From an uncultured Nitrospiraceae bacterium (GTDB lineage: Bacteria > Nitrospirota > Thermodesulfovibrionia > Thermodesulfovibrionales > UBA6898), in NCBI GenBank assembly GCA_963811165.1, contig CAWEQH010000001.1, positions 288,001 through 352,000 of the forward strand: a DNA stretch of 64,000 nucleotides, read 5' to 3'. The position numbers and the translations under genes were made by a program. The notes below the pieces were generated by a model. The model made no database searches, was not told the DNA's origin, and saw only the letters and a program-made list of their open reading frames with translations. Of this stretch, positions 1 to 64,000 are shown one piece after another; the first letter of the stretch is position 1, and every line of letters begins with the position of its first letter.

Positions 1-1
1 G

Positions 2-1105
2 CAGGACATAAAAGTGCAGGGGCTATACTCAAGGGCGGTCAACGCCATCCTCGCTCATAACGAGGATGCGGCACGGGAGGCCCTCGATGGTATCCTTTCC
101 GAAGAGCCTGATCATGTCGACGCCCTTCTCAGGCTGGGGGATGTATACGCATCCGAAGAAGATTATCAGAAGGCAAGTACTTACTATCAGAAGGCCAAGA
201 TGATCAATCCTGAAAACCTCGAAACGCTCTTTGCTATCGAGAGGGCACTCGAAAGTACAGGCAGATGGTCCGAGGCCCTGAAATATATCGAAGACATCCT
301 CGAAATAGATGACCAGAACCTCTCTGCCATGTACAAAAAACGTGATATCCTCGAAAAACAGGGCAGATGGGACGACCTTGTCTATCTTCAGAAGTCTATC
401 CTGAAGAATGAACATACGGAAAAGGACAAAAGGCGTGAACAGCAAAACCTTATCGGCTACAAATATGAATATGGCAGACACAGCCTCGAAACCAACCAGC
501 TCGAAAAGGCAAAAAAGGCGTTTAAGACGGTCCTCCGGATCGACAAGGACTTTGTCCCTGCTACTTTGGGGCTTGCGGAGGTGATGCTCAGAGAAGGAGA
601 AAGCGAAGAAGCGGTCAACCTCCTCGAAAAGTCGTATGAAAACAGTTCCTCAAAGATCGTCCTGGCAAGGCTTGAGGATTTGCTTATAAGCCTCGGGGAG
701 CCGGCGAGACTTATCACGATCTATAAAGAGGGCATGTCCAGGAAGCCGAACGACCCGGTGACAAAATTCTTTCTCGGAAAACTTTATTACCGGCTTGAGA
801 TGATCGACGACGCTTTCGAAACCCTTTTGGGGATGGATTCATTAGGGATTGCCTATCCCGAACTCCATCAGTTGCTCGGCAATATCTATTTAAGGAGAAA
901 CCTGCCTGAAAAGGCCGCAATCGAATACAGGAAGGTGATTGATGTCAGAAAGTCTTTGAGGCTTCCCTATTGCTGCAGTAACTGCGGATCGAGTTCGGAC
1001 GAATGGTCGGGCAGGTGCTTAAAGTGTAAACAATGGGGTACTTATCAATTTAATCTCGAAGGCGTCTGTTTGCCTGCGCAACCAGGTCTCGCTGTCAGCA
1101 GGTGA
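2..1105 (+). CDS. lapB: LapB/YciM-like TPR protein with C-terminal rubredoxin-type Cys4 domain (5' partial)
   Basis: Frame open from window start; multiple TPR-like helices; C-terminal YCCSNCG...WSGRCLKCKQW. Confidence 0.8.
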   Translation, partial: QDIKVQGLYSRAVNAILAHNEDAAREALDGILSEEPDHVDALLRLGDVYASEEDYQKASTYYQKAKMINPENLETLFAIERALESTGRWSEALKYIEDILEIDDQNLSAMYKKRDILEKQGRWDDLVYLQKSILKNEHTEKDKRREQQNLIGYKYEYGRHSLETNQLEKAKKAFKTVLRIDKDFVPATLGLAEVMLREGESEEAVNLLEKSYENSSSKIVLARLEDLLISLGEPARLITIYKEGMSRKPNDPVTKFFLGKLYYRLEMIDDAFETLLGMDSLGIAYPELHQLLGNIYLRRNLPEKAAIEYRKVIDVRKSLRLPYCCSNCGSSSDEWSGRCLKCKQWGTYQFNLEGVCLPAQPGLAVSR

Positions 1106-1863
1106 AGGCGCTGGAGCTTAGAAGACTTGTCTCTTTTCTCGATTCAGAACTTGCCCTTTCCGAATTCCCAAAAGATGAGAGCGCAAACGGCCTTCAGGTC
1201 GAAGGCGGAAAGAAGGTCGCTAAAGTGGGCATCGCGGTCGATGCATGCGAATATGTTTTTAAGGAGGCTGCCGCAAAGGGCATCGATTTTCTCTTCGTTC
1301 ATCATGGCCTTATCTGGGGAGGGATCCGATCGATCAAGGGGGCTTTGCGTAAGAGGATAAAGGCCCTTGTTGATGCCGACATCTCCCTCTATGCCTGCCA
1401 CCTCCCCCTTGATTGGCACCCGAAATACGGTAATAACGCAGAACTTCTGAGGATCCTTTCCCTTAAAAGGAAAGGCGAGTTCGGCGAATACCACGGGAAA
1501 AGTATAGGCTACTGGGGGACTGCGCAAAAGTCCGTCCGGCTTCAGGATTTTGTCGCTCTTGTTGATGCGAGACTAAGGACAAAATCATCCTTTGTCGATT
1601 TTGGCAGCAAGGTGCGGAATGTCGGAGTCGTATCGGGCGGAGGCTGGTTGGCGATCAACGACGCCGAGGAATTGGGCATAGATACTTTTCTTACCGGAGA
1701 GCCTTCTCATTCTGCGTATACACTTGCTGAGGAGATGAAGGTGAACCTTGTTTTTTCCGGCCATTATGCGACAGAGACCCTTGGGGTAAAGGCCGTCGCT
1801 GCGATGCTGAAGAAAAAATTCGGGATCCCAGTGGAGTTTATCGATCATCCTACTGGGCTGTGA
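1102..1863 (+). CDS. Nif3-like dinuclear metal center protein (YbgI family)
   Basis: NGLQVEG, FVHHGLIW, HLPLDWHP..GNN, SGHYATE motifs. Confidence 0.92.
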   Translation: MKALELRRLVSFLDSELALSEFPKDESANGLQVEGGKKVAKVGIAVDACEYVFKEAAAKGIDFLFVHHGLIWGGIRSIKGALRKRIKALVDADISLYACHLPLDWHPKYGNNAELLRILSLKRKGEFGEYHGKSIGYWGTAQKSVRLQDFVALVDARLRTKSSFVDFGSKVRNVGVVSGGGWLAINDAEELGIDTFLTGEPSHSAYTLAEEMKVNLVFSGHYATETLGVKAVAAMLKKKFGIPVEFIDHPTGL

Positions 1864-1864
1864 A

Positions 1865-2680
1865 CTATCTGTCGACGATACCCCTAAAGACCTCTTTTAC
1901 TATCTTCAGAATTTCCGGCTGAACACCCTTATTACCGGCGACAATATTTCCTGTTGAAAGATAATCCGTCCCTCCGCCGAAATCGGTAATGATTCCCCCG
2001 GCCTCCCTGATAAGCAGACCTCCTGCTGCGATGTCCCAGGGGCTGAGGGCAAGTTCAAAAAACCCCTCGAACCGTCCGGCAGCGATATATGCCAGGTCTA
2101 TCGCCGCCGAGCCGGCACGGCGTATATCGCTTACTTCGCGGAAGATTTCCCTGAATGCCCGGAGGTAATGGTCGATCATCTCCTTCGCCCGGAAAGGAAA
2201 GCCGGTAGCTATCAGACTCCTTTCGAGGGCATCTACACCTGACACGGAAATCTTCTTGTTATTCAAAAAGGAGCCGCCGCCTTTTACCGCATGAAAGAGT
2301 TCGTCCCTCAGGGGGTCAAAGACGATGCCTAAAACGACCTCACTCATGTATTCAAGTGCAATCGATACCGAAAACATGGGGTAGCTGTGAATGTAATTCG
2401 TCGTGCCGTCAAGCGGGTCAATGATCCACCGGTAATCTCCCGTGTCTTCCTGTTTGAGCGTCTCCTCGGTCAGAAAACGGTGCGAGGGAAACTTTTTACG
2501 GATCGTCTGCATTATCACCGCTTCGGACCACCTGTCCACCTTCGTTACGAAATCGAAGGCCTGCTTTGTTTGGACGTCTTCCCTGGATAGATGCCCGAGG
2601 TTTTTGATAATGATCTCGCCGGCAATCCTTGCCGAAGAGACCGCGGTCTTCAGAAACCCCTGCATAAGATCCGGGCTCAT
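1865..2680 (-). CDS. suhB: Inositol monophosphatase family protein
   Basis: WIIDPLDGTTNY, RRAGSAAIDL, PWDIAAG motifs. Confidence 0.9.
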   Translation of the reverse strand: MSPDLMQGFLKTAVSSARIAGEIIIKNLGHLSREDVQTKQAFDFVTKVDRWSEAVIMQTIRKKFPSHRFLTEETLKQEDTGDYRWIIDPLDGTTNYIHSYPMFSVSIALEYMSEVVLGIVFDPLRDELFHAVKGGGSFLNNKKISVSGVDALERSLIATGFPFRAKEMIDHYLRAFREIFREVSDIRRAGSAAIDLAYIAAGRFEGFFELALSPWDIAAGGLLIREAGGIITDFGGGTDYLSTGNIVAGNKGVQPEILKIVKEVFRGIVDR

Positions 2681-3501
2681 GGATTGGTATATCCTTGCTT
2701 TGCCCTTCTCTGTCTTGCCGCTTCATAGAGGCATATAGCCGCTGAAATCGCGACGTTCATGCTTTCCGCCCTCCCGTAAATCGGTATCTTCAGAGTAATG
2801 TCCGCAGCTTCCTTGATAGTATCACTTATGCCGCGGGCTTCGTTTCCGAACACAAGCGCCATCGGTCCGTCAAGTTTCGACTCAAACACGGAATTGTTCG
2901 CATCTGCTGAAGTTGCCGCAAGCGGTATTCCTCTTCTTCGAAGCCACTTCACGAAAGTCTCTGCGCGTGCATGTGAGATGGGAAGATGAAAAATGCTCCC
3001 GGCCGTCGCCCGTATCACCTTCGGGATAAAAACGTCGCATGTCCCTTCGAGAAGTATCACCGCGTCGGCGCCGGCAGCGTCTGCGGTCCTGATGATCGTC
3101 CCCAGGTTGCCGGGTTCCCCGATCCCATCACCGACCGCATAGAGAGGGTTTACCCGCGCAGGTAAACCGTCAAGCGGGGATGTCTCATAGGATATTACCG
3201 CGGCAATGCCTTGGGGCGTTTCCGTGTCGGTTATCTTCTTGAGAAGGTGCTCGGTGATCGAAAAGATATGCGCGCCCTTTGCCCTGAGGGTTTTCAAGAG
3301 CTTGCCGCCCTCTCTCTGGGAGCCGAAGCGGTCTGTGAAGAAAACCTCCCGGATGTCAACTCCGGCTTCCAGTGCCGTTTCGATAATACGCAGGCCCTCG
3401 ATGACAAAGAGGTCCTCTCCCGTTATATGATTCCTCTCCCGTAGCCGCACCGCTTCCTTGATTCGGGTGTTGGCCGCGCTCGTAATTCTCAGAAATTCCA
3501 T
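2677..3501 (-). CDS. TrmH/SpoU family RNA methyltransferase
   Basis: PGNLGTIIRTADAAG, VFGNEARG, IPIYGRAESMNVA SPOUT motifs. Confidence 0.92.
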   Translation of the reverse strand: MEFLRITSAANTRIKEAVRLRERNHITGEDLFVIEGLRIIETALEAGVDIREVFFTDRFGSQREGGKLLKTLRAKGAHIFSITEHLLKKITDTETPQGIAAVISYETSPLDGLPARVNPLYAVGDGIGEPGNLGTIIRTADAAGADAVILLEGTCDVFIPKVIRATAGSIFHLPISHARAETFVKWLRRRGIPLAATSADANNSVFESKLDGPMALVFGNEARGISDTIKEAADITLKIPIYGRAESMNVAISAAICLYEAARQRRAKQGYTNP

Positions 3502-3618
3502 GACAGTCTTAACTTTAACAGAAAAGGGGCTTCGTTTCTACAGAGGCGGCAAGACGGCGTAAAATTGACTAATAGGTGGCTATTATTTTACATTATCTAA
3601 ATACGCAAGGAGGAACAT

Positions 3619-4911
3619 TTGAGCACTGTAATTGAAGATATAAGCACAACGCGGAAACGGCTGAAAATCGAGATCCCGACCGATATTATAGAAAAGGAAT
3701 ATTCCGAATCGCTCGACAAGGTCAGGCAGAGGTCCCGTATCCCGGGCTTCAGGCCCGGCAAGGCCCCGATCACTCTCATAGAAAAAAAATTCGGCAATGA
3801 CGTAAAGACCGACATTATAGACAGGCTGATTCCCCAATATTATTCAAAGGCGATGAAGGAAGCCGAACTCGTGCCTGTGACCCTCCCCCAGTTCGAGGGC
3901 ACGCTTGACTTCAAACGCCACGAACCCCTTGCCTTCGCGCTTGTCGTCGAAGTAAGGCCGCAGGTCGGCGAGCTGAAATATGCCGGAATGAAGATCGAAG
4001 ATGTTCCCTGCGATGTGGAGGAAAAGGAGATAGACGATACGATCAAGGGACTTCAGGAAGGAAGGGCGATGTTCGAGGCGGTCGACAGGGAGATCAGGGA
4101 AGACGACCTCATCATAATTGACTATGTCAAACTTGATGCAACCGGAGAAAAAGAACTCTCATCCGCTAAGGACCAGGTCATGAACCTCGGGAACAACCTG
4201 ACGCCAAAAGGGATCCTTGACGAATTGCTCGGAAGAAAAAAGGGAGATATGGTCGAGATCGTCCTTCCGGCCGTCGAAGGCGGTGAGGTCAATGAAGGCA
4301 CTAAGGGGAACCGTCTCAAGATAACGGTGAAAGAAGTAAAAGAGAAGAAGGTTCCGCTGATAGACGATGAGCTCGCGAAGGATTTCGGCCACGAATCCCT
4401 CGACTCCCTTAGGCAGAAGGCCAGGGAAGGGATTCTCAAGGCCAAAAAAGACAAGGCCGCAGGTGAGCAAAAGGCAAAACTTCTCGAAACGCTGGTTGAG
4501 GCTTATGAATTCGATATCCCCGAGTCTATGCTCGAACATGAACTCCAGACCCTCGTGGTAAATGAAAAACACAGGAGACAGCCACAAGGACAGGCGCAGA
4601 GTACGGCCGCTGAGATTTCATCGGCAGATGACGAAAAGCTGGTCGAGGAGCTCAGACCCAAGGCTATCCATAACGTGAAAGCGACGATACTTCTCGATAT
4701 GATCGCTGAAAAAGAGGGGGTATCCGTCACCGAGGAGGAACTGAAGACCCGGATATCGCTGCTCGCGCGGCATCTGCAGACAACACCGGAGGCGGTGATC
4801 AATCTTTTTATGACAAAGGACGAGTCTCTGGAAGGCCTGAAGCATTCGATCAGGGACGAGAAGGTGCTGGACCTTATATTGGCGAAAGCGGAAATTACAA
4901 AAGGAGCATAA
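3619..4911 (+). CDS. tig: Trigger factor
   Basis: IPGFRPGKAP ribosome-binding signature; TTG start after AGGAGG; tig-clpP-clpX order. Confidence 0.96.
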   Translation: MSTVIEDISTTRKRLKIEIPTDIIEKEYSESLDKVRQRSRIPGFRPGKAPITLIEKKFGNDVKTDIIDRLIPQYYSKAMKEAELVPVTLPQFEGTLDFKRHEPLAFALVVEVRPQVGELKYAGMKIEDVPCDVEEKEIDDTIKGLQEGRAMFEAVDREIREDDLIIIDYVKLDATGEKELSSAKDQVMNLGNNLTPKGILDELLGRKKGDMVEIVLPAVEGGEVNEGTKGNRLKITVKEVKEKKVPLIDDELAKDFGHESLDSLRQKAREGILKAKKDKAAGEQKAKLLETLVEAYEFDIPESMLEHELQTLVVNEKHRRQPQGQAQSTAAEISSADDEKLVEELRPKAIHNVKATILLDMIAEKEGVSVTEEELKTRISLLARHLQTTPEAVINLFMTKDESLEGLKHSIRDEKVLDLILAKAEITKGA

Positions 4912-4917
4912 TAAATT

Positions 4918-5514
4918 ATGAGCGTAATACCTATAGTCATTGAACAGACCGGCAGGTCCGAAAGGGCCTATGACATATATTCAAGGCTGCTAAAGGACAG
5001 GATCATTTTCCTCGGCAGCGCCATCGACGATAGTGTCGCAAATACGGTCATCGCGCAGATACTTTTTCTCCAGACCGAGGACCCGGACAAGGACATACAT
5101 ATCTATGTGAACTCTCCGGGCGGGATAGTATCTTCGGGGCTTGCCATTTACGACACCATGCAGTATGTAAAGCCCGATATCGCCACGTATTGTGTGGGGC
5201 AGGCTGCAAGCATGGGTGCCCTTCTTCTTGGGGCGGGAACGACGGGAAAGAGGTACGCGCTCCCTAATTCGAGGATAATGCTGCACCAGCCGATGGGCGG
5301 GTTCCAGGGACAGGCGACCGACATCGAGATCCATGCGAGAGAGATATTGAGGATGAAAGACTCCCTCAACAATATCCTTTCCTTTCATACAGGACAGCCG
5401 TTTGAAAAAATACGGACCGATACCGACAGGGACTTTTTCATGTCTGGGGCAGAGGCGAAGGAGTACGGGATCGTCGATGAAGTCATCTTTACTATGAAGA
5501 AGAAAAAAGGATAA
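4918..5514 (+). CDS. clpP: ATP-dependent Clp protease proteolytic subunit
   Basis: [31 protein letters not shown]. Confidence 0.98.
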
Positions 5515-5549
5515 GCCAGGCATGACAGCGGTTTCAGGGGAGGATTAGA

Positions 5550-6791
5550 ATGGCGAAGAAAGACGAAGAAGCGCTTAAATGTTCATTTTGCGGCAAGGGG
5601 CAGGAGGAGGTCAAGAAACTCATCGCCGGCCCGACCGTATATATCTGCAATGAGTGTATTGAGCTCTGCAACGAGATAATCGCGGATGAACTGTATGTGG
5701 AAGCGGGGGGAGAGGCGCTGCCGAAGTTACCCACCCCGAAGGAGATCCACCATGTCTTGAACGATTTTGTGGTGGGACAGGAAAGGGCCAAAAAAATCCT
5801 TTCCGTTGCCGTCCATAACCATTACAAGAGGATTTACACCCCGGCCGAATCCGACGTGGAACTTCAAAAGAGCAACATCCTGCTGATCGGGCCGACGGGC
5901 ACCGGAAAGACCCTGCTGGCGCAGACCCTGGCAAAGATACTGGACGTGCCTTTTACCATAGCGGACGCGACGACTCTTACCGAGGCCGGATATGTCGGAG
6001 AGGATGTGGAGAATATCATACTTAAACTCCTTCAGTCGGCCGACTATGATGTGGAGAGGGCCCAGAGGGGGATTGTATATATAGACGAGATAGACAAGAT
6101 TAGCAGAAAATCCGATAATCCTTCCATCACGCGGGACGTCTCCGGCGAAGGCGTGCAACAGGCACTTTTGAAAATAATCGAGGGCACGATTGCCAATATC
6201 CCGCCGCAGGGCGGGCGCAAGCACCCTCAGCAGGATTTCATTCAGGTGGACACGACGAACATTCTCTTTGTCTGCGGGGGGGCTTTTATAGGACTCGATG
6301 GGATAATAGAACAAAGGACAGGCAAGAAGACCGTTGGGTTCGGGACGAACCTGCTGAGCAAGAGCGAAAAGAAAATAGGAGAAATACTTAGTTCAACGGA
6401 GCCGGGGGACCTCATCAAATACGGTCTGATTCCCGAATTTGTGGGCAGGCTTCCGGTGGTTACGACCCTCGAAGAACTCGACGAGGCCGCCCTGGTAAGA
6501 ATACTTTCCGAGCCGAAGAACGCCCTGGTCAAGCAGTACCAAAAGCTTTTGTCATTCGATAACGTCAGGCTGAAATTTACAGACGGCGCCTTGGCCGCAA
6601 TCGCAAAAAAGGCGGTGCTTCGCAAATCAGGAGCGAGGGGGTTAAGGGCCATTCTCGAAGAAATAATGCTTGATGTAATGTATGAAATCCCGTCGCAAAA
6701 GAGCGTAAGGGAATGCCTTGTGACGGAAGAGACCATAATAAAGAAGGACAAGCCGATACTTATCTATGAAAAGCAGGCTGAATCCGCGTAA
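5550..6791 (+). CDS. clpX: ATP-dependent Clp protease ATP-binding subunit
   Basis: CSFCGK...ICNEC zinc domain, [24 protein letters not shown]. Confidence 0.98.
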
Positions 6792-6842
6792 AGGATCGGC
6801 AAGGAAATAAAATTTAGTGAAGCGGCTTAAGTCCGCTCCTCT

Positions 6843-7274
6843 CTATTTTATTGTTCTCAGGGATTTTTCAGCGGCACGGCGCACCGCGTTTCTGAGTTCG
6901 GTGTCGTCAATAGCGTCAACGAGCCCATCGATAAAACGTGTATCTTCTGATGATAACTCGGGCAGCTTTGGGCTGTTGTCTTCAGGGGGCCTTAAAGGGG
7001 AGACCTTCCCGATCCTGAACCGTATTTCACGCACGCCGTGCCCGCTCAGTTTCGCCGTTATCTCCTTCTTAAGAAAATTGAGCTGCTGAATCCACACAGG
7101 GGAATCGACGTTCAGAAGAAGTACGCCTTCAGTCAATTTCGAGGGAGACATATGGAGTGAGAGAGGCTTATTAAAAAGGGTGTGCCATTCGTTCTTGATA
7201 CGTGAAAGGCGGACGCCGGACTCGATGCCGAGACTCTTTACTACCGGTCCGAGCAGGGAGCCCGCCTTTTCCAT
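6843..7274 (-). CDS. DUF721/DciA-family protein
   Basis: W...LHMSP..L..GVLLLNVDSPVWIQQLNF pattern; ATG at 7274 overlaps the rpmB stop (TAATG), preferred over the ORF-track start 7310. Confidence 0.75.
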   Translation of the reverse strand: MEKAGSLLGPVVKSLGIESGVRLSRIKNEWHTLFNKPLSLHMSPSKLTEGVLLLNVDSPVWIQQLNFLKKEITAKLSGHGVREIRFRIGKVSPLRPPEDNSPKLPELSSEDTRFIDGLVDAIDDTELRNAVRRAAEKSLRTIK

Positions 7275-7462
7275 TATACGACCTTTTTCACGACACCGGA
7301 GCGCAGACATCTTGTGCAGACGTACGCCCTTTTTACTCCCTTCGAAGTAGCTATGCGGGTACTCTGCAGATTGGGCATGATTCGCCTTTTGGTCTTGTTG
7401 TTGGCGTGACTGACATTATTCCCGACTGACTTTTTCTTTCCACATGCAACACAGCTTGCCAC
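7274..7462 (-). CDS. rpmB: 50S ribosomal protein L28 (zinc-ribbon form)
   Basis: [26 protein letters not shown]...[11 protein letters not shown] start after AGGAGG. Confidence 0.97.
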
Positions 7463-7587
7463 TTGTATATCCTCCTTTCAGAATTGCAATAATTGAGTCT
7501 TTTATGATACCATTTTAAGATTAATGATACAAGGCCGGACGTATCTGGTGTATTGTTAAAAAAAAGCTCTCAAGTAAGGCCGGAATA

Positions 7588-10023
7588 ATGTCTAAAGTAA
7601 GAATATACGAATTAGCGAAAAAGTTAAAAAAACACAATAAAGAAATCCTTGACGAGCTTTTGAATCTCGGCATAGAGGGCAAGACCCACTCATCGAGCAT
7701 AGAGGCCGACGTTGCGGAAAAAATAACTCAGGCCCTCACGGCTCCCATTCCCTCCAAGGCGGAGAAACCGCTTCAAAAAGTTCAAGTGAAGCAGCCTCAG
7801 GAGCCGATGCCTGAGACGCCGAAGCATCCTGTGAAGCCTCAACCGCAGAAGGAGGCGGCGGTCAAGGTCCCCGAAAGAAAGGCTGTTTCCGAGACCGCTA
7901 GGCCCCATCCTGTGTCTGCTAAAAAAAGACCGGACGAACTACGGGAGCCCGTGCAGAAAGAGCCGAAAAAGCCCGTTGCCGAACCCGAGGGAAAAGAGCC
8001 TTCTGTCCCTGAAGAAACGGCAGCCATCCCTCCTCTTCCGACTGGCGAGACAGAGGAAGACATAAAATTACCCGACAAGTTCAAGAAAGAAATGGAGGCC
8101 GAAAAGATAGAGAAGTTCAAGGCCAAGCCGGGTCTCCAGAGAGCCTTTCAAGCCATAAGGAAGATAGAGCCCAAGAGATGGGATATAAAGGGCGGTAAGC
8201 ATAAGGGCGATAGAGGGAGATATGGTCAGAGACAGGAGACCAAGGGACAGATTCTCTCCACGATGCCGAGGAAAAAGAACCTCAAACTCAGGGAAGGTAC
8301 AACGGTAAAAGAGTTTTCCGAGCTTATAGGGCTGAAATTTTCCGACGTCATCAAGAAGTTCATGGAACTCGGCTACATGCCTACAATCAACCAGCCCGTA
8401 GACTCCGATGCCGCGCTCCTTGTGGCGGAGAGCTTCGGGATCAAGCTGGAGCTCGCGTCGGTTGAGGAAGATACCCATGTAGAGGAAATTCAGGAGGACG
8501 TTACAAAGCTTATACTGCGTGCCCCCGTGGTGACCATTATGGGACATGTCGACCACGGCAAGACGTCACTGCTGGATGCGATCAGGGAAACGAAGGTTAC
8601 CGAGACCGAGGCCGGAGGGATAACCCAGCATATCGGCGCTTATAAAATCAATCTTAAGGGAAAGGACATTGTTTTCCTCGACACACCCGGACATGAGGCG
8701 TTCACGTCAATGAGAGCCAGGGGAGCCAAGGTTACGGACATAGTCGTCCTTGTAGTCGCTGCCGACGACGGAGTGATGCCGCAGACCGTAGAGGCAATAA
8801 ACCACGCAAAAGCTGCCAATGTACCTATCGTAGTGGCGGTGAACAAGATAGACAAGCCGGAGGCGAATCCCGCAAAAGTCAAGAGCGAGCTTTCCGAACA
8901 CGGCATTATCTCGGAGGAGTGGGGGGGGCATAACATCTTCGTGGAGGTCTCGGCAAAGAAGCGGATAGGGATTGAACATTTGCTCGAAATGATACTCCTT
9001 CAGGCCGAGATTATGGAACTCAAGGCAAATCCCGACAGGGAGGCAAAAGGCACGGTCATCGAGGCCAAGCTCGATAAGGGCAGAGGCCCCGTCGCTACTC
9101 TTCTTGTGCAGACGGGGACACTGAGAGGGGGAGAGGCGCTGCTGTCGGGAGTGCATGTCGGAAAGGTGAGGGCATTAATTGATGACTCCGGCAAGAGGAT
9201 CCAGGCCGCCGGGCCGTCGACGCCTGTTGAAGTGATAGGGTTTTCCGAAGTACCTTCCGCCGGAGATGTGTTTACCGTAGTGGAAGATGAAAAAAGGGCC
9301 CGCCAGATAGCGTTGGCAAGGTTCCAGAAGCAGAGGTCCCTCGAGATCGCAAAGGCAAAAAAATTGACACTCGACGAGCTCTACACAAAGATCAAAGAGG
9401 GCCAGATAAAGGAACTGAACATCATCATAAAAGGGGATGTTCAGGGGTCTGTTGAGGCACTCAAAGATGCCCTTGAAAATATCCATCATCCGGAAGTGAA
9501 AGTGAAGGTCATTCATACCTCGGTGGGCGGCATCAACGAGTCAGACGTAATGCTCGCTACCGCCTCAAACGCCATCATTATAGGCTTCAGCGTACGGCCT
9601 GAAACAAAGGCGTCGCAGACTGCCGAGAAAGAAGGGGTTGACATAAGGCTTTACAACGTGATTTACGAAGCGATTGAAGACGTTAAGAAGGCACTCGAAG
9701 GCATGCTTGAGCCCACGCTCAAAGAGAAGGTGCTTGGCCGGGCGGAAGTCAGGCAGCTATTCCCTGTATCGAGATTGGGAACGATCGCAGGCTGTTATGT
9801 CGTCGATGGATATATGTCGCGTGCGTGTGACGGTATCAGGGTGTTGAGGGACAATATAGTCGTATATGAGGGGAAGCTCAACACGCTCAAGAGATTTAAA
9901 GATGACGTAAAAGAGGTGCAATCCGGCTATGAATGCGGAATCCTCATAGAGAATTTCAACGATCTGAAAGTCGGGGACATCCTCGAAAATTATATCATCG
10001 AGAAAATAGCCGCGAAATTATAG
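7588..10023 (+). CDS. infB: Translation initiation factor IF-2
   Basis: [10 protein letters not shown]-terminus, [21 protein letters not shown]. Confidence 0.98.
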
Positions 10024-10137
10024 CGGCGCTTTTCCCGAGTTCCTACCCCTTTTCTGAAGGGGGATCTTATTCCCTGGCTGCAAAGGAGAAAATGATTCTT
10101 ATTGACGTGTTCAGGGACCAAATAGCTAAGGTGATAT

Positions 10138-10494
10138 ATGCTTCCCTATAAGCGTTCGGACAGGGTCGGCGACCTCATCAGAGAAGAAGTCGCAGATATC
10201 ATAATGTATAAACTGAAAGATCCCCGGATCGGGTTTGTAACAGTTACGGGCGTTGATCTCAGCCCTGATCTGAAGTCGGCGAAGGTATATGTGAGCATCC
10301 TTAAAGAGGAAGAAAGGGAACAGACGCTCGAAATCCTTAATTCCTCTAAGTATTTTATCCGGTCCGCTCTGACAAAGAGACTCAAGATGAAATTCATCCC
10401 ACACATTGAATTCAGACAGGATACCTCGATAGAATATGGATTCAAAATAGACAAGTTGCTGAAGGAAATCAAGAAAGACGATGAAGATACCTAG
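10138..10494 (+). CDS. rbfA: Ribosome-binding factor A
   Basis: KDPRIGFVTVTGVDLSPDL..AKVYVS, F..D.SIEYG. Confidence 0.96.
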   Translation: MLPYKRSDRVGDLIREEVADIIMYKLKDPRIGFVTVTGVDLSPDLKSAKVYVSILKEEEREQTLEILNSSKYFIRSALTKRLKMKFIPHIEFRQDTSIEYGFKIDKLLKEIKKDDEDT

Positions 10495-11431
10495 GAATAT
10501 CCTTGCGGCGCTTCGAAGAGAAGATACTTTTTTAATCGCTGCCCATATCGATCCCGATGGTGATGCGATAGGCTCGGCCCTGGCTCTTTCGTCCGCACTT
10601 GAGTCCATGGGGAAAAAGACATTCGTTTTCAGCAGGGATCCTGTTCCCAAATATTACGGGTTCCTCGCGGGACATGATAAGTTCTCATCGCGGGGAAAGG
10701 AAGTCATGAAAGAGGACCCCGTGCTCGTACTCGTCGACTGTAACAGCCCGGCGAGGGCGGCTGTCGAGGGGTATCATTTCAGAAAATCAATTGTAATCGA
10801 CCATCACGAGACCGAAAAGGACTTCGGGGAAGTACGATGGATCGATCACACGTCTGCGGCCACGGGAGTCATGATATTTTACCTGCTTAAGGCGCTCCGC
10901 GTTGCAATCACAAAGGAAATTGCCGTGCATCTGTATACTGCCATTTCCGTTGACACGGGGACTTTCAGATATAGTAATACCACTGCGGACGTTCTTCGCA
11001 TAAGTGCCGAGCTTGTTAAAGCGGGGGCCGACCCAGGTTCCATCGCCATAAACCTTTATGAGTCGTGGCACAATAATAGATTCAGGCTTTTGGTTATGGC
11101 ACTTAATACGCTTGAGGTAAGGAACAGGGTCGCCGTGATCCATATCACGCGAAGCATGTTCAAGAAAACGCACACACGGTCGGAAGACACGGAACATTTC
11201 TCCAACTTCCCGCGGATGATCGGATCGATCAAGATGGCGGTTCTCCTGAGAGAACTTGGCAGTGGGGAATGGAAGGCCAGTCTGAGATCCAGAGGTGAGG
11301 TGAACGTGGCCCGGCTTGCCGAGAAATTTGGCGGCGGCGGGCATGAAAACGCAGCAGGCTTTAAAATAAAGGCCGACCTGAGAACCGTAAAAGAGACCCT
11401 ATTCGGGGCGGCCCAGCGTTCCTTGAAGTAA
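10481..11431 (+). CDS. nrnA: DHH/DHHA1 phosphoesterase (NrnA-like nanoRNase)
   Basis: HIDPDGDAIGS, IDHH, DTGTF, GGGGHENAAG. Confidence 0.88.
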   Translation: MKIPRNILAALRREDTFLIAAHIDPDGDAIGSALALSSALESMGKKTFVFSRDPVPKYYGFLAGHDKFSSRGKEVMKEDPVLVLVDCNSPARAAVEGYHFRKSIVIDHHETEKDFGEVRWIDHTSAATGVMIFYLLKALRVAITKEIAVHLYTAISVDTGTFRYSNTTADVLRISAELVKAGADPGSIAINLYESWHNNRFRLLVMALNTLEVRNRVAVIHITRSMFKKTHTRSEDTEHFSNFPRMIGSIKMAVLLRELGSGEWKASLRSRGEVNVARLAEKFGGGGHENAAGFKIKADLRTVKETLFGAAQRSLK

Positions 11432-11467
11432 GGGCCCGCCGGTCATTTATCACGTTGCAACAAAACT

Positions 11468-12355
11468 GTGATGGATCTGATAATTAATCTCAATAAATCC
11501 CCGGGCATCACTTCGCATCAGGCAGTGGCTGAAGTCAAGCGTCTGCTTGGCGTCAAGAAGGCCGGCCATACGGGCACCCTTGATCCCATGGCCACGGGAG
11601 TACTTCTAGTATGTCTTAACGAAGCGACGAAAGTGAGCAGATTCCTTCTTGATATGGACAAGCAATACCGTGCAAGGGTGAAACTCGGGGAGAGGACCGA
11701 TACGTACGATTCTCAGGGAAGGGTTATCGAACAAAAGGACGCTTCTGCCCTTACGGAAGAGGATGTTGTCAGGGCCGTCAAGATGTTTGAAGGGAGCGTG
11801 ACCCAAAAACCGCCAATGTATTCAGCCGTAAAGGTGCAGGGGAAAAAACTTTATGAGCTGGCCAGAAAGGGCATCCAAATTGAGCGTCAGGGGCGGCAAG
11901 TACGTATCTATAACCTTCAGGTCTCGGGCTTTGATCTGCCCTATTTCGATCTGGCTATATCTTGTTCAAAGGGCACTTATGTCCGAACTCTCTGCGATGA
12001 TATCGGGGTGGTCCTTGGCACAGGGGCCCATCTTTTTTCCCTCGAAAGATCAGCGATAGGATCTTTTGACATAAAAAATTCCGCAAGAAAGGAAGAATTG
12101 GGCGGAGACGATTTTTTCGAGATCAAAAAAAAGTCAGTCTGCTCTATTGATGAGGCCCTTTCAGGATTAAAAGAAATAGTGGTCGGTGAGGCTGATTATC
12201 GAGGCGCAATGAGTGGTGTCCCGATAAAAACCAATATAATCAAAGAGTTATCAGATTACAACTTCGTGAAATTGAAAGGCCCTCGCGGAGAATTATTTGG
12301 AATAGGTCGAATAGATTCCGACCTCGTCCGGATCGAAAGAATCCTAAATATCTAG
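11468..12355 (+). CDS. truB: tRNA pseudouridine(55) synthase
   Basis: KAGHTGTLDPMATGVL, PPMYSAVK, CSKGTYVR. Confidence 0.97.
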   Translation: MMDLIINLNKSPGITSHQAVAEVKRLLGVKKAGHTGTLDPMATGVLLVCLNEATKVSRFLLDMDKQYRARVKLGERTDTYDSQGRVIEQKDASALTEEDVVRAVKMFEGSVTQKPPMYSAVKVQGKKLYELARKGIQIERQGRQVRIYNLQVSGFDLPYFDLAISCSKGTYVRTLCDDIGVVLGTGAHLFSLERSAIGSFDIKNSARKEELGGDDFFEIKKKSVCSIDEALSGLKEIVVGEADYRGAMSGVPIKTNIIKELSDYNFVKLKGPRGELFGIGRIDSDLVRIERILNI

Positions 12356-12439
12356 CCTAACAAGACTCAATTGTTAAACTAATTTCTAAAAGTCAGGATT
12401 GAACTATTTGATATCACAGCAATATTTTTTAAAAAAACC

Positions 12440-12468
12440 TTGACAATATATTTTTTTTCTGGTATTCA
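12440..12468 (+). promoter_or_regulatory. Putative sigma70 promoter of pilMNOPQ
   Basis: TTGACA (12440-45), 17 bp, TATTCA with upstream TG; AT-rich upstream tract. Confidence 0.55.
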
Positions 12469-12474
12469 TATCCT

Positions 12475-13527
12475 ATGCTTTTCAAAGGGAAGGGTTCGAT
12501 CGGACTAGATCTTGGTTCGAGCTATATCAAGACGATAAAGCTCAAGGAATCGAAAGGGAGCTATGAACTGGAGCTCTTCGATCTCTACCCCCTTCCCCCG
12601 GAGCTAATAGTAGACGGCTCCATCATCGATTCTATCAGGCTCGTAGATTCCATCAAGGACATGGTCAGAAAGGCCGAAATAAAAACAAAAGATGCGGTCA
12701 TATCTATTTCCGGGCATTCTTCCGTTATCATCAAGAGAATTTCCCTTCCTGAAATGTCTGAAGAAGACCTTTCCGAATCGATAAAGTTCGAGGCGGAGCA
12801 ATATGTCCCTTTCGATATAGAGGACGTGAATCTCGATTTCCAGATCATCGGGCCGAAAGAAGAGCCGGGACAGATGGACGTGATTCTCGTGGCCGTCAAG
12901 AAAGATATTATCAACGAATATGTTTCAGTGATAAAAGAAGCAGGACTCAATCCGATCGTAGTGGATATTGACGCCTTTGCCCTTGAAAATATGTACGGCG
13001 TCAACTACGAGATCGAACCTGGAAAAAATGTTGCCTTGCTCAATATCGGAGCCAGTACGATCAATATGAGCATCCTCAAAGGTGGCATCTCGGTCTTCAC
13101 GAGAGATAGTTCCCTTGGAAGCAACCTGCATACCGAAGCCCTCCAGAGGGAATATAACATCACTTATGAAAATGCCGAAAAACTGAAGAGGGGCGAGCCG
13201 ATCGAGAATGTTTCCCCCGAAGATGCCGCCTCTGTCATAGAATCAGCGTCCGAGGAGATTCTCAGCGAGATCATCAGGTCCTTTGACTACTACAGAAGTA
13301 CCACGATGCATGAAGATATCTCCGAGGTGATATTCAGCGGAGGGTGTGCCCTCCTGGGTAATTTTGCCTCTATGATTTCAGAGAAGACCGGCATTGAGAC
13401 GAGGGTCGCCGAGCCTTTTCGGAACATCAAGATACCTAAGAAATTCGAGGGGACCAACATTCAGGAGATCGCCCCTATCATGGCCATTGCAGTCGGGCTG
13501 GCCCTAAGAAGGCTGGGTGACAGATGA
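12475..13527 (+). CDS. pilM: Type IV pilus assembly protein PilM
   Basis: IGLDLGSSYIK actin-like motif, EAEQYVPFDIEDV, AVGLALR. Confidence 0.95.
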   Translation: MLFKGKGSIGLDLGSSYIKTIKLKESKGSYELELFDLYPLPPELIVDGSIIDSIRLVDSIKDMVRKAEIKTKDAVISISGHSSVIIKRISLPEMSEEDLSESIKFEAEQYVPFDIEDVNLDFQIIGPKEEPGQMDVILVAVKKDIINEYVSVIKEAGLNPIVVDIDAFALENMYGVNYEIEPGKNVALLNIGASTINMSILKGGISVFTRDSSLGSNLHTEALQREYNITYENAEKLKRGEPIENVSPEDAASVIESASEEILSEIIRSFDYYRSTTMHEDISEVIFSGGCALLGNFASMISEKTGIETRVAEPFRNIKIPKKFEGTNIQEIAPIMAIAVGLALRRLGDR

Positions 13528-14063
13528 TAAAAGTCAATCTCCTGTCCGTTAAAAAGAAAAAGAAGGCAAAGCCGTTACCCACTTTTCTCGTCGTTACAAT
13601 CGGTATTTCGCTGGCGATGGTAGCGGTTGTGATCTACCTGAATTTCTCATTTCAGGGGCGTATCAGCGAAAGAAAGGCCACAGTGGCTGACAATGGGAAA
13701 AAGCTTGCGGAGCTTTCAAAAAAAATTAAGGCAGTTGATGACTACGAAAAGCTCAATGCCGATTATAAGAACCGTAAAGGGATCATTGAGGAACTCGGCA
13801 AAAACAAGACCCTGCCGGTCAAGCTGCTTGACGAGATAAGCAGGCTTTTGTCCGATGGGGTATGGCTTACTTCGCTGGAGATAAGGGGCAACGATATAAC
13901 ATTGGCGTGTACGGGGTTCAATAATACCGACGTGGTCAACTTTGTAAGCAGTTTGAAAGGATCTACCCTGTTGACAGACGTGTATCTGCAGGAGTCTGTC
14001 CAGGCCAGCGCGGAGGGTTTTTCCACATATAACTTCAGAATCAGCTGCAAGGTGAAATCCTGA
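13524..14063 (+). CDS. pilN: Type IV pilus assembly protein PilN
   Basis: MIKVNLL start, single TM helix, VWLTSL. Confidence 0.92.
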   Translation: MIKVNLLSVKKKKKAKPLPTFLVVTIGISLAMVAVVIYLNFSFQGRISERKATVADNGKKLAELSKKIKAVDDYEKLNADYKNRKGIIEELGKNKTLPVKLLDEISRLLSDGVWLTSLEIRGNDITLACTGFNNTDVVNFVSSLKGSTLLTDVYLQESVQASAEGFSTYNFRISCKVKS

Positions 14064-14671
14064 TGGCAGTGAAACTGGACATTAAGAATCTACCGGTTTA
14101 CGCAAAGGTTGTTGTTGCCGTTCTTCCTGCTGTGATCATTCTAATCGTTGGACTGATCCTTTTTGTGTCGCCGAAGCAAAAAGAGATCAGGAAACTCGAG
14201 GCTCAGATCGATGATCAGAACAACAAAATTGCGACGGACCAGGCCAAGGCGGCAAGACTCGAAACCCTGAAGCAGGAAAACCAAAAATTGCTTGGGAGGC
14301 TGAACGAATTAAAAGAGCAACTGCCTGAAGAAAAGGAGATTTCCAGCCTACTGAAACAGATCTCCGACCTTTCGATCGCAGCGGGCCTCGAAATAAAGTC
14401 CTGGAAGCCGGGTGCGAAGAAGATGCACCCCAGCGGCATTATAAATCAAATTCCGGTTGACGTGACTGTGAGCGGAACATATCACGATTTCGCCGGATTC
14501 CTGAGCAGCCTGACGAAACTGAACAGGATCGTCAATATTACAAATATAAGGATGTCCTCTCCGCAGATTGTGAAAGGAAAAGCCGTTCTCCAGATTAGCT
14601 TCGTGGCTACCACCTTTTCATCGGTATCTGAGGAAGAGAAGGCGGCAAATAAGGGGGCCAAGAAGAAATAA
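14063..14671 (+). CDS. pilO: Type IV pilus assembly protein PilO
   Basis: QLPEEKEISSLL, GTYHDFAGFL...LNRIV. Confidence 0.93.
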   Translation: MAVKLDIKNLPVYAKVVVAVLPAVIILIVGLILFVSPKQKEIRKLEAQIDDQNNKIATDQAKAARLETLKQENQKLLGRLNELKEQLPEEKEISSLLKQISDLSIAAGLEIKSWKPGAKKMHPSGIINQIPVDVTVSGTYHDFAGFLSSLTKLNRIVNITNIRMSSPQIVKGKAVLQISFVATTFSSVSEEEKAANKGAKKK

Positions 14672-15199
14672 ATGAAAAAAATGCCCTTTATTGTAAAGAG
14701 CTCACTCGCATTTTTTATTGGGATATCATTAATTGCCCTGACGGGATGCAAGGGCAAGGCGTCTTCTCCCAAACCGGCTGCTGGAAAAACCAAGCCGGCT
14801 GTTTCTGCTCCTCCTTCGGCAACGAAAGAGGAACCGAAGGCGGAAAAAGAGGTGTATGCCTATGAGCAGAAAGGGAGGAGGGACCCTTTCATGTCGCTTG
14901 TCCGGATCAGCAAAGAAAAACCCAAAAGGCTGTCCGGGGGAAGGCCTGTAGAGAACTTCGATGTCGACGAAATAAAACTGGTTGCTATTTTGTGGGACAG
15001 CAAACAATATTATGCCCTCATAACGCTCCCTGACAATAAATCCTACACGATCAGAAAAGGGATGAAACTCGGGCTTTATGGCGGAAAAGTTGAGGATATT
15101 ACAAAGGACAGGGTCCTTATTCGGGAGCACGTAAAGGACTACCGGGGGCAGCCCAAGACGAAAGATACAATATTGAAACTCCGCAAGGAGGGGGAATAA
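14672..15199 (+). CDS. pilP: Type IV pilus assembly lipoprotein PilP
   Basis: Lipobox LTGC, RRDPF motif. Confidence 0.92.
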   Translation: MKKMPFIVKSSLAFFIGISLIALTGCKGKASSPKPAAGKTKPAVSAPPSATKEEPKAEKEVYAYEQKGRRDPFMSLVRISKEKPKRLSGGRPVENFDVDEIKLVAILWDSKQYYALITLPDNKSYTIRKGMKLGLYGGKVEDITKDRVLIREHVKDYRGQPKTKDTILKLRKEGE

Positions 15200-17433
15200 T
15201 GAAAAAAAATCTGATATCACAATTTTTCTTGTCATTTATTTTATTGACATTGCTCATCGGCTGTGCGACGCAGGCGAGGACCAAAGAGACGTCCGAGACC
15301 GATGAGCTCCCGGTCCTTGCCGATATCAAGCAGCAGGAAAACGGCATCTCCTTCGTAGGCAGCAAGAATTTCATTTATACGCTTTATGCGGGAAACGATC
15401 CTTACAAGGTTACCATTGACATCCCGGAGATGCGTCTGGGCAATTTTAAGGACAAGATCGTATGGGACAAGGCAGGTATTTCGGAGGTCTTTCCCCAGCA
15501 GCTTGATACTGCGAAGCCGTCGATAAGGATAAATATAACCCTGCAGAGCCCTTCTGCGGTCGTTCCACTTTATAAAGACAATACGCTGACCCTTTTGACT
15601 AAACCTGAGGAACCTGTTACCCTTACGCAGGACAAGACGGAAGAAAAAGTAGAGTCGAAGGAAAAGACAGACGCTGTCCCTGATGTTCGTCCCGCAGACC
15701 CTTCGGCAGAATACCCCCCCACCGAAGCGGTGACACCCGTGGGAAAAGAAGCTGAAACCGCTGAAAAAGAATCTGCTGACGCCGATGCTGCTGCGCCGTC
15801 TAAGGCGACGGCGGTCAACCGCATAGAGCTCAGAAAATCCGCCGGGGCACTGAAGGTACTGATAATCGGCGACGGGGCAATGAAGCCCAATGTCTTTCCC
15901 ATTGATGAAAAAATAGTGATAGACATCCCCAATGTTTCAATGCTTGCTTCACTTCCTTCAAGTGTGGTATCGCCTCTGAAGGGGATAAGGGCCGGGAAAC
16001 ACAGGGACAAGGTGAGACTGGTGCTTGACCTCAAAGAAAAAACTGCCTTCGATGTCGCTGCAACTGGAAATACTATAGAAGTTCTTCTAAAGACCAAGGA
16101 GCCGCCCGTTGCCCAGTCTGCGACTATAGCTGTCCGGAAAGAGCCGGTCACGAATGAACCTTCTTCCAAAGAGTTGGCCAAAAAAGAGGCGCCGCCGTCT
16201 GCCGGGCAGGAGACTAAGGCAGAAGGCAGGTATAAAGGGAAAAGGATCTCACTTGATTTTCAGGATGCAGAGGTGGGCCCTATCTTCAGGCTGCTTGCCG
16301 ATGTGAATGATTACAATTTGGTCCTGGACCCATCGGTGAAGGGGAAGGTCACGATCAAGCTTATGAATGTCCCCTGGGACCAGGCGCTCGATATCATTCT
16401 CAATCAGACGCATCTCAGCCATCGCGTGGAAGGCAACATATTGTGGATCGCTCCAGTAAGCGTCTTTGACCAGATTGCTAATGAAAGGGCGAAGTCGAAG
16501 GAGACGGAAGAGAAGGCCGAGGACCTTGTACAGGAGATAATAAGGGTCAATTACGCATTGGCCACGGATGTCCAGACTGCCATTAACAATGGGAAACTGC
16601 TTAGCGCACGCGGCACTATCACCCCGGACAACCGGATGAATGCCCTTATCATCAAAGATACACAAAAGAGCATTGACAAGGTAAAAGAACTTGTGAAGAT
16701 AATGGACCTTGCTAAGCCGCAGGTAATGATAGAGGCCAAACTCGTCGAGGTGGGCACGACATACAGTGAATCGCTCGGGATAAGGTGGGGAGGTTCTTTC
16801 ACCTCGCAGACTTTCCCCAATAACGTAGGAGGCGCTTTCTCTGTCAATACCCCCACGGCGGCCGCGGGGCCTGCAACGACGAACGCCGGAGGCGCCATGA
16901 ACTTGACCATTGGACATGCAAACAGCATGAGCGTCAACTTGTCGCTTTCCGCGCTTGAATCCATCGGCAGGTCCAAGACCTTGTCGAACCCGAAGATCCT
17001 GACAATGGACAACGAGGCCGCAACCATCCAGCAGGGTACTACATTTTTCATCCCTACGGTGAGTCAGGCAGGCACCCAGACCCAGTCTCAGACAGCAACG
17101 CTGAGTCTTACGGTTACCCCCAAGATCACCCCTGACGGTTTTATCCAGCTGAAGGTCAATGCGACCGACAATAGCCTTCAGCCCGGGACGTCCGGGGCAA
17201 CAGCTGTCGTAAACACAAAGAGCCTGACGACCCAGGCGCTTGTAAAAAATGGTGAGACCCTTGTATTAGGGGGTATTTACCGGTTGGACGATGCGGAGAC
17301 TAGTGACGCGGTCCCTCTCCTAAGTAAGATACCGGGTCTCGGCTGGCTCTTTAAGACCAAGGACCGCATAGGGCCCAATATTAAAGAGCTCCTCATTTTT
17401 ATTACGCCGACGATAATAAGCCAACCGCTATGA
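15199..17433 (+). CDS. pilQ: Type IV pilus secretin PilQ
   Basis: AMIN-like N-terminal region, ISLDFQDA, VPWDQALD, QVMIEAKLVE, VPLLSKIPGLGWLFK. Confidence 0.96.
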   Translation: MKKNLISQFFLSFILLTLLIGCATQARTKETSETDELPVLADIKQQENGISFVGSKNFIYTLYAGNDPYKVTIDIPEMRLGNFKDKIVWDKAGISEVFPQQLDTAKPSIRINITLQSPSAVVPLYKDNTLTLLTKPEEPVTLTQDKTEEKVESKEKTDAVPDVRPADPSAEYPPTEAVTPVGKEAETAEKESADADAAAPSKATAVNRIELRKSAGALKVLIIGDGAMKPNVFPIDEKIVIDIPNVSMLASLPSSVVSPLKGIRAGKHRDKVRLVLDLKEKTAFDVAATGNTIEVLLKTKEPPVAQSATIAVRKEPVTNEPSSKELAKKEAPPSAGQETKAEGRYKGKRISLDFQDAEVGPIFRLLADVNDYNLVLDPSVKGKVTIKLMNVPWDQALDIILNQTHLSHRVEGNILWIAPVSVFDQIANERAKSKETEEKAEDLVQEIIRVNYALATDVQTAINNGKLLSARGTITPDNRMNALIIKDTQKSIDKVKELVKIMDLAKPQVMIEAKLVEVGTTYSESLGIRWGGSFTSQTFPNNVGGAFSVNTPTAAAGPATTNAGGAMNLTIGHANSMSVNLSLSALESIGRSKTLSNPKILTMDNEAATIQQGTTFFIPTVSQAGTQTQSQTATLSLTVTPKITPDGFIQLKVNATDNSLQPGTSGATAVVNTKSLTTQALVKNGETLVLGGIYRLDDAETSDAVPLLSKIPGLGWLFKTKDRIGPNIKELLIFITPTIISQPL

Positions 17434-17490
17434 GCGGGGGTCAAGAACGTGAGAAAATTTTTTATGAGGAATGGAGTTCAAGGAGGTACG

Positions 17491-18083
17491 ATGAGGAAAA
17501 TATATATTATTGTTGGCATGCTTTTGTACGTGCTTGTTCTCGCAGGATGCGGGGGAGGAGGGGTGGGCGCCCCCGGCTCCGGCGGGAATGCAGATACAGG
17601 TATAGTTATACAATCCGCGACTCTGACTGTTACGAGCCCCGATATCGATACATCACATACATGCGTGTACGGCTACGACATTCGAAACGGCACTTACCAG
17701 GACCGATGCAACACTGAATGTCACTGCAGCGCCGCTTGTCCCTGGCGCGACTGATGATCCTTTCAACGGGGCCAGCATTCAGGAATGCACTATTACCTAC
17801 CTGAAGGCCAACGAGGACCCTGCGGCCCCTATAATAGAGGCAACGACTATTTATCCGAATTGCCCGATGGTCAACGGAGCGAGTAGCTTGCGGTGTCACT
17901 CTCATGGACATAGAGAGAAAGCTTAGATGGTGGAATGATTTATCAGGAGCGGCGTTTTTCCCATCGGAATATCCGACACATTATGTGGCGGTCTTTACCT
18001 GTAAATTTATGAATTCCTTCGGCGAGGCAGGTTCTTTCCAGTCTGAACTGGATATTTGGCTGGCCGATTTCGATAGGTGTTAG
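17491..18083 (+). pseudogene. Lipoprotein gene of about 196 aa interrupted by two frameshifts (pseudogene or sequence error)
   Basis: AGGAGG-ATG, lipobox LAGC-GGGG; plausible protein continues in the next frame near 17665 (TATTFETALTRTDATLNV...) and again near 17889 (CGVTLMDIERK...IWLADFDRC*). Confidence 0.7.
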
Positions 18084-18094
18084 CAGGAGGCGAA

Positions 18095-19492
18095 ATGATA
18101 AGAAAGACATTATTACCGATAGCACTTTTTATGATCCTGGCGTTGCTGGCTTACTGCGGCGGCGGAGCGGGTACTTCGAGCGAACCCGTCGGCGTTAATC
18201 CCGGTCAGCCGTCTATCGTGCAGTTACTGTCGGTCCAGCAGATAGTCCAGACGAATTCAAACGTATTTCTGGAGGCGAAGGTCCTTGACGGAAACGGCAG
18301 GGTCGTACCGAACACGCCGGTCACTTTTACGAACCTCTCACTCGTCGGCGTGCTGAGTTCCACCCAGGCAATGACCGACTCCTTGGGATTTGCCAAAGTC
18401 ACGCTTTTTTCCACAGACTCGGGCTTTGCCACGGTGCAGGCGGAAGTGAATACGGGAGCGGGAAAGGTGAGGGATAAGAAGACGGTTTTCTTCTCGTCTT
18501 CGATCTCGCACTTATCTCCGCCGCGCCGACATTGACCCTTGCGGTCGACAATAACAGCGACGGTTCCTATAACGATCCCAAGCGATTTCATTTTCTTTAA
18601 CCCTTCCGACCCCCACGACGAAGCGATCATCAGGGCGACTGTGTTGGATGCGTCAGGCGCGCCCGTTTTGAACGATACGGTGACCTTTGGCGCTGACACC
18701 ACGGAGGCGACTTTTCCTAATGGCAATGCGGTGCAGACTAACTCTGCCGGGCAGGCATTTGTACTTATCAAAATCGTCCCAACCGGAGCTCACGAATATT
18801 ACCATCCCCCTGAATGTGAACGCGGTGTCTACTAAATACCGGTGCTTTCAATGTGATAACGCTTTTCATCGGCCCTATAACAATCAATAAGGTGACGGTT
18901 GTTGCCGAACCCGCAGTCTATCGCCTCGGCCGGCACTTCCAAAGTAACGGCGACAGTGACTACAGCGGCAGGGACTCTTGTTCCCGACGGCACAACAGTC
19001 AATTTCGCGACAACCAGGGGTACTATAACACCATTTTCCCAAACGACCAAAGGCTTGGCTACGGCGACGTTTACTGCCCCGACAATTGCTGCCGGGACTG
19101 TAACAGCAACAATAACGGCTTCTGCCGGAGGCAAATCAGGCACGACCAACGTATTGGTTACCGCGCCGCCGACAACTCCACCACCTACGACGCCTCCGCC
19201 AGCGCTTGCGGTTAGTCCTTCGGCGCGTCGTTACAGCTGCGGTAGTATTCGCTGTGGCCAGGCTGCTACATTCTTTATAAGCGGCGGTACGCCAACCTAT
19301 ACAGTTGCGCCGACAGTCAGTACTGACCCGATTACGCCAAGTCCTATTGCTGGTGGTTCATTTACGGTTACGCCTACAGCTAATGCCTGCGCTTCGGTTC
19401 CTGGCGCCAGTGCGGTGTTCAATCTGACGGTGAGAGACCACAGTAGCCCAGTACAAACTGTCATTGTTCCAATAACATTGACGAATCCATAA
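18095..19492 (+). pseudogene. Big-1/invasin-like Ig-domain lipoprotein with multiple frameshifts
   Basis: Lipobox-like LAYC-GGG; repeated A.VLD..G..V....VTF and TD..G.A.VT Big-1 patterns spread over ORF fragments at 18077, 18539, 18687, 18853 and 18899. Confidence 0.72.
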
Positions 19493-19527
19493 GACATATG
19501 CAGCTCAATAAATAGATAGCAATAGAG

Positions 19528-19554
19528 AGGGCGGGCGAAGAGCCCGCCCTTTTT
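19528..19554 (+). terminator. Rho-independent terminator
   Basis: AGGGCGGGC-gaaga-GCCCGCCCT followed by TTTT. Confidence 0.8.
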
Positions 19555-19569
19555 GAAAGAAGGAGAGGG

Positions 19570-21480
19570 ATGAGAATGAAAAAACATTTCTATATTGTCT
19601 TTGCACTCATATCAGTTCTTGCGCTTGTCTCTTGCGGGAGCAATTCTACGACGAGTTTCTCCTCGCCAGGGGTGAAGGTCACCGCAAGCCAGACAGTCGC
19701 CCCTAGGATCACTATTCAGTCGGTCTTGGCAGAGGCCGAAAAAGGGGTGTATAAAAAGGGAGAACTCCTGGTCAAGTTCAAATCAGGCGTAAGCGCAAAA
19801 TCGGCCATGGGCGTCCATAGCGCCATGGGCGCCACTTTGGAAAGAAGGTTCAGCGTCGTCTCTAATCTTGAGCGAGTGAAGCTCGCCCCGGGTGTAGCGG
19901 TAAAGGACGCGATAGTGTCATACATGCAAGACCCCAATGTGGAGTATGCAGAGCCCAATTACGTTAGATACCCGAAAAATACAGTCCCTAACGATCCTTA
20001 TTTCAACCCCCAGCAATGGGCGCTCCAGAATACCGGCACTTTCGCAGCCGGCACGGCAGGAGCCGACATCAAGATGCCGCAGGCATGGGATTTTACGCAG
20101 GGCAGCCGCAATATCGTTGTGGCGGTCATCGACAGCGGGGTGGATGTGAGCCATCCCGATCTGGTAAATAACATCTGGAGGAACCTGGGGGAGACCAGTT
20201 GCACGGACGGCATAGACAATGACGGGAATGGTTTTATAGATGACTGCGTGGGCTGGAACTTTGCTGACAAGAATAATATGCCCTTTGACAACCTCGGACA
20301 CGGTACGCATGTGGCAGGGATAATCGGCGCAGACGGCAATAACGGCGTAGGCATTTCAGGCGTGATGTGGAATGTGCAGATAATGCCCCTTAAGTTCATC
20401 ACCGACTTCGGCCCGGATGTCTGCGGCCCCGGCAGCGATTTCTGCGGTTCGGCCGCTGACGAGGTTGCAGCCATCCAATATGCGATAACGAACGGCGCAA
20501 AGATCATCAATGCCAGCTACGGCTCAAGTGCATTTTCGCAGGCTGAATTCGACGCGATCAATGCCGCAAACAGCGCGGGGGTCCTTTTCGTTGCAGCCGC
20601 CGGAAACGGCAGTCTTGAGCAGCACGGTGACAATAACGACCTGACGCCGAATTATCCGGCAAGTCATAGGCTTCCGAACATAATTTCGGTTGCGGCTACG
20701 GACCAAAATGATGTCAGGGCCCCTTTCAGTAATTTCGGTCTCAACTCGGTCCACGTAGCTGCCCCTGGGGTATATATTTTAAGTACGGTACCTTCTACCG
20801 GCATCTCCATGTCTTTTGGCTCGTTATGTACGAATGCTTTTATCGCCGACTATGATTTCTGCGCGGGGACCTCGATGGCTGCTCCCCATGTGGCGGGCCT
20901 CGCCGGCATCCTTGAAACCTATTACGTTAATTTCAGCGCTGCACAGATACGTGCGACGATATTGAGGTACGTCGATTTGCTGCCCACCTTACAGGGGTGG
21001 ATACAGACCGGTGGAAGGATAAATGCCTTCAAGGCCCTCTCATCTTTGCTGACGCCCACCGGGCTTAGCGCAAATGCGCAGTCCTCTACACAGATAGCCC
21101 TCGCATGGAACGACAATGCCACAGGAGAAGACGGCTACAAGGTAGAGAGAAAGGTTACAGGCGGAGACTTTGCAGAGATTGCCCAGATCGGCCCAAACAG
21201 CACGGGCTTTACGGACAGCGGCCTTGCCGCTTCAACGGCCTATACTTACCGTGTCCGCGCTTTCAACACCATACCGGCCGATTCGGCTTACTCAAATGAC
21301 GCAGCGGCTACTACTTCTGCTTCCGATTCGTCGTCAACAGGCACATCGGGCGGAGGCGGAGGCGGATGTTCTATCGCAAGAAAGCAGGATGGGACTGCAA
21401 ACGTTGCGGATGTTTTTGTAATGCTGGCTCCGTTGTGTGCGATAATCGTGATGAAGAACCGCAGACGGAAGAAAAAATAG
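19570..21480 (+). CDS. S8 subtilase lipoprotein with propeptide, FN3 domain and Gly-rich-Cys C-terminal sorting signal
   Basis: Lipobox LVSC; VIDSG, HGTHVAG, AAAGN, GTSMAAPHVAG; FN3 (LAW.DN...YTYRVRA); tail GGGGGGCS-TM-RRRKKK. Confidence 0.93.
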   Translation: MRMKKHFYIVFALISVLALVSCGSNSTTSFSSPGVKVTASQTVAPRITIQSVLAEAEKGVYKKGELLVKFKSGVSAKSAMGVHSAMGATLERRFSVVSNLERVKLAPGVAVKDAIVSYMQDPNVEYAEPNYVRYPKNTVPNDPYFNPQQWALQNTGTFAAGTAGADIKMPQAWDFTQGSRNIVVAVIDSGVDVSHPDLVNNIWRNLGETSCTDGIDNDGNGFIDDCVGWNFADKNNMPFDNLGHGTHVAGIIGADGNNGVGISGVMWNVQIMPLKFITDFGPDVCGPGSDFCGSAADEVAAIQYAITNGAKIINASYGSSAFSQAEFDAINAANSAGVLFVAAAGNGSLEQHGDNNDLTPNYPASHRLPNIISVAATDQNDVRAPFSNFGLNSVHVAAPGVYILSTVPSTGISMSFGSLCTNAFIADYDFCAGTSMAAPHVAGLAGILETYYVNFSAAQIRATILRYVDLLPTLQGWIQTGGRINAFKALSSLLTPTGLSANAQSSTQIALAWNDNATGEDGYKVERKVTGGDFAEIAQIGPNSTGFTDSGLAASTAYTYRVRAFNTIPADSAYSNDAAATTSASDSSSTGTSGGGGGGCSIARKQDGTANVADVFVMLAPLCAIIVMKNRRRKKK

Positions 21481-21509
21481 TCTCTGTAGAAGCGATGCAA
21501 ATATTTAGG

Positions 21510-21539
21510 GAGAGGGGCTTAAGCCCCTCTCTTTATTTA
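21510..21539 (+). terminator. Probable terminator hairpin
   Basis: Perfect palindrome GAGAGGGGCTTAAGCCCCTCTC followed by TTTATTT. Confidence 0.65.
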
Positions 21540-21562
21540 TCCACCGGGAAGATTTAACGGAC

Positions 21563-22099
21563 GTGAAAAAAAAGGCCCTCTGTACTTATGCCTTACTTCT
21601 TGCGATAGTCTTCACTTCGCAGGTGTTTCATCTTCGTTTCCTTGATTATCTCATTCCCTTTTATCTTCTTGCGGTGCCTCTGATCTTGAAAAAAAAGATC
21701 AATATCAACTTTTCAGTAAGACATATTCTCCTTGGCCTGCTCGTGTCTCTGATAATTTTGCTGCCGTTTTTTGCAGTCTTTTCTCCCGGGAAAAAATTTG
21801 CGGCCGTGGGGCTGGGGGCGGCATTGTTCCAACTGCTCGGCATTTCTTTTCCTGAGGAGGTTTTTTTCAGGGGGTTTTTGCAGGAGGTATTCGGCAACGA
21901 TCTTAAGGGCGCGGTAGGGGTGAGTTTCCTGTTTGCCGTGGCCCACCTGCCGGGGATGTTTTTCTACGGGGACTTCTACGCCCCCCTGACATTCTTTCCA
22001 TCACTTGTCATGGGTTTTCTCTATATGCGCACTTCAAATGTCGTCCCGTCAACAATTTTCCATTTCCTCTCAAATGTCGTCTACCTCGGGTCTTTATGA
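21563..22099 (+). CDS. CPBP (Abi/CAAX type II) glutamic intramembrane protease, candidate sorting enzyme
   Basis: PEEVFFRG (EExxxR), FAVAH (FxxxH), HFLSN (HxxxN); highly hydrophobic. Confidence 0.9.
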   Translation: MKKKALCTYALLLAIVFTSQVFHLRFLDYLIPFYLLAVPLILKKKININFSVRHILLGLLVSLIILLPFFAVFSPGKKFAAVGLGAALFQLLGISFPEEVFFRGFLQEVFGNDLKGAVGVSFLFAVAHLPGMFFYGDFYAPLTFFPSLVMGFLYMRTSNVVPSTIFHFLSNVVYLGSL

Positions 22100-22161
22100 T
22101 ATACTTATGCTGATTTAAGGCTGGAATCTGCGTATACAGTGTGACGATTGAGGGCTTCTTA

Positions 22162-23997
22162 ATGAAGAGATTATTAATTATTTTTCTGGCGGCATTTCTG
22201 GCATCCTGCGGGAACGAGAAGGCCTCGGATGTAACTTCAAGTGAACCCGGGACGGCAGCTATAGAGGGCGCAGCACCGACGGTATCCGTGCAATCCGTCC
22301 TTGCCGGCGCGGAAAACGGCCGATACAGGGAAGGAGAGCTGATTGTCAAGCTCAAGCCCGGTGTCCTCACGGCATCTTCAGTTCGGGCGCATCAGGCACT
22401 GGGGGCCACGGTGCTCGGGAGACTATCTCTGCTCAATGCCGACCATGTGAAGCTGCCGCAAGGGATAACGGTCAGAGACGCGATTATTCAATATATGCAG
22501 GACCCGGACGTCGAATACGCCGAACCCAATTATATCAGGTCTGTCCGTTCCACTGTGCCAAACGATCCGCTTTTTAATTTGCAATGGGAACTCCGAAATA
22601 CCGTCAGCCCGGGGGTGGACATCAGCATGCCCTCTGCGTGGGACATTGTCCGGGGCAACAGCGGACTGGTCGTGGCGGTGCTCGACTCAGGGATAGATTA
22701 TACTCATCCCGATCTTGCCGGAAATATCTGGGCCAACCCCGGTGAGCCAAGCTGCTCCGGAACTGCCGACAACGACCATAACGGGTTTAAGGCGGACTGC
22801 AGGGGATGGAATTTTGTGGACAATAATAACAACCCGATGGACGACAACGGACACGGCACGCATGTCAGCGGCACTATAGGCGCTGTCGGCAATAACGGAC
22901 TCGGTATCGCCGGGGTGATGTGGAATGTCCAGATCATGCCCCTGAAGATCTTAGATGCCGAAGGGGAGGGAGCAGTCTCCGATGAAATCGCTGCCCTACA
23001 ATATGCGATTACGAAAGGCGCAAAGATAATAAATGCCAGTTTCGAAGGGAACTCTTCTTCGAAATCAAACGCTGAAATGGAGGCCATCTCCGCTGCAAAC
23101 GCGGCCGGTATCTTGTTTGTCGCTGCGGCCGGAAACGGAGATGATAATGGGCTGGGAAGCAACAACGATTCAGTGGCGGTTTATCCCGGCAATTATGACC
23201 TCCCAAACATTGTTTCAGTCGCGGCTACTAACCAGCATGACAGCCTCGCCTCATTCAGCAACTTTGGCCTCAGGACCGTCCACGTCGCTGCGCCCGGAGT
23301 ATCGATCCTGAGCACGGTCCCCCCAGGCCTTTTGTTTTGCGGCGTCTCCCCTGTTATAGGCTATGAATTATGCGACGGCACTTCGATGGCCGCCCCTCAT
23401 GTCGCGGGTCTCGCAGGACTAATTTCGAGTTACTATGCAGGTCTCACCCCCACTCAGTTGCGGGCGATGATCATGCGTTACGTAGATACACTTCCTGCAC
23501 TTCAAGGAGTTATCAAAAGCGGAGGAAGGATAAACGCATATAAGGCCATATCGTCTTTGCTTACTCCCTCAGGACTCTCGGCAAATGCCCTTTCCTCGAC
23601 CCAGACAGTATTGACGTGGAACGACAATGCCACAGGGGAGGACGGATATAAGATTGAAAGGAAGACCCTTGGAGGAGGCTTTGCCGAGATCGCCGAGACA
23701 GGGGCGAAAGCCACGACTGTTACCGACAGCGGACTAAATCCCTCGACTGAATATACATACCGGGTGCGGGCGTTCAACTCGATACCAGTTGCCTCACTTT
23801 ATTCTAACGAGGTGTCCGTCACGACCTTCTCTGCCCCAAGTCCAACGCCGACGCCAACCCCCGCATCAGGCGGCGGTGGCGGAGGATGTTCGGTCGCCAG
23901 AAAGAGCTCTGGTACCGGGGATGTGGACGCTCTGCTGGTTTTGCTGCAGGTAGTTGCAATTTCTGGGCTGACGCGACTCAGGCGAAGGAAAGAATAG
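22162..23997 (+). CDS. Second S8 subtilase lipoprotein with FN3 domain and Gly-rich-Cys C-terminal sorting signal
   Basis: Lipobox LASC; VLDSG, HGTHVSG, GTSMAAPHVAG; PT linker, GGGGGGCS-TM-RLRRRKE; paralog of the 19570 gene. Confidence 0.93.
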   Translation: MKRLLIIFLAAFLASCGNEKASDVTSSEPGTAAIEGAAPTVSVQSVLAGAENGRYREGELIVKLKPGVLTASSVRAHQALGATVLGRLSLLNADHVKLPQGITVRDAIIQYMQDPDVEYAEPNYIRSVRSTVPNDPLFNLQWELRNTVSPGVDISMPSAWDIVRGNSGLVVAVLDSGIDYTHPDLAGNIWANPGEPSCSGTADNDHNGFKADCRGWNFVDNNNNPMDDNGHGTHVSGTIGAVGNNGLGIAGVMWNVQIMPLKILDAEGEGAVSDEIAALQYAITKGAKIINASFEGNSSSKSNAEMEAISAANAAGILFVAAAGNGDDNGLGSNNDSVAVYPGNYDLPNIVSVAATNQHDSLASFSNFGLRTVHVAAPGVSILSTVPPGLLFCGVSPVIGYELCDGTSMAAPHVAGLAGLISSYYAGLTPTQLRAMIMRYVDTLPALQGVIKSGGRINAYKAISSLLTPSGLSANALSSTQTVLTWNDNATGEDGYKIERKTLGGGFAEIAETGAKATTVTDSGLNPSTEYTYRVRAFNSIPVASLYSNEVSVTTFSAPSPTPTPTPASGGGGGGCSVARKSSGTGDVDALLVLLQVVAISGLTRLRRRKE

Positions 23998-24071
23998 TGT
24001 TTCCGGCATCGCGCTTTTTGATATATAATCAAACGCTGGCATATATAAAAAATGTCTGGATGGAGTAGTGA

Positions 24072-25283
24072 ATGACAAATATAAGGTTTCTCACTTCAGG
24101 AGAATCTCATGGCAGTGCGCTGACCGGCGTCATTGAAGGCATACCCTCAGGCCTCTCCCTTTCATCTGAAGATATAGATCGGGAACTGAGGAGGCGGCAG
24201 GGAGGTTATGGCAGAGGCGGCAGGATGAAGATTGAGACCGACCATGCCCGGATACTCTCGGGCGTCCGTATGGGAAAGACGATCGGCTCTCCTATAAGTC
24301 TTCTGATCGAAAATAAAGACTGGGAAAACTGGCGGGAGGTGATGAATCCGGAACCCGCAAGCCCGCGTTCGGCGACAACAGACAAAAGACGGGAGCCTGT
24401 CACACGCCCTAGACCGGGTCATGCCGACCTTGCAGGGGCGCTTAAGTTTGATCATCGGGATATCCGCAATGTCCTCGAACGTTCGAGCGCCCGTGAGACC
24501 GCGATGCGGGTGGGCCTTGGTGCTATCGCGAAAAAGTTTCTGTCGGGGTTCGGGATAATGATCGGAAGCCACGTACTGCGGATCGGCAGCCATCAAACAT
24601 CCGTTTACGGTGCAGACGGATCAGATTTCGTGAAGATTATTGAGAAGGCCGAACAATCGCCTGTCAGGTGCTCGGACGAGGATGTCTCAAAGAAGATGAC
24701 GAGGCTAATCGACAGGGCGACCAAGGAAGGTGATTCCCTCGGGGGGGTGTTCGAGGTGATTGCGGTCGGGGTGCCGGTAGGGCTCGGGAGTCATATCCAG
24801 TGGGACCTGAAGCTCGACGGGATGCTTGCGCAGGCGATGATGAGCATACAGGCTATCAAAGGGGTCGAGATAGGACTTGGGTTTAAGATGGCAGGCGATT
24901 TCGGTTCTCATGTCATGGACGAGATTTTTTACCGCGGGGCTGAGACGAAATCCCGCGGCATGAAGTTTTATAGGAAGACAAACAATGCCGGAGGTATTGA
25001 GGGCGGAATGTCTAACGGCATGCCCATTATCATCAGGGCAGCGATGAAACCTATCCCCACCTTGAGAAGGCCCCTGATGTCCGTCGATATCAGGACAAAA
25101 AAGGCATTCGGTGCGGCATATGAACGTTCCGATGTCTGTGCGGTTCCGGCCGCTTCGGTTGTTGCCGAGGCGATGACCGCTCTCGTTCTGGCTGACGCCT
25201 TTCTCAGGAAATTCGGCGGCGACAGCGAAAAAGAAGTGAGAAGGAACTACAAGTCCTATATTTCTTACGTAAACGGTTTTTGA
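24072..25283 (+). CDS. aroC: Chorismate synthase
   Basis: [36 protein letters not shown]. Confidence 0.97.
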
Positions 25284-25392
25284 TTTTTCCATGGAACAGG
25301 AAAAAGCATTTAACCGTCTTTTCTTTGCATTCTTCTCCGTCATTAGGGTAACAAAGCAAAAAAAGTAATCGCGGGTTGCATGTGAAATTATA

Positions 25393-25905
25393 ATGAGGAA
25401 AAATATTATTTTGACCGGTTTTATGGGCACAGGAAAGACCGCAGTCGGGAAGGAGCTTTCGAGGCTCCTGAACATGCGTCTTGTTGATGTCGACTCGGAG
25501 ATTGAGGAGAACAGGAAGATGAAGATCACTGATATCTTCAAAAATTTCGGCGAGCCTTATTTCCGCGACGTAGAGACGGAAATGATAAGGAAACTGGCGC
25601 GCACGAAAAATACGGTTATCTCCACCGGCGGCGGCGCAGTCTTAAGGGAGGAGAATATGGAGGTGCTTAGGGAAACGGGTCTTATCTTCTGCCTCTATGC
25701 AGACCCTGCGACAATCATTTCCCGCACCAAAGGCAATAAGGACAGGCCCCTTCTGAATGTGGAAGATCCCCTGGCAAAGATCAACGAACTTCTCAGGGCA
25801 AGGATGCCTTTTTATGAAAAGGCAGGCATCGTTATAGACACCAACGGGAAGACGCCTCTTGAAGTCGCGGAAGAGATAACGGACATAGTAAGATGCGGGA
25901 AATAA
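25393..25905 (+). CDS. aroK: Shikimate kinase
   Basis: GFMGTGKT, GEPYFR, STGGG, RPLL. Confidence 0.96.
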   Translation: MRKNIILTGFMGTGKTAVGKELSRLLNMRLVDVDSEIEENRKMKITDIFKNFGEPYFRDVETEMIRKLARTKNTVISTGGGAVLREENMEVLRETGLIFCLYADPATIISRTKGNKDRPLLNVEDPLAKINELLRARMPFYEKAGIVIDTNGKTPLEVAEEITDIVRCGK

Positions 25906-26978
25906 GGGTCGAGCTGGGGGAAAGGAGCTACCGGATTGAGATAGAATCCGGGATACTTTCCGATATCGGAAAGAGTCTGCAGGAATTCGGGTTCACAAGC
26001 AAGGCCGCACTCGTCAGTAACCCCACAGTCTTTGGCCTTTACGGAAGGCGCGTCACCGAATCGATGAAGGCTGCGGGGTTCGAGGTCTCCGTAATAGTCG
26101 TCCCCGATGGAGAAGAATATAAGAACCTCTCTTCAGTGGAGCAGATCTATGGGGGGATGCTGACTGCCGCGCTGGACAGGAAATCGGTGCTTATGGCCCT
26201 TGGCGGAGGGGTCATTGGTGATATGGCAGGTTTTGCCGCATCGACATATATGCGCGGGATTGATTTTGTTCAGGTCCCGACGACACTCCTTGCTCAGGTC
26301 GACAGTTCGGTAGGGGGGAAGACCGGGGTCAACCACCCGATGGGGAAGAACATGATCGGCACGTTTTGGCAGCCGAGACTTGTCTGGATCGATATCGATA
26401 CCCTGAAGTCTCTGCCAAGGAGAGAATTGCTCTCGGGCCTTGCAGAGGTCATTAAATACGGGGTGATCTGGGATGAAGGGTTTTTTCGCTTGCTCGAAGA
26501 AAACAGGGACAAGGTCTTGAACCTTGATAACGATATTCTTTCCCGCGTGGTCCAGTTGTCCTGCGAGATTAAAGCGAAGGTCGTATCGGAGGACGAGAGG
26601 GAGTCGGGACTGCGGGCGATATTGAACTACGGCCACACCCTGGGACATGCGATTGAAACGGCGACCGGATACAAAAGGTATCTCCACGGCGAGGCGGTCG
26701 CTATCGGGATGTATGAAGAGGCAAGGCTTTCAAAAGAGCTCGGTCTCCTCGACGCCGGGCAGCTTGCGCGGATAAAGGCGCTGATAGAAGCCTTCGACCT
26801 CCCGGCCGCCGTCCCTGAAGATATAGACTTACGGCAGCTCCTTTTGTCGATGAAGCTCGACAAAAAGACGGTTGGAGGAGATATTACCTTTATATTACCC
26901 GAAAAGATCGGTAAGGTGAGGATACACAAAGGTCTTTCTTCAAAGGAGATAGAGAAGGTATTATGCAACAGAGATTAG
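25893..26978 (+). CDS. aroB: 3-dehydroquinate synthase
   Basis: GGGVIGD, PTTLLAQVDSSVGGKTG, LNYGHTLGHAIE, HGEAV. Confidence 0.97.
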   Translation: MREIRVELGERSYRIEIESGILSDIGKSLQEFGFTSKAALVSNPTVFGLYGRRVTESMKAAGFEVSVIVVPDGEEYKNLSSVEQIYGGMLTAALDRKSVLMALGGGVIGDMAGFAASTYMRGIDFVQVPTTLLAQVDSSVGGKTGVNHPMGKNMIGTFWQPRLVWIDIDTLKSLPRRELLSGLAEVIKYGVIWDEGFFRLLEENRDKVLNLDNDILSRVVQLSCEIKAKVVSEDERESGLRAILNYGHTLGHAIETATGYKRYLHGEAVAIGMYEEARLSKELGLLDAGQLARIKALIEAFDLPAAVPEDIDLRQLLLSMKLDKKTVGGDITFILPEKIGKVRIHKGLSSKEIEKVLCNRD

Positions 26979-26990
26979 GAGCAGACCCGG

Positions 26991-29129
26991 TTGGGATACG
27001 AACTGACTCATAATACATACAAGGGAGTGTCCGAGGGAAGATATTATCCCCTGGGCGCCACCCTGGAGGAAGAGGGTGCCAACTTTGCTCTTTATTCCGC
27101 TCATGCCTCCGAGGTCTTCCTTCTCCTTTTCGACAGCCCCTCCGGGGAACCCACCGATATCATCAGGCTTGAAAATCGGACGAAATATATATGGCACGCC
27201 TTTGTCGGCGGGATCAGGCCGGGCCAATTATACGGATACAAGGTGAGAGGCGATTTTATCCCCGGCCAGGGTATGAGGTTCAATGAAAACAAGCTCCTTT
27301 TAGATCCTTATGCCAAGGCAGTTACCGCCAAGTTAAGGAACACGGATAACCTGCTCCTCTCATATGACCCGGCCTTCCCGGTTATGGACCTTTCGCTTGA
27401 CACGCGTGACAACACGCAGATGGCGCCCAAATCGATTGTGATAGACGACGGGTTTGACTGGCAGGACGACGTCTGTCCGGACAACCCTCTTGAAAAGCTT
27501 TTCATTTATGAAGTCCACCTGAAAGGTTTTACCGCCCATAGTTCTTCAGGGGTGATGCACCCCGGGACCTATCTCGGTTTTATCGAAAAGATTCCCTATC
27601 TGAAGGAATTAGGGATCAATGCGGTAGAGTTTCTCCCGGTCCAGGAGTTCTACGTCGAGGAGAGTCTGATCGAAAAAGGGCTGACGAATTACTGGGGTTA
27701 TAATACGGTAGGCTTTTTTGCTCCCGAATCTTCCTACTGTACGCAGGGCTATTACGGGTGTCAGGTCCAGGAGTTCAAGACCCTTGTGCGCGAACTCCAT
27801 AGGGCAGGCATCGAGGTGATACTGGATGTTGTTTACAGCCATACCGGCGAGGGAAATGAACTGGGACCTACGATATGCTTCAGGGGTGTGGACAATCCTA
27901 CTTACTATCTGCTCACAGGGCCACCTTCGGAACCACGCCGTTCTTATGTGAATTATACCGGAACCGGAAACAGCATCAATATCGCAAATACCCATGTGAT
28001 ACGGTTCGTCATGGACTCCTTGAGATATTGGGTCGAACAGATGCATGTGGACGGCTTCAGGTTCGATCTCGCATCGGTGCTCGGCCGTGAAGAGGGCATA
28101 TTCCACAAGTCCTCGGGTTTTTTTGACGCAATATCCCAGGACCCGGTTTTAAGCAGGGTAAAGCTGATCGCCGAGCCATGGGACCTCAGTACATATCAAG
28201 TGGGGAACTTTCCGATAGACTGGTCCGAGTGGAACGGAAGGTTCAGGGACACCATGAGGAAGCTCGGAAAAGGCGACGGCGGTCAGATACGAGACCTCGG
28301 CTGGAGGTTGACCGGCTCTGCCGACCTATATCGCGAGGATGGGCGGTCAGCCTACAATAGCATCAATTTTATCACGTGCCATGACGGTTTTACCCTGAAC
28401 GATCTTGTCTCTTACAATTACAAGCACAACGAGGCGAACCTCGAAGGCAACCAAGACGGAGTAAACGACAACAACTCATGGAACTGCGGCGTTGAAGGCG
28501 ATACGGACGATACGGACATTATAAGACTGAGGCGGAGGCTGATCAAAAACTTTGCCTGTTATCTCCTCTTTTCCTCCGGAACGCCGATGATCTTGGGCGG
28601 CGACGAGTTCATGCGGACCCAGAGGGGCAATAACAACGCCTATTGCCAGGACAACGAAATAAGTTGGTTCAACTGGTATCTTGTGCATGAGAACGCCGAT
28701 ATCTTCGGGTTTTTCAAAAAGGCAATCGCTTTTACCAAGCGATATACGATCCTCCAGAGAAGAAAATTTTTTTCGGGGAAGGACGAAGACGGCGACACGA
28801 TTCCCGATATCATCTGGTTTGGCAACGACCGTGGCAAGCCGAAATGGGACGATCCCGATCTGCGCACGCTCTGTTTTCAGCTCGACGGTGGAGAAGAATC
28901 GTCAGACCTCGGCGATTATCAGCTGTTTATCATATTGAACGCCGATTTCCGGGAGCAATATATAAAAATTCCGCTACTGAGCGGCGAGAAGCTATGGTAT
29001 CGGGTGATTGATACCAGTCTTAGGGGAGGAGACGATTTTCTCAGTGAAGGAGACGAGGTGTTTCTTGACCCTCAGGACCATTATATTGTCAGCCCAAGGA
29101 GTACGGTCGTGTTGCTCGGGAAGCGCTGA
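26991..29129 (+). CDS. glgX: Glycogen debranching enzyme (GH13)
   Basis: YPLGAT, NYWGYNT, DGFRFDLA, IAEPWD, CHDGFTL, SWNCGVEG; start codon uncertain. Confidence 0.95.
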   Translation: MGYELTHNTYKGVSEGRYYPLGATLEEEGANFALYSAHASEVFLLLFDSPSGEPTDIIRLENRTKYIWHAFVGGIRPGQLYGYKVRGDFIPGQGMRFNENKLLLDPYAKAVTAKLRNTDNLLLSYDPAFPVMDLSLDTRDNTQMAPKSIVIDDGFDWQDDVCPDNPLEKLFIYEVHLKGFTAHSSSGVMHPGTYLGFIEKIPYLKELGINAVEFLPVQEFYVEESLIEKGLTNYWGYNTVGFFAPESSYCTQGYYGCQVQEFKTLVRELHRAGIEVILDVVYSHTGEGNELGPTICFRGVDNPTYYLLTGPPSEPRRSYVNYTGTGNSINIANTHVIRFVMDSLRYWVEQMHVDGFRFDLASVLGREEGIFHKSSGFFDAISQDPVLSRVKLIAEPWDLSTYQVGNFPIDWSEWNGRFRDTMRKLGKGDGGQIRDLGWRLTGSADLYREDGRSAYNSINFITCHDGFTLNDLVSYNYKHNEANLEGNQDGVNDNNSWNCGVEGDTDDTDIIRLRRRLIKNFACYLLFSSGTPMILGGDEFMRTQRGNNNAYCQDNEISWFNWYLVHENADIFGFFKKAIAFTKRYTILQRRKFFSGKDEDGDTIPDIIWFGNDRGKPKWDDPDLRTLCFQLDGGEESSDLGDYQLFIILNADFREQYIKIPLLSGEKLWYRVIDTSLRGGDDFLSEGDEVFLDPQDHYIVSPRSTVVLLGKR

Positions 29130-29191
29130 AACGGGTGTATTTTTGCATGCGATATAGTGCTCCGTCCGAACGGAGGATTATGGTGATTTGT

Positions 29192-29220
29192 TTGACATAG
29201 TCGCTAAAATCTTATAATCT
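29192..29220 (+). promoter_or_regulatory. Putative sigma70 promoter of DUF47-pit
   Basis: TTGACA (29192-97), 17 bp, TAATCT (overlapping TATAAT); no 11-bp repeats upstream. Confidence 0.55.
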
Positions 29221-29239
29221 ATCAGGCGGCAAGAACATC

Positions 29240-29857
29240 ATGAAATTTTTTCCGAAAGAAATAGATTTTTTCGAGATTTTCGATAAGACCTCTTTGAACA
29301 TCACAAAGGCCGCTTCACATCTCGTCGACCTCATGGAAAACTTCGACAACCTTGAAGCCAGGGCGAAAGAGATCCACGAGGTCGAGCAAGACAGCGACAT
29401 GCTCACCCACGACATCATGAAAAAACTCAATAAGACCTTCATTACCCCGATCGACAGAGAAGACCTTTACGCACTTGCGTCGAGAATGGACGATGTCATA
29501 GATCTGATATGGGCTGTTGCCGACAGGATCGTCGTATTTAAGGTGAAGGAACCGATGCCGGAGGCGATTGTCATGGCGAAGGATATTCTTACGACTGCCG
29601 AGGTAATGCACAAGGCGGTCAAGAAACTCAAGGCAAAGAACTATGCCCACGTACAGGAATACTGCATCGAGATAAACAGGCTTGAAAACAAGGTAGACAG
29701 GGGTTTCAGGGATGCACTCGGGAAGCTGTTCGATGACGTCAAGGACCCTATCCTCATCATAAAATGGAAAGAGATATACGAGCACCTCGAAGACGCCTCC
29801 GACAGATGTGAGGATGTTGCAAACGTCCTGGAAGCCATAGTCCTCAAATATGCATGA
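29240..29857 (+). CDS. DUF47 phosphate transport accessory protein (PhoU-like)
   Basis: LNKTFITPIDREDL, E.LE.A.D.CEDVANV; adjacent to pit. Confidence 0.92.
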   Translation: MKFFPKEIDFFEIFDKTSLNITKAASHLVDLMENFDNLEARAKEIHEVEQDSDMLTHDIMKKLNKTFITPIDREDLYALASRMDDVIDLIWAVADRIVVFKVKEPMPEAIVMAKDILTTAEVMHKAVKKLKAKNYAHVQEYCIEINRLENKVDRGFRDALGKLFDDVKDPILIIKWKEIYEHLEDASDRCEDVANVLEAIVLKYA

Positions 29858-30842
29858 CACCTATATACTGCTTGTCTTAGTAGTAGTCCTCGCCACTATC
29901 TTCGACTTCATTAACGGCTTTCACGATACCGCAAACGCGATCGCTACGTCCGTATCTACGAGGGTGTTGTCGCCTAAGGTTGCGGTGGCGATGGCCGCTG
30001 TTCTGAATATGGTCGGGGCACTTACAGGCACGGCAGTCGCAAAAACGGTCGGCTCCGGCCTTGTAGAAGCCGCGGCCGTGACGCAGCTGACAGTGGTTTC
30101 CGCTCTCTTGGCAGCGATTATATGGGACCTTGTTACGTGGTATTACGGACTCCCCACATCTTCGAGTCATGCGATCCTCTCTGGCATCCTCGGGGCCGGA
30201 GTTGCGACCGCCGGGACGAAGATCATCATTCAGAAGGGAGTTTATAAGGTCTTCATAGGCTTGGTCGTATCGCCGATCATCGGGTTCATTCTGGGTTTTC
30301 TTCTTATGCTGTTTCTCATGTGGCTGTTCGGGAGATCGGCCCCCTCGGTTGTGAACTCTCTTTTTAAGAGACTGCAGATAGCTTCTGCGGCGTACATGGC
30401 CTTCAGCCATGGCAACAACGACGCGCAAAAAACAATGGGTATCATAACCCTCGCCCTGGTCAGTTATTACAAACTTCCCGCCTTCAACGTGCCGCTTTGG
30501 GTGATGATGCTTTGTGCCACGGCTATGGCCTTCGGTACCGCCCTTGGCGGATGGAGGGTGATCAAGACCCTCGGGATGAAGCTTGTCCATCTGCAGCCGA
30601 TTCATGGTTTTGCCGCCGAAGCCTCAGCGGCCACCGTTATCGAGGTGGCGTCCAGGATCGGACTCCCGCTGTCTACTACTCACATCATCTCCTCTACGAT
30701 TATGGGGGTGGGCGCGACCAAAAGGCTGTCTGCGGTGAGATGGGGAGTGGCCGGAAGGATCGTCATCGCCTGGGTCTTTACGCTGCCTGCTTGTGCGGTC
30801 CTGGCCTGGGTAATCTGTAAGACCGCACAACTTCTCATATAA
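29850..30842 (+). CDS. pit: PiT family inorganic phosphate transporter
   Basis: NGFHDTANAIAT, GLPTSSSHA, HGNNDAQK, PLSTTH. Confidence 0.95.
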   Translation: MHDTYILLVLVVVLATIFDFINGFHDTANAIATSVSTRVLSPKVAVAMAAVLNMVGALTGTAVAKTVGSGLVEAAAVTQLTVVSALLAAIIWDLVTWYYGLPTSSSHAILSGILGAGVATAGTKIIIQKGVYKVFIGLVVSPIIGFILGFLLMLFLMWLFGRSAPSVVNSLFKRLQIASAAYMAFSHGNNDAQKTMGIITLALVSYYKLPAFNVPLWVMMLCATAMAFGTALGGWRVIKTLGMKLVHLQPIHGFAAEASAATVIEVASRIGLPLSTTHIISSTIMGVGATKRLSAVRWGVAGRIVIAWVFTLPACAVLAWVICKTAQLLI

Positions 30843-30893
30843 AAAGGACGATAGTATTTGTTCTCTTCCTCCGTATCGTGGTATAAATAATCA

Positions 30894-31595
30894 ATGGCCG
30901 ATAAGCGGAAGATACTGGTTGTGGACGATGAGGTGGACCTCTTAGACCTGATCTCGTACAATCTTGAGAAGGACGGGTTCGAGGTCTCGACGGCCTCTGA
31001 CGGAGAGGAAGCGCTGTCGGAAATCCGGAAGACCCGCTACGACCTTGTGGTACTCGACCTCATGCTCCCGGGTATCCAGGGGATGGAGCTTTGCCGTATT
31101 CTAAGGGGCGATCCGAAGACGGATACGATCCCAATCATCATGCTTACCGCAAAAGGGGAAGAAGTAGACAGGATCCTTGGGCTTGAGATCGGTGCCGACG
31201 ACTACATCACAAAGCCTTTCAGTCCACGAGAACTCATAGCCCGCATCAGGGCGGTCTTGAGGAGGACCAGCGAAAAATTCCGGGAGGGAAAGGTTGTCAG
31301 GATAGGCGACCTTATCATTGACGCGGGAAATTACACGGTAACAAAGAAAGATGTCTCCGTGAACCTTAGCGCCACTGAATTCAGGCTTCTTCTCTTTCTT
31401 GTTGAAAGAAGGGGGAAAGTCTTCAGCCGCGAGCAGCTCCTCGATGCGGTATGGAAGGATGAGGCCTTTGTGGAACCCAGGACGGTAGATGTCCACATAA
31501 GAAGATTGAGGGCGCAGATAGAAGATGACCCTTCGGCCCCGGCGTATATAAAGACGAAGAGGGGTATCGGATACTACGTGGAGGCCGAATCTTGA
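30894..31595 (+). CDS. phoB: Phosphate regulon response regulator PhoB (copy 1)
   Basis: Receiver LDLMLP plus winged helix with RTVDVHIRRLR; follows pit, precedes PhoR. Confidence 0.9.
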   Translation: MADKRKILVVDDEVDLLDLISYNLEKDGFEVSTASDGEEALSEIRKTRYDLVVLDLMLPGIQGMELCRILRGDPKTDTIPIIMLTAKGEEVDRILGLEIGADDYITKPFSPRELIARIRAVLRRTSEKFREGKVVRIGDLIIDAGNYTVTKKDVSVNLSATEFRLLLFLVERRGKVFSREQLLDAVWKDEAFVEPRTVDVHIRRLRAQIEDDPSAPAYIKTKRGIGYYVEAES

Positions 31596-33358
31596 GAAAA
31601 GGGGTCTTCAGACGAATCTTCCTTGTGTATGTGATCGTGCTTTTACTGGCGATGACTTTTGTCGAGATGTATATCACATCAGCCGTCAGGGGAAACTATA
31701 TCGACAATCTGAAGGAACGCCTCGCAGATACTATGAACCTTATCGCAAAGACGGTCCCCTTCGACAAGGCCGGCATCGATGATCTCTGCAGGGCGCTGAA
31801 GAAAGAGGTTGGGGCAAGGGTGACGGTTATACTGGCTGACGGGAAGGTCATCGGCGATTCCGACCATGATTCTGCCGATATGGAAAATCACTCAACCCGC
31901 ACCGAGGTGCAGCAGGCTGTCCTGCGCGGCATGGGCTCGACCATCAGGCATAGTGACACGCTGAATTATGATTTCCTGTATGTGGCAAAAAAGATCATGC
32001 AGGGAGGAAAAGAGGAGGGGTTTATCCGGCTTGCCGTGCCCCTGAGGGATATCGACAGGGCGGTGAACCTTCTCAGGATAAAGATCATTTTTGTTATGCT
32101 CGCGGTATTGTTGGCGACATGGGCTGTCCCTATGTGGCAGACGGACCACTTAAGAAGGCTCCTTAAGCAGATAACGGATTTTTCAAGGTCATTATCGAAA
32201 GGGGAGATTGACAGGAGGCTTTTTCTGGAAAGCGCAGGGGAATTCAGCGAGATCGCGGACAATCTCACCTTGATGTCCGTCAAGCTTCGGGGCATGATGG
32301 CCCAGAACGAGGAGGAACGAAACCGCCTGAATGTCGTGCTCAGGAGCGTGCCGGATGCCCTTCTGATAATCGACTCGAAGGGGATAATCACTCTTTCCAG
32401 TTCTTCTTCGAAGGATTTTTTCGGTGACATTCCCATGACGCATATGCGGTTTGCAGAGGTCGTGAGAAACCATGAATTTTCCGATCTTGTGGAGCAGGTG
32501 CGAAGAGACCTTGCACCCGGCATGACGACATTCTGGATAGACTCTCCAGAAGAAAAGTATCTCAGCGTAAAGGTGTCGCCGCTTTTTTACAAAGCGGACG
32601 AGCTTTCGGGCTTCGTGGCGGTCTTCCATGACATTACGCAGATCGAAAAACTTGAACAGGTGAGAAAGGACTTCGTGGCAAATGTATCACACGAAATAAA
32701 GACCCCTGTCACCGCGATCAAGGGGTTCGCCGATACGCTCCTTGAAGGCGCTCTTGAGGACAGGGAAAATGCCGCCAGATTCATCCGGACCATTAAGTCA
32801 AACAGCGAACGCCTCAACAGCCTCGTCGACGACCTCATGACGATTTCCAAAATAGAGCTTGGCGTGATCAAGGTCGAAAAGACAATGATTGACCTTGAGG
32901 ACGTGTTCGAAAATATTACGGAGATATTCAGGGCAAAAGCCGCCGCCAGAAAACTCTCATTGAGCGTATCTCAAAGGCCGGAGCTTAGGCATATCAGCGC
33001 AGACAAGAACAGACTCATCCAGATATTGACCAACCTCGTCGATAACGCGATCAAGTTTACCGAAACAGGCGGCGTCACCTTCGGTATCGATAGGAAAAGC
33101 GAAAAGACTTTTTTGTTTGTCGAAGATACCGGCATAGGAGTGCCTCCCAAGCATCTGGGAAGACTGGGAGAAAGGTTTTACCGGGTCGACCCGGCCCGCT
33201 CTAGGAAGATGGGGGGCACGGGACTGGGTCTTGCGATCGTCAAGCACCTCGTCAAGGCACACGGCTGGACCATGCAGATAGAGAGCGTTCCCGGCAAAGG
33301 CACAACGGTCAAAATTTTTTGTAAAGACGAGTCTTACCTGGATGCCAGGGGCTCGTAG
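31592..33358 (+). CDS. phoR: Phosphate regulon sensor histidine kinase PhoR
   Basis: MENH..R.EV sensor domain, HAMP/PAS, DFVANVSHEIKTP, ERFYRVD..RSR..GGTGLGL. Confidence 0.9.
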   Translation: MRKGVFRRIFLVYVIVLLLAMTFVEMYITSAVRGNYIDNLKERLADTMNLIAKTVPFDKAGIDDLCRALKKEVGARVTVILADGKVIGDSDHDSADMENHSTRTEVQQAVLRGMGSTIRHSDTLNYDFLYVAKKIMQGGKEEGFIRLAVPLRDIDRAVNLLRIKIIFVMLAVLLATWAVPMWQTDHLRRLLKQITDFSRSLSKGEIDRRLFLESAGEFSEIADNLTLMSVKLRGMMAQNEEERNRLNVVLRSVPDALLIIDSKGIITLSSSSSKDFFGDIPMTHMRFAEVVRNHEFSDLVEQVRRDLAPGMTTFWIDSPEEKYLSVKVSPLFYKADELSGFVAVFHDITQIEKLEQVRKDFVANVSHEIKTPVTAIKGFADTLLEGALEDRENAARFIRTIKSNSERLNSLVDDLMTISKIELGVIKVEKTMIDLEDVFENITEIFRAKAAARKLSLSVSQRPELRHISADKNRLIQILTNLVDNAIKFTETGGVTFGIDRKSEKTFLFVEDTGIGVPPKHLGRLGERFYRVDPARSRKMGGTGLGLAIVKHLVKAHGWTMQIESVPGKGTTVKIFCKDESYLDARGS

Positions 33359-34680
33359 TCTTTTCTCAGTCCCGGTAGTGATGAGTAATACGAAGGCCTT
33401 ATCAGTTTTCCCTGGATGATCTCCTCTATTCTGTGGGCTGACCAGCCCGCCACCCTCGACATCGCAAAGATGGGCGTAAAGAGTTCTTTCGGTATGCCCA
33501 TGGACCTGTAAACGAAACCCGAATAGAAATCCACGTTTGCCGACGCTACTTTCCCTTTTTTCCTTTCAACTATGCCGGGGGCCAGCCTGGCGATTCTCTT
33601 CATAAGTTGAAACTCTTTTTCCATGTTGTTCTTCTTTGCGATCGCGGCAGCCTTTTTTTCGAGGATCACCGCCCTCGGGTCCGACTTGGTGTATACGGCG
33701 TGTCCTATGCCGTATATTTTCCCCGATTTATCGTTTGCCTTCTTGTCGAGTATCTTTCCGAGGTAGTGTGCTACTTCCTCGTCGTCATCCCAGTCCTTTA
33801 CGTGAGCCTTTATGTTTTCCATCATGCCCTCAACCGCTTCATTGGCGCCGCCGTGCAGATGACCGGAAAGCGACGCGATCCCGGAGCATATGGCCATGTA
33901 GCTGTTTGCACCGGAGGAAGATACGGTCCTTACCGTAAAAGTGGAATTGTTGCCCCCGCCGTGTTCGGCATGAAGGACGAGCATCATGTCGAACAAGTTT
34001 GCAGCCAGTCTGTCCGGTTTTTTCCCCTGCAGCATGTAAAGGAAATTCTCCGCGTGACCGAGGTCCTCTCTGGGTTCGATGAGTTCGGGCAGCTTCTTGC
34101 CCCGGCAGGCCAACGCCCGGTAGTTGTATGCAACGATGGTGGGAAACTTGGCTATCAAATCTATGCACTGCCTTGAGAGATCTTTTATGTCGGTGGAGTT
34201 TGGGTTTCCATCAAAAAGGTGCATTGCAGAGACCATGGTGTGGAGGGTACCCATCTGGTCGTCATTGGATGGACTGTGGAGGATCATGTCCCTGGCCTTT
34301 TCGGGCAGATGTCTTCTCTGTGCAAGCTCCGCCGTAAATACGTCAAGGTGATCCTTGGCCGGCAGCTCTCCGGTAAGAAGGAGATAGGACGTTTCTTCAA
34401 AGCCGAACCTACCCTCCTCCTGTTGATGTCTGACAAGGTCTTTTACGCTATACCCGCAGTAGTATAATTCACCGTCGAGGTCCAATTTCTTCTGGCTGCC
34501 GTCCCCCTGGATCTCTTTTTTGTATCCGATTACCTGTCCCTTGCTCGTTATGCCCACGAAGACCCCTGTGCCGTCTTCGTTGCGGAGCCCGAGCTTTATG
34601 TTTTTGTCCCTGACAAGCTCCGGCGAAATCTTGTCGTGCTCCAATGCCAATTTTTCGATTATCCTCAGGACGTTTTGCAT
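33334..34680 (-). CDS. gltA: Citrate synthase
   Basis: HAEHGGGNNSTF, LHGGANE, GIGHAVY...DPR, NVDFYSG. Confidence 0.93.
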   Translation of the reverse strand: MQNVLRIIEKLALEHDKISPELVRDKNIKLGLRNEDGTGVFVGITSKGQVIGYKKEIQGDGSQKKLDLDGELYYCGYSVKDLVRHQQEEGRFGFEETSYLLLTGELPAKDHLDVFTAELAQRRHLPEKARDMILHSPSNDDQMGTLHTMVSAMHLFDGNPNSTDIKDLSRQCIDLIAKFPTIVAYNYRALACRGKKLPELIEPREDLGHAENFLYMLQGKKPDRLAANLFDMMLVLHAEHGGGNNSTFTVRTVSSSGANSYMAICSGIASLSGHLHGGANEAVEGMMENIKAHVKDWDDDEEVAHYLGKILDKKANDKSGKIYGIGHAVYTKSDPRAVILEKKAAAIAKKNNMEKEFQLMKRIARLAPGIVERKKGKVASANVDFYSGFVYRSMGIPKELFTPIFAMSRVAGWSAHRIEEIIQGKLIRPSYYSSLPGLRKDYEPLASR

Positions 34681-34923
34681 GTGCCTTACCTCGATGTACT
34701 GTTATTACGCTTCCGGAAAACGAAAGCCTAATAGTTTAACACATCTTACTATCCCGGATTGAGTGTATCAAAGAGGTGACATATTTTTTATTTCAGAAGA
34801 AAGCGCACCGGTTATCCGAGGGTGCGAAGGAAATACGCGACTTTCTCGCGCAGGTCGAAGATGCTGACCTTGCAGATAGAGACGGCAACTCTATATTGCA
34901 TCACCGCTTTACGGAAACTGTCC

Positions 34924-35094
34924 TCATCGTTGAAAGGCGATATACTCATCGTTTGCATCGAAGAAAAACTGGGAAATATAGGTATTGCAATTTGTCCACC
35001 CGTCGCCGATGCAGTTTTCCAGCCTGGCACATTCCAGATGCCTCGGGCTTATGCCGACCATCTCGCAAATTGTCTCTTTCATATAGGGACACAT
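34924..35094 (-). CDS. Small Cys-rich protein (CPY-x5-C-x17-C-x7-C family, member A)
   Basis: AAAGGAG RBS before ATG; Cys spacing shared with three other small ORFs in the island; downstream of a Pho-box-like promoter. Confidence 0.65.
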   Translation of the reverse strand: MCPYMKETICEMVGISPRHLECARLENCIGDGWTNCNTYISQFFFDANDEYIAFQR

Positions 35095-35155
35095 CTTATT
35101 ATCTCCTTTGATCATTTCGTTACAGATTTGCTCATCAAATGATTCACAGGACTAA

Positions 35156-35198
35156 AGGTTAGCATAACCACGTTACATGAGTATGTCAGTTATATGAA
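35156..35198 (-). promoter_or_regulatory. Pho-box-like promoter (3 repeats)
   Basis: Minus strand TTCAT, GACAT, GTAAC at 11-bp period, 10 bp, TAACCT. Confidence 0.7.
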
Positions 35199-35293
35199 AT
35201 TTTGAACGCCTAATCGAAAAGAGCAGCCTTTCGCTGTGTTCTTTCGCGGCGAAAAGGAAAACTTTCTACCGCAGTAGTCTGATGTATGGTCTC

Positions 35294-35347
35294 TTCACAC
35301 AATTATCATTATGGCTTCATCATCCTGTAATAAAAAGTAATTACCAT
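35294..35347 (+). promoter_or_regulatory. Pho-box-like promoter of dedA (4 repeats)
   Basis: TTCAC 35294, ATCAT 35305, TTCAT 35316, GTAAT 35327, 10 bp, TACCAT. Confidence 0.75.
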
Positions 35348-35368
35348 ATACGTAATGAGGCGGCATTC

Positions 35369-36004
35369 GTGAGCGAAATATTCGTACTGGTTGATCGGTT
35401 CCCCACTATTGCATTATTTATCCTCCCTATCCTCGGAAGTGTCGGGCTGCCGGTCCCTGAGGACGCCATATTATTTTTGTGCGGCATATTGATTTCAAAA
35501 AAAAGCGTTTTGCCCCTCTCCGGACTTATGTCGGTGTATGCCGGCATTTTGCTTAGTGATTTTCTTCTCTATTCAATCGGGCGGAAATACGGTAGCCGGA
35601 TTGTCAGGCATAAGATATTCCGGAAAATACTCCCCCCTGAGAAGCTTGTCCTTTTAGAACAGAGATTCATCCGGTCCGGCCCTCTTATCATTTTGCTTGG
35701 CCGTCAGCTCTTTTGGGTGCGCGCAAAAGTTTTTCTCGTGGCGGGTATAATGAAAATGCCGGTTAAGAAGTTTCTGTTTATCGACGCGATCGCAGCATTG
35801 TGTACGACCGGCGTCATCGTAGCGCTTGGATATTCAGGGGGCACTTTTTTGTCATATTTCAGCCGTATTTCACCCCAAGCCGCCCGGATGGTCTGGATAG
35901 TAGTTTTTGTCCTTGCGATTATGGCTTTTATCTACCGGCTCTCAGTTTTGAAAAGCAGGAAAATATCTAAAACGTCCAGACTCCAGCTGAGCTGGCATCG
36001 GTGA
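35369..36004 (+). CDS. DedA family membrane protein
   Basis: GLPVPEDAIL..G, D..LY.IGRKYG, GR.....R.....AG; GTG start chosen because the upstream ATG lies 5' of the predicted promoter. Confidence 0.88.
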   Translation: MSEIFVLVDRFPTIALFILPILGSVGLPVPEDAILFLCGILISKKSVLPLSGLMSVYAGILLSDFLLYSIGRKYGSRIVRHKIFRKILPPEKLVLLEQRFIRSGPLIILLGRQLFWVRAKVFLVAGIMKMPVKKFLFIDAIAALCTTGVIVALGYSGGTFLSYFSRISPQAARMVWIVVFVLAIMAFIYRLSVLKSRKISKTSRLQLSWHR

Positions 36005-36258
36005 AAATCCGGCGCGAAATAGTGCGTAGATTTCTTATGGCGGCGATCCTTGCTTCCTTGTTTTTCATTAAAGCAGGCGGGGCGACGGCGAGTCTGCCAT
36101 CGCAACTATTAATCGGCTTTGACGGATCAACACGGGATAATGGTACGCCTCCTCAGCCGTGGACCGTCAGACTCAGAGAAGGAAAAGCCGGCGCAACGGT
36201 GAATTCTATAACAATTTTGCGCCCTGTTGGGCCAACCTGGACCTTACGCTCTCGTTGA
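36001..36258 (+). pseudogene. Probable truncated N-terminus of a secreted protein
   Basis: GTG overlaps the dedA stop; signal peptide followed by about 35 aa, then the frame runs into the antisense 3' end of phoH. Confidence 0.4.
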
Positions 36259-37552
36259 GATGCAGGAAACAAAAGTTTTCTTCCTGTATGAACTTGCTGA
36301 TGAGATATGCGAGTCCGTTGCTCATGGCGTCCAGGTATGGTGTATCTATCTGGTCGAGGTCTCCGGTGAAGACGATTTTAGTCCCTTCGCCGCACCTCGT
36401 GATGATCGTTTTAACGTCCAACGGCCGGAGGTTCTGAGCCTCATCAATGATGAAGTATCTCCTGGGCAGGCTTCTTCCCCGGATATAGGTAAGGGCCTCG
36501 ATCTGGAGCACGCCTGAATCGATCAGATACTGAAAATTCTTATATCCATAAAGGGCGGTGTTGTCTTTTACCTGGTCTTTCGGCGTGCGTACGATGACCT
36601 CAAGACTATCGAAGATCGGCTGCATCCAGGGCGCAAGTTTTTCGCCCACATCTCCGGGAAGGTAGCCGATATCATTTCCCATAGGAACAATCGGTCTTGC
36701 CACGACTACCTGTTCATAAAGGGGTGATCTTTTCGTTGTCTGATGTATTGCTGCGGCCAGGGCGAGGAGTGTTTTTCCTGTTCCCGCGGTTCCGGTCAAC
36801 GCCACAACCTCGATATCGGGGTTGATCAGGGCATCGATTGCGCATCGCTGTTCGACGTTCTTCGGGGATATGCCGTCAAGCGATTTGCCATTTCTGATCT
36901 TTGATGCGTCGTCTCTTCCCCTGAGCCGATATATGTCATCGGCTTCCTTCAGATACCGGACGGAATGAATGCCGTTACGATAATCACCGTTGCTTAGAAC
37001 TTTCCCGTACTGCTTGAACATCGACGTCTTGTCGTTTTTGTAATCCTCAGCATGGAGACCGAATGACTCGGCCTTTATTCTTACTGCAGTGTCTTTTGAC
37101 ACAAGTATTACGCGGGGCGCCCCCCCGTTTTTGTCCCGGGATTCAGACGCGGAGATCGAAAGGGCGGTGCTGATAATCTGGTTGTCCTCAACGCTGCAGT
37201 CAAGGGTCGGAGGCGCGGCCTCATTCGGCCCGGTGCTGACTAAGAGGACACCGCCTTGCTTTAGGGTTATCCCCGAAGAGAGAGAACCTCTTTCCCTCAG
37301 GGAGTCTATTATCCTCAAGGCCTTCCTCGCAGAAGCTGCAATTTCTCCCGGGCCTTTTTTAAGCCTGTCAAGCTCTTCGATTACGACAAAGGGGATTACA
37401 ATATCGTTCTCATCGAACCTAAAGAGAGAACTCGGATCGTGAATCAGGACATTGGTATCGAGCACAAAGATTTTTTTGGTCTCCTTCGTTTCCATTTCAC
37501 CTTCACCGCAAAACTGATGCAAAGGACTTTTCAGTTCAGACACCTTGTTCAT
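36206..37552 (-). CDS. phoH: PIN-PhoH family protein (PhoH2/YlaK-like)
   Basis: FVLDTNVLIHDP PIN domain, GTAGTGKT, IGYLPG..EKL.PW, YIRGRS, IIDEAQN; start may be 37570, 37552 (GGAGG RBS) or 37495. Confidence 0.92.
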   Translation of the reverse strand: MNKVSELKSPLHQFCGEGEMETKETKKIFVLDTNVLIHDPSSLFRFDENDIVIPFVVIEELDRLKKGPGEIAASARKALRIIDSLRERGSLSSGITLKQGGVLLVSTGPNEAAPPTLDCSVEDNQIISTALSISASESRDKNGGAPRVILVSKDTAVRIKAESFGLHAEDYKNDKTSMFKQYGKVLSNGDYRNGIHSVRYLKEADDIYRLRGRDDASKIRNGKSLDGISPKNVEQRCAIDALINPDIEVVALTGTAGTGKTLLALAAAIHQTTKRSPLYEQVVVARPIVPMGNDIGYLPGDVGEKLAPWMQPIFDSLEVIVRTPKDQVKDNTALYGYKNFQYLIDSGVLQIEALTYIRGRSLPRRYFIIDEAQNLRPLDVKTIITRCGEGTKIVFTGDLDQIDTPYLDAMSNGLAYLISKFIQEENFCFLHLNESVRSRLAQQGAKLL

Positions 37553-37716
37553 AGGACCCTCCGTAGGCATATTTTATTTAAGGCGAGAAAGTGCCGGGAA
37601 ATAAATCGACAGGGGAATAAAGGATACTGCAGGCCGTCGGGAAATGCGTCATGGCCGAACATTCTTGCAGCGGCGCCATGTAACTGAGTCAAGATAGCTG
37701 CCATTCAATTAGTTAT

Positions 37717-37759
37717 AGTATGGCACATTATTATTACAGAAACGTTACATTTCTGATAA
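37717..37759 (-). promoter_or_regulatory. Pho-box-like promoter of phoH
   Basis: Minus strand TTATC, GTAAC, GTAAT at 11-bp period, 10 bp, CATACT (or TACTAT). Confidence 0.65.
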
Positions 37760-37846
37760 ATATAACATCTTAGAAAAATAAAATTTTTGTTAAGTCCCAT
37801 TATTCGAAGGTCATTTCTTGAAAAGGCGGCCTGACTTTCCCGGTTA

Positions 37847-37900
37847 GTAATCGAAATGTAACGTTCCCTTAATGATAGTGTAAAATAGGCCGACTATAAT
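37847..37900 (+). promoter_or_regulatory. Pho-box-like promoter, distal to phoB2 (4 repeats)
   Basis: GTAAT 37847, GTAAC 37858, TTAAT 37869, GTAAA 37880, 10 bp, TATAAT. Confidence 0.82.
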
Positions 37901-38022
37901 ACCGATCATAAAAAGTAAGGAAGCAGCGGATAAAAATGGAGAAGGACGGCCCAATGCAGGCTCGGTTACGGTGTCCGTATCGGCCTCGCGGGGACTCATG
38001 GGGGCGTTATACAGGACGAGTT

Positions 38023-38076
38023 GTAACGGAAATGTAATCTTTCCTTCACACTGCGGTAATATTCGTTCTTTACACT
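38023..38076 (+). promoter_or_regulatory. Pho-box-like promoter, proximal to phoB2 (4 repeats)
   Basis: GTAAC 38023, GTAAT 38034, TTCAC 38045, GTAAT 38056, 10 bp, TACACT. Confidence 0.82.
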
Positions 38077-38116
38077 ACTTATACCGTATGACACATGATC
38101 TTAACCTATAGGCATT

Positions 38117-38812
38117 ATGGCTGATATCCCCAGAATTCTTGCTGTCGATGACGAACCCGATATTGTCGAGTTGCTCTCCTACAATCTCAGAAAGGAGGGG
38201 TTTACCGTTTCAACGGCATCCGACGCGGAGGAGGCACTGGAAAAGATCAGGGCTGAGGACTTTTCCCTCGTTCTTCTGGATCTTATGCTCCCCGGTATGC
38301 AGGGCATGGAACTCTGCCGTGTCCTTAAGAAAGACCCCAAAACGGCAAATCTCCCCATCATTATGCTTACGGCCAAGGTCGAAGAAGTAGACAGGGTCCT
38401 CGGCCTTGAGTCCGGGGCCGATGACTATATCACAAAGCCCTTCAGTCCGAGGGAACTCGTGGCGCGCGTTAAGGCCGTCTTAAGGAGGACCGCCCCGAAG
38501 GCCCCAGGAGAGGATATTATCCGGATCGGGGAACTCATGATAAACAGGGAAACATATGCCGTGACAAAGAATGATGTCTTGTTAGATCTCAGCGCCACGG
38601 AGTTTAAACTGCTTCTCTATCTCATTGAAAGAAGAGGCAAGATATACGACCGGGAACACCTACTCAAAGCCGTATGGAAGCATGAGGCCTATGTTGAACC
38701 GAGGACTATCGATGTGCATATCAGAAGGCTGAGAACGCAGATCGAAGACGACCCTTCGAATCCGAAGTATATCAAGACAAGAAGAGGCATCGGATATTAT
38801 TTTGACGTATGA
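38117..38812 (+). CDS. phoB: PhoB-like response regulator (copy 2, no adjacent kinase)
   Basis: Closely similar to 30894..31595; RTIDVHIRRLR recognition helix. Confidence 0.85.
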   Translation: MADIPRILAVDDEPDIVELLSYNLRKEGFTVSTASDAEEALEKIRAEDFSLVLLDLMLPGMQGMELCRVLKKDPKTANLPIIMLTAKVEEVDRVLGLESGADDYITKPFSPRELVARVKAVLRRTAPKAPGEDIIRIGELMINRETYAVTKNDVLLDLSATEFKLLLYLIERRGKIYDREHLLKAVWKHEAYVEPRTIDVHIRRLRTQIEDDPSNPKYIKTRRGIGYYFDV

Positions 38813-40098
38813 TGGACCCTGGCGAACACACTGATACCGGCGGTGCCCCCTTATCGCCTGCAGCATCGGGCAATCCCTTTCTCTGGGGTGTCGCAACATC
38901 TGCCTTTCAACTCGAAGGCTCTCCTTATGCAGACTGGACGACATGGGATGAAATACTGAGTCAAAAGCCCGACATCACCAACCATTACCTTCTTTACAAG
39001 GAGGACCTTGCCTTATTAAAAGACCTCGGGGTAAATGCGTACCGGTTCTCTCCTGAGTGGAGCAGGATACAGCCGCGCGAAAAGGTCTGGGACGAGAAGG
39101 CGATAAGGCATTATCAGGAGGTTGTAGAGATACTCGTCAAAAATAATATCGAACCCATGCTTACCCTGAATCACTTTACGCATCCCCTCTGGTTCATAAA
39201 AAAATATCCATGGCATGAAGAGGCATCAGTTGAAAAATTTCTGACATTTGCGGATAAGATGGTTAAGACCCTGGAAGGGGTGCGGTACTGGATCACCTTC
39301 AATGAACCGTACGTCCTTGTCCTGGCCGGCTACTTTGAGGGCTGTACGCCCCCCGCGATCAAAGATGCGTCACTTGGGGTGAAAGCCCTGACGAACATTC
39401 TTAAGGCCCATGGGGCGGCCTATGACCTCATCCACTCACATATTCCGGATGGGATGGTGAGCATAGCGCATAATATGGCGTCATTTGCCCCATGGAGCAG
39501 ATGGAACCCCCTCGACAGGCTTCTCGTAAAGATCACGAAACACTTTTACAACCATTCGCTCCTGGATGCCTTCCTAAACGGCACGCTGAGCGTGAAGTTC
39601 CCTTTCAGGAGGGTGCTCGAGATTGAAGTTCCTATCAAGGGGAAACTCGACTTTTTCGGGGTCAATTATTACACGAGGATGCATCTTCGTTTCAATCCTT
39701 TCAAGAAAATGGGGATTGAGATAAGACACAGGGACATCGATGGTCAGGGACTCACCGACATGGGATGGGAAATCCATCCGCGCGGACTTGAAAAGGTCCT
39801 GAGATACGCCTCGAAACTCAATGTCCCCCTGATAATAACGGAAAACGGAATCGCAACCCGCGACAGTCAAAGGAAGATAAAGTTTATGCAGGGGCATATC
39901 GATGTTCTCGAAAAGTGCAGACGGGAAGGGAGGGACATCCGAGGATATTTTTATTGGACCCTGATCGACAACTATGAATGGCTCCAGGGACTCGACTCAA
40001 GGTTTGGACTCTATACCGTTGACTTCCAGACCCTGGAGCGCAGACCCACGAACGCGGCCGCCTACTACTCATACCTTATTAAGAGCCGGAAACTCTGA
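38809..40098 (+). CDS. Glycoside hydrolase family 1 (beta-glycosidase)
   Basis: FLWGVATSAFQLEG, YRFS.EWSRI, TFNEP, ITENG, DNYEW. Confidence 0.95.
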   Translation: MMDPGEHTDTGGAPLSPAASGNPFLWGVATSAFQLEGSPYADWTTWDEILSQKPDITNHYLLYKEDLALLKDLGVNAYRFSPEWSRIQPREKVWDEKAIRHYQEVVEILVKNNIEPMLTLNHFTHPLWFIKKYPWHEEASVEKFLTFADKMVKTLEGVRYWITFNEPYVLVLAGYFEGCTPPAIKDASLGVKALTNILKAHGAAYDLIHSHIPDGMVSIAHNMASFAPWSRWNPLDRLLVKITKHFYNHSLLDAFLNGTLSVKFPFRRVLEIEVPIKGKLDFFGVNYYTRMHLRFNPFKKMGIEIRHRDIDGQGLTDMGWEIHPRGLEKVLRYASKLNVPLIITENGIATRDSQRKIKFMQGHIDVLEKCRREGRDIRGYFYWTLIDNYEWLQGLDSRFGLYTVDFQTLERRPTNAAAYYSYLIKSRKL

Positions 40099-40199
40099 TC
40101 TTGTCGCTATTACTTCCCTATGCCGGCGACAGTTCCCGCCTCCGATAAGTGCTACACTGCCCGTAGCACCTGCCCCAGAGAGTGAAACCGCCTGCAATC

Positions 40200-40253
40200 T
40201 TCACGGAAATGTAATCCTTCCTTAATAATGCTGTAACTATCATATCGTAAGCT
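40200..40253 (+). promoter_or_regulatory. Pho-box-like promoter of the PHP-glycosyltransferase operon (4 repeats)
   Basis: TTCAC 40200, GTAAT 40211, TTAAT 40222, GTAAC 40233, 10 bp, TAAGCT. Confidence 0.82.
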
Positions 40254-40290
40254 AACAACAGCATGGTGAATAAGTTGAGAACTGAGTGTA

Positions 40291-40983
40291 ATGCTGCTGT
40301 GTGATTTTCACATCCACACTACCTATTCAGACGGCTCTGTGGAGCTGAGAAGGACAATCGATCTTTTCGGACAGGCAGGCTTTGATGTTATTTCAATAAC
40401 GGACCATGTGGTCAATGGTGATAATCCGCTTGGAAAGCTCGCACATCGTTTTAAGTATTCTGTAACAGCCGATAACTTCAGTAAATATATTTCCCACATA
40501 AAAGAAGAGGCGCAAAGGGCGCAAGACAAATATGACATGCTCGTCATTCCCGGAATTGAAATAACCAAGAACCGTCTCACCATAGACAACTCAGCCCATA
40601 TGCTGATCATCGATGTCCAGGACTTCATCCCCGCGTGCATAAGTTATGAAGAGATATTCCTGGCGGCGAAGAGACAGAATGCCTTGACGATAGCATGCCA
40701 CCCGCATTATATGTCGGCAAAGAGCGACCGGGACACACTCTTTCTCTGGAACAACAGGGAAAAATATGCCCGCTACATCGACGCATGGGAGATCGCCAAC
40801 AGAGACGACGTCTTCAATGTAATAAGCCTCAAAAAATATCCGTATATCGCAAACAGCGACTTCCACAAGCCCAGACATCTTTACTCCTGGAAGACGCTTC
40901 TGAATTGCGCGAAAGACATAGACTCCATAAAACAGTGCATCAAACATAACAAGGGCGTTGCATTGACACTCTTTAGAAATTAG
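40291..40983 (+). CDS. PHP-domain phosphoesterase
   Basis: DFHIHTTYSDG, ITDH, PGIE, CHP, NSDFH. Confidence 0.9.
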   Translation: MLLCDFHIHTTYSDGSVELRRTIDLFGQAGFDVISITDHVVNGDNPLGKLAHRFKYSVTADNFSKYISHIKEEAQRAQDKYDMLVIPGIEITKNRLTIDNSAHMLIIDVQDFIPACISYEEIFLAAKRQNALTIACHPHYMSAKSDRDTLFLWNNREKYARYIDAWEIANRDDVFNVISLKKYPYIANSDFHKPRHLYSWKTLLNCAKDIDSIKQCIKHNKGVALTLFRN

Positions 40984-40986
40984 GAG

Positions 40987-42201
40987 GTGAACATGATTTT
41001 ATTCTGGATCTTTGCGGGTATTACTTGCTTTGGGATAATCGGATATCTGCTTCAAATTGTCGCGGTCCGGTCATATACGGCATCCCCCAACTCAGGGGAA
41101 AGCGTACGCTTTCCCCAATCTTTTTCTCCGGTCTCAATCCTTAAGCCGCTCAAAGGCCTTGATGATGGGCTGTTTGACAACCTCGAAAGCTTCTGCAATC
41201 TTGAGTATCCCCACTATGAGATCATCTTTGCGCTTCAGAACCAGAATGATCCGGCCCATAAAGTGGTAAAAAAGGTAAAGGAGAAATACCCTTTAAAAGA
41301 CATAACCATTGTCGTTGAACATTGTGATGAGGGGCTGAACCCCAAGGTCAACAATCTGATCCCGGCATATAAGAGGGCCAAATATGATCTGATATTGATA
41401 AGCGACAGCAATGTCCGTGTGGAAAAAGACTACCTGGCTGCCATTGCCGGACACATGGAAGATCCGTCGGTCGGACTTGTCAGCAATATGATCAGGGGCG
41501 TACACGGCCGGTCCCTTGGGGCCCTCATGGAAAATCTCCACCTGAACACATTTATTGTGGGAAGCGTCTGCTTCCTCGATAAATATCTTAAGATGCCCTG
41601 TGTCGTGGGCAAGTCAATGCTGATGAGGAAGGCCGAGCTTGAAGCCATCGGGGGCTTCAGGTCTGTCAAGGACTTTCTTGCGGAGGACTACATAATCGGC
41701 CAAAGAATTCACGCACTCGGCAAAAGGGTCGTCCTTTCCGGCCATCTTATCAACAATGTCAATGAATATTGGGGGATAAAGAGGTTTATTAACCGTCATA
41801 CAAGATGGGGAAAGCTGAGATGGCAAATCGGAGGCGCGAAGTATTTCTCCGAATTGGCCGGCAATGCCGTATTCATGTCCTTCATGCCGATGGTCTTCAT
41901 GCCTGCGTCAAAAATTGCTTTATTGCTGGCTGCGGCGGTGAGTTCTCTGAAAATAGTCCATGATTTCTACATCGGCAACAAACTTCGCGCCGATATGAAC
42001 CCCCTGCTCTATTTGCTGTCCCCTGTCAAGGACCTTATTATCGGATTCGTATGGTTTGTGCCGATCCTGAGCAACACCGTAGCCTGGAGGGGCAACAGAT
42101 ATATCATCGGCAAGGAATCGATGCTCTCACCGTATCCGGAGACCGGCATATGGGCATGGCGGTACAGGATCATGGACGTGATAAAAACAAGGATTGCTTA
42201 G
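40987..42201 (+). CDS. Ceramide glucosyltransferase/HpnI-like GT21 glycosyltransferase
   Basis: VSILKPLKG, GLNPKVNNL, ISDS, GKSM, LAEDY, RHTRW; N- and C-terminal TM helices. Confidence 0.9.
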   Translation: MNMILFWIFAGITCFGIIGYLLQIVAVRSYTASPNSGESVRFPQSFSPVSILKPLKGLDDGLFDNLESFCNLEYPHYEIIFALQNQNDPAHKVVKKVKEKYPLKDITIVVEHCDEGLNPKVNNLIPAYKRAKYDLILISDSNVRVEKDYLAAIAGHMEDPSVGLVSNMIRGVHGRSLGALMENLHLNTFIVGSVCFLDKYLKMPCVVGKSMLMRKAELEAIGGFRSVKDFLAEDYIIGQRIHALGKRVVLSGHLINNVNEYWGIKRFINRHTRWGKLRWQIGGAKYFSELAGNAVFMSFMPMVFMPASKIALLLAAAVSSLKIVHDFYIGNKLRADMNPLLYLLSPVKDLIIGFVWFVPILSNTVAWRGNRYIIGKESMLSPYPETGIWAWRYRIMDVIKTRIA

Positions 42202-42232
42202 TGTATGAATGAGTATGACAAGGAGGTGCCAA

Positions 42233-42442
42233 GTGCATTGCCCGCTCAATCAAATCCCGATCGACAATCGGTCACACGCGGAGCATTCCTGCTGCCCTTA
42301 CAACGGAGCAGCCAACGGCATATGTTCCGCATCCCTTTCGACGATGATGATTGTTCCAAGCATGAGGGAGGGGTACTGTGAAAACGAGAATTACGATAAT
42401 TGCCCGATTTTCTTATCGAAAATCATGAGGAAAAAGACGTAA
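42233..42442 (+). CDS. Small Cys-rich protein (CPY-x7-C-x17-C-x7-CPIF, member B)
   Basis: AGGAGG then GTG; conserved Cys spacing. Confidence 0.7.
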   Translation: MHCPLNQIPIDNRSHAEHSCCPYNGAANGICSASLSTMMIVPSMREGYCENENYDNCPIFLSKIMRKKT

Positions 42443-42471
42443 CCCGTGTTTTCTTATATGGAGGTGTGTGC

Positions 42472-42855
42472 ATGATGCAGCAGAAGAAGATTCTTATCAT
42501 CGATGACGACATCCGATATCTTATTGATGCGAAACGCTGTTTGCAGTCTCGCGGGTATGCGGTGAGTATCCATGAGCATTCAGCCGGCTCGCCTGTCATG
42601 ATCAGGAACACGAAGCCGGATGTTGTGTTACTCAATATCAGAATGGGTGACCTGTCCGAAGAGAAGCTGTCATACCTCCTCGGTGCAAACCGGCATGCAC
42701 GGGGAGTTCCCGTGGTATTCTATTCCTCCCATGACGAGGAAGGCCTCAGGAATGCCGCTGTACGTCACGAGGCCGAGGGATATATACGCAAAGGAGATGT
42801 CTCCCTGCTTTGCGATAAGGTTGATGCTTTTTGTCCCATCGAGCTGAGGGCGTAA
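42472..42855 (+). CDS. Single-domain response regulator with Asn at the phosphoacceptor position
   Basis: ILIIDDD, PDVVLLNIRM, VVFYSS, YIRK; GGAGG RBS. Confidence 0.82.
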   Translation: MMQQKKILIIDDDIRYLIDAKRCLQSRGYAVSIHEHSAGSPVMIRNTKPDVVLLNIRMGDLSEEKLSYLLGANRHARGVPVVFYSSHDEEGLRNAAVRHEAEGYIRKGDVSLLCDKVDAFCPIELRA

Positions 42856-42978
42856 GGGCATTTTCTCCATGGCGGCCGACATGGGCTTTTTTCCGCCTAT
42901 TCCGGCGACTCTCGACACATCCGCCCTATAGGGTCAATGCCGTAAAGGGATCGTGAAACCTACAGAGATATTACGCTC

Positions 42979-43290
42979 TCAGTCTTTTGTGGTCCCCTTT
43001 TGTGCAACTATTGTCCCAGCCTCAATTCGGATTGCGGGCTCCAGGACTGAACTCAGGTGCTCCTTCACCCAAGCTCTCGCTCGGTCGTTTGCGTGGATGG
43101 CTTCAGAGAGAGTTTTGAAAACAGTAATGGACATCATTGCGCCTTTACCCAGGTCAATCCAATAATATTCGACAAATCCAGGCAGAGCGGATATTAGCGG
43201 TACGAACTTTTCATCTACTTGCTTTGCGGCGGCCGCAGGGTCCCGCACTCCTTCATATCGCCTCACTGTCGCATACATCTTCTGTTTCAT
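42979..43290 (-). CDS. Dimeric alpha+beta barrel (ABM-like) small protein
   Basis: GGAGGA RBS; P.IS.LPGF..YY....G....SITVF...W pattern. Confidence 0.7.
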   Translation of the reverse strand: MKQKMYATVRRYEGVRDPAAAAKQVDEKFVPLISALPGFVEYYWIDLGKGAMMSITVFKTLSEAIHANDRARAWVKEHLSSVLEPAIRIEAGTIVAQKGTTKD

Positions 43291-43342
43291 CTCGTCCTCC
43301 TTGCACATAGTAATAATAAATGCGCCTATGTTCTCTAAAAAC

Positions 43343-44650
43343 TCAGGCAATGATGTTCGTAATGTCCGGAGCCCGCTTCTTCCCCTGCTTGACAATAGCG
43401 GCCAAGAATGCCGAATTTACGGACTCAACTGCCATAGCTGCCTTGAAAGGCGGAAGTTTTTCCAATGCTCCTACTATCTTCCCCAACGCGCGATGCCCGA
43501 CTCTCCCGGGATCATCGAAGATGAGGTCAGCCAGCTTGCCCCGTTCTATTGCCATGGCGACACGCTGCTCAAAGACGGTTTCCGGAACGAGCACTCTCTG
43601 CGGACGTGGTTTCATCGTTGTCGCGCCGGTCTTGCAGACCGTGCTGCAGACACCGCATCCGAGGCAGAAATTCTCAGAGCGCACTGCCCACTTTTTCTTC
43701 GTCCGCCCTTCCGTCTTTTCCTCGATCCTTATGGCGCCTACTGGGCATGCCTTTACACACAGGCCGCAGCCTTTACACTTTGACAGGTCCACATCGGAGA
43801 TCCAGTTTGAGGTCACGATTCCAGGGCGGATATCGAAGGTCTTCAAGCCTCTCATCACGTGACAGCAGCAGCCGCAGCAGTTGCAGATGAACGTCACCTT
43901 GCGCTGGACGTTGTCTGCAGTTTGCGCAAGCGCTGCCTCCCTGCATGTTGCGAGGATGTTCATCGCCTCATCTTTTGTTATGGCCCGCGCGATGCCGTTT
44001 CGGCTAAGGTACTCTGCGCCGTAGTTGAATGTGAGGCAGGTCTCAAGGGGGCTTTCACATACTTGTTCGAGTTGTTGGGCCGTATGACGGCACTGGCAGA
44101 GGCCCACGGATATTGCCGAGGCTGAAGAGACGATATGGCTTGCCCGTTCCCAGTCCAGGACTTCGGTAAGATCATTTCCAGGGAGCGCCTCCTCCCGGAC
44201 AAGGGTGCGAAATAATGATGTCTTTCCCTGAAAGATTGTTCTTGAGAACCGGTCATTTTCATGGAAATACTGCTCAAAGAGGAGCGCGAGTTCCTTCATC
44301 GGCATGTCAGGGCGGGCGCGCATGAACGTAAATTCGAAAAAGCCAATAACAACGGGCGCAAGTGTGAAATAGCGTCGTCCATTGTGCTCGATGTCCATCA
44401 CCAGCCCCCTGCGCGCCATATCGGTCAGTCTGCCGTTGAGTTCATCCATCGGCATCTTGAGATCGCGCGATAGCCTTTCAAGCGGGGTGAGGTTATGCGG
44501 CAGCAGGCTGGCGAGGTGGGCATCCTCCGGAGAGGACAGCAGCTCAAGGATCTTCATCAGGGTCGGTGAATCGGGCGCCCCCTGGACCTTCTGTGCCAAA
44601 CGTTTCTGCAGGCGACGATGCTCATGTCCGTCACTTGCGATGTGTCCCAT
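43343..44650 (-). CDS. 4Fe-4S dicluster domain protein with N-terminal HTH-like region
   Basis: CQCRH...C..P.ETC, ICNCCGCCC, CKGCGLCVKACP, CLGCGVCSTVC. Confidence 0.88.
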   Translation of the reverse strand: MGHIASDGHEHRRLQKRLAQKVQGAPDSPTLMKILELLSSPEDAHLASLLPHNLTPLERLSRDLKMPMDELNGRLTDMARRGLVMDIEHNGRRYFTLAPVVIGFFEFTFMRARPDMPMKELALLFEQYFHENDRFSRTIFQGKTSLFRTLVREEALPGNDLTEVLDWERASHIVSSASAISVGLCQCRHTAQQLEQVCESPLETCLTFNYGAEYLSRNGIARAITKDEAMNILATCREAALAQTADNVQRKVTFICNCCGCCCHVMRGLKTFDIRPGIVTSNWISDVDLSKCKGCGLCVKACPVGAIRIEEKTEGRTKKKWAVRSENFCLGCGVCSTVCKTGATTMKPRPQRVLVPETVFEQRVAMAIERGKLADLIFDDPGRVGHRALGKIVGALEKLPPFKAAMAVESVNSAFLAAIVKQGKKRAPDITNIIA

Positions 44651-44941
44651 TGTTCACCCCTATTCTTACGGCAGATACTGCATTTTTACCGTCCTCCGTC
44701 TCGATGCGCGGCCAATTGAAGGGCGTTGTACCCGGCATTGAACCCGAATGCCGACTGGAGACCTAAACTTCATGATGGACCCCTAGTCACAGGCTATCAA
44801 AAGGGCCCTGGATTGTCAATCATCTTTGGGACGTTGAGCATAGCCTGGGAAGGGCCCTTTCTTCTCGTGGAGCCGCTCTTCAGCAATGTCCAACAATTCC
44901 TGTAGTGACACCTCTTCTATCTCCCAGGTTTCGGGCTCAAG

Positions 44942-45050
44942 AGTATTCCGGCGTGAAAAAGACTCCCCGTTGCCGCCCAGCAGAGCCCAAACCGGAACAG
45001 ACGGCCGGGATAAACCGGAATCAATGGCCTGAATACTTCGGAAAATCCCG
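44942..45050. mobile_element. Possible degenerate IS21-family end remnant
   Basis: Tandem CCGGAA-n4-(T/C)GGCC units (ccggaacagacggccgggataaaccggaatcaatggcctgaatacttcggaaaatcc) resembling IS21 subterminal repeats; no transposase nearby. Confidence 0.35.
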
Positions 45051-45115
45051 GGTAGTGTCCTATTTTAATCAGGACGCTACCAAATCCCCCGAGGCGATAA
45101 GAAACATTTATCCGT

Positions 45116-45170
45116 GTAACAGAAAATTAACATTCCTTTAATAATCCATTAACAGACGGTTTGTTATGCT
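45116..45170 (+). promoter_or_regulatory. Pho-box-like promoter of Cys-protein-arsC (4 repeats)
   Basis: GTAAC 45116, TTAAC 45127, TTAAT 45138, TTAAC 45149, 11 bp, TG-n-TATGCT. Confidence 0.8.
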
Positions 45171-45190
45171 AACGAGGAGGGAGGCAACCT

Positions 45191-45379
45191 ATGAATATAA
45201 GATACATTATCTGTCCCCATCTTAAAGGCAGTTATGACGGAGCGGTCTGTAGCGGCGTCAACAAGCTGATCAAGAACATAGAAGGCGTCACCATTAAATT
45301 GTGCATGGGCAGGCATTACGAGGTGTGCTCGATATATCGGGAGTCTCTGCTGCCCCAGGAGCCTGTCAGTGCGGTGTAA
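45191..45379 (+). CDS. Small Cys-rich protein (CPH-x9-C-x17-C-x7-CSIY, member C)
   Basis: Strong GGAGG RBS; conserved Cys spacing. Confidence 0.72.
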
Positions 45380-45410
45380 GAATATAACGCCGCCAGCGGC
45401 ATGAGGGAAT

Positions 45411-45839
45411 ATGGAAAAAAAGAAGGTCCTTTTTGTATGCATCCATAACAGTGCCCGCAGCCAGATGGCGGAGGCATTCCTCAATCTTCTGGCAGGGGAC
45501 CGGTTTGAGGCTGAAAGCGCAGGCCTTGCTCCAGGCAGACTAAATCCTTTGGCGGTGGAAGTGATGAAGGAAATAGGGATCGATATCTCTCAGAAAGGAA
45601 CACAGGGCATCTTTGATTTTATCAAGAAGGGGAAACTGTTCCATTATGTGATCACCGTCTGTGACGAGGCGAACGCCGCCCGATGTCCTGTCTTCCCCGG
45701 ATATGCCAGGAGGGTGCACTGGAGTTTCAAGGACCCTTCGAGTCTTGATGGGCCGTACGAGGAGAGATTACGTAAGACAAGGGAAATCCGCGACGAGATA
45801 CGGGCCCGCATAGAAGGGTGGATAAAGGAAGTCAGTTAG
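45411..45839 (+). CDS. arsC: Arsenate reductase, LMW-PTP/thioredoxin-coupled family
   Basis: [21 protein letters not shown]....CPVFPG, HWSF.DP. Confidence 0.88.
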
Positions 45840-45918
45840 GTCTCTTTGCCCTTTTGCTGATTGCCGATGTGCCAATCTTATCGCTTCGCATAATTCAGCT
45901 CAGACCAGCCGGAAAAAT

Positions 45919-45973
45919 TTCATATTTCTTTAACCCAAATGACATCATGCCGTAAAAACCAAAATGATATCCT
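45919..45973 (+). promoter_or_regulatory. Pho-box-like promoter (4 repeats)
   Basis: TTCAT 45919, TTAAC 45930, GACAT 45941, GTAAA 45952, 11 bp, TG-n-TATCCT. Confidence 0.75.
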
Positions 45974-46009
45974 TTAACCGGATCGTATTTGCGGAAGAAG
46001 GGAACTCAT

Positions 46010-46279
46010 ATGGTCACCTATATCATCAAACATCATGTCCCGGGCCGGATAAGACTGGATGTCCCCGCATTGAGAAAAATTGCCGAGCATAGGCTGAAAA
46101 AGATATCGAAGGCCATGACAAGGCTTCCTGTCTTTATGGGGATAAGAGACCTCACGGTGAATCCCGGCAACGGCAGCGTAGCTATTGAATATGACTCCGA
46201 AGTTGTCGACATTATTGATTACCTGGAGGACATGTCAGTTATCGTGGAAACGCTCGATTGTCTGGAAAGACACCGGTGA
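46010..46279 (+). CDS. HMA2-type domain protein (HxxxGRxR motif, no CxxC)
   Basis: KHHVPGRIRL and VNPGNGSV.IEYD. Confidence 0.78.
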   Translation: MVTYIIKHHVPGRIRLDVPALRKIAEHRLKKISKAMTRLPVFMGIRDLTVNPGNGSVAIEYDSEVVDIIDYLEDMSVIVETLDCLERHR

Positions 46280-46290
46280 AGGAGAAAAAT

Positions 46291-46644
46291 ATGGCTTGTA
46301 TCGATTATCTGCAGACGGAGGCAAGGTGTTCGAGAGGGATCCCGGTTGCGCATCTTTTCAGGCATTTCTTCTGTGAGTCGAAGCCTGAAAAATGCCCGAT
46401 TGCTTTGTGGAAAGTATCTTCTCGGGAGAAGGATAACAACCACAATCATCTTAAGGAGGAAGCCATGCAATGCCCGCATCTTTTGAAATGGGTGCTATCA
46501 TCTTGCAAAGCCGCGGAGAGACCCTATGTCCCGAGCCTTTTTGAGCTGGAGGAATATTGCAGAACCGGAGAACACAGAAAGTGCCCTTTTTACCTGAGAG
46601 ATATCGTCAGGACCAACACGGCGAGGGTCAAAGTGTCCGCATAA
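46291..46644 (+). CDS. Tandem Cys4-module protein; in-frame internal start at 46465 gives member D (CPH-x8-C-x17-C-x7-CPFY)
   Basis: GGAG RBS before ATG 46291 and AAGGAGG RBS before ATG 46465. Confidence 0.7.
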   Translation: MACIDYLQTEARCSRGIPVAHLFRHFFCESKPEKCPIALWKVSSREKDNNHNHLKEEAMQCPHLLKWVLSSCKAAERPYVPSLFELEEYCRTGEHRKCPFYLRDIVRTNTARVKVSA

Positions 46645-46936
46645 CATCTCATGACGCAGTATGTCTGACAATCCCTCTCTGGGGAACCCGCAGCATCGCA
46701 AGGGGCCCGCGTGGACCCTTAAGCGGACCGCGTCTTGAGAGAGTCTCCCCGCCTGAAGGCCGTAAACCCCTTCACGTATCGTTGACCATTGCCGTTAAAT
46801 ATTATCCCAGGCATGAATAAAGTGCCGCGGTTTTGCGGCAGAATTTAATAGGTAGGTAATGAAAGAAGTGTTAGACAATGTGCCGTTTCAGGCGATAGAC
46901 TGATTATATATTAAGAGATTTAAGGAGAGTATTCGT

Positions 46937-47230
46937 ATGGCATTGCTTGATGATGTATTTAAAGGCGGCAACGTGGTAACAGGCTTGGCTATCGGCATCG
47001 GAGCGGCGGTGCTCGGACCGGTTGTATTGCCTATACTGGCCGGGGCTGCGAAACCGTTGGCGAAGGCCGTGATAAAGGGGGGCCTTGCGCTATGTGCAAA
47101 AGGGAAGGAGTCAGCTGCTGAGTTCGGCGAGGTCTTTGAAGACATTGTTGCAGAAGCGAAAGCGGAACTCGCGGAAGAGCACGAAAAGGCAATTCCCGTT
47201 CCGCCTGCCGAAGCTGAAGAAAGTGTCTAA
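46937..47230 (+). CDS. DUF5132-like (FezA-like) small membrane protein
   Basis: GLAIGIGAAVLGP GxxxG helix, KPLAKAVIKGG, acidic E.FEDIVAEAKAE C-terminus; AAGGAG RBS. Confidence 0.8.
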   Translation: MALLDDVFKGGNVVTGLAIGIGAAVLGPVVLPILAGAAKPLAKAVIKGGLALCAKGKESAAEFGEVFEDIVAEAKAELAEEHEKAIPVPPAEAEESV

Positions 47231-47708
47231 TACCCCGGAAGCATATATAGGCCATAAGATGAATGGCAGATTGAGACTAAGGATCCCTTCGAAAAAAAAA
47301 GACGGCCTATATATGAAAAAAATTACCGAGGAATTCTCATCACTCCCGGGCATTGCGCAGGTAATCGTGAACACCGAGACATCGAGCGTTCTCTTCCTGC
47401 ATGATCTTTCGGAAGACGCAATCATGGGACATCTCAGTGCAAGCGGTCTCTTCCGGCTTTCCGGGGCTCCCACAGGCCGGGGAGACGTGCATCACGGAAT
47501 CAAAGGATGTTTTCGGGAGATGTCCGGCAAAGTCGAGAAGGCGACAGGAGGAACGATTGGCATCAGTGAAGTTGCCTTCCTCGCATTGTTTGGCGCCGGG
47601 GTTATGCAGATAGGTCGGGGGAATTTTACTGCGATCCCCTGGTACACGGCATTTTGGTATGCGCTTAATATTTTTCTGAAATCGGACGCACAGAAGGCCG
47701 GAGAATAG
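47223..47708 (+). CDS. HMA2-domain membrane protein (FezC-like)
   Basis: GTG overlapping the upstream stop; HKMNGRLRL, VNTETSSVL..HD, C-terminal hydrophobic segment with PWYTAFWYA. Confidence 0.78.
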   Translation: MSNTPEAYIGHKMNGRLRLRIPSKKKDGLYMKKITEEFSSLPGIAQVIVNTETSSVLFLHDLSEDAIMGHLSASGLFRLSGAPTGRGDVHHGIKGCFREMSGKVEKATGGTIGISEVAFLALFGAGVMQIGRGNFTAIPWYTAFWYALNIFLKSDAQKAGE

Positions 47709-47838
47709 CTGTACCCATTCAAAACGACGGTGAAGGTGCAGTGAGCCCGAAGAGTTCTATCGTTCTCATCAGCTTTTGAAAAAGGTGAACGGCTCAATAA
47801 ATTAAAGTAACTTTTCTCAACAGAGAAGGAGGTCAGTT

Positions 47839-48522
47839 ATGTCTCGGGAAGAAGTCATGCGCGGTGCCGGTTATGCAGAAGACGTAAGCAAGGCCGGGGC
47901 GACTGTAAAAGAGGGCGTAATCAGCAGCCTTAAAGGTCTCAATGAGATTGAGGCGGAAATCGTGAGTCTCGTGAGGAACACGGTCTCAAACACTTTGCGT
48001 GCAACGGGAGAAGTGGCGATCGAAAGTGTCTCCATTTCAAAGGATGTCATCAAGGGGGCTATCCAGGCCACCGAGGAGGTCGGAACAGGACTTATCCTGA
48101 GCACGAAAAGTGTTGCCAAAGGGGTAATCATGGGGGTGAGCGATGTAGGCGGCGATGTGGTTACGGTAGCAAGCCAGACAGTTAAAGGCGCGGTTAAGGG
48201 GGCCGCTGAAGTCGGCGCGGATGTCGCCCTTGTTGCAAGACGATCTGTCGATGGAGTGATCGAGGCGACAAAGGAGATAGGAGGGAATGTGGAAGAAGTC
48301 GCGAAAGTGGCGGTCGGAGGGGCGATTGAGGCTGCAGGGACAATCGGTAATACGGCGGTGAAGGCTGTGAGGGACATGCTCGTCGGCGTAGTCGAGGGCG
48401 TAAAGGAGATTGCGGGCGCGGCCTTGCCTAAACCGAGGACCTCTTCCCCAACAGCAACAAAAGCTCCTGCGTCAAAACCGGTTGCTGCGAAAAAAGAGGC
48501 TGCGACCAGGAAAAAGAAGTAA
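47839..48522 (+). CDS. Hypothetical 11/22-residue-repeat amphipathic helical protein with Pro/Ala/Lys tail
   Basis: AAGGAGG RBS; about 16 consecutive 11-mers (e.g. AIQATEEVGTG, AVKGAAEVGAD, VIEATKEIGGN). Confidence 0.85.
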   Translation: MSREEVMRGAGYAEDVSKAGATVKEGVISSLKGLNEIEAEIVSLVRNTVSNTLRATGEVAIESVSISKDVIKGAIQATEEVGTGLILSTKSVAKGVIMGVSDVGGDVVTVASQTVKGAVKGAAEVGADVALVARRSVDGVIEATKEIGGNVEEVAKVAVGGAIEAAGTIGNTAVKAVRDMLVGVVEGVKEIAGAALPKPRTSSPTATKAPASKPVAAKKEAATRKKK

Positions 48523-48534
48523 GAATAATACCCC

Positions 48535-51500
48535 GTGGTTCGGCCTGTACACGTTGCGGTAAAAGGAAGGGCCCGCTTTAAAGTAGCGGGCCTTTACCGG
48601 TCGGCCCTGCTCAAGGAGCGGATTGAACTCACCCTTAATTCACTCGACGGAATAAGAGAGGCATCGGCCGACACACGTACAGGCAATGTTTTAGTATATT
48701 TCAATTCCGAAAATACTCCCGGGTCAATCGCATCGGCAATCGCCGCTTCAATTTATGACTACAAATCTCAGCATCGTAACAACAATTCGCCGGAAAACAA
48801 AAAAGACGCAGTCGGCATCATACCAGCGCCGCGGGAAGAAGCTTCCAAAGAGCAGGTCAGGCCTGCTATCACGAGGAGGAAGTTAAGAAAGAGCATCATC
48901 AAGGCAGAGGAGCAAAAGCCTGATCCCTGGCACCAGATGGATGTCTGTGAAGTGGCCGGGCGGTTTGGCACCTCCCAGCACTACGGGCTTCCCAGTGACA
49001 TCGCAAAAACGAATCTGAAGCGGTATGGTCTCAATGTCCTTCCGGAGGCGGTGCCCCGCTCCGGGTTAAGCATCTTTCTGGGCCAGTTTAATTCACTTCC
49101 TGTGGCTCTGCTCGGCGTTGCTGCCGGGATTTCAATAGCCACGGGAGGCGTCGCCGACGCGATCGTAATTGCGGGGGTGGTGGTTATCAATGCGGTAATA
49201 GGGTATGGGACTGAAACCCAGACCGAAAAGACGATCCATGCATTGAAAAGCCTTGTCAGACCTTCTGCAACGGTCAAGCGGGACGATCAAATCATAGAGC
49301 TGGGAGCAGAGGAAGTCGTCCCCGGAGATCTGCTGATCCTCAGGCCAGGCAGTTATGTGCCGGCAGATGCAAGACTGCTTGAGACATATCACCTCAGTGT
49401 TGACGAGTCTGCCCTTACGGGAGAGAGTCTCCCTGTAATGAAGACAAGTCTGCCTTGCGCTGTCGAAGAAATCCCCCTTGCAGACAGGATCAACATGGTC
49501 TATATGGGGACTCTAGTGACCGGGGGGCAAGGGACCGCCGTGGTCGTGGCAACGGGCAGGTTTACCGAGATAGGAAAGATCCAGGCGCTCGTGGGAGAGG
49601 CGGAATCTCCAGACACCCCAATGGAGCGGCAGCTTCATAAGATGGGCACACAGCTAGTCTTTATAAGCGGAGCTGTCTGCGGACTTGTCTTTATTGTCGG
49701 ACTTCTGCGCGGATACGGTTTTTTGGAGATGCTCAAGAGTTCCATATCTCTTGCCGTTGCCGCAGTGCCGGAGGGACTCCCTACCGTTGCAACTACAACC
49801 CTGGCCCTGGGGATCAGGGACATGAGGCGGCACAACGTGCTCATCAGGCATCTAAACGCGGTCGAAACGCTGGGGGCCGTGCAGACGATCTGTCTTGACA
49901 AGACGGGGACAATCACGATGAACAGGATGTCGGTAGTCGCTGTCCATACCGGCATGAAACGATATGAGGTCTCAAATGGGACAATCGCGGCTTCACGGCA
50001 GAAGGTGAGCCCCTATTCAGTCGACGAACTTCTGAGACTCTTGCACGTGAGCGTGCTCTGCAGCGAAAGCGAGGTCGAAAGGGAAAAAGGTACTTATGCG
50101 GTCAGCGGCTCTCCTACCGAAAACGCCCTGATCTATATGGCGTTGAACGCCGGCATTAATGCCGTTTCTCTCAGGGAGAGGTTCCCCGTGTTGAATATCA
50201 CTCATCGTTCGGAAAGTCACAATTATATGTCTACTGTCCACAAATCTGAAAATGGATCGGTCATCATTGCGGTAAAGGGGAGCCCCGGAGAGGTCCTTTC
50301 AATCTGCAGCTGGCACATGAAAGACGGAGAGAAGCTTCCTTTGACGGAGGAGGAAATGCTTTTCATAGAGACGGAAAATGAACGCATGGCCGGTCAGGCG
50401 CTCAGGGTCCTCGGCGTTGCCTATTCAGCAAAGGACGATGAGGCGGCCCTTTCCGAAGATAGAAGCGATCTTCATGAAGACCTGATATGGCTCGGGCTCG
50501 TCGGTATGGCAGACCCCATCAGGGAAAATGTGAAAGAACTGGTACACGGGTTCCACGAAGCCGGAATCGATACGGTCATGATAACGGGCGACCAGAGCCC
50601 TACCGCGTATGCGATAGGAAAGGAATTAAATCTGAGCGACAACGGAGACCTCGAAATCCTTGACTCTACGCACCTTGCGAAAATCGAGCCCGAGGTCATG
50701 AAGGCCCTCTGTGAAAGGGTACACGTCTTTGCCCGCGTCAGTCCTGCACATAAGCTCCAGATTGTCCAGGCGCTCCAGTCCGCCGGGAAAGTGGTTGCAA
50801 TGACCGGAGACGGGATCAACGACGGCCCGGCGCTCAAGGCAGCGGATATCGGGATCGCCATGGGCCATACGGGCACCGATGTCGCCCGCGAGGTGGCCGA
50901 CGTGATCATCGAAGACGACAATCTCGAAACAATGCTTATCGCGGTAAGCGAAGGAAGGACGATCTATAACAATATCAGAAAGTCCGTCCACTTTCTCCTT
51001 TCGACCAACCTCAGCGAGATCATGGTGATGTTCACCGCAATATCGGGAGGACTCGGACAGCCGCTCAATGCGATGCAGCTGCTGTGGATCAATCTTATTA
51101 GCGATATATTCCCGGGGCTTGCCCTTGCCCTTGAACTTCCGGAGCCGGATGTGTTGAGCCGCTCCCCCCGCGACCCACACGAGCCGATTGTAAGAAATTC
51201 CGATTTCAAGCGGATAGCTTTCGAGTCGGCAATGCTTTCCGCTGGTTCCCTGGGGGCTTACGGGTATGGCATCGCCCGCTATGGGATAGGACCGCGGGCA
51301 GGTTCGCTTGCATTCCTCAGCCTTACGGCAGGACAGCTTCTTCACGCCCTGAGCTGCCGTTCCGAGCAGCATAGCATGTTCAGCGCCGAGAGACTGCCCC
51401 GAAACAAGTATCTTGAAATGGCACTGGGCGGTTCCTTTGCGCTTCAGATACTGGCAGTGACTGTCCCCGGTCTTAGGAGACTTTTGGGAATAGGTCCTCT

Positions 51501-51594
51501 CAGTATCCTCGACGGTCTCGTGATCGGCGGAAGCGCCGCTTTTCCGCTTCTTGTAAACGAGGCGACGAAATCCTCCTTGAGGTTGGCAAGATGA
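48535..51594 (+). CDS. P2A-like (Ca2+-type) P-type ATPase with N-terminal HMA2 domain
   Basis: TGES, VAAVPEGL, DKTGT, KGSP, TGDGIND, STNLSE, QLLWINLISD; N-terminal HVAVKGRARF. Confidence 0.93.
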   Translation: MVRPVHVAVKGRARFKVAGLYRSALLKERIELTLNSLDGIREASADTRTGNVLVYFNSENTPGSIASAIAASIYDYKSQHRNNNSPENKKDAVGIIPAPREEASKEQVRPAITRRKLRKSIIKAEEQKPDPWHQMDVCEVAGRFGTSQHYGLPSDIAKTNLKRYGLNVLPEAVPRSGLSIFLGQFNSLPVALLGVAAGISIATGGVADAIVIAGVVVINAVIGYGTETQTEKTIHALKSLVRPSATVKRDDQIIELGAEEVVPGDLLILRPGSYVPADARLLETYHLSVDESALTGESLPVMKTSLPCAVEEIPLADRINMVYMGTLVTGGQGTAVVVATGRFTEIGKIQALVGEAESPDTPMERQLHKMGTQLVFISGAVCGLVFIVGLLRGYGFLEMLKSSISLAVAAVPEGLPTVATTTLALGIRDMRRHNVLIRHLNAVETLGAVQTICLDKTGTITMNRMSVVAVHTGMKRYEVSNGTIAASRQKVSPYSVDELLRLLHVSVLCSESEVEREKGTYAVSGSPTENALIYMALNAGINAVSLRERFPVLNITHRSESHNYMSTVHKSENGSVIIAVKGSPGEVLSICSWHMKDGEKLPLTEEEMLFIETENERMAGQALRVLGVAYSAKDDEAALSEDRSDLHEDLIWLGLVGMADPIRENVKELVHGFHEAGIDTVMITGDQSPTAYAIGKELNLSDNGDLEILDSTHLAKIEPEVMKALCERVHVFARVSPAHKLQIVQALQSAGKVVAMTGDGINDGPALKAADIGIAMGHTGTDVAREVADVIIEDDNLETMLIAVSEGRTIYNNIRKSVHFLLSTNLSEIMVMFTAISGGLGQPLNAMQLLWINLISDIFPGLALALELPEPDVLSRSPRDPHEPIVRNSDFKRIAFESAMLSAGSLGAYGYGIARYGIGPRAGSLAFLSLTAGQLLHALSCRSEQHSMFSAERLPRNKYLEMALGGSFALQILAVTVPGLRRLLGIGPLSILDGLVIGGSAAFPLLVNEATKSSLRLAR

Positions 51595-52802
51595 AAAAAG
51601 ACTTCATATTTACCTCCGAATCGGTTACCGAAGGCCATCCCGACAAACTCTGTGATCAGATCAGCGACGCGCTTGTCGACCACTTCCTTCAGCAGGACCC
51701 TTTTTCGCGGGTCATTGCCGAATGTGCCGTATCAACGGCGATCATTTTCATCGCCGCGAGGTTTTCGTCCGACGCCAGTGTCGATTTCCCGAATATCGCC
51801 AGACAGGTCATCAACCAGATCGGGTATGACCAGCAGGCCTTTAACGCCAAGACCTGCAGCATAGTCACAAGCCTCAAGGAAGTGCCCTCCGAGGAAAACC
51901 GGCGCTTTGACGAGAGAAATCTGACGGAAGACGAAATCGACGCTATCCCCGTCCGTAATCAGGTCACGGTATTCGGATTTGCCTGCAACCAGACGCCCTC
52001 GCTGATGCCCCTTCCGATCTGGCTCGCCCATCGACTTGCACGAAAACTGACCGCAGTGAGACTCCAAAAGGTACTTCCCTATCTGGCGCCCGACGGAAAA
52101 ACCCAGGTCGGCGTGGAGTATAAAAATGGAAGGCCCTACCGGGTCCATACCATAACGGTCATAGCCAGTCAGAGTAAGACGGAGAAGTCGGGCGGCCCCG
52201 ACCTTAAGAGTCTTTATGGTGATATGCTGGATACCGTCATTCGTCCTGCCTTTGTTGACGAGGAGATCAGGCCCGATGCCGACACAAGGATATTCATAAA
52301 CCCCGATGGTCCATTTATCACGGGCGGGCCCTCAGTGCATTCAGGGCTCACGGGGAGGAAAAATGCGATCGACACCTATGGTGAATATTCCAGGCAAAGC
52401 GGCGCGGCGCTCAGCGGCAAGGACCCTCTTCGGATAGACAGAATCGGCGCGTATGCCGCCCGGTATGCGGCAAAAAATATTGTTGCCGCGGGCATCGCCG
52501 CCGAATGCGAAATCCAGTTGAGTTATTCCATAGGGCTTTCCCGTCCCGTAAGCATCCAGGTGGAAACGTTCGGCACAGGCCGGATTTCCGACGAAGAGAT
52601 CTCCAGGATTATCGAAGGCCGGTTTGATTTCCGCCTCGCAGGGATTGTCCGCCAGTTCAACCTCAGATTTCTCCCTTCCATAATCAAGGGAGGTTTTTAC
52701 AGAAAACTCGCCTCGTATGGTCATGTCGGCAGAATGGATATCGGTCTTCCCTGGGAATTGACGGATAAGGCAGGCATAATTCGTGACGAAGTTGCCGGGT
52801 GA
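51591..52802 (+). CDS. Divergent methionine adenosyltransferase (MetK) paralog
   Basis: FTSESVTEGHPDK, PDGKTQV, GLTGRK..DTYG, SGKDP present; GEI, QS.DI and GAGDQG motifs altered. Confidence 0.88.
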   Translation: MKKDFIFTSESVTEGHPDKLCDQISDALVDHFLQQDPFSRVIAECAVSTAIIFIAARFSSDASVDFPNIARQVINQIGYDQQAFNAKTCSIVTSLKEVPSEENRRFDERNLTEDEIDAIPVRNQVTVFGFACNQTPSLMPLPIWLAHRLARKLTAVRLQKVLPYLAPDGKTQVGVEYKNGRPYRVHTITVIASQSKTEKSGGPDLKSLYGDMLDTVIRPAFVDEEIRPDADTRIFINPDGPFITGGPSVHSGLTGRKNAIDTYGEYSRQSGAALSGKDPLRIDRIGAYAARYAAKNIVAAGIAAECEIQLSYSIGLSRPVSIQVETFGTGRISDEEISRIIEGRFDFRLAGIVRQFNLRFLPSIIKGGFYRKLASYGHVGRMDIGLPWELTDKAGIIRDEVAG

Positions 52803-52851
52803 GAGACTCATTACGAGCCTCATAATTGAATAGACATTATTCAGAATTCAG

Positions 52852-52953
52852 AAAATCTCCCCCCCTCTTTACCAGAGAGGGGATTATCCCTCTCCTTTTC
52901 TCCCCGGCGAACCCGCCTGTGTGCGGTGACAAAGGGAGGGCAGGTGGGATTTT
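52852..52953. repeat. REP/MITE-like palindromic element between convergent genes
   Basis: Inverted ends aaaatctccc/gtgggatttt; internal cccctct-ttaccag-agagggg hairpin; similar cccctttt-ctga-agggggat at about 10046-10064. Confidence 0.4.
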
Positions 52954-53001
52954 ATAAAACCGTTTCTTCAACAGGGAGGTACGAGATATCCTCTTCCTAG
53001 T

Positions 53002-53877
53002 TTAGACGAAATCTTGCGTGAGATACTCTGCCGGTTCTTTCTGCTGTTTTTGTTCGTAGAGTTCAAGATAGATGTCTGAGAACCCGTACTTCTTGCGAAG
53101 ACTCTGTTTCATCTCCTTCACCCCGGCGCGGTCATAGGTCGTCCCGTTTGTTCTAATTCGTACCAGCAAGATAATTTTTTCCGGGGACAGACCCCATATG
53201 TGGAGATCCTTCACGCTGCTTATATCAGGGAAATTCGTATAGATGAATTTTTCAATCTCCGCGGGGTCTATCTTTGCGGGGTTGCCTTCCATGAGGATAT
53301 GCACGCTCTCCTTTACCAGAAAGTAGGTCGGATACGCGACGAGGAGTCCAATGATGACTGCGGTAAGGGGGTCCAGGAAATAGAGGCCCGTGAACTTTAT
53401 GACAATGGAAGAGGTTATGACCCCGACTGACCCCAGTGCATCGTTTGCGATCAGCAATAGCGCGCCTTTAAGGTTGATGTCTGCCGAGTGCCTGTAAAAC
53501 ATGATGAACCCATACGCATTGACTGCAAGTCCTATCACTGCGATTAAGAGTACCTTGTCTGCCTCGAGTGGCTGGGGATGCATGATCTTGCTATACGCGT
53601 CGGCAAAGACATAAAAAAGGAGAAACCCTACCAGTATCCCGTTGAACAGGCCCGAGATCACCTTGGCCCGTTCGTACCCGAATGTCTTGGTTTTGGTAGG
53701 CAGGCGCTTTGCGAGCCGCGCAACATAAAACGCGACGAATTGACCGGTGATATTGATCGCCATGAAAGAGGCATCGGTAACCAGGGCCAGGCTTCGGTAA
53801 TAAAGCCCGCCGAAGAGTTCGACAAAGAAGTATGCAATCGTCAGAAGGAGAACAGTTTTTTGCTGATTACTATCCAT
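53002..53877 (-). CDS. Cation diffusion facilitator (CzcD-like)
   Basis: SLALVTDA, TFGYER, INLKGA, DALGSVGV, ILMEG.P, DLHIW. Confidence 0.92.
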   Translation of the reverse strand: MDSNQQKTVLLLTIAYFFVELFGGLYYRSLALVTDASFMAINITGQFVAFYVARLAKRLPTKTKTFGYERAKVISGLFNGILVGFLLFYVFADAYSKIMHPQPLEADKVLLIAVIGLAVNAYGFIMFYRHSADINLKGALLLIANDALGSVGVITSSIVIKFTGLYFLDPLTAVIIGLLVAYPTYFLVKESVHILMEGNPAKIDPAEIEKFIYTNFPDISSVKDLHIWGLSPEKIILLVRIRTNGTTYDRAGVKEMKQSLRKKYGFSDIYLELYEQKQQKEPAEYLTQDFV

Positions 53878-54141
53878 GTCTTAACAGTGTTGACAGCCAG
53901 CTTTTCGGAGAGTCTTCCAAATAATGGCCAACGACATCTTTCACAGCCTTACCGAGCGAGATGTACATACTTTAATGCCTCGCTAACACTGTGTCCAACG
54001 ATTAATTCATTACTTGCCTATCCTATAGCAATAAAAGCAGAGGCAATTGGCAACCCGAAGGGCTCTTAACGCTGTGGTATAGTAATAAAAGGCCGGGGAT
54101 ATTCCGTAAAAAAAGGGAAACGAAAGGGAGGTCTTATTGAA

Positions 54142-54486
54142 ATGGACTACTACATCCATTATACGCATGGAAGGATGAGAATACAGACCCCTCATCTTCA
54201 CGAAAATCCCGCCAAGGCGAAAGAACTTGAGGACTTTCTCAAAAAAGTTTCGGGCATACTGTCGGTCGAAACAAATCCCGTTACGGGCAGCGCCCTGTTT
54301 TATTTTGACGAGAAAAAGATAAACTGCGAACAGATAATCTGCATGCTCGAAAAGAACCATTATCTTTGTCTCCTCAAGGCAGAGACGAACGATCAAGTCG
54401 TTAAAAAAACAGCCGAGAAGGTCCTGGGATTTGCCGAGAAGGTCGTTGTCGATTCCCTCGGGGAGGGACCCATTGAGGGTGAATGA
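54142..54486 (+). CDS. HMA2-type domain protein
   Basis: YYIHYTHGRMRI, VETNPVTGSALFYFD; GGGAGG RBS. Confidence 0.8.
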   Translation: MDYYIHYTHGRMRIQTPHLHENPAKAKELEDFLKKVSGILSVETNPVTGSALFYFDEKKINCEQIICMLEKNHYLCLLKAETNDQVVKKTAEKVLGFAEKVVVDSLGEGPIEGE

Positions 54487-54549
54487 AGTGCTATAGATAG
54501 TGGCAACAGGACCGACCAAGAGATGTACCTTAGCATCAGATAAAGCCAA

Positions 54550-54792
54550 TTATATTGCAACGGCCAAAACAAAAGGCGAGATTAAAAGCATAAATCCGGT
54601 CCAAAAAATCCATCTCTCTTTTGCCGATAGATTGCTCCAGTATCTCTCGAGTAAGGAGTTTTCACCCGATTTAACAGCCCCCGCTCTTGAAATGATCCGG
54701 CTCTCGACATAGCTTATTTCTATAGCGCCCATTGCGCACAAACTACTAATTATTATTTCTGCAGTTTTTACCATATTGCCCATCGCCCCCAT
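54550..54792 (-). CDS. Hypothetical small membrane protein
   Basis: 80-aa ORF with C-terminal TM-like segment; no clear RBS. Confidence 0.3.
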   Translation of the reverse strand: MGAMGNMVKTAEIIISSLCAMGAIEISYVESRIISRAGAVKSGENSLLERYWSNLSAKERWIFWTGFMLLISPFVLAVAI

Positions 54793-55271
54793 ACAAAATG
54801 ATTGAGGTGCCTTTCTCAGATCGACTCTTCATCATAGGGCCTGCACGCTAAGGGTATCCGGTCTCTTTATGAGTAAAGAATAACAATTTCTCCTATCAAA
54901 GTGAATGCAATCATAGGCAGATAATGAAAAAACAGCAGAGGGTATCTCACATCCTCCGGAGCTTTGGTGATACACTTTAATCCAGAGAACCGATAGGCCA
55001 AATCCTTTCGAGAAGGAGGAGATGAGTCGGGTACTACAAGCAACGTTCCGCAAATTTTCGTAGGATAAGCGATGGCAAGTCGGCCTGGTTACGTATAAAC
55101 ATTTGTTGTGCCTATTACAGGCGGAGGGGTGTAATGAATGCTGAAGCGACCGGTAACGTACATGACGGCCCTTTCCGAAGCCATACCATGACATAGAGAA
55201 GGGCGATTACGGAGCAGTCTTTTCTATTTGCAATGTTCTTTTTTTACTTTTTTTGTAAGGATGAGGGAATC

Positions 55272-55493
55272 ATGGAAGGTGTATGTCCGTATGACAACGA
55301 TGCGGAAGAGAGACAACATGCGAAGGCCATCCAGATGCTCGCAAGAGATTTGGGCGTGCCCGAGAAGAAGATAAGAGAACTTTACGAGGAATTTCTTTGC
55401 AGTATCAAGGGAGGGGCAAGGATAAAGGATTATCTCACTGTTTTGGCGAGTCGTAACGTAAAAGAGGTGATAAGGAGGGGTTCGCTTCAGTAA
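55272..55493 (+). CDS. DUF3562-like protein
   Basis: I..LA....P...I..LY......GARIKDYLTVL..R.V.E pattern; GAGGG RBS. Confidence 0.72.
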   Translation: MEGVCPYDNDAEERQHAKAIQMLARDLGVPEKKIRELYEEFLCSIKGGARIKDYLTVLASRNVKEVIRRGSLQ

Positions 55494-55640
55494 CCGCATC
55501 GAGGCGGAGGGAATTTGTAAGCTGTCTCTTTGGTAGTACCGAGGATCTTATGTCTAGCCGATAGTTCCCACTGTGTGAATTCAAGCCAGTCAGTTCATCC
55601 CGGCTGATTCCATTCGCGTTTTTTCCGCAGTACGTACAAT

Positions 55641-55694
55641 TTCACGGAATTTTAATTCAATCGTAATGATAGGGTAATTTGAGAATTGTACAAT
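55641..55694 (+). promoter_or_regulatory. Pho-box-like promoter (4 repeats)
   Basis: TTCAC 55641, TTAAT 55652, GTAAT 55663, GTAAT 55674, 10 bp, TACAAT. Confidence 0.82.
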
Positions 55695-55762
55695 GCAGTA
55701 TCGATTCAAATTTTTTTTCCGAGGGAACCAAAATGGAGGATAAGGGAAAGGAGGAGATGGCA

Positions 55763-55936
55763 ATGAATGTGGACCTGCATGATGTAATACAGCAGCTTGC
55801 ATGCGAACTCTATGTGAAAAGCGGAAAGGCTGAGGGTCGTGATCTTAACAACTGGATCGAGGCGGAATGGATTATCACAAATCGCTTCGCGCGTACCGAA
55901 GATCTCAACAATATCTTCGCAGAAGTGGCGGGGTGA
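55763..55936 (+). CDS. DUF2934-like protein
   Basis: I.QLA.ELY..SG..EGRDL.NW.EAE; GGAGGAG RBS. Confidence 0.75.
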   Translation: MNVDLHDVIQQLACELYVKSGKAEGRDLNNWIEAEWIITNRFARTEDLNNIFAEVAG

Positions 55937-56070
55937 TTAAGGTCGGCACTCTGGTGGGCATGAGTATAGTGACCACAGGGAAAGCTCAAGGCTGAGCCGT
56001 GATCGGTCGTATGAAGTGCCGGACGATCGTAAAGACATCGTTGAATTCTCACTTAATAACTAGGAGGCAA

Positions 56071-56547
56071 ATGGTGACAAAGAATGGATCGAAGGAATTA
56101 GCAAAAGGAAAACCGGTAAAGCCTGTTTCTCCCGTCGCAACCAAACAAAATCTTGGCAAGAAGGACCAAATAAAAAAGGGGAAGGGCCTGCAAGAGACAG
56201 CGCCGGAGCGTGAGACTCAAAGCAGGCCGGAAAAAGGAAATGGAGGTATAGAGAGAACGTATGTACCTGAGGCCTCCTCCTGCGAGGTAATCTTTCGACT
56301 GCCAGGGGAATTGGCCGGCGTTGCCAAAAAGGCTTCACTCGTCGGTGATTTCACCCATTGGGAAAAAGGCGCGCTGCCGATGAAGAGGCTCAAAAGCGGT
56401 GACTTTGAAATAATCCTTGAATTACCATCCAATGCGGAATATAGGTTCCGGTATCTCATCGATGAGTGTCGGTGGGAGAATGATCCTCATGCCGATGCAT
56501 ACAACCCCAATCCTTATGGGTGTGAGGATTCAGTGCTTATCGTCTGA
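56071..56547 (+). CDS. Isoamylase early-set/CBM48 glycogen-binding domain protein
   Basis: LVGDF..W....PM...K.G.F...LEL....EYRFRYLID..RWENDP.AD; AGGAGG RBS. Confidence 0.88.
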   Translation: MVTKNGSKELAKGKPVKPVSPVATKQNLGKKDQIKKGKGLQETAPERETQSRPEKGNGGIERTYVPEASSCEVIFRLPGELAGVAKKASLVGDFTHWEKGALPMKRLKSGDFEIILELPSNAEYRFRYLIDECRWENDPHADAYNPNPYGCEDSVLIV

Positions 56548-56736
56548 GCCTTCCGGCGCCGACCCTGCTGAGTCCATAGGCCGGCCGATCAATCTTGCCG
56601 CGAAGGTAATTGTGGTAAGAGGGGCTTTTCGGGCGCAGGCAGGCGGGTAATCCAAAACAGGATGTCCGGGACGATTACGTGCGCCTGTTCTACGGGCAGC
56701 CGCAGCCAACTTTCCTATACGGAACAGTTGCCTGAT

Positions 56737-56791
56737 TTAACAAACAATTGATGCAGCATTCATTATGGCGTAACAACGATTCTGATTTAAT
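56737..56791 (+). promoter_or_regulatory. Pho-box-like promoter of the pentapeptide-phosphatase operon (4 repeats)
   Basis: TTAAC 56737, TTGAT 56748, TTCAT 56759, GTAAC 56770, 11 bp, TG-n-TTTAAT. Confidence 0.7.
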
Positions 56792-56895
56792 AGCTATAGG
56801 ATATTTCGCTGATCTTGGCGAAGGGCACAGGGGATGGATATGCGACTAACGATCCCTTTGTGAAATAGTGATTGCATCCGATGAGGAGATCGAAA

Positions 56896-57708
56896 ATGAA
56901 GATAAGGCCTGTAGCACTGATGGGGGTAACCATTTTTTTCGTACTTCAGATAGGCACTATCGTGTACGGTTTCAAGCCGGCTGATCTGGATAGATTGAGG
57001 GCAACCAATCAATGTCCCCAGTGTGACCTGAGCGGGGCGGACCTGAGCGGGCTGGACCTGGCGGGGCAGGATCTCAACGGGGCGGACCTGAGCGGGGCGA
57101 ACCTGAGCGGGACGGACCTGAGCGGGACGGACCTGAGCGGGGTGAACCTTAACGGGGCGAACCTGGGCGGGGCGAACCTCAACGGGGTGGACCTGAGCGG
57201 GGCGAACCTCAACGGGGCGGACCTAAACGGAGGGGACCTCAACGGGGGAAACCTGGACGGGGTGGACCTGAGCGGGGCGAACCTCAACGGGGTGACCCTA
57301 AGCGGTGTGAACCTGGACGAGGTGAACCTCAGAGGGGCGGACCTGGAAGGGGCCAACCTAGAAGGGGCCAACCTCAACGTGGTGAACCTGGACGAAGTGA
57401 ATCTGACCGGGGTGAACCTGGACAAGGTGAACCTGGCTGGCACAGACACGGCCGAAACGAACCCGGATGGAACGAACCCAAAAGAGACTAGCACAAAGGG
57501 AGCTAATCCGCATGAAGCGAACCCGGATGGAGCGAATCCGGATAGCGCTGATCAGAACGTGCCAAGCGCGGATAGTGCGTCTTTGAGGGACGCAGATCTT
57601 TCAACCTTGGATAAGCAGGGCAATAGATCCAGCAACAACGGCAGCCCTCTTTTGACTGCCGGACAGCAGATAGTCACCATAAAAGGGGGTGAGATAAAGA
57701 TTCATTAG
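56896..57708 (+). CDS. Exported pentapeptide-repeat protein
   Basis: Signal-like N-terminus, L.ATNQCPQCDL cap, A(D/N)LxG repeats; GAGGAG RBS. Confidence 0.9.
   Translation: MKIRPVALMGVTIFFVLQIGTIVYGFKPADLDRLRATNQCPQCDLSGADLSGLDLAGQDLNGADLSGANLSGTDLSGTDLSGVNLNGANLGGANLNGVDLSGANLNGADLNGGDLNGGNLDGVDLSGANLNGVTLSGVNLDEVNLRGADLEGANLEGANLNVVNLDEVNLTGVNLDKVNLAGTDTAETNPDGTNPKETSTKGANPHEANPDGANPDSADQNVPSADSASLRDADLSTLDKQGNRSSNNGSPLLTAGQQIVTIKGGEIKIH
57025..57440 (+). repeat. 15-bp coding tandem repeat (pentapeptide units)
   Basis: (g/a)acct(g/c)a(g/a)cggggcg units in frame with the CDS. Confidence 0.9.
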
Positions 57709-57764
57709 GCATTGCAGGGTGAGAAGCGTCAATAACAGCAGCATACCATAAACAAAAAGGAGAG

Positions 57765-59567
57765 ATGAATACCATGAAGAAAAAAGTATTGACTAGTTTA
57801 GTTTTTGTGCTGGCCTTTGCTGTGTTCAGCACGGCGGCTTTCGCAGGCATTCTGAAAAAGCCCTACTTGATTTACCCGGGGGTGAACACCCAGATGGAGG
57901 TGGTCTGGCAGGACGACACCGCGAGCGAGACGAATACCATTAGTTGGGGCACCGACATGACGTACAGCATGGGTAATGTGACGGCGCCTGAGTTCGGCGA
58001 CAGGCAGCACAAGTACACAATCACCGGACTGACGCCGAACAAGAAATACTACTACCAGGTGGCTGACCAGACCAGCGGCGCCATCTACGGCGCCGGATCG
58101 TTTATCACTGCGCCCCACGGAAGCGCAACTGCGGTAAGGTTCCTCGCATTGGGTGATTCCAGGAGCCAGCCATTTGCCCTGGACAACGTGATGCAGGCGA
58201 TGCGCAGCTTTTATTCACAGCCAGGCAACGAGGACTATCAACGCCTTACCATTCATAACGGGGACTGGGTGAGCACCGACGGCGAAAGCTACTGGACGAC
58301 CCAGTGGTTCGACGCGACCAAGACGGACATCGTCGCATTTACGGCGAATTCGCCCATCGACGGATGCAAGGGTAATCATGATAACGCTTCAGGGTACAGC
58401 GCTACCTTCCCGAAGTACTTTCCCTTCCCGTATACGAATATGACTTCTAAAACAGTTGCTCCTACAACAGATGCCAGTGGTAATCCTTACTACAATAACC
58501 TCTACTGGTCCTTCGATTACGGTCCGGTCCACTTCACCGTTGTCGACGAGTACTCAAGCTATGCTCCAGGCTCCCCCCAGTACAACTGGCTCGTAAACGA
58601 TCTGGCCACGACAACAAAGCCGTGGAAGATCCTAATATACCACGAGCCGTCGTATTCCGCCGGCAAAGACGGCGACAACATCACTGCGAGGGCGCTCGAA
58701 CCTCTCATCACTCAATATAATGTGGACCTGGTCTATGCCGGCCACAGCCACAACTATGCCCGCACCGGGGCCTATACTTCCGCCCAGGCAAACGGTGACC
58801 AGATCGCCCTGAATGTCCCGCATATCACCAGCGGCGGCGGCGGCGCACCAGTTTATCAGCCCGATATGACCAATGAGGGCAACTTTCCGCACGTAATCAC
58901 AGCCTGGCCGGCCATGGAGTTCATGACCTTCGACGTAGATGGGGAAAACCTCACCATGACCGCCTATCAGGTAAACAACGTGAGTACGTCCGCTATCCAG
59001 CCTTCGTCGGCGCTGTCCCTTTCACCGATCGAGACTGTTGCTCTCCATCACTTTACCGACGTCTCATCGCAGGTAAGCGTAAAAACCACCCACATGACTT
59101 ACAATCCTGCGACCCAGCTATACCGGTGCAACCTGGAGATCACTAATAACGGCCCCGCCCTCACCGGTAACATCCACGTTGTTCTGGACGGCATTGTCAA
59201 CCTCCAGGGGGTCGGCAATGCAGATAACGAATACAGCACCACCACTCCGAAAATTGCCTCAAAGATCGCCCAGAACACCGGCCTCATCACGGACGTCACG
59301 CTGGTCAATGCAACCGGTTCGAACAATGGTGAGCCGATGATCCGGGCTAAACATACCGGATTGGCCAAAAGAGACTCGGTCGTCGTTCCGCTATCGTTCA
59401 GCAATCCGAATAACACAGCGATTACCTTTACGCCTGTGGTGTTGCTTGAACGAGAACATGGGCGTCAGTGCAACCGGCGCGAACAATGTCGAACCGATGA
59501 TGATAAGGGCTACGACCAATGGTCTGGCAGCCGGCAAGAAGACAGTCATTCCGCTGAAGGTCGGTGA
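57765..59567 (+). CDS. Secreted purple acid phosphatase-family metallophosphoesterase with FN3-like N-domain
   Basis: Signal peptide (AFA); GDSR, NGDWV, GNHD, YHEP, AGHSH, YWSFDYGPVHF. Confidence 0.9.
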   Translation: MNTMKKKVLTSLVFVLAFAVFSTAAFAGILKKPYLIYPGVNTQMEVVWQDDTASETNTISWGTDMTYSMGNVTAPEFGDRQHKYTITGLTPNKKYYYQVADQTSGAIYGAGSFITAPHGSATAVRFLALGDSRSQPFALDNVMQAMRSFYSQPGNEDYQRLTIHNGDWVSTDGESYWTTQWFDATKTDIVAFTANSPIDGCKGNHDNASGYSATFPKYFPFPYTNMTSKTVAPTTDASGNPYYNNLYWSFDYGPVHFTVVDEYSSYAPGSPQYNWLVNDLATTTKPWKILIYHEPSYSAGKDGDNITARALEPLITQYNVDLVYAGHSHNYARTGAYTSAQANGDQIALNVPHITSGGGGAPVYQPDMTNEGNFPHVITAWPAMEFMTFDVDGENLTMTAYQVNNVSTSAIQPSSALSLSPIETVALHHFTDVSSQVSVKTTHMTYNPATQLYRCNLEITNNGPALTGNIHVVLDGIVNLQGVGNADNEYSTTTPKIASKIAQNTGLITDVTLVNATGSNNGEPMIRAKHTGLAKRDSVVVPLSFSNPNNTAITFTPVVLLEREHGRQCNRREQCRTDDDKGYDQWSGSRQEDSHSAEGR

Positions 59568-59673
59568 ATCGGACCACTGGAAGCATTAATCCGAATAATG
59601 CCGGCCTTACCTTTTACCCCTGTGACATTGCAGGAACAGGAGAAAAAAATGCAGTAATTATGTCTGCAGACCA

Positions 59674-59689
59674 GGGGCCTTCGGGCCCC
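59674..59689 (+). terminator. GC-rich hairpin, possible terminator
   Basis: GGGGCC-TTCG-GGCCCC, extendable with tgcaga/tttgca; weak U-tract. Confidence 0.5.
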
Positions 59690-59725
59690 CGTTTGCATTA
59701 TCATCGACAGCTTCTGAGTATCGCT

Positions 59726-59779
59726 TTAACGAAAAAATAATATTCATGTAATACTCACGCAATATAAAAGGAATACTAT
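59726..59779 (+). promoter_or_regulatory. Pho-box-like promoter of the TPR-rSAM operon (4 repeats)
   Basis: TTAAC 59726, ATAAT 59737, GTAAT 59748, GCAAT 59759, 10 bp, TACTAT. Confidence 0.78.
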
Positions 59780-59809
59780 TTACTGTGAGAAAAAACAGAG
59801 ACCAATACA

Positions 59810-60916
59810 ATGACAACCAAAAAGGATATGCCGCGGCTTAAGCGTACCAAGCTCATTTCATTGATTATTCTTGCGCTCTTCGGGAGCCTGTTGTTGCCGC
59901 CGCTCTCCGGATCTGCGACCCAGGACAGCACGGCAGTGGACGAGCTTAAGCAGAAGGCCCAGCAGGCGTATATCGGCAGCCGCTATTCCGAGGCCGCCGC
60001 CACTTTCATTGAAATCGCCGAGAAGCATCCTGAAAGTGCGCCCCGTCGTTACGCCGTACAGATGCTGGGGACCCTGTATGAAGACAACCTTGTCGACATA
60101 AAGAAGGCGATCAAATGGGACCGGGAATTTCTGGAGAAATATGCTGGCCCCAGGCAGATCGCTTTTTACAAGGAGAAACTGGCCTCTCTCGAAAAGCTGA
60201 TGAACCAGGAGCAGGCCTTCAAGACCTATCAGGCGATCCGGTTCGCCAATGCCGGAGATGAAATCATGGTGAAGAAATTCGAGGCGTTGCTGAAGGAACG
60301 CCCTGATTTTCTTTTGAAGGACGATGTCCTGAGGGAGCTCGGATATGCCTATGACCGCATGGACAAGCGCCGGCAAAGCTATCTCGCCTTTAAGGCCATT
60401 GCCGCCCATAACGGCGAAAATAAACTCTCTGCAAGCGATCAGGTGGCCTATGAAGCGGCGAGCCGCCACTGGCAAATGTCATGGGCCTGGGCATGGGCCG
60501 CATGGGCAGTCATAGTGGCGCTCTGGGCTGCGGTCCTGCTGATGAATCCGTGGAAACAGCTTTCCCGATCCTCGATCAGAAATTTCCTGATTGTGGTTCT
60601 CCTTTGGGTGCTTTTGAATGCTCTCAGGATGCCGACCTTCTATTCCATGGAGACCGGGGGCTATCCAATCGTCATCCCCGATACTGTGGTTTACATGGTT
60701 GCCGGACTCAACTTGACGGTCCTCTTCTGGCTGCTGCTCCTGACCGGAGGAAAATTCTGGCAGACCCACCCCAGGGCGCTGCGCTGGCTCAGCCCCGTCC
60801 TCACCCTGCTGATGACCACGGCAGTTCTCTATCTATTTTTTGTATACCATCCCAATGGACCAGCGATTATAGACATTTTTGTCGACACGTTACGGTACAA
60901 AGCAGGGCTTCTGTAG
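59810..60916 (+). CDS. TPR-containing membrane protein
   Basis: Signal peptide, TPR-like helices, four C-terminal TM segments. Confidence 0.8.
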   Translation: MTTKKDMPRLKRTKLISLIILALFGSLLLPPLSGSATQDSTAVDELKQKAQQAYIGSRYSEAAATFIEIAEKHPESAPRRYAVQMLGTLYEDNLVDIKKAIKWDREFLEKYAGPRQIAFYKEKLASLEKLMNQEQAFKTYQAIRFANAGDEIMVKKFEALLKERPDFLLKDDVLRELGYAYDRMDKRRQSYLAFKAIAAHNGENKLSASDQVAYEAASRHWQMSWAWAWAAWAVIVALWAAVLLMNPWKQLSRSSIRNFLIVVLLWVLLNALRMPTFYSMETGGYPIVIPDTVVYMVAGLNLTVLFWLLLLTGGKFWQTHPRALRWLSPVLTLLMTTAVLYLFFVYHPNGPAIIDIFVDTLRYKAGLL

Positions 60917-61008
60917 CGGACTGGGGGAACAATGAGCAGGAGACCGCGGCAAATGAACCGCACAGATCCCTGGAACAAAGAGAAAAAAGAAGAAGGAAGG
61001 TGAAAGAA

Positions 61009-61233
61009 ATGAAAGGACGAATCCTGAAGGTCAAGACTGGCTACAACCCGAATTCAAGCAGTATCGGCGTAGATATGGTGGTCTTCTTCACCGCCGGAGC
61101 GGCCATGACGGTCCTTTTCAATACTTTTGCTGCGGTCGTTAGTACGGCAAAGGGCCATGAGCACGGGCGACCGGAAGAAATGATAGAAATGCCCCTGCTT
61201 AGTCATGGGGAAGAGAAGGGGCGAGCGTTATGA
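61009..61233 (+). CDS. Small protein with GYNPNSSS motif and TM helix, coupled to radical SAM gene
   Basis: MKGRILKVKTGYNPNSSSIG then hydrophobic helix; GGAAGGTG RBS-like sequence; stop overlaps the next ATG (ATGA). Confidence 0.72.
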   Translation: MKGRILKVKTGYNPNSSSIGVDMVVFFTAGAAMTVLFNTFAAVVSTAKGHEHGRPEEMIEMPLLSHGEEKGRAL

Positions 61234-62369
61234 AGCATCGGTTTGAGTCGTTTGGAGGGATCCTGGCCCTGGAAAATCCCCCGACGCTGGTGCATGTAGA
61301 CCGGGACTTCATGCAAGGACTCGGTTATGATCACAGCCCGCTATGGGAAGGGCCTGAAACCCATGTTCTGTCCGCCCCCCTGGAGGTCCATTTTTCTGTG
61401 ACCAACGCCTGTTCCCAACGATGCAGTCACTGCTATATGGATTCTGGAGTAAGGGATACAGGCGAACTTTCGGCTGAGGATTTCCGCAAGGCAGTCGACC
61501 TGCTCGCCGAGATGGGCGTGTTCCATATGGCCCTGGGCGGCGGAGAGGCGCTGGAGCGAGCCGATTTCTTTGAATTGGCCTCCTATGTGCGCGATCGCGG
61601 TATAGTTCCCAACCTGACCACCAGCGGCGTCCTGATGACCCGAGAAAGCGCTGCAAAGTGCCGCGTGTTCGGGCAGGTAAATGTCAGCATCGACGGCACT
61701 GTGAGTTTCGAGAAAGCCGGCCGGAGTCCCATTGCTCTTCCGGCGGCAATACAAGGCGTGGACATGCTTCTTGAGGCGGGCGTCAGCGTGGGGCTGAACT
61801 GTGTGGTGAGCCGGCAAAGCTTCGATCAACTGAGCGAGTTGTTCATCTTTGCCCAGGAAAGAGAGCTTTCCGATGTCGAGCTTTTGCGACTCAAACCCTC
61901 GGGAAGAGGGACACAGGACTACTTCGAAAGGCGATTGACGCCGGCCCAGAACCGGGAATTCTATCCAACGATCCAGCGCCTTTCACAGGAATATGGGGTC
62001 CCGGCAAAGATCGACTGTTCATTCGTCCCGATGTTCTGCTGGCACCGGCCGGACAAAACGATTATGGAGCGGTTTTCGGTCTACGGATGCGAGGCAGGTA
62101 ACGTCCTCTTGGGGGTCCGTTCCGACGGCAGGTTTGCCGGCTGCTCCTTCTTATCCGGTGAGGAGAATATTTTCGATCTGCCCCGGCTCTGGACCGGCTC
62201 TGAACATCTCTCGCGCTTGCGCTCCTGGATTGACCGGGCGCCAGAGCCCTGTCGGTCGTGTGATTATCTCGATATCTGCAAGGGCGGCTGTCGTGCCGTG
62301 GCCGGCTTCGCCTCCGGAGACATTTACGCTCCCGACCCGGAGTGCCCTTTTGTTGTCGAGGTGGAGTGA
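61230..62369 (+). CDS. Radical SAM/SPASM domain protein
   Basis: CSQRCSHCY, GGGE, YGCEAG...DG..GC, CRSCDYLDICKGGC...DPECP. Confidence 0.93.
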   Translation: MKHRFESFGGILALENPPTLVHVDRDFMQGLGYDHSPLWEGPETHVLSAPLEVHFSVTNACSQRCSHCYMDSGVRDTGELSAEDFRKAVDLLAEMGVFHMALGGGEALERADFFELASYVRDRGIVPNLTTSGVLMTRESAAKCRVFGQVNVSIDGTVSFEKAGRSPIALPAAIQGVDMLLEAGVSVGLNCVVSRQSFDQLSELFIFAQERELSDVELLRLKPSGRGTQDYFERRLTPAQNREFYPTIQRLSQEYGVPAKIDCSFVPMFCWHRPDKTIMERFSVYGCEAGNVLLGVRSDGRFAGCSFLSGEENIFDLPRLWTGSEHLSRLRSWIDRAPEPCRSCDYLDICKGGCRAVAGFASGDIYAPDPECPFVVEVE

Positions 62370-62426
62370 AGTATCAGATGTGGGAAAGGATATTTTTAAA
62401 AAAATGTCGACAAAGGAGAATGAAGT

Positions 62427-63044
62427 ATGATCAACCAATTTCTGACAGCGTTTCTGTTTACCACAGCTTATGCAGTCATTCGGTATGCAGGGTTCGGACA
62501 TGTCTCACTGATTCACGCACCTGTCTATATCATGAACAAAGCCGTATGCATGACAGCGGTAGAAGCGATGTTTATGGCGGCCCTCGGTCTCATGCGCGCG
62601 GAGAGGGACGCGGTCCGATTCTGGACAAACGCATGTTCGCAGCTGGTATTCGTCCACGTCCTGCTGTCGCTCGGCATCCTTTCGCAAGGATACTACGTTA
62701 ATTTCTTTGAAGGCGATAAGATGAGCCTGACGGGAGAACTGGTGCTGTTCATGGGAGTGCTGGCTGTCTATTGTTTCTGGCGCCTGCAAGCGACCCCAAT
62801 AAAACCGGACCTTAAGCGGACACTTACGATTCTTGCGTGCGCCCTCGTCTCAGGCCATCTTTTTGCGATGGGCTACAGGGATACGCTGAATGTCCAGAAG
62901 TGGAACGGGGGCCTGCCGCCTATGAGCATGTTAAGCTTCTTACTTGCCGTCTCCAGCCTGATTATGTTCGTGATGGCCAATAAGAAGTCCGCATCTTTAT
63001 CATCCGAGGAAGGCCGCGTCTTGCTATCGAAAATCGACTCTTAA
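62427..63044 (+). CDS. Membrane protein, ferric-reductase/STEAP-like transmembrane domain
   Basis: About six TM helices, P.Y..NK, intramembrane His in VHVLLS and GHLFAMG, C-terminal W.GGLPP. Confidence 0.6.
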   Translation: MINQFLTAFLFTTAYAVIRYAGFGHVSLIHAPVYIMNKAVCMTAVEAMFMAALGLMRAERDAVRFWTNACSQLVFVHVLLSLGILSQGYYVNFFEGDKMSLTGELVLFMGVLAVYCFWRLQATPIKPDLKRTLTILACALVSGHLFAMGYRDTLNVQKWNGGLPPMSMLSFLLAVSSLIMFVMANKKSASLSSEEGRVLLSKIDS

Positions 63045-63075
63045 CCCGTTTGCTCATGCGAGGGACTTTGCGATT

Positions 63076-64000
63076 ATGCTATTGAGAAAACAATTTTTAT
63101 TAGTCATAACGTTTCTGTTACTTCTCACAACTGTTCCTGCCTTTGCTCACAACCTGTCTATGGGGGGGTCCAGGTGGTGTTTTGGCAAAAACACTATTAT
63201 CGGCAATGTTGACCTTGCTCCATCCTTATTAGCGGAAATAAAAGGAATAAAGGAGGGACATTATGAGCTTGATTCACTTTCCGATACGCAACTGCAGCAA
63301 GTTGCAAAGGATGTAATTCAGCCTTACATCAATAATAAGCTTTCCATAACGGTCAACGATACGAAATATCCTGTAAAGCTAAATAAAATAGCCAGAAATG
63401 GAGACTTATATACATTATGGCTGTCAGTAGATAATATCAGCTTTAATAACCCTGTAAATCCCGTCAGGATCGATTACACCTTATTATTTGAAGAGACAAA
63501 CAACGCGCATGTGAACCTCGCCTACGGATATTTGTCCGAGGCCACAGGAGCTGCGTTGCAAAAGGTGTTCGATTTTTCCCAGCCCGTATTCCAAAACACT
63601 TTTGACTATAAGGCCCCGGTATGGGAAGTCTCCATTAATGGAGCTGCAAATGCGTCTGCTTTGGAGCATAAGGCCGAGACCCCTGTCGTAACCGGCAGCT
63701 CGGACAGCCTTAAGGAAATTGCGACGCAAAAAAACGCTGCGGGCAATCCGCCGTCGGCAGGGCCTGTCGGCGACGATCGCCAAAGCAAGCCGGCGCCGGA
63801 TAAGTCGTCAGCCGAATCACCAATACATCCCCCTGGCAAGTCCTATTCCAAAGACAGAGAACACGGTTCTGTTTTGCGCATTCCCGGGGAAAGGTCCATA
63901 TGGGCCAATATAGGTCAATTTTTGGTCCTCGGCATTGAGCATATTTTGACCGGGTATGACCACATAGCATTTCTGCTGGCATTGATCGTTATCGGGCTTT
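63076..64000 (+). CDS. HupE/UreJ family protein with long exported N-terminal domain (3' partial; absent from ORF track)
   Basis: Manually translated open frame: signal peptide ...PAFAH, ending ...FLVLGIEHILTGYDHIAFLLAL at the window edge. Confidence 0.88.
   Translation, partial: MLLRKQFLLVITFLLLLTTVPAFAHNLSMGGSRWCFGKNTIIGNVDLAPSLLAEIKGIKEGHYELDSLSDTQLQQVAKDVIQPYINNKLSITVNDTKYPVKLNKIARNGDLYTLWLSVDNISFNNPVNPVRIDYTLLFEETNNAHVNLAYGYLSEATGAALQKVFDFSQPVFQNTFDYKAPVWEVSINGAANASALEHKAETPVVTGSSDSLKEIATQKNAAGNPPSAGPVGDDRQSKPAPDKSSAESPIHPPGKSYSKDREHGSVLRIPGERSIWANIGQFLVLGIEHILTGYDHIAFLLALIVIGL

Follow-up and report, generated by a model that had tools for sequence, protein, structure and literature searches.

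A conserved operon encoding a CoBaHMA-fused P2A-like ATPase with PacL/FezA-like accessory proteins in a phosphate-starvation setting

Gene Content and Conservation of the Locus

The window (the whole stretch of 64,000 nucleotides analysed here, from an uncultured Nitrospiraceae bacterium; GCA_963811165.1 CAWEQH010000001.1:288001-352000) contains a five-gene operon at positions 46937-52802 that encodes a DUF5132 protein, a CoBaHMA (HMA_2) protein with a helical hairpin, an 11-residue repeat protein, a P2A-like ATPase fused to a CoBaHMA domain and a MetK paralog, and that is flanked by three more CoBaHMA genes and one CDF gene (table 1). ORF calls placed every gene where a sequence-only reading of the same DNA had put it, and Pfam searches recovered the flanking transporter and the two stand-alone HxxxGRxR proteins of that reading (46010 and 54142) as CDF and HMA_2, respectively. 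The 47223 gene starts at a GTG inside the end of the DUF5132 gene (8 nt shared), the ATG of the MetK paralog overlaps the ATPase stop by 4 nt and a terminator-like hairpin follows the MetK gene; the junctions hence fit a single operon. The clustering is beyond chance, because all five HMA_2 matches returned by a Pfam profile search of the 3.66-Mb genome sit inside C1:334025-352918 and the genome has only one copy of DUF5132.

Table 1. Positions of genes and regulatory features around the operon, counted from the first letter of the window.
Feature	Position	Strand	Evidence
Pho-box-like array, 11-bp GTTACA-type units, upstream of small Cys ORF and LMWP gene	45099..45142	-	PWM 22.6
Low-molecular-weight phosphatase/ArsC-like gene, occasional operon neighbour	45411..45839	+	Pfam LMWPc 64.4 bits
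Second Pho-box-like array, ~65 nt upstream of CoBaHMA gene 46010	45902..45945	-	PWM 19.1
Stand-alone CoBaHMA (HMA_2) protein, 89 aa	46010..46279	+	Pfam PF19991, 36.4 bits
Small four-Cys protein, 59 aa, with Shine-Dalgarno site	46465..46644	+	Conserved beside operon
Conserved promoter element TAGGYAAGTAATGAAAG, then -35-like TAGACA and -10-like hexamer	46849..46901	+	Upstream-region alignment
DUF5132 protein	46937..47230	+	Pfam 58.5 bits, E 6.8e-16
CoBaHMA domain, then amphipathic helix and helical hairpin (FezC-like architecture)	47223..47708	+	HMA_2 45.5 bits
11/22-residue amphipathic repeat protein with basic tail	47839..48522	+	Periodicity analysis
P2A-like P-type ATPase with N-terminal CoBaHMA	48535..51594	+	Pfam E1-E2_ATPase, Cation_ATPase_N, Cation_ATPase_C
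MetK paralog, three MetK domains	51591..52802	+	Pfam; ligand comparison
Terminator-like hairpin, two-way, closing the operon after MetK	52859..52894	.	
CDF transporter, His-free transport site	53002..53877	-	Pfam; site alignment
Second genomic copy of promoter element, TAGGCAAGTAATGAATT then TGGACA, upstream of CDF	54004..54020	-	
Stand-alone CoBaHMA protein, 114 aa	54142..54486	+	HMA_2 57.2 bits
DUF3562 protein, frequent operon neighbour	55233..55493	+	Pfam 52.9 bits

A neighbourhood survey showed the gene set to be co-conserved: all five genes occur together in 40 of the 80 loci found through DUF5132, spanning Nitrospirota, Desulfobacterota and Acidobacteriota, with order and orientation kept across phyla, and a 47223-type gene lies directly downstream of DUF5132 in 66/76 loci. 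Among the 60/80 loci with room downstream, 49 have a P2 pump fused to CoBaHMA, and the MetK paralog accompanies the pump in 41 of these; the two also stand alone as a pair on a Nostoc replicon. Where the P2 pump and MetK paralog co-occur (44 loci), the repeat protein is present in 40 (mean column identity 80%), homologs of the CoBaHMA proteins 54142 and 46010 in 32 and 16, the DUF3562 protein in 21, the four-Cys protein in 11 and the LMWPc gene in six. The four-Cys protein has no Pfam family in a Pfam search, and tblastn matched it in the loci of 7/11 relatives. Ortholog distribution is patchy (11 of 60 relatives).

A P2A-Like Pump with a CoBaHMA Head

The pump contains the ion-site motifs quoted in the sequence-only reading (PEGL at 412, STNLSE at 823, WINLISD at 851 and TAGQLLH at 931), together with the catalytic motifs DKTGT at 455 and TGES at 295, and its HMA_2 match covers residues 5-90 (26.5 bits, E 7e-6), under the 30-bit cut-off. 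The P2A/SERCA-type ligands proposed for it are indeed present and kept in orthologs (E413, N825, E828, N853, S856 and D857): those of SERCA site II are complete and conserved (M4 E413; M6 N853 and D857), and site I is mostly kept. Its nearest solved relatives are LMCA1 (1.1e-145) and SPCA1 (2.4e-142); the pump shares the site II ligands, DKTGT and TGES with LMCA1, SPCA1/PMR1 and SERCA, whereas the N-terminal CoBaHMA domain sets it apart from all of these. It scores under the NCBIfam Ca-ATPase equivalog cut-offs (624.8 vs 798.3 for the PMR1 type; 551.1 vs 703.4 for the SERCA type). The M8 position of its orthologs is Gln, or Gly in one subclade. The pump keeps a Glu at the E771 position, which is replaced by Ala in LMCA1, PMCA and SPCA, and pairs it with a Gln at the E908 position, which it has in common with PMCA; this pairing differs from those given for SERCA, LMCA1, PMCA and SPCA in the portions of the sources available to us, and as it matches no compared Ca pump it counts against fixing the ion.

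A P1B-6 (FezB-type) identity is excluded by VPEGL in M4 and by the Cation_ATPase_N and Cation_ATPase_C domains; the P1B-6 signature, D[YF]SCA in TM4 with HNxxT in TM6, was found in 17 full-length comparison ATPases. The pump belongs to a large family: its 120 best-matching protein clusters are 62-93% identical to the window's copy, 111 of them carry PF19991, and their names are generic in every source.

Accessory Proteins Related to Fez and PacL Systems

The four CoBaHMA domains of the operon and its flanks (His/basic motifs HHVPGRIRL, GHKMNGRLRLR, VHVAVKGRARFK and HYTHGRMRI) combine an HMA fold with an extra His-bearing strand beta0, a basic beta1 and no CxxC, and three of the four exceed the Pfam HMA_2 cut-off. 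They had been described as Cys-free, which holds in that none has a CxxC metal loop but not literally, as the 54142 protein has three Cys and the 46010 protein one. The HMA_2 match of the 47223 protein covers profile positions 10-153 of 154. Its AF2 model (pLDDT 81) places the elements of the CoBaHMA domain in the order b0-b1-a1-b2-b3-a2 at pLDDT over 90, and Foldseek with the CoBaHMA model returned weak HMA rows only, none at E<=0.001.

The DUF5132 protein consists of an N-terminal GxxxGxG transmembrane helix (GLAIGIGAAV) followed by a Glu/Ala-rich helix; the acidic tail FEDIVAEAKAELAEE noted earlier is present, and the C-terminus (...IPVPPAEAEESV) has no His. All 47 orthologs are DUF5132 by Pfam, and none of the 47 matches DUF6110 or DUF1490 directly. 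For comparison we used 18 FezB-type loci, in which the gene upstream of the P1B-6 ATPase encodes DUF6110 and the gene downstream encodes HMA_2, so that FezA identity is here assigned from gene position and not from the Desulfovibrio magneticus protein. Pfam DUF6110 is found in 10/13 FezA-position proteins at E<=0.01; three score on the DUF5132 profile, yet below cut-off. An hhalign comparison of DUF5132 with the alignment of FezA-position proteins gave 95.7% probability (E 9.8e-9, 78 columns), consistent with a distant kinship detectable at profile level only. FezC-position proteins are HMA_2 over cut-off in 10 of the 11 tested, in keeping with a kinship of the 47223 protein to FezC, and the N-termini of P1B-6 ATPases carry H-x3-GR-x-R(-x-R), the same motif as the CoBaHMA domains here. 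The Fez-type homology put forward in the sequence-only reading is thus upheld overall, with counterparts here of the FezA- and FezC-position proteins and of the P1B-6 N-termini.

Ferrosome fez clusters, as far as the available text describes them (Grant et al., bioRxiv 10.1101/2020.01.10.902569), resemble this locus in their small GxxxG membrane protein before the pump, and in the R-rich HMA-like (CoBaHMA) head on the pump with CoBaHMA proteins beside it; we checked these likenesses on the 18 P1B-6 loci. Placement of the cluster under starvation-type control would be a further likeness. They differ in pump core (P1B-6 in fez, P2A-like with PEGL here), in helper (DUF6110 vs DUF5132) and in neighbours (Feo or Fur vs Pho genes). 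The repeat protein and MetK paralog are absent from 18/18 fez-type loci, and no iron-homeostasis association was found at the operon, Feo genes occurring only in the comparison locus L105.

The DUF6110 family also leads to a second known system. In the parts of the literature available to us, DUF6110 is termed PacL-like, usually accompanies P1B-6 pumps, and likewise has no counterpart of the C-terminal His/Asp metal-binding motif of PacL (bioRxiv 10.1101/2021.10.01.462712; EMBO J PMC13043812). PacL is described as relying on a transmembrane helix with a GxxG motif and on Glu/Ala repeats touching the N-terminal domains of pumps (bioRxiv 10.1101/2021.10.01.462712), and in mycobacteria PacL and Ctp pumps form efflux platforms in the plasma membrane, not organelles (bioRxiv 10.1101/2021.10.01.462712; EMBO J PMC13043812). 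DUF5132 shows the PacL-like architecture and the operon link to a P-type ATPase, and its link to DUF6110 comes from profile comparison only. Unlike in PacL/Ctp effluxosomes, the His-rich tail motif of the helper is missing, the pump is P2-type, and the CoBaHMA proteins, repeat protein and MetK paralog have no PacL counterpart.

A third setting is the ccyA (calcyanin) neighbourhood of Microcystis aeruginosa PCC 7806, where, in the available text, DUF5132 (two copies) and a CoBaHMA-helical-hairpin protein, the same families as here, are encoded beside a transporter for Ca2+ and share its expression (bioRxiv 10.1101/2024.07.07.602159). The transporter there is a CAX antiporter (Ca2+/H+ exchanger) rather than a P-type pump, the host is a carbonate-forming phototroph, and that part of the report mentions neither a MetK paralog nor a repeat protein.

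Repeat Protein, MetK Paralog, and CDF Transporter

The 11-residue amphipathic repeat seen at 47839 is borne out by autocorrelation (0.43 at lag 11, 0.59 at lag 22; ~16 units) and by a hydrophobic period of 3.66; the protein has no Pfam family. Such 11/3 amphipathic periodicity is typical of lipid-surface binders such as apolipoproteins, perilipins and alpha-synuclein.

The MetK paralog, recognized as divergent from the outset, is 45% identical to the housekeeping MetK of the genome and passes TIGR01034 (373.7 vs a cut-off of 309.4), and the MetK fold is present. We compared 39 such paralogs with Escherichia coli MetK and the genome's own MetK (E. coli numbering). The triphosphate and metal ligands H14, D16, K17, E42, D163, R244, K245, K265 and D271 are kept in 39/39, whereas the methionine ligands E55, Q98, D238 and K269 are replaced in 39/39 (R, V, H and R in the window's copy): Glu55 and Gln98 occur in none, and all 39 have His at 238 and Arg at 269. 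Because all methionine ligands are lost, we do not file the paralog as a working MetK despite its fold and TIGR01034 score.

The transport site of the CDF protein, FxxxN with LxxND, is free of His in 8/8 operon-linked copies, whereas the genome's other CDF has an HD-HD site; the HxxxD in TM2 and TM5 of Zn-type CDFs (ZitB/CzcD) is absent from the operon-linked CDF, which rejects that assignment.

Promoter Element and Phosphate-Starvation Setting

A promoter-like match at 46872-46901 lies upstream of 46937 within a conserved element, which occurs 47 times across the 80 loci, 43 times ahead of the DUF5132 operon, and which is common to the CDF gene and the operon. The operon sits among Pho and Pst genes, and the window also encodes a Pit-type PHO4 transporter and a secreted purple acid phosphatase. 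Two Pho-box-like arrays lie ~1 kb upstream of 46937, the one at 45902 in the same orientation as that at pstS; array scores of at least 20 occur at only 25 positions genome-wide (training arrays included) and scores of at least 18 at 49. Six of the eight best non-training arrays of the 691-kb contig fall in a 30.5-kb stretch around the operon, and an array is found within 300 nt for 13/53 orthologous operons, compared with 68/2280 background windows. Both the phosphate-starvation island of the sequence-only reading and its failure to find a Pho box directly before 46937 are borne out, the best array there scoring just 9.9; Pho control of the operon would hence need read-through from 45.1/45.9 kb or a regulator of the conserved element.

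Function of the Operon

We read the operon as a conserved but previously undescribed P2-type variant of the PacL/Fez accessory module. The best explanation of the whole, which we hold at somewhat less than even confidence, is a P2A-type Ca2+/Mn2+ export pump in a specialized membrane patch with a PacL/FezA-type helper. The pump would move a hard divalent cation out of the cytosol, most likely Ca2+ and possibly Mn2+, and the co-regulated His-free CDF would move cations in the same direction, with the periplasm or cell surface as the most likely destination. The DUF5132 and CoBaHMA proteins would hold and stabilize the pump in the patch: DUF5132 may use its Glu/Ala-rich helix to dock on the basic CoBaHMA domains present in the pump and the hairpin protein and its GxxxG helix to drive clustering, in the way reported for PacL and Ctp pumps. 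On its cytosolic face the patch could be coated or shaped by the repeat protein, and the MetK-derived enzyme, translationally coupled to the pump, is predicted to act on ATP or triphosphate instead of making SAM. During phosphate starvation, such a system might clear the cations that come in with metal-phosphate; alternatively, it might provide exported phosphoesterases of the Pho regulon with Ca or Mn, much as PMR1-type pumps serve secretory pathways.

Against the export reading, two genes suffice for a PacL system; this locus adds a highly conserved repeat protein, an enzyme and four or five CoBaHMA proteins, seemingly in excess of what simple efflux would require. Ferrosomes and the ccyA/cax carbonate neighbourhood as described in the available text, the two other settings of these families, are compartments, and this also counts against it.

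An intracellular, membrane-bound store is possible but doubtful; here DUF5132, the CoBaHMA-hairpin protein and the repeat protein would shape a vesicle, which the pump and CDF would fill with Ca2+/Mn2+ for deposition with phosphate, pyrophosphate or carbonate, and starvation control would prime the store as iron starvation primes ferrosomes. The three core Fez parts all have counterparts here; both transporters are directed out of the cytosol; the repeat protein combines 11/3 periodicity with wide conservation, as set out above; and in iACC-forming Microcystis the available text has DUF5132 and the CoBaHMA-hairpin flanking ccyA and the Ca2+/H+ exchanger, with carbonate in a compartment. The genome encodes an H+-PPase 13 kb away from the window, a feature shared with the acidocalcisome concept, in which (in the portions of the source at hand) a Ca2+-ATPase loads a membrane-bound cation/phosphate store. 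However, the polyphosphate kinases PPK1 and PPK2 (PF02503, PF03976) were not found in the 95.4% complete genome, so the (poly)phosphate part of the compartment proposed in the sequence-only reading finds no support, and the genes read give no evidence of an acidic compartment. Nor does the operon encode a transporter for phosphate or carbonate or any protein directed to a lumen, and keeping phosphate mineral during phosphate starvation requires an additional assumption. Although the proposal that the same membrane-building parts are reused stands in that the parts are homologous, its step to a new compartment is weakened, since DUF6110 is PacL-like and the same helper family, where the available text describes it, builds plasma-membrane platforms in mycobacteria; the parts alone therefore do not predict a compartment, and the vesicle is a possible candidate read from the genes. 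We give only a minority chance to a previously undescribed bacterial organelle or membrane domain that sequesters Ca2+/Mn2+ as a phosphate-starvation-primed, hard-cation counterpart of the ferrosome, built on PacL/FezA-like and CoBaHMA proteins with a repeat-protein coat, at whose surface a MetK-derived enzyme would supply or process a phosphate-anhydride anion, in bacteria without known polyphosphate kinases.

It is improbable that the CoBaHMA and DUF5132 proteins are merely regulators (sensors of anionic lipids or small anions) of a pump for, e.g., Mg2+, Na+ or H+, and that the repeat protein and MetK paralog have separate stress roles. Regulation through anionic lipids was suggested by CoBaHMA's authors, in the text available, and the sub-cut-off equivalog scores and the M8 Gln (or Gly) would suit another ion; the complete, conserved site II ligands, the overlap and frequent pairing of the ATPase and MetK genes (alone in Nostoc) and the tie of the repeat protein to the operon argue otherwise. 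Adjacency by chance or mobile-island history with no joint function, which the patchy distribution might suggest, is highly improbable given the order and orientation kept across phyla, the overlapping reading frames and the shared promoter element.

Returning to the P2-type variant of the PacL/Fez module, the locus connects three so far separate fields, namely ferrosomes, mycobacterial effluxosomes and cyanobacterial intracellular carbonate, which have in common an accessory module of a small GxxxG and Glu/Ala-helix protein with CoBaHMA domains; new here is its union with a different pump class, the P2A Ca-type ATPase. As cultured carriers exist (including Thermithiobacillus tepidarius DSM 3134, Mesorhizobium and a Nostoc strain), the question is open to direct testing. 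Should this module govern the site and manner of action of a P-type pump, the operon would add a second test case, one not involving iron; it further provides a MetK-fold enzyme with predicted new chemistry, and it may represent a way in which sediment and soil anaerobes handle Ca/Mn in connection with phosphate starvation.

A Conserved Five-Gene Operon with a CoBaHMA-Fused P2-Type Pump

The source assembly of the window (3.66 Mb; Thermodesulfovibrionales, Nitrospirota) contains a single DUF5132 gene, whose closest named record, from a MAG of Thermodesulfovibrionales, is 95% identical. It heads an operon in which the DUF5132 and hairpin-protein frames share 8 nt at their junction, the ATPase stop and MetK start likewise overlap, and a hairpin marks the end (table below). 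All five HMA_2 (PF19991, CoBaHMA) matches in the genome fall within 19 kb at this locus. The sequence-only reading had described five clustered genes around a Ca2+-type P-ATPase, and this description is borne out by the genes, their order, their overlaps and their Pfam domains. No NCBIfam model covers DUF5132, the repeat protein or any of the CoBaHMA proteins.

Coordinates of the operon and of neighboring or related features. Bare positions refer to the window; C1 and C4 are contigs of the window's own genome.
Feature	Position	Strand	Basis or remark
CoBaHMA/HMA_2 protein	46010-46279	+	Pfam
Four-Cys mini-protein	46465-46644	+	four-Cys family
DUF5132 protein	46937-47230	+	Pfam
HMA_2 domain and helical hairpin protein	47223-47708	+	Pfam
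Repeat protein	47839-48522	+	no family in Pfam scan
P2-type ATPase (pump), 1019 aa	48535-51594	+	N-terminal HMA_2
MetK paralog	51591-52802	+	
Hairpin at operon end	52859-52894		
CDF	53002-53877	-	convergent with operon
Further HMA_2 gene	54142-54486	+	past CDF
Fifth HMA_2 gene	C1:352565-352933		just past window end
Four-Cys family member	42209-42442		
Four-Cys family member	45191-45379		
Four-Cys family members	C4:70888, C4:352429, C4:377387, C4:381734		
Pho box arrays	37700-40240; C1:353250-353670		
H+-PPase gene	C1:272559-274583		
Pentapeptide-repeat protein, then purple acid phosphatase	56872-59567		
HupE/UreJ-like protein, 462 aa	C1:351076-352464		C-terminal membrane part, judged by eye from sequence
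Zn-ribbon protein	C1:352930-353232		same orientation as fifth HMA_2 gene
pstC, pstA, pstB and phoU, split frames	C1:354925-357828		just past window end

With the ATPase as query, full-length pump orthologs that include the N-terminal domain were present in 11 of 60 relatives, the remainder having only P2 pumps of 33-44% identity that start near residue 130. The order DUF5132-hairpin protein-repeat protein-pump-MetK was kept in the eight untruncated loci, one of which lacks the repeat protein. A DUF5132 alignment, scanned against a single genome from each species, returned 122 relatives, and the analysis kept the best 80 loci; all five genes occur in 40 of these, pump and MetK without the repeat protein in 4, a 42-44% identical CoBaHMA-fused P2 pump without MetK in 9 (mostly Alphaproteobacteria) and a cyanobacterial, CoBaHMA-fused P1B-like pump of ~760 aa in 8, while contig ends truncate 17 and the last 2 are of other kinds. 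In the 60 of the best 80 loci that extend 6.5 kb or more downstream, we counted the pump in 49/60, MetK in 41/60, the repeat protein in 38/60 and all five genes colinearly in 36/60; the hairpin protein comes next after DUF5132 in 66 of 76 loci. Going by the titles of their records, full operons belong to Nitrospirota, Desulfobacterota, Ca. Deferrimicrobium and Ca. Acidoferrales. A full-length pump search, which superseded a word-limited search with the pump N-terminus that had returned four proteins only, placed PF19991 in 111 of the best 120 clusters (90% identity); the family is a large one. The gene set is co-conserved and is a real, conserved system.

The cyanobacterium Nostoc sp. NIES-4103 carries a CoBaHMA-fused P2 pump and MetK paralog pair on its second replicon (L109, G065:C2:62000-78000), with no DUF5132 adjoining, and a P1B-like pump with DUF5132 and a hairpin protein on its chromosome. 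Among other cultured bacteria, Thermithiobacillus tepidarius DSM 3134 has DUF5132, the hairpin protein, the pump and the MetK paralog, and a Mesorhizobium is a further carrier.

Ion Ligands of the Pump and Properties of Its Partners

Among solved structures the pump is closest to LMCA1 and SPCA1, then to SERCA, and its score falls under the NCBIfam equivalog cut-offs. Aligning the pump to LMCA1 and applying the residue equivalences of the LMCA1 preprint map E413 to SERCA E309, N825 and E828 to N768 and E771, N853, S856 and D857 to N796, T799 and D800, and Q934 to E908. Single-site pumps have Ala in place of E771; the window pump retains Glu at this position and pairs it with Gln at the E908 position, giving a complete site II and a partly retained site I. 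The P2A/SERCA-type ligands first noticed in the sequence are thus recovered by alignment, and they are conserved in about 50 aligned orthologs, apart from a single subclade in which M8 carries Gly.

An ordinary MetK is also encoded in the genome, on contig C4, and the operon paralog is 45% identical to it. When 39 operon-linked paralogs were compared with E. coli MetK, residues H14, D16, K17, E42, D163, R244, K245, K265 and D271 were retained in 39/39 and K165 in 37/39. E55 is replaced by Arg (33/39), Val (4) or Met (2), Q98 is Gln in 0/39, D238 has become His and K269 Arg in 39/39, and the GAGDQG loop reads P-V-R/K-N-Q-V. The altered positions E55, Q98, D238 and K269 are methionine ligands of MetK according to published work. 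With these replaced and the other ligands kept, we infer that the paralog probably still binds ATP or triphosphate and uses a different second substrate.

The repeat protein is built on an 11/22-residue repeat with a hydrophobic period of 3.66 residues and shows 80% identity per column across 10 orthologs. Neither Pfam nor the protein atlas, which gave unnamed clusters only, yielded a named relative; its AF2 model (pLDDT 48, of low confidence and used for secondary structure only) is all-helical. Of four proteins compared with PHROGs, three had no match, and the two weak matches of the repeat protein (E 0.002-0.004; tape-measure, protease) were taken as compositional. The hairpin protein is modeled by AF2 (pLDDT 81) as a CoBaHMA domain that includes strand beta0 and, after it, three helices, and Foldseek matched this model to nothing in the PDB at E<=0.001. 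A complex prediction for this protein and DUF5132 scored 0.02, which we count neither for nor against contact.

In the closest relative genome, a second repeat-protein copy (L013:16443-16997, equal to L024; 81% identical) adjoins DUF3562 about 4 kb downstream of the operon, in a region that also contains the promoter element described below.

A Shared Promoter Element within a Phosphate-Starvation Island

Upstream of the operon lies a conserved element, TAGGYAAGTAATGAAAG, with a -35-like TAGACA after it; the element occurs 47 times in the best 80 DUF5132 loci, 43 of them upstream of the DUF5132 operon. The genome has two good copies, upstream of 46937 and upstream of the CDF. All of the operon-linked CDFs (8/8) have a His-free site, and the genome's other CDF has HD-HD.

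The Pho box of the host consists of 3-5 tandem, 11-bp-spaced GTTACATTTC-type units, found at the pstS, PhoB-like regulator and PhoH genes and upstream of PHP-GT21 genes, and a weight matrix was trained on the arrays at those sites. Six of the eight best non-training arrays on the 691-kb contig fall within a 30.5-kb stretch around the operon; two of the six, at 45142 and 45945, precede an LMWP gene and the 46010 gene. Across orthologous loci, an array lies within 300 nt of DUF5132 in 13/53, against 68/2280 background windows. The island further includes PhoU_div-PHO4, PhoBR-like, PhoH and purple acid phosphatase genes, with pstSCAB-phoU just outside the window. The best array score directly upstream of 46937 is only 9.9, and the initial description of a phosphate-starvation island with no Pho box immediately before this gene therefore holds. 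Despite the large Pho regulon, neither PPK1 (PF02503) nor PPK2 (PF03976) has a match in the genome (G000, 95.4% complete); an H+-PPase gene is present.

Several further features of the island were observed. An operon of GH1, PHP and GT21 genes, with a second PhoB-like regulator at its head, carries Pho arrays, which suggests phosphate-sparing glycolipid synthesis. The pstC, pstA, pstB and phoU frames are each split into several ORFs, a sign of frameshifting or misassembly in the MAG. The secreted purple acid phosphatase (600 aa) is extended at its C-terminus by a long additional region, and the HupE/UreJ-like and Zn-ribbon protein genes both adjoin the pstS Pho arrays. Finally, a small four-Cys family of 59-77 aa (CP(H/L)L...C...EYC...(H)xxCP(F/I)(Y/F)L), for which there is no Pfam family, has members in the Pho island and elsewhere; these mini-proteins may sense metals or redox state.

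Relationship to Ferrosome and PacL Systems

In the ferrosome preprint (bioRxiv 10.1101/2020.01.10.902569), the P1B-6 ATPase FezB is defined by D[Y/F]SCA and HNxxT, with an R-rich N-terminal motif, and the genes are ordered fezA-fezB-fezC. Our comparison loci are P1B-6 loci picked by this signature, so Fez identity here is by gene position and not by the D. magneticus FezA and FezC sequences. Of 401 Desulfobacterota genomes, 17 contain the back-translated signature, at 18 places in all (control pattern, 0), and all 17 full-length signature ATPases have HNxxT plus an H-x3-GR-x-R-x-R start. Custom HMMs detected a DUF5132-like ORF directly upstream of the P1B-6 gene in 13 loci; by Pfam, 10 of the 13 are DUF6110 at E<=0.01 (5 of these over the cut-off) and 3 have DUF5132 scores, all under the cut-off. 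The ORFs downstream of the P1B-6 gene are HMA_2, 10/11 over the cut-off. Profile-profile comparison aligned DUF5132 with the FezA-position ORFs over 78 columns, nearly the full length (95.7% probability, E 9.8e-9). The proposed homology to Fez-type parts is therefore detectable at both positions. The fez genes themselves have reportedly been expressed in E. coli.

A large Feo-linked cluster in a Desulfobacterota MAG (L105, G063:C8:1-14000; two FeoA, FeoB) combines a P1B-6 pump truncated where the contig stops and a second, CPC-type P1B pump with a CoBaHMA head with a true Pfam DUF5132 protein (28.3 bits), a GxxxG protein, a weak CoBaHMA protein and another HMA_2 protein, and the same genome also contains the P2-type operon (L063).

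The mycobacterial PacL papers term DUF6110 proteins PacL-like and report them as typically encoded with P1B-6 pumps; they describe PacL proteins as gathering Ctp pumps in dynamic plasma-membrane platforms (bioRxiv 10.1101/2021.10.01.462712; PMC13043812), by means of a transmembrane GxxG motif together with Glu/Ala repeats touching the pumps' N-terminal domains. The window DUF5132 has the same layout, GLAIGIGAAV and then EDIVAEAKAELAEE, and for the module, therefore, two outcomes are documented: the ferrosome, which is an organelle, and an efflux platform. A third, correlative setting is found in iACC-forming Microcystis, where DUF5132 and a CoBaHMA-hairpin protein adjoin, and are co-expressed with, ccyA and cax (bioRxiv 10.1101/2024.07.07.602159).

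The pump core of the window operon is of a different class from the fez P1B-6 core, and the repeat protein and MetK paralog were found in 0/18 fez-type P1B-6 loci. We tentatively prefer the reading in which the operon pump would export cations through a membrane platform; a storage organelle seems to us somewhat less likely. No description of the five-gene operon was found in the searchable literature, and parts beyond that search may state a PacL-FezA link or CoBaHMA-fused P2 pumps. The operon carries a new, P2-type form of the PacL/Fez accessory module, and two of its parts are without counterpart in either the PacL or the Fez system.

Follow-up and report, generated by a model that had tools for sequence, protein, structure and literature searches.

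A pump-paired MetK paralog with replaced methionine ligands, conserved across several phyla, may act as an accessory subunit of an Arg-type P2A ATPase

The window analyzed here, that is, the whole stretch of 64,000 nucleotides, comes from an uncultured Nitrospiraceae bacterium (GCA_963811165.1, contig CAWEQH010000001.1, positions 288,001 to 352,000) and carries a run of plus-strand genes in which a P-type ATPase is directly followed by a MetK-like protein. The features considered are the following.

45411..45839, plus strand: ArsC-like LMWPc protein, which 6 of 80 loci have near the module
45989..46279, plus strand: small HMA_2 protein (E value, 7e-9)
46937..47230, plus strand: DUF5132 protein, present in 47 of 80 loci, whose hydrophobic segment is of the GxxxG type (FezA-like layout)
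47223..47708, plus strand: protein with an HMA_2 domain and a hydrophobic segment at its C terminus (FezC-like layout), probably starting with the GTG at 47223 (mechanical ORF from 47085)
47839..48522, plus strand: 227-aa protein of 22-residue helical repeats, present in 24 of 80 loci and without a Pfam family
48535..51594, plus strand: P2A-type (Ca/Mn-like) P-type ATPase, 1,019 aa, with an N-terminal HMA_2/CoBaHMA-like domain
50206..50208, plus strand: pump Arg558, in place of the adenine-stacking Phe (SERCA F487)
50650..50667, plus strand: pump P-domain strand 706-711 (LEILDS), predicted docking strand
51591..52802, plus strand: MetK-like protein, 403 aa, MAT fold, with Mg/K/triphosphate ligands retained and the methionine pocket now cationic
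51849..51881, plus strand: strand 87-97 of the MetK-like protein, central domain, predicted pump contact and canonical MAT dimer-dimer face
52338..52340, plus strand: His250, a family signature, where E. coli has Asp239 as ligand of the methionine amine and the ribose 3'-OH
52431..52433, plus strand: Arg281, where E. coli has Lys270 as ligand of the methionine carboxylate; R in 134 and H in 2 of 136 pump-paired loci
52875..52894, plus strand: terminator-like hairpin (consensus match only) ending the run of plus-strand genes
54142..54486, plus strand: small HMA_2 protein, homologues of which recur near the module

The 80 loci used for these counts were returned by a genome scan in which 235 relatives of the MetK-like protein were confirmed, and separate HMA_2 proteins occurred in 35 of them. 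Pst/Pho, CorA, ArsC, and PHA_gran_rgn genes recurred in a few loci (PhoU in 6, PsiE in 5, PhoH in 4, and PstS in 3, the last by a single seed), mostly in related genomes, and only a minority of loci, themselves related, had recurring genes for phosphate, arsenate, or Mg/Ca transport. Among the recurrent neighbors, there was no co-conserved enzyme of biosynthesis or product use and no co-conserved phosphate transporter. The promoter scan returned 10 sites versus 7.8 expected, and PHO-boxes upstream of the DUF5132 gene were found at the strict score in 2 of 39 cases versus 0.5 expected, an unconvincing excess, with none in this window. In the ESM Atlas, the repeat protein matched unnamed clusters. 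No RNA holder of the locus was found among the listed RNA runs.

The MetK-like gene is an intact ORF whose ATG overlaps the TGA of the pump gene as ATGA; an earlier note on this DNA had seen this coupling to an ATPase but had missed the pump as a likely physical partner with a rewired nucleotide pocket. The product contains all three MAT Pfam domains (PF00438/PF02772/PF02773) and passes the TIGR01034 metK cut-off (373.7 versus 309.4 bits), and its AlphaFold model (pLDDT 86, pTM 0.86, with residues 256-276 poor in the monomer) matched E. coli and Thermus MAT in Foldseek at TM scores of 0.85 to 0.87. Compared with canonical MetK, it has a longer acidic gating loop and a C-terminal insertion. Its matches in the ESM Atlas were MAT clusters. 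A canonical metK lies on another contig of the same genome (595 versus 373 bits for the paralog), and its product shares 45% identity with the paralog.

Alignment to MetK from the annotated E. coli genome revealed that the motifs ESVTEGHPDK, DGK, GRK, and SGKD are unaltered in the paralog and that all five methionine ligands (E56, Q99, D119, D239, and K270) are replaced. E56 corresponds to R57, the Q99-S-x-D-I loop is replaced (V98 at the site), G118-D119 is R122-N123 with the GAGDQG motif absent, and D239 and K270 are H250 and R281. Every motif and substitution read from the letters in the earlier note is present, and the positions that it gives agree with the E. coli numbering including Met1. 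The Mg/K/triphosphate ligands (E. coli H15, D17, E43, R245, K246, K266, and D272) are present, as are both adenosine contacts (D164 and F231) in this paralog. We take E. coli D118 to act as a methionine ligand. In PMC3853416, E55, Q98, D238, and K269 are given as methionine binders, D163 and D238 as ribose contacts, and F230 as the adenine contact. Moreover, as described in passages of PMC6850014, human MAT D258G and K289 variants and E. coli gating-loop swaps have lost SAM synthesis and kept phosphatase activity; judged from motif order, D258 and K289 would be the counterparts of H250 and R281. Taken together, the substitutions and these mutant phenotypes suggest that the paralog resembles a MAT reduced to the triphosphate half-reaction, with a new cationic pocket.

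To place this protein in a family, 200 sequences were compiled from 120 database proteins, listed by a protein search at at least 75% identity, and the 80 loci, the two sources being partly redundant. The loci span Nitrospirota, Nostocales and other cyanobacteria, Desulfobacterota-type deltaproteobacteria, and one gammaproteobacterium. The substitutions proved to be conserved in these relatives (H250 and R281 each in 200 of 200, R57 in 186, and N123 in 178), and the phosphate/metal set H16, D18, K19, E44, K257, K277, and D283 was complete in all 200 at each position. Among 136 pump-paired loci, position 250 was always His and the ribose-binding D168 was always D or E, while the adenine-stacking F242 was F in only 84; in canonical sequences, this position was aromatic in 92 of 92. 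A nucleotide substrate is therefore possible, with adenine not strictly read, and a complete loss of the adenosine site is unsupported. The claim in the earlier note that the ATP ligands are kept thus stands for triphosphate and metal and only partly for adenosine. In about 20 distant 50%-identity clusters, the phosphate/metal set is kept and His plus Arg occur in nearly all, with variation at K166 and F231 (E. coli numbering). The hydrolytic set H16, D18, R256, K257, K277, and D283 is near-invariant across 45 to 100% identity, and some paralog members have conservative changes at E44, K19, or D283. A metagenome scan with distant members returned mostly canonical MetK, its 80 loci comprising 73 canonical MetKs with both D and K, 6 family members, and 1 unreadable sequence; what is said here of gene context thus covers members other than the most distant ones (P0122, P0127, P0129, P0132-P0134, P0141, P0142, P0153, and P0228). 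The plasmid search listed only matches below 60% identity.

In a quick unrooted tree, 41 family rows formed one clade (SH-aLRT 100) apart from 47 other MetK rows, with the paralog branches outside the canonical MetK clade. The dN/dS ratio against the nearest relative was 0.07 (0.016/0.244) and ranged from about 0.05 to 0.17 across 8 pairs, three more distant pairs being saturated; the family is under purifying selection. A decaying duplicate is ruled out by this selection and the clade-wide substitutions. Among 17 Nitrospirota carriers, the canonical copy was full in 15 and partial in one, and none was found in carrier G107 (89% complete). The clade-wide substitutions, the canonical metK in the same genome, and the MAT mutants described in part of PMC6850014 bear out the view of the earlier note that SAM is an unlikely product, and the paralog is very probably something other than an ordinary SAM synthase.

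The association with the pump is nearly universal in the loci examined. The pump gene lies directly upstream in 78 of the 80 GTDB loci, in every case within 300 bases and in 27 with a 4-base overlap; the two exceptions are a contig end and an apparent insertion element upstream. Four genome samples, each built around a carrier and including that center genome, were also examined, and paralogs were found in 17 of 121 Nitrospirota genomes, 15 of 400 from the class of locus L080, 13 of 201 cyanobacteria, and 17 of 201 from the phylum of locus L076. All 62 paralogs sit behind a pump carrying Arg at the position of Arg558 (Arg-type). One of these pumps is frameshifted, another is split, and a third is truncated at a contig end; in two cases, an ArsC-like gene separates pump and paralog. 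Conversely, 62 of 67 Arg-type pumps have a paralog and 5 do not. MetK matches in the five partnerless genomes fell only in the canonical score range (motifs were read for two). Four of the five partnerless pumps have long branches, and the nesting of three within groups of paired pumps suggests losses. No Arg-type pump was adjacent to any of the 73 canonical metagenome MetKs. An apparent gene fusion in L076 was rejected, as the 1,268-aa open frame overlaps the pump in another frame.

The partner itself scores as a P2A pump, with 245 bits against a cut-off of 346 for P1B, although it falls short of the curated TIGR01522 and TIGR01116 cut-offs; its best solved matches are P2A Ca2+-ATPases (LMCA1, SPCA1, and SERCA). 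The motifs DKTGT, TGES, TGD, and GDGIND and the transmembrane residues E413, N825, E828, N853, and D857 are intact, where the TM4-6 acids were presumed to follow SERCA transmembrane numbering, and we infer that the transported ion is Ca2+ or Mn2+. The nucleotide cleft is altered where LMCA1, SPCA1, and ACA8 carry the Phe of the PF motif. Of the paired pumps, 136 of 136 have Arg558, as do the five without a partner, versus Phe in 13 of 13 next-best pumps, and the Arg-type pumps form one clade (50 rows, SH-aLRT 100). In the relevant passages of PMC7313052, F487 is one of six residues lining the SERCA ATP cleft, and its equivalent in MgtA, F445, is described as stacking the adenine in part of bioRxiv 2024.02.28.582502. 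Four of the six cleft residues are retained in this pump (E529, K581, R624, and L626).

Structure prediction of the complex, with the paralog monomer, pump residues 440-820, and pump residues 1-95 entered as three chains with custom alignments, gave a paralog-pump score of 0.62 versus 0.00 for the best control, the controls being unrelated proteins only. The mark applied to this score is reached by 116 of 157 solved pairs and 2 of 215 mismatched pairs, counts that are only roughly valid here, and its known weakness is that close cousins pass too, such that canonical MetK might dock likewise. Contacts agreed to at least 96% between runs, with a partner pLDDT of at least 89. In the predicted complex, pump strand 707-711 pairs antiparallel with paralog strand 90-94, and the modeled interface further includes, on the pump side, the helix that follows TGD and the N-domain helix preceding R624 and, on the paralog side, residues 31-35, 49-55, 62-68, and 87-97. 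The CoBaHMA domain of the pump, folded in the same job, made no confident contact, which speaks neither for nor against docking there, and monomer folding left the edge strand of the paralog exposed. No similar complex was present among the solved structures listed.

Several sequence features coincide with this predicted interface. The E. coli strand equivalent to paralog 87-97 contains Cys89/90, and the MAT central-domain sheet is described in part of PMC8703375 as the dimer-dimer face, linked to the gating loop. On the pump side, 13 ordinary pumps are of the xxxx[ST]G type at strand 706-711, mostly ALSG, and Q687, which is family-specific and lies at the predicted interface, occurs in 136 of 136 paired pumps. 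An aromatic residue at position 692 was found in 47 of 53 pumps and in only 1 of the 3 partnerless pumps examined; predicted-interface residues are eroded in two of these three and kept in the third, from G526. The inter-protein covariation analysis of 136 pairs (effective number, 62) placed 0 of the top 200 couplings in the interface block versus 1.05 expected, and interface columns were no better conserved than average in the same pairs. We consider it probable that the paralog binds the pump physically.

We tentatively favor, at somewhat less than an even chance, the reading in which the paralog sits on the pump as an accessory subunit, binds and slowly hydrolyzes ATP or triphosphate, and so tunes cation pumping to phosphate and energy status. 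Its docking site on the Arg558-type P2A pump would comprise the P and N domains, and ATP or PPPi would be bound and slowly split at the old active site of the paralog, where triphosphatase chemistry is presumably retained; the triphosphatase suggested in the earlier note thus stays plausible. Strand 87-97 could then relay the state of this site to the nucleotide cleft of the pump and so modulate Ca or Mn transport. Since the docking strand runs straight into the gating loop, it would provide a mechanical route between the two sites, and because 5 of 67 pumps lack a paralog, we infer a modulatory rather than essential role. The pump may load a ferrosome-like compartment built from the DUF5132, HMA_2, and repeat proteins. 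The tie to phosphate is slender, given the few and mostly related loci with phosphate genes and the PHO-box counts. Moreover, the invariance of His250 and Arg281 suggests a specific new ligand, beyond what the pump-subunit model names.

Other readings share parts of this evidence. It is unlikely, for instance, that the paralog supplies fuel, cleaving ATP at C5'-O or trimming PPPi and passing triphosphate or pyrophosphate to a non-ATP pump in which Arg558 would bind phosphate at the place where adenine normally stacks. Such a scheme would account for the universal exchange of Phe for Arg in the ATP cleft and for a predicted docking site that adjoins the TGD loop and the helix before R624; a MAT mutant described in PMC6850014 yielded adenosine and PPNP without SAM, and the host genome encodes a membrane pyrophosphatase. 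The four retained cleft residues and the ability of Arg to stack on adenine argue for ATP instead, five Arg-type pumps have no paralog in the genome, and spending adenosine in each cycle would be costly. Its boldest form, a pump without adenine recognition that runs on PPPi or PPi from a docked MetK-derived enzyme and loads a ferrosome-like Ca/Mn phosphate body, is improbable as well; if true, the pump-paralog pair could be a new route to condensed phosphate in hosts without PPK. We also doubt that the paralog is a PPPi/PPi/polyP phosphatase that docking merely localizes, with Pi being released at the site where Ca/Mn enters a body of the ferrosome or acidocalcisome kind. The GxxxG and R-rich/HMA proteins of fez (bioRxiv 2020.01.10.902569) do have a mirror in the DUF5132, HMA_2, and repeat proteins, DUF5132 and CoBaHMA genes flank ccyA in Microcystis, and the Pst/Pho, CorA, ArsC, and PHA_gran_rgn genes of a few loci are in keeping with a phosphate store. 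However, searches of the host genome (G000; 95% complete) turned up neither ppk1 nor ppk2 nor ppx, which weakens the polyphosphatase proposed in the earlier note, and ppk1 was found in 1 of 5 other carriers and not in the remaining 4. The predicted docking site is cytoplasmic, a phosphate transporter is not co-conserved, and no granule is known from this cluster.

The chemistry of the old active site separates the remaining alternatives. An adenosyl- or nucleosidyltransferase with an anionic acceptor at R57, H250, and R281, whose product signals to or feeds the pump, is a rather remote prospect. The catalytic H16 and the D/E at the ribose position are invariant, the new cationic residues are located at the nucleophile pocket, and archaeal MATs (PMC3853416) show that the pocket can be rebuilt; nevertheless, F242 is retained in only the fraction of paired loci given above and gives way to G, S, P, V, or R in distant members, K170 is variable, and no biosynthetic or product-using enzyme is co-conserved. 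The adenosyltransferase for another acceptor that the earlier note had envisaged has thus lost ground. There is little to recommend a silent ligand sensor or chaperone that binds PPi, Pi, Mg, or K without turnover and affects the pump by binding alone: the dispensability of the paralog for five pumps and the conservative changes at E44, K19, or D283 in some members would agree with it, but the whole hydrolytic set is near-invariant. It is very improbable that the paralog still makes SAM in a rebuilt pocket or is a duplicate in decay. The passed TIGR01034 cut-off and the missing canonical copy in G107 are on the side of this reading; against it, both amine ligands, E56 and D239, are now basic, the D239 equivalent is kept even in archaeal MAT (PMC3853416), most Nitrospirota carriers have a full canonical copy, and purifying selection excludes decay.

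To our knowledge, all characterized MAT-fold proteins are SAM synthases. Here, a multi-phylum family passes the metK cut-off and is named metK without the methionine ligands, so that hundreds of entries are probably misannotated. If docking holds, a bacterial P-type ATPase would have a soluble subunit derived from an enzyme, and its partner would belong to a pump clade in which a residue ranking among the best conserved for ATP binding has changed. A pump that runs on PPi or PPPi, if true, would be categorically new. The MAT fold, the P2A pump, and the fez-like cluster are known kinds, and their pairing is undescribed in open-license PMC and bioRxiv (the latter without supplements), where nothing relevant to the family or the pairing was found. 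With residues named on both sides, binding, fuel, and a possible calcium analogue of ferrosomes are testable in culturable Nostocales carriers.

Compared with bacterial MetK (EC 2.5.1.6; E. coli 1RG9 and 7LL3), the paralog has the same fold, three domains, and Mg/K/triphosphate ligands, whereas it lacks the methionine ligands, is tied to a pump gene, and has a tetramer face that is predicted to bind the pump. The partner pump, in turn, keeps the catalytic motifs and transmembrane acids of the P2A Ca2+-ATPases (LMCA1, SPCA1, and SERCA) but differs in its N-terminal HMA_2 domain, Arg for Phe, a distinct P-domain strand, and, in most members, a Gln in TM8; we know of no soluble enzyme-derived subunit of P2A Ca2+-ATPases. 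The closest analogue of the gene cluster is the ferrosome fez system (FezA, FezB of type P1B-6, and FezC), which (bioRxiv 2020.01.10.902569) likewise combines a P-type ATPase bearing an N-terminal R-rich/HMA motif with small GxxxG and HMA membrane proteins, the two being likened by Pfam and motif layout, and whose granules contain iron, phosphorus, and oxygen. In contrast, the pump here is P2A rather than P1B-6 and no iron genes are co-conserved, and the word "adenosyl" is absent from the main text of the ferrosome paper. Similarly, DUF5132 and HMA_2/CoBaHMA genes lie beside a calcium transporter both here and in the ccyA (calcyanin) neighborhood of Microcystis, yet no calcyanin-like protein is a recurrent neighbor here and the transporter is a P-type ATPase, not CAX; neither "metK" nor "adenosyl" occurs in the main text of the Microcystis paper. 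Finally, in MAT2A-MAT2B and T3 SAMase-MAT (7OCK), as presented in sections of PMC6850014 and PMC8406200, a partner is allosterically coupled to the MAT active site, and T3 SAMase binds intact MAT tetramers (PMC8406200, same sections). Those heterocomplexes regulate a working SAM synthase, whereas in the present case the MAT-fold protein would serve a membrane pump.

Among the P2A P-type ATPases, the pump at locus L260 (G233:C5:499228-501978) carried a TGDQ motif and a P-domain strand resembling that of the Arg-type family, in which Arg558 replaces the adenine-stacking Phe, yet it retained the ordinary Phe. In the tree it was positioned adjacent to the ordinary pumps, and no MetK-like gene was present beside it. 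The L260 pump may be an intermediate form. On the side of the MetK-like paralog, L220:3396-4679 and database protein P0123 formed a sub-lineage, in which E44 was replaced by Q, R281 by H, and D283 by E; in this sub-lineage, the paralog was still preceded by an Arg-type pump.

The module, comprising the pump-paralog pair and its accompanying DUF5132, HMA_2, and repeat-protein genes, was flanked in the window by two genes:

53002-53877, minus strand, CDF-type cation exporter
45411-45839, plus strand, ArsC-like gene

A CDF match also adjoined the module at three other loci (L007, L095, and L264). At deltaproteobacterial and gammaproteobacterial loci (L049, L051, L062, L065, and L080), genes of the PHA_gran_rgn family (PF09650) were repeatedly found in the vicinity of the module, and ORFs similar to these occurred at L217, L219, and L225. 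Moreover, a candidate tandem TTCAT-N6-TGTAA-type motif, absent from the window, recurred on the minus strand upstream of the DUF5132 gene at L004, L010, L013, L014, L016, L019, L073, and L082, and its sequence is PHO-box-like.

Elsewhere in the source genome (G000), a membrane H+-pyrophosphatase gene (PF03030; C1:272559-274583) was located ∼13 kb ahead of the window, while ppk1, ppk2, and ppx were not found in this genome. Another HMA_2-like gene (C1:352634-352933), related to that at window positions 54142-54486, lay just beyond the window. Within it, a single run of ORFs (38809-42201) encoded putative glycoside hydrolase-, PHP-domain-, and ceramide-glucosyltransferase-like proteins, named by eye.

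Eight odd MetK-like proteins with altered active sites (P0156, P0166, P0186, P0192, P0204, P0212, P0246, and P0265) were placed outside the paralog family in the tree, some of which may represent additional repurposed paralogs or decayed copies. In addition, the canonical MetKs P0165, P0202, and P0216 contained long insertions immediately ahead of the SGKD motif, ending in HN or GN and resembling inteins.
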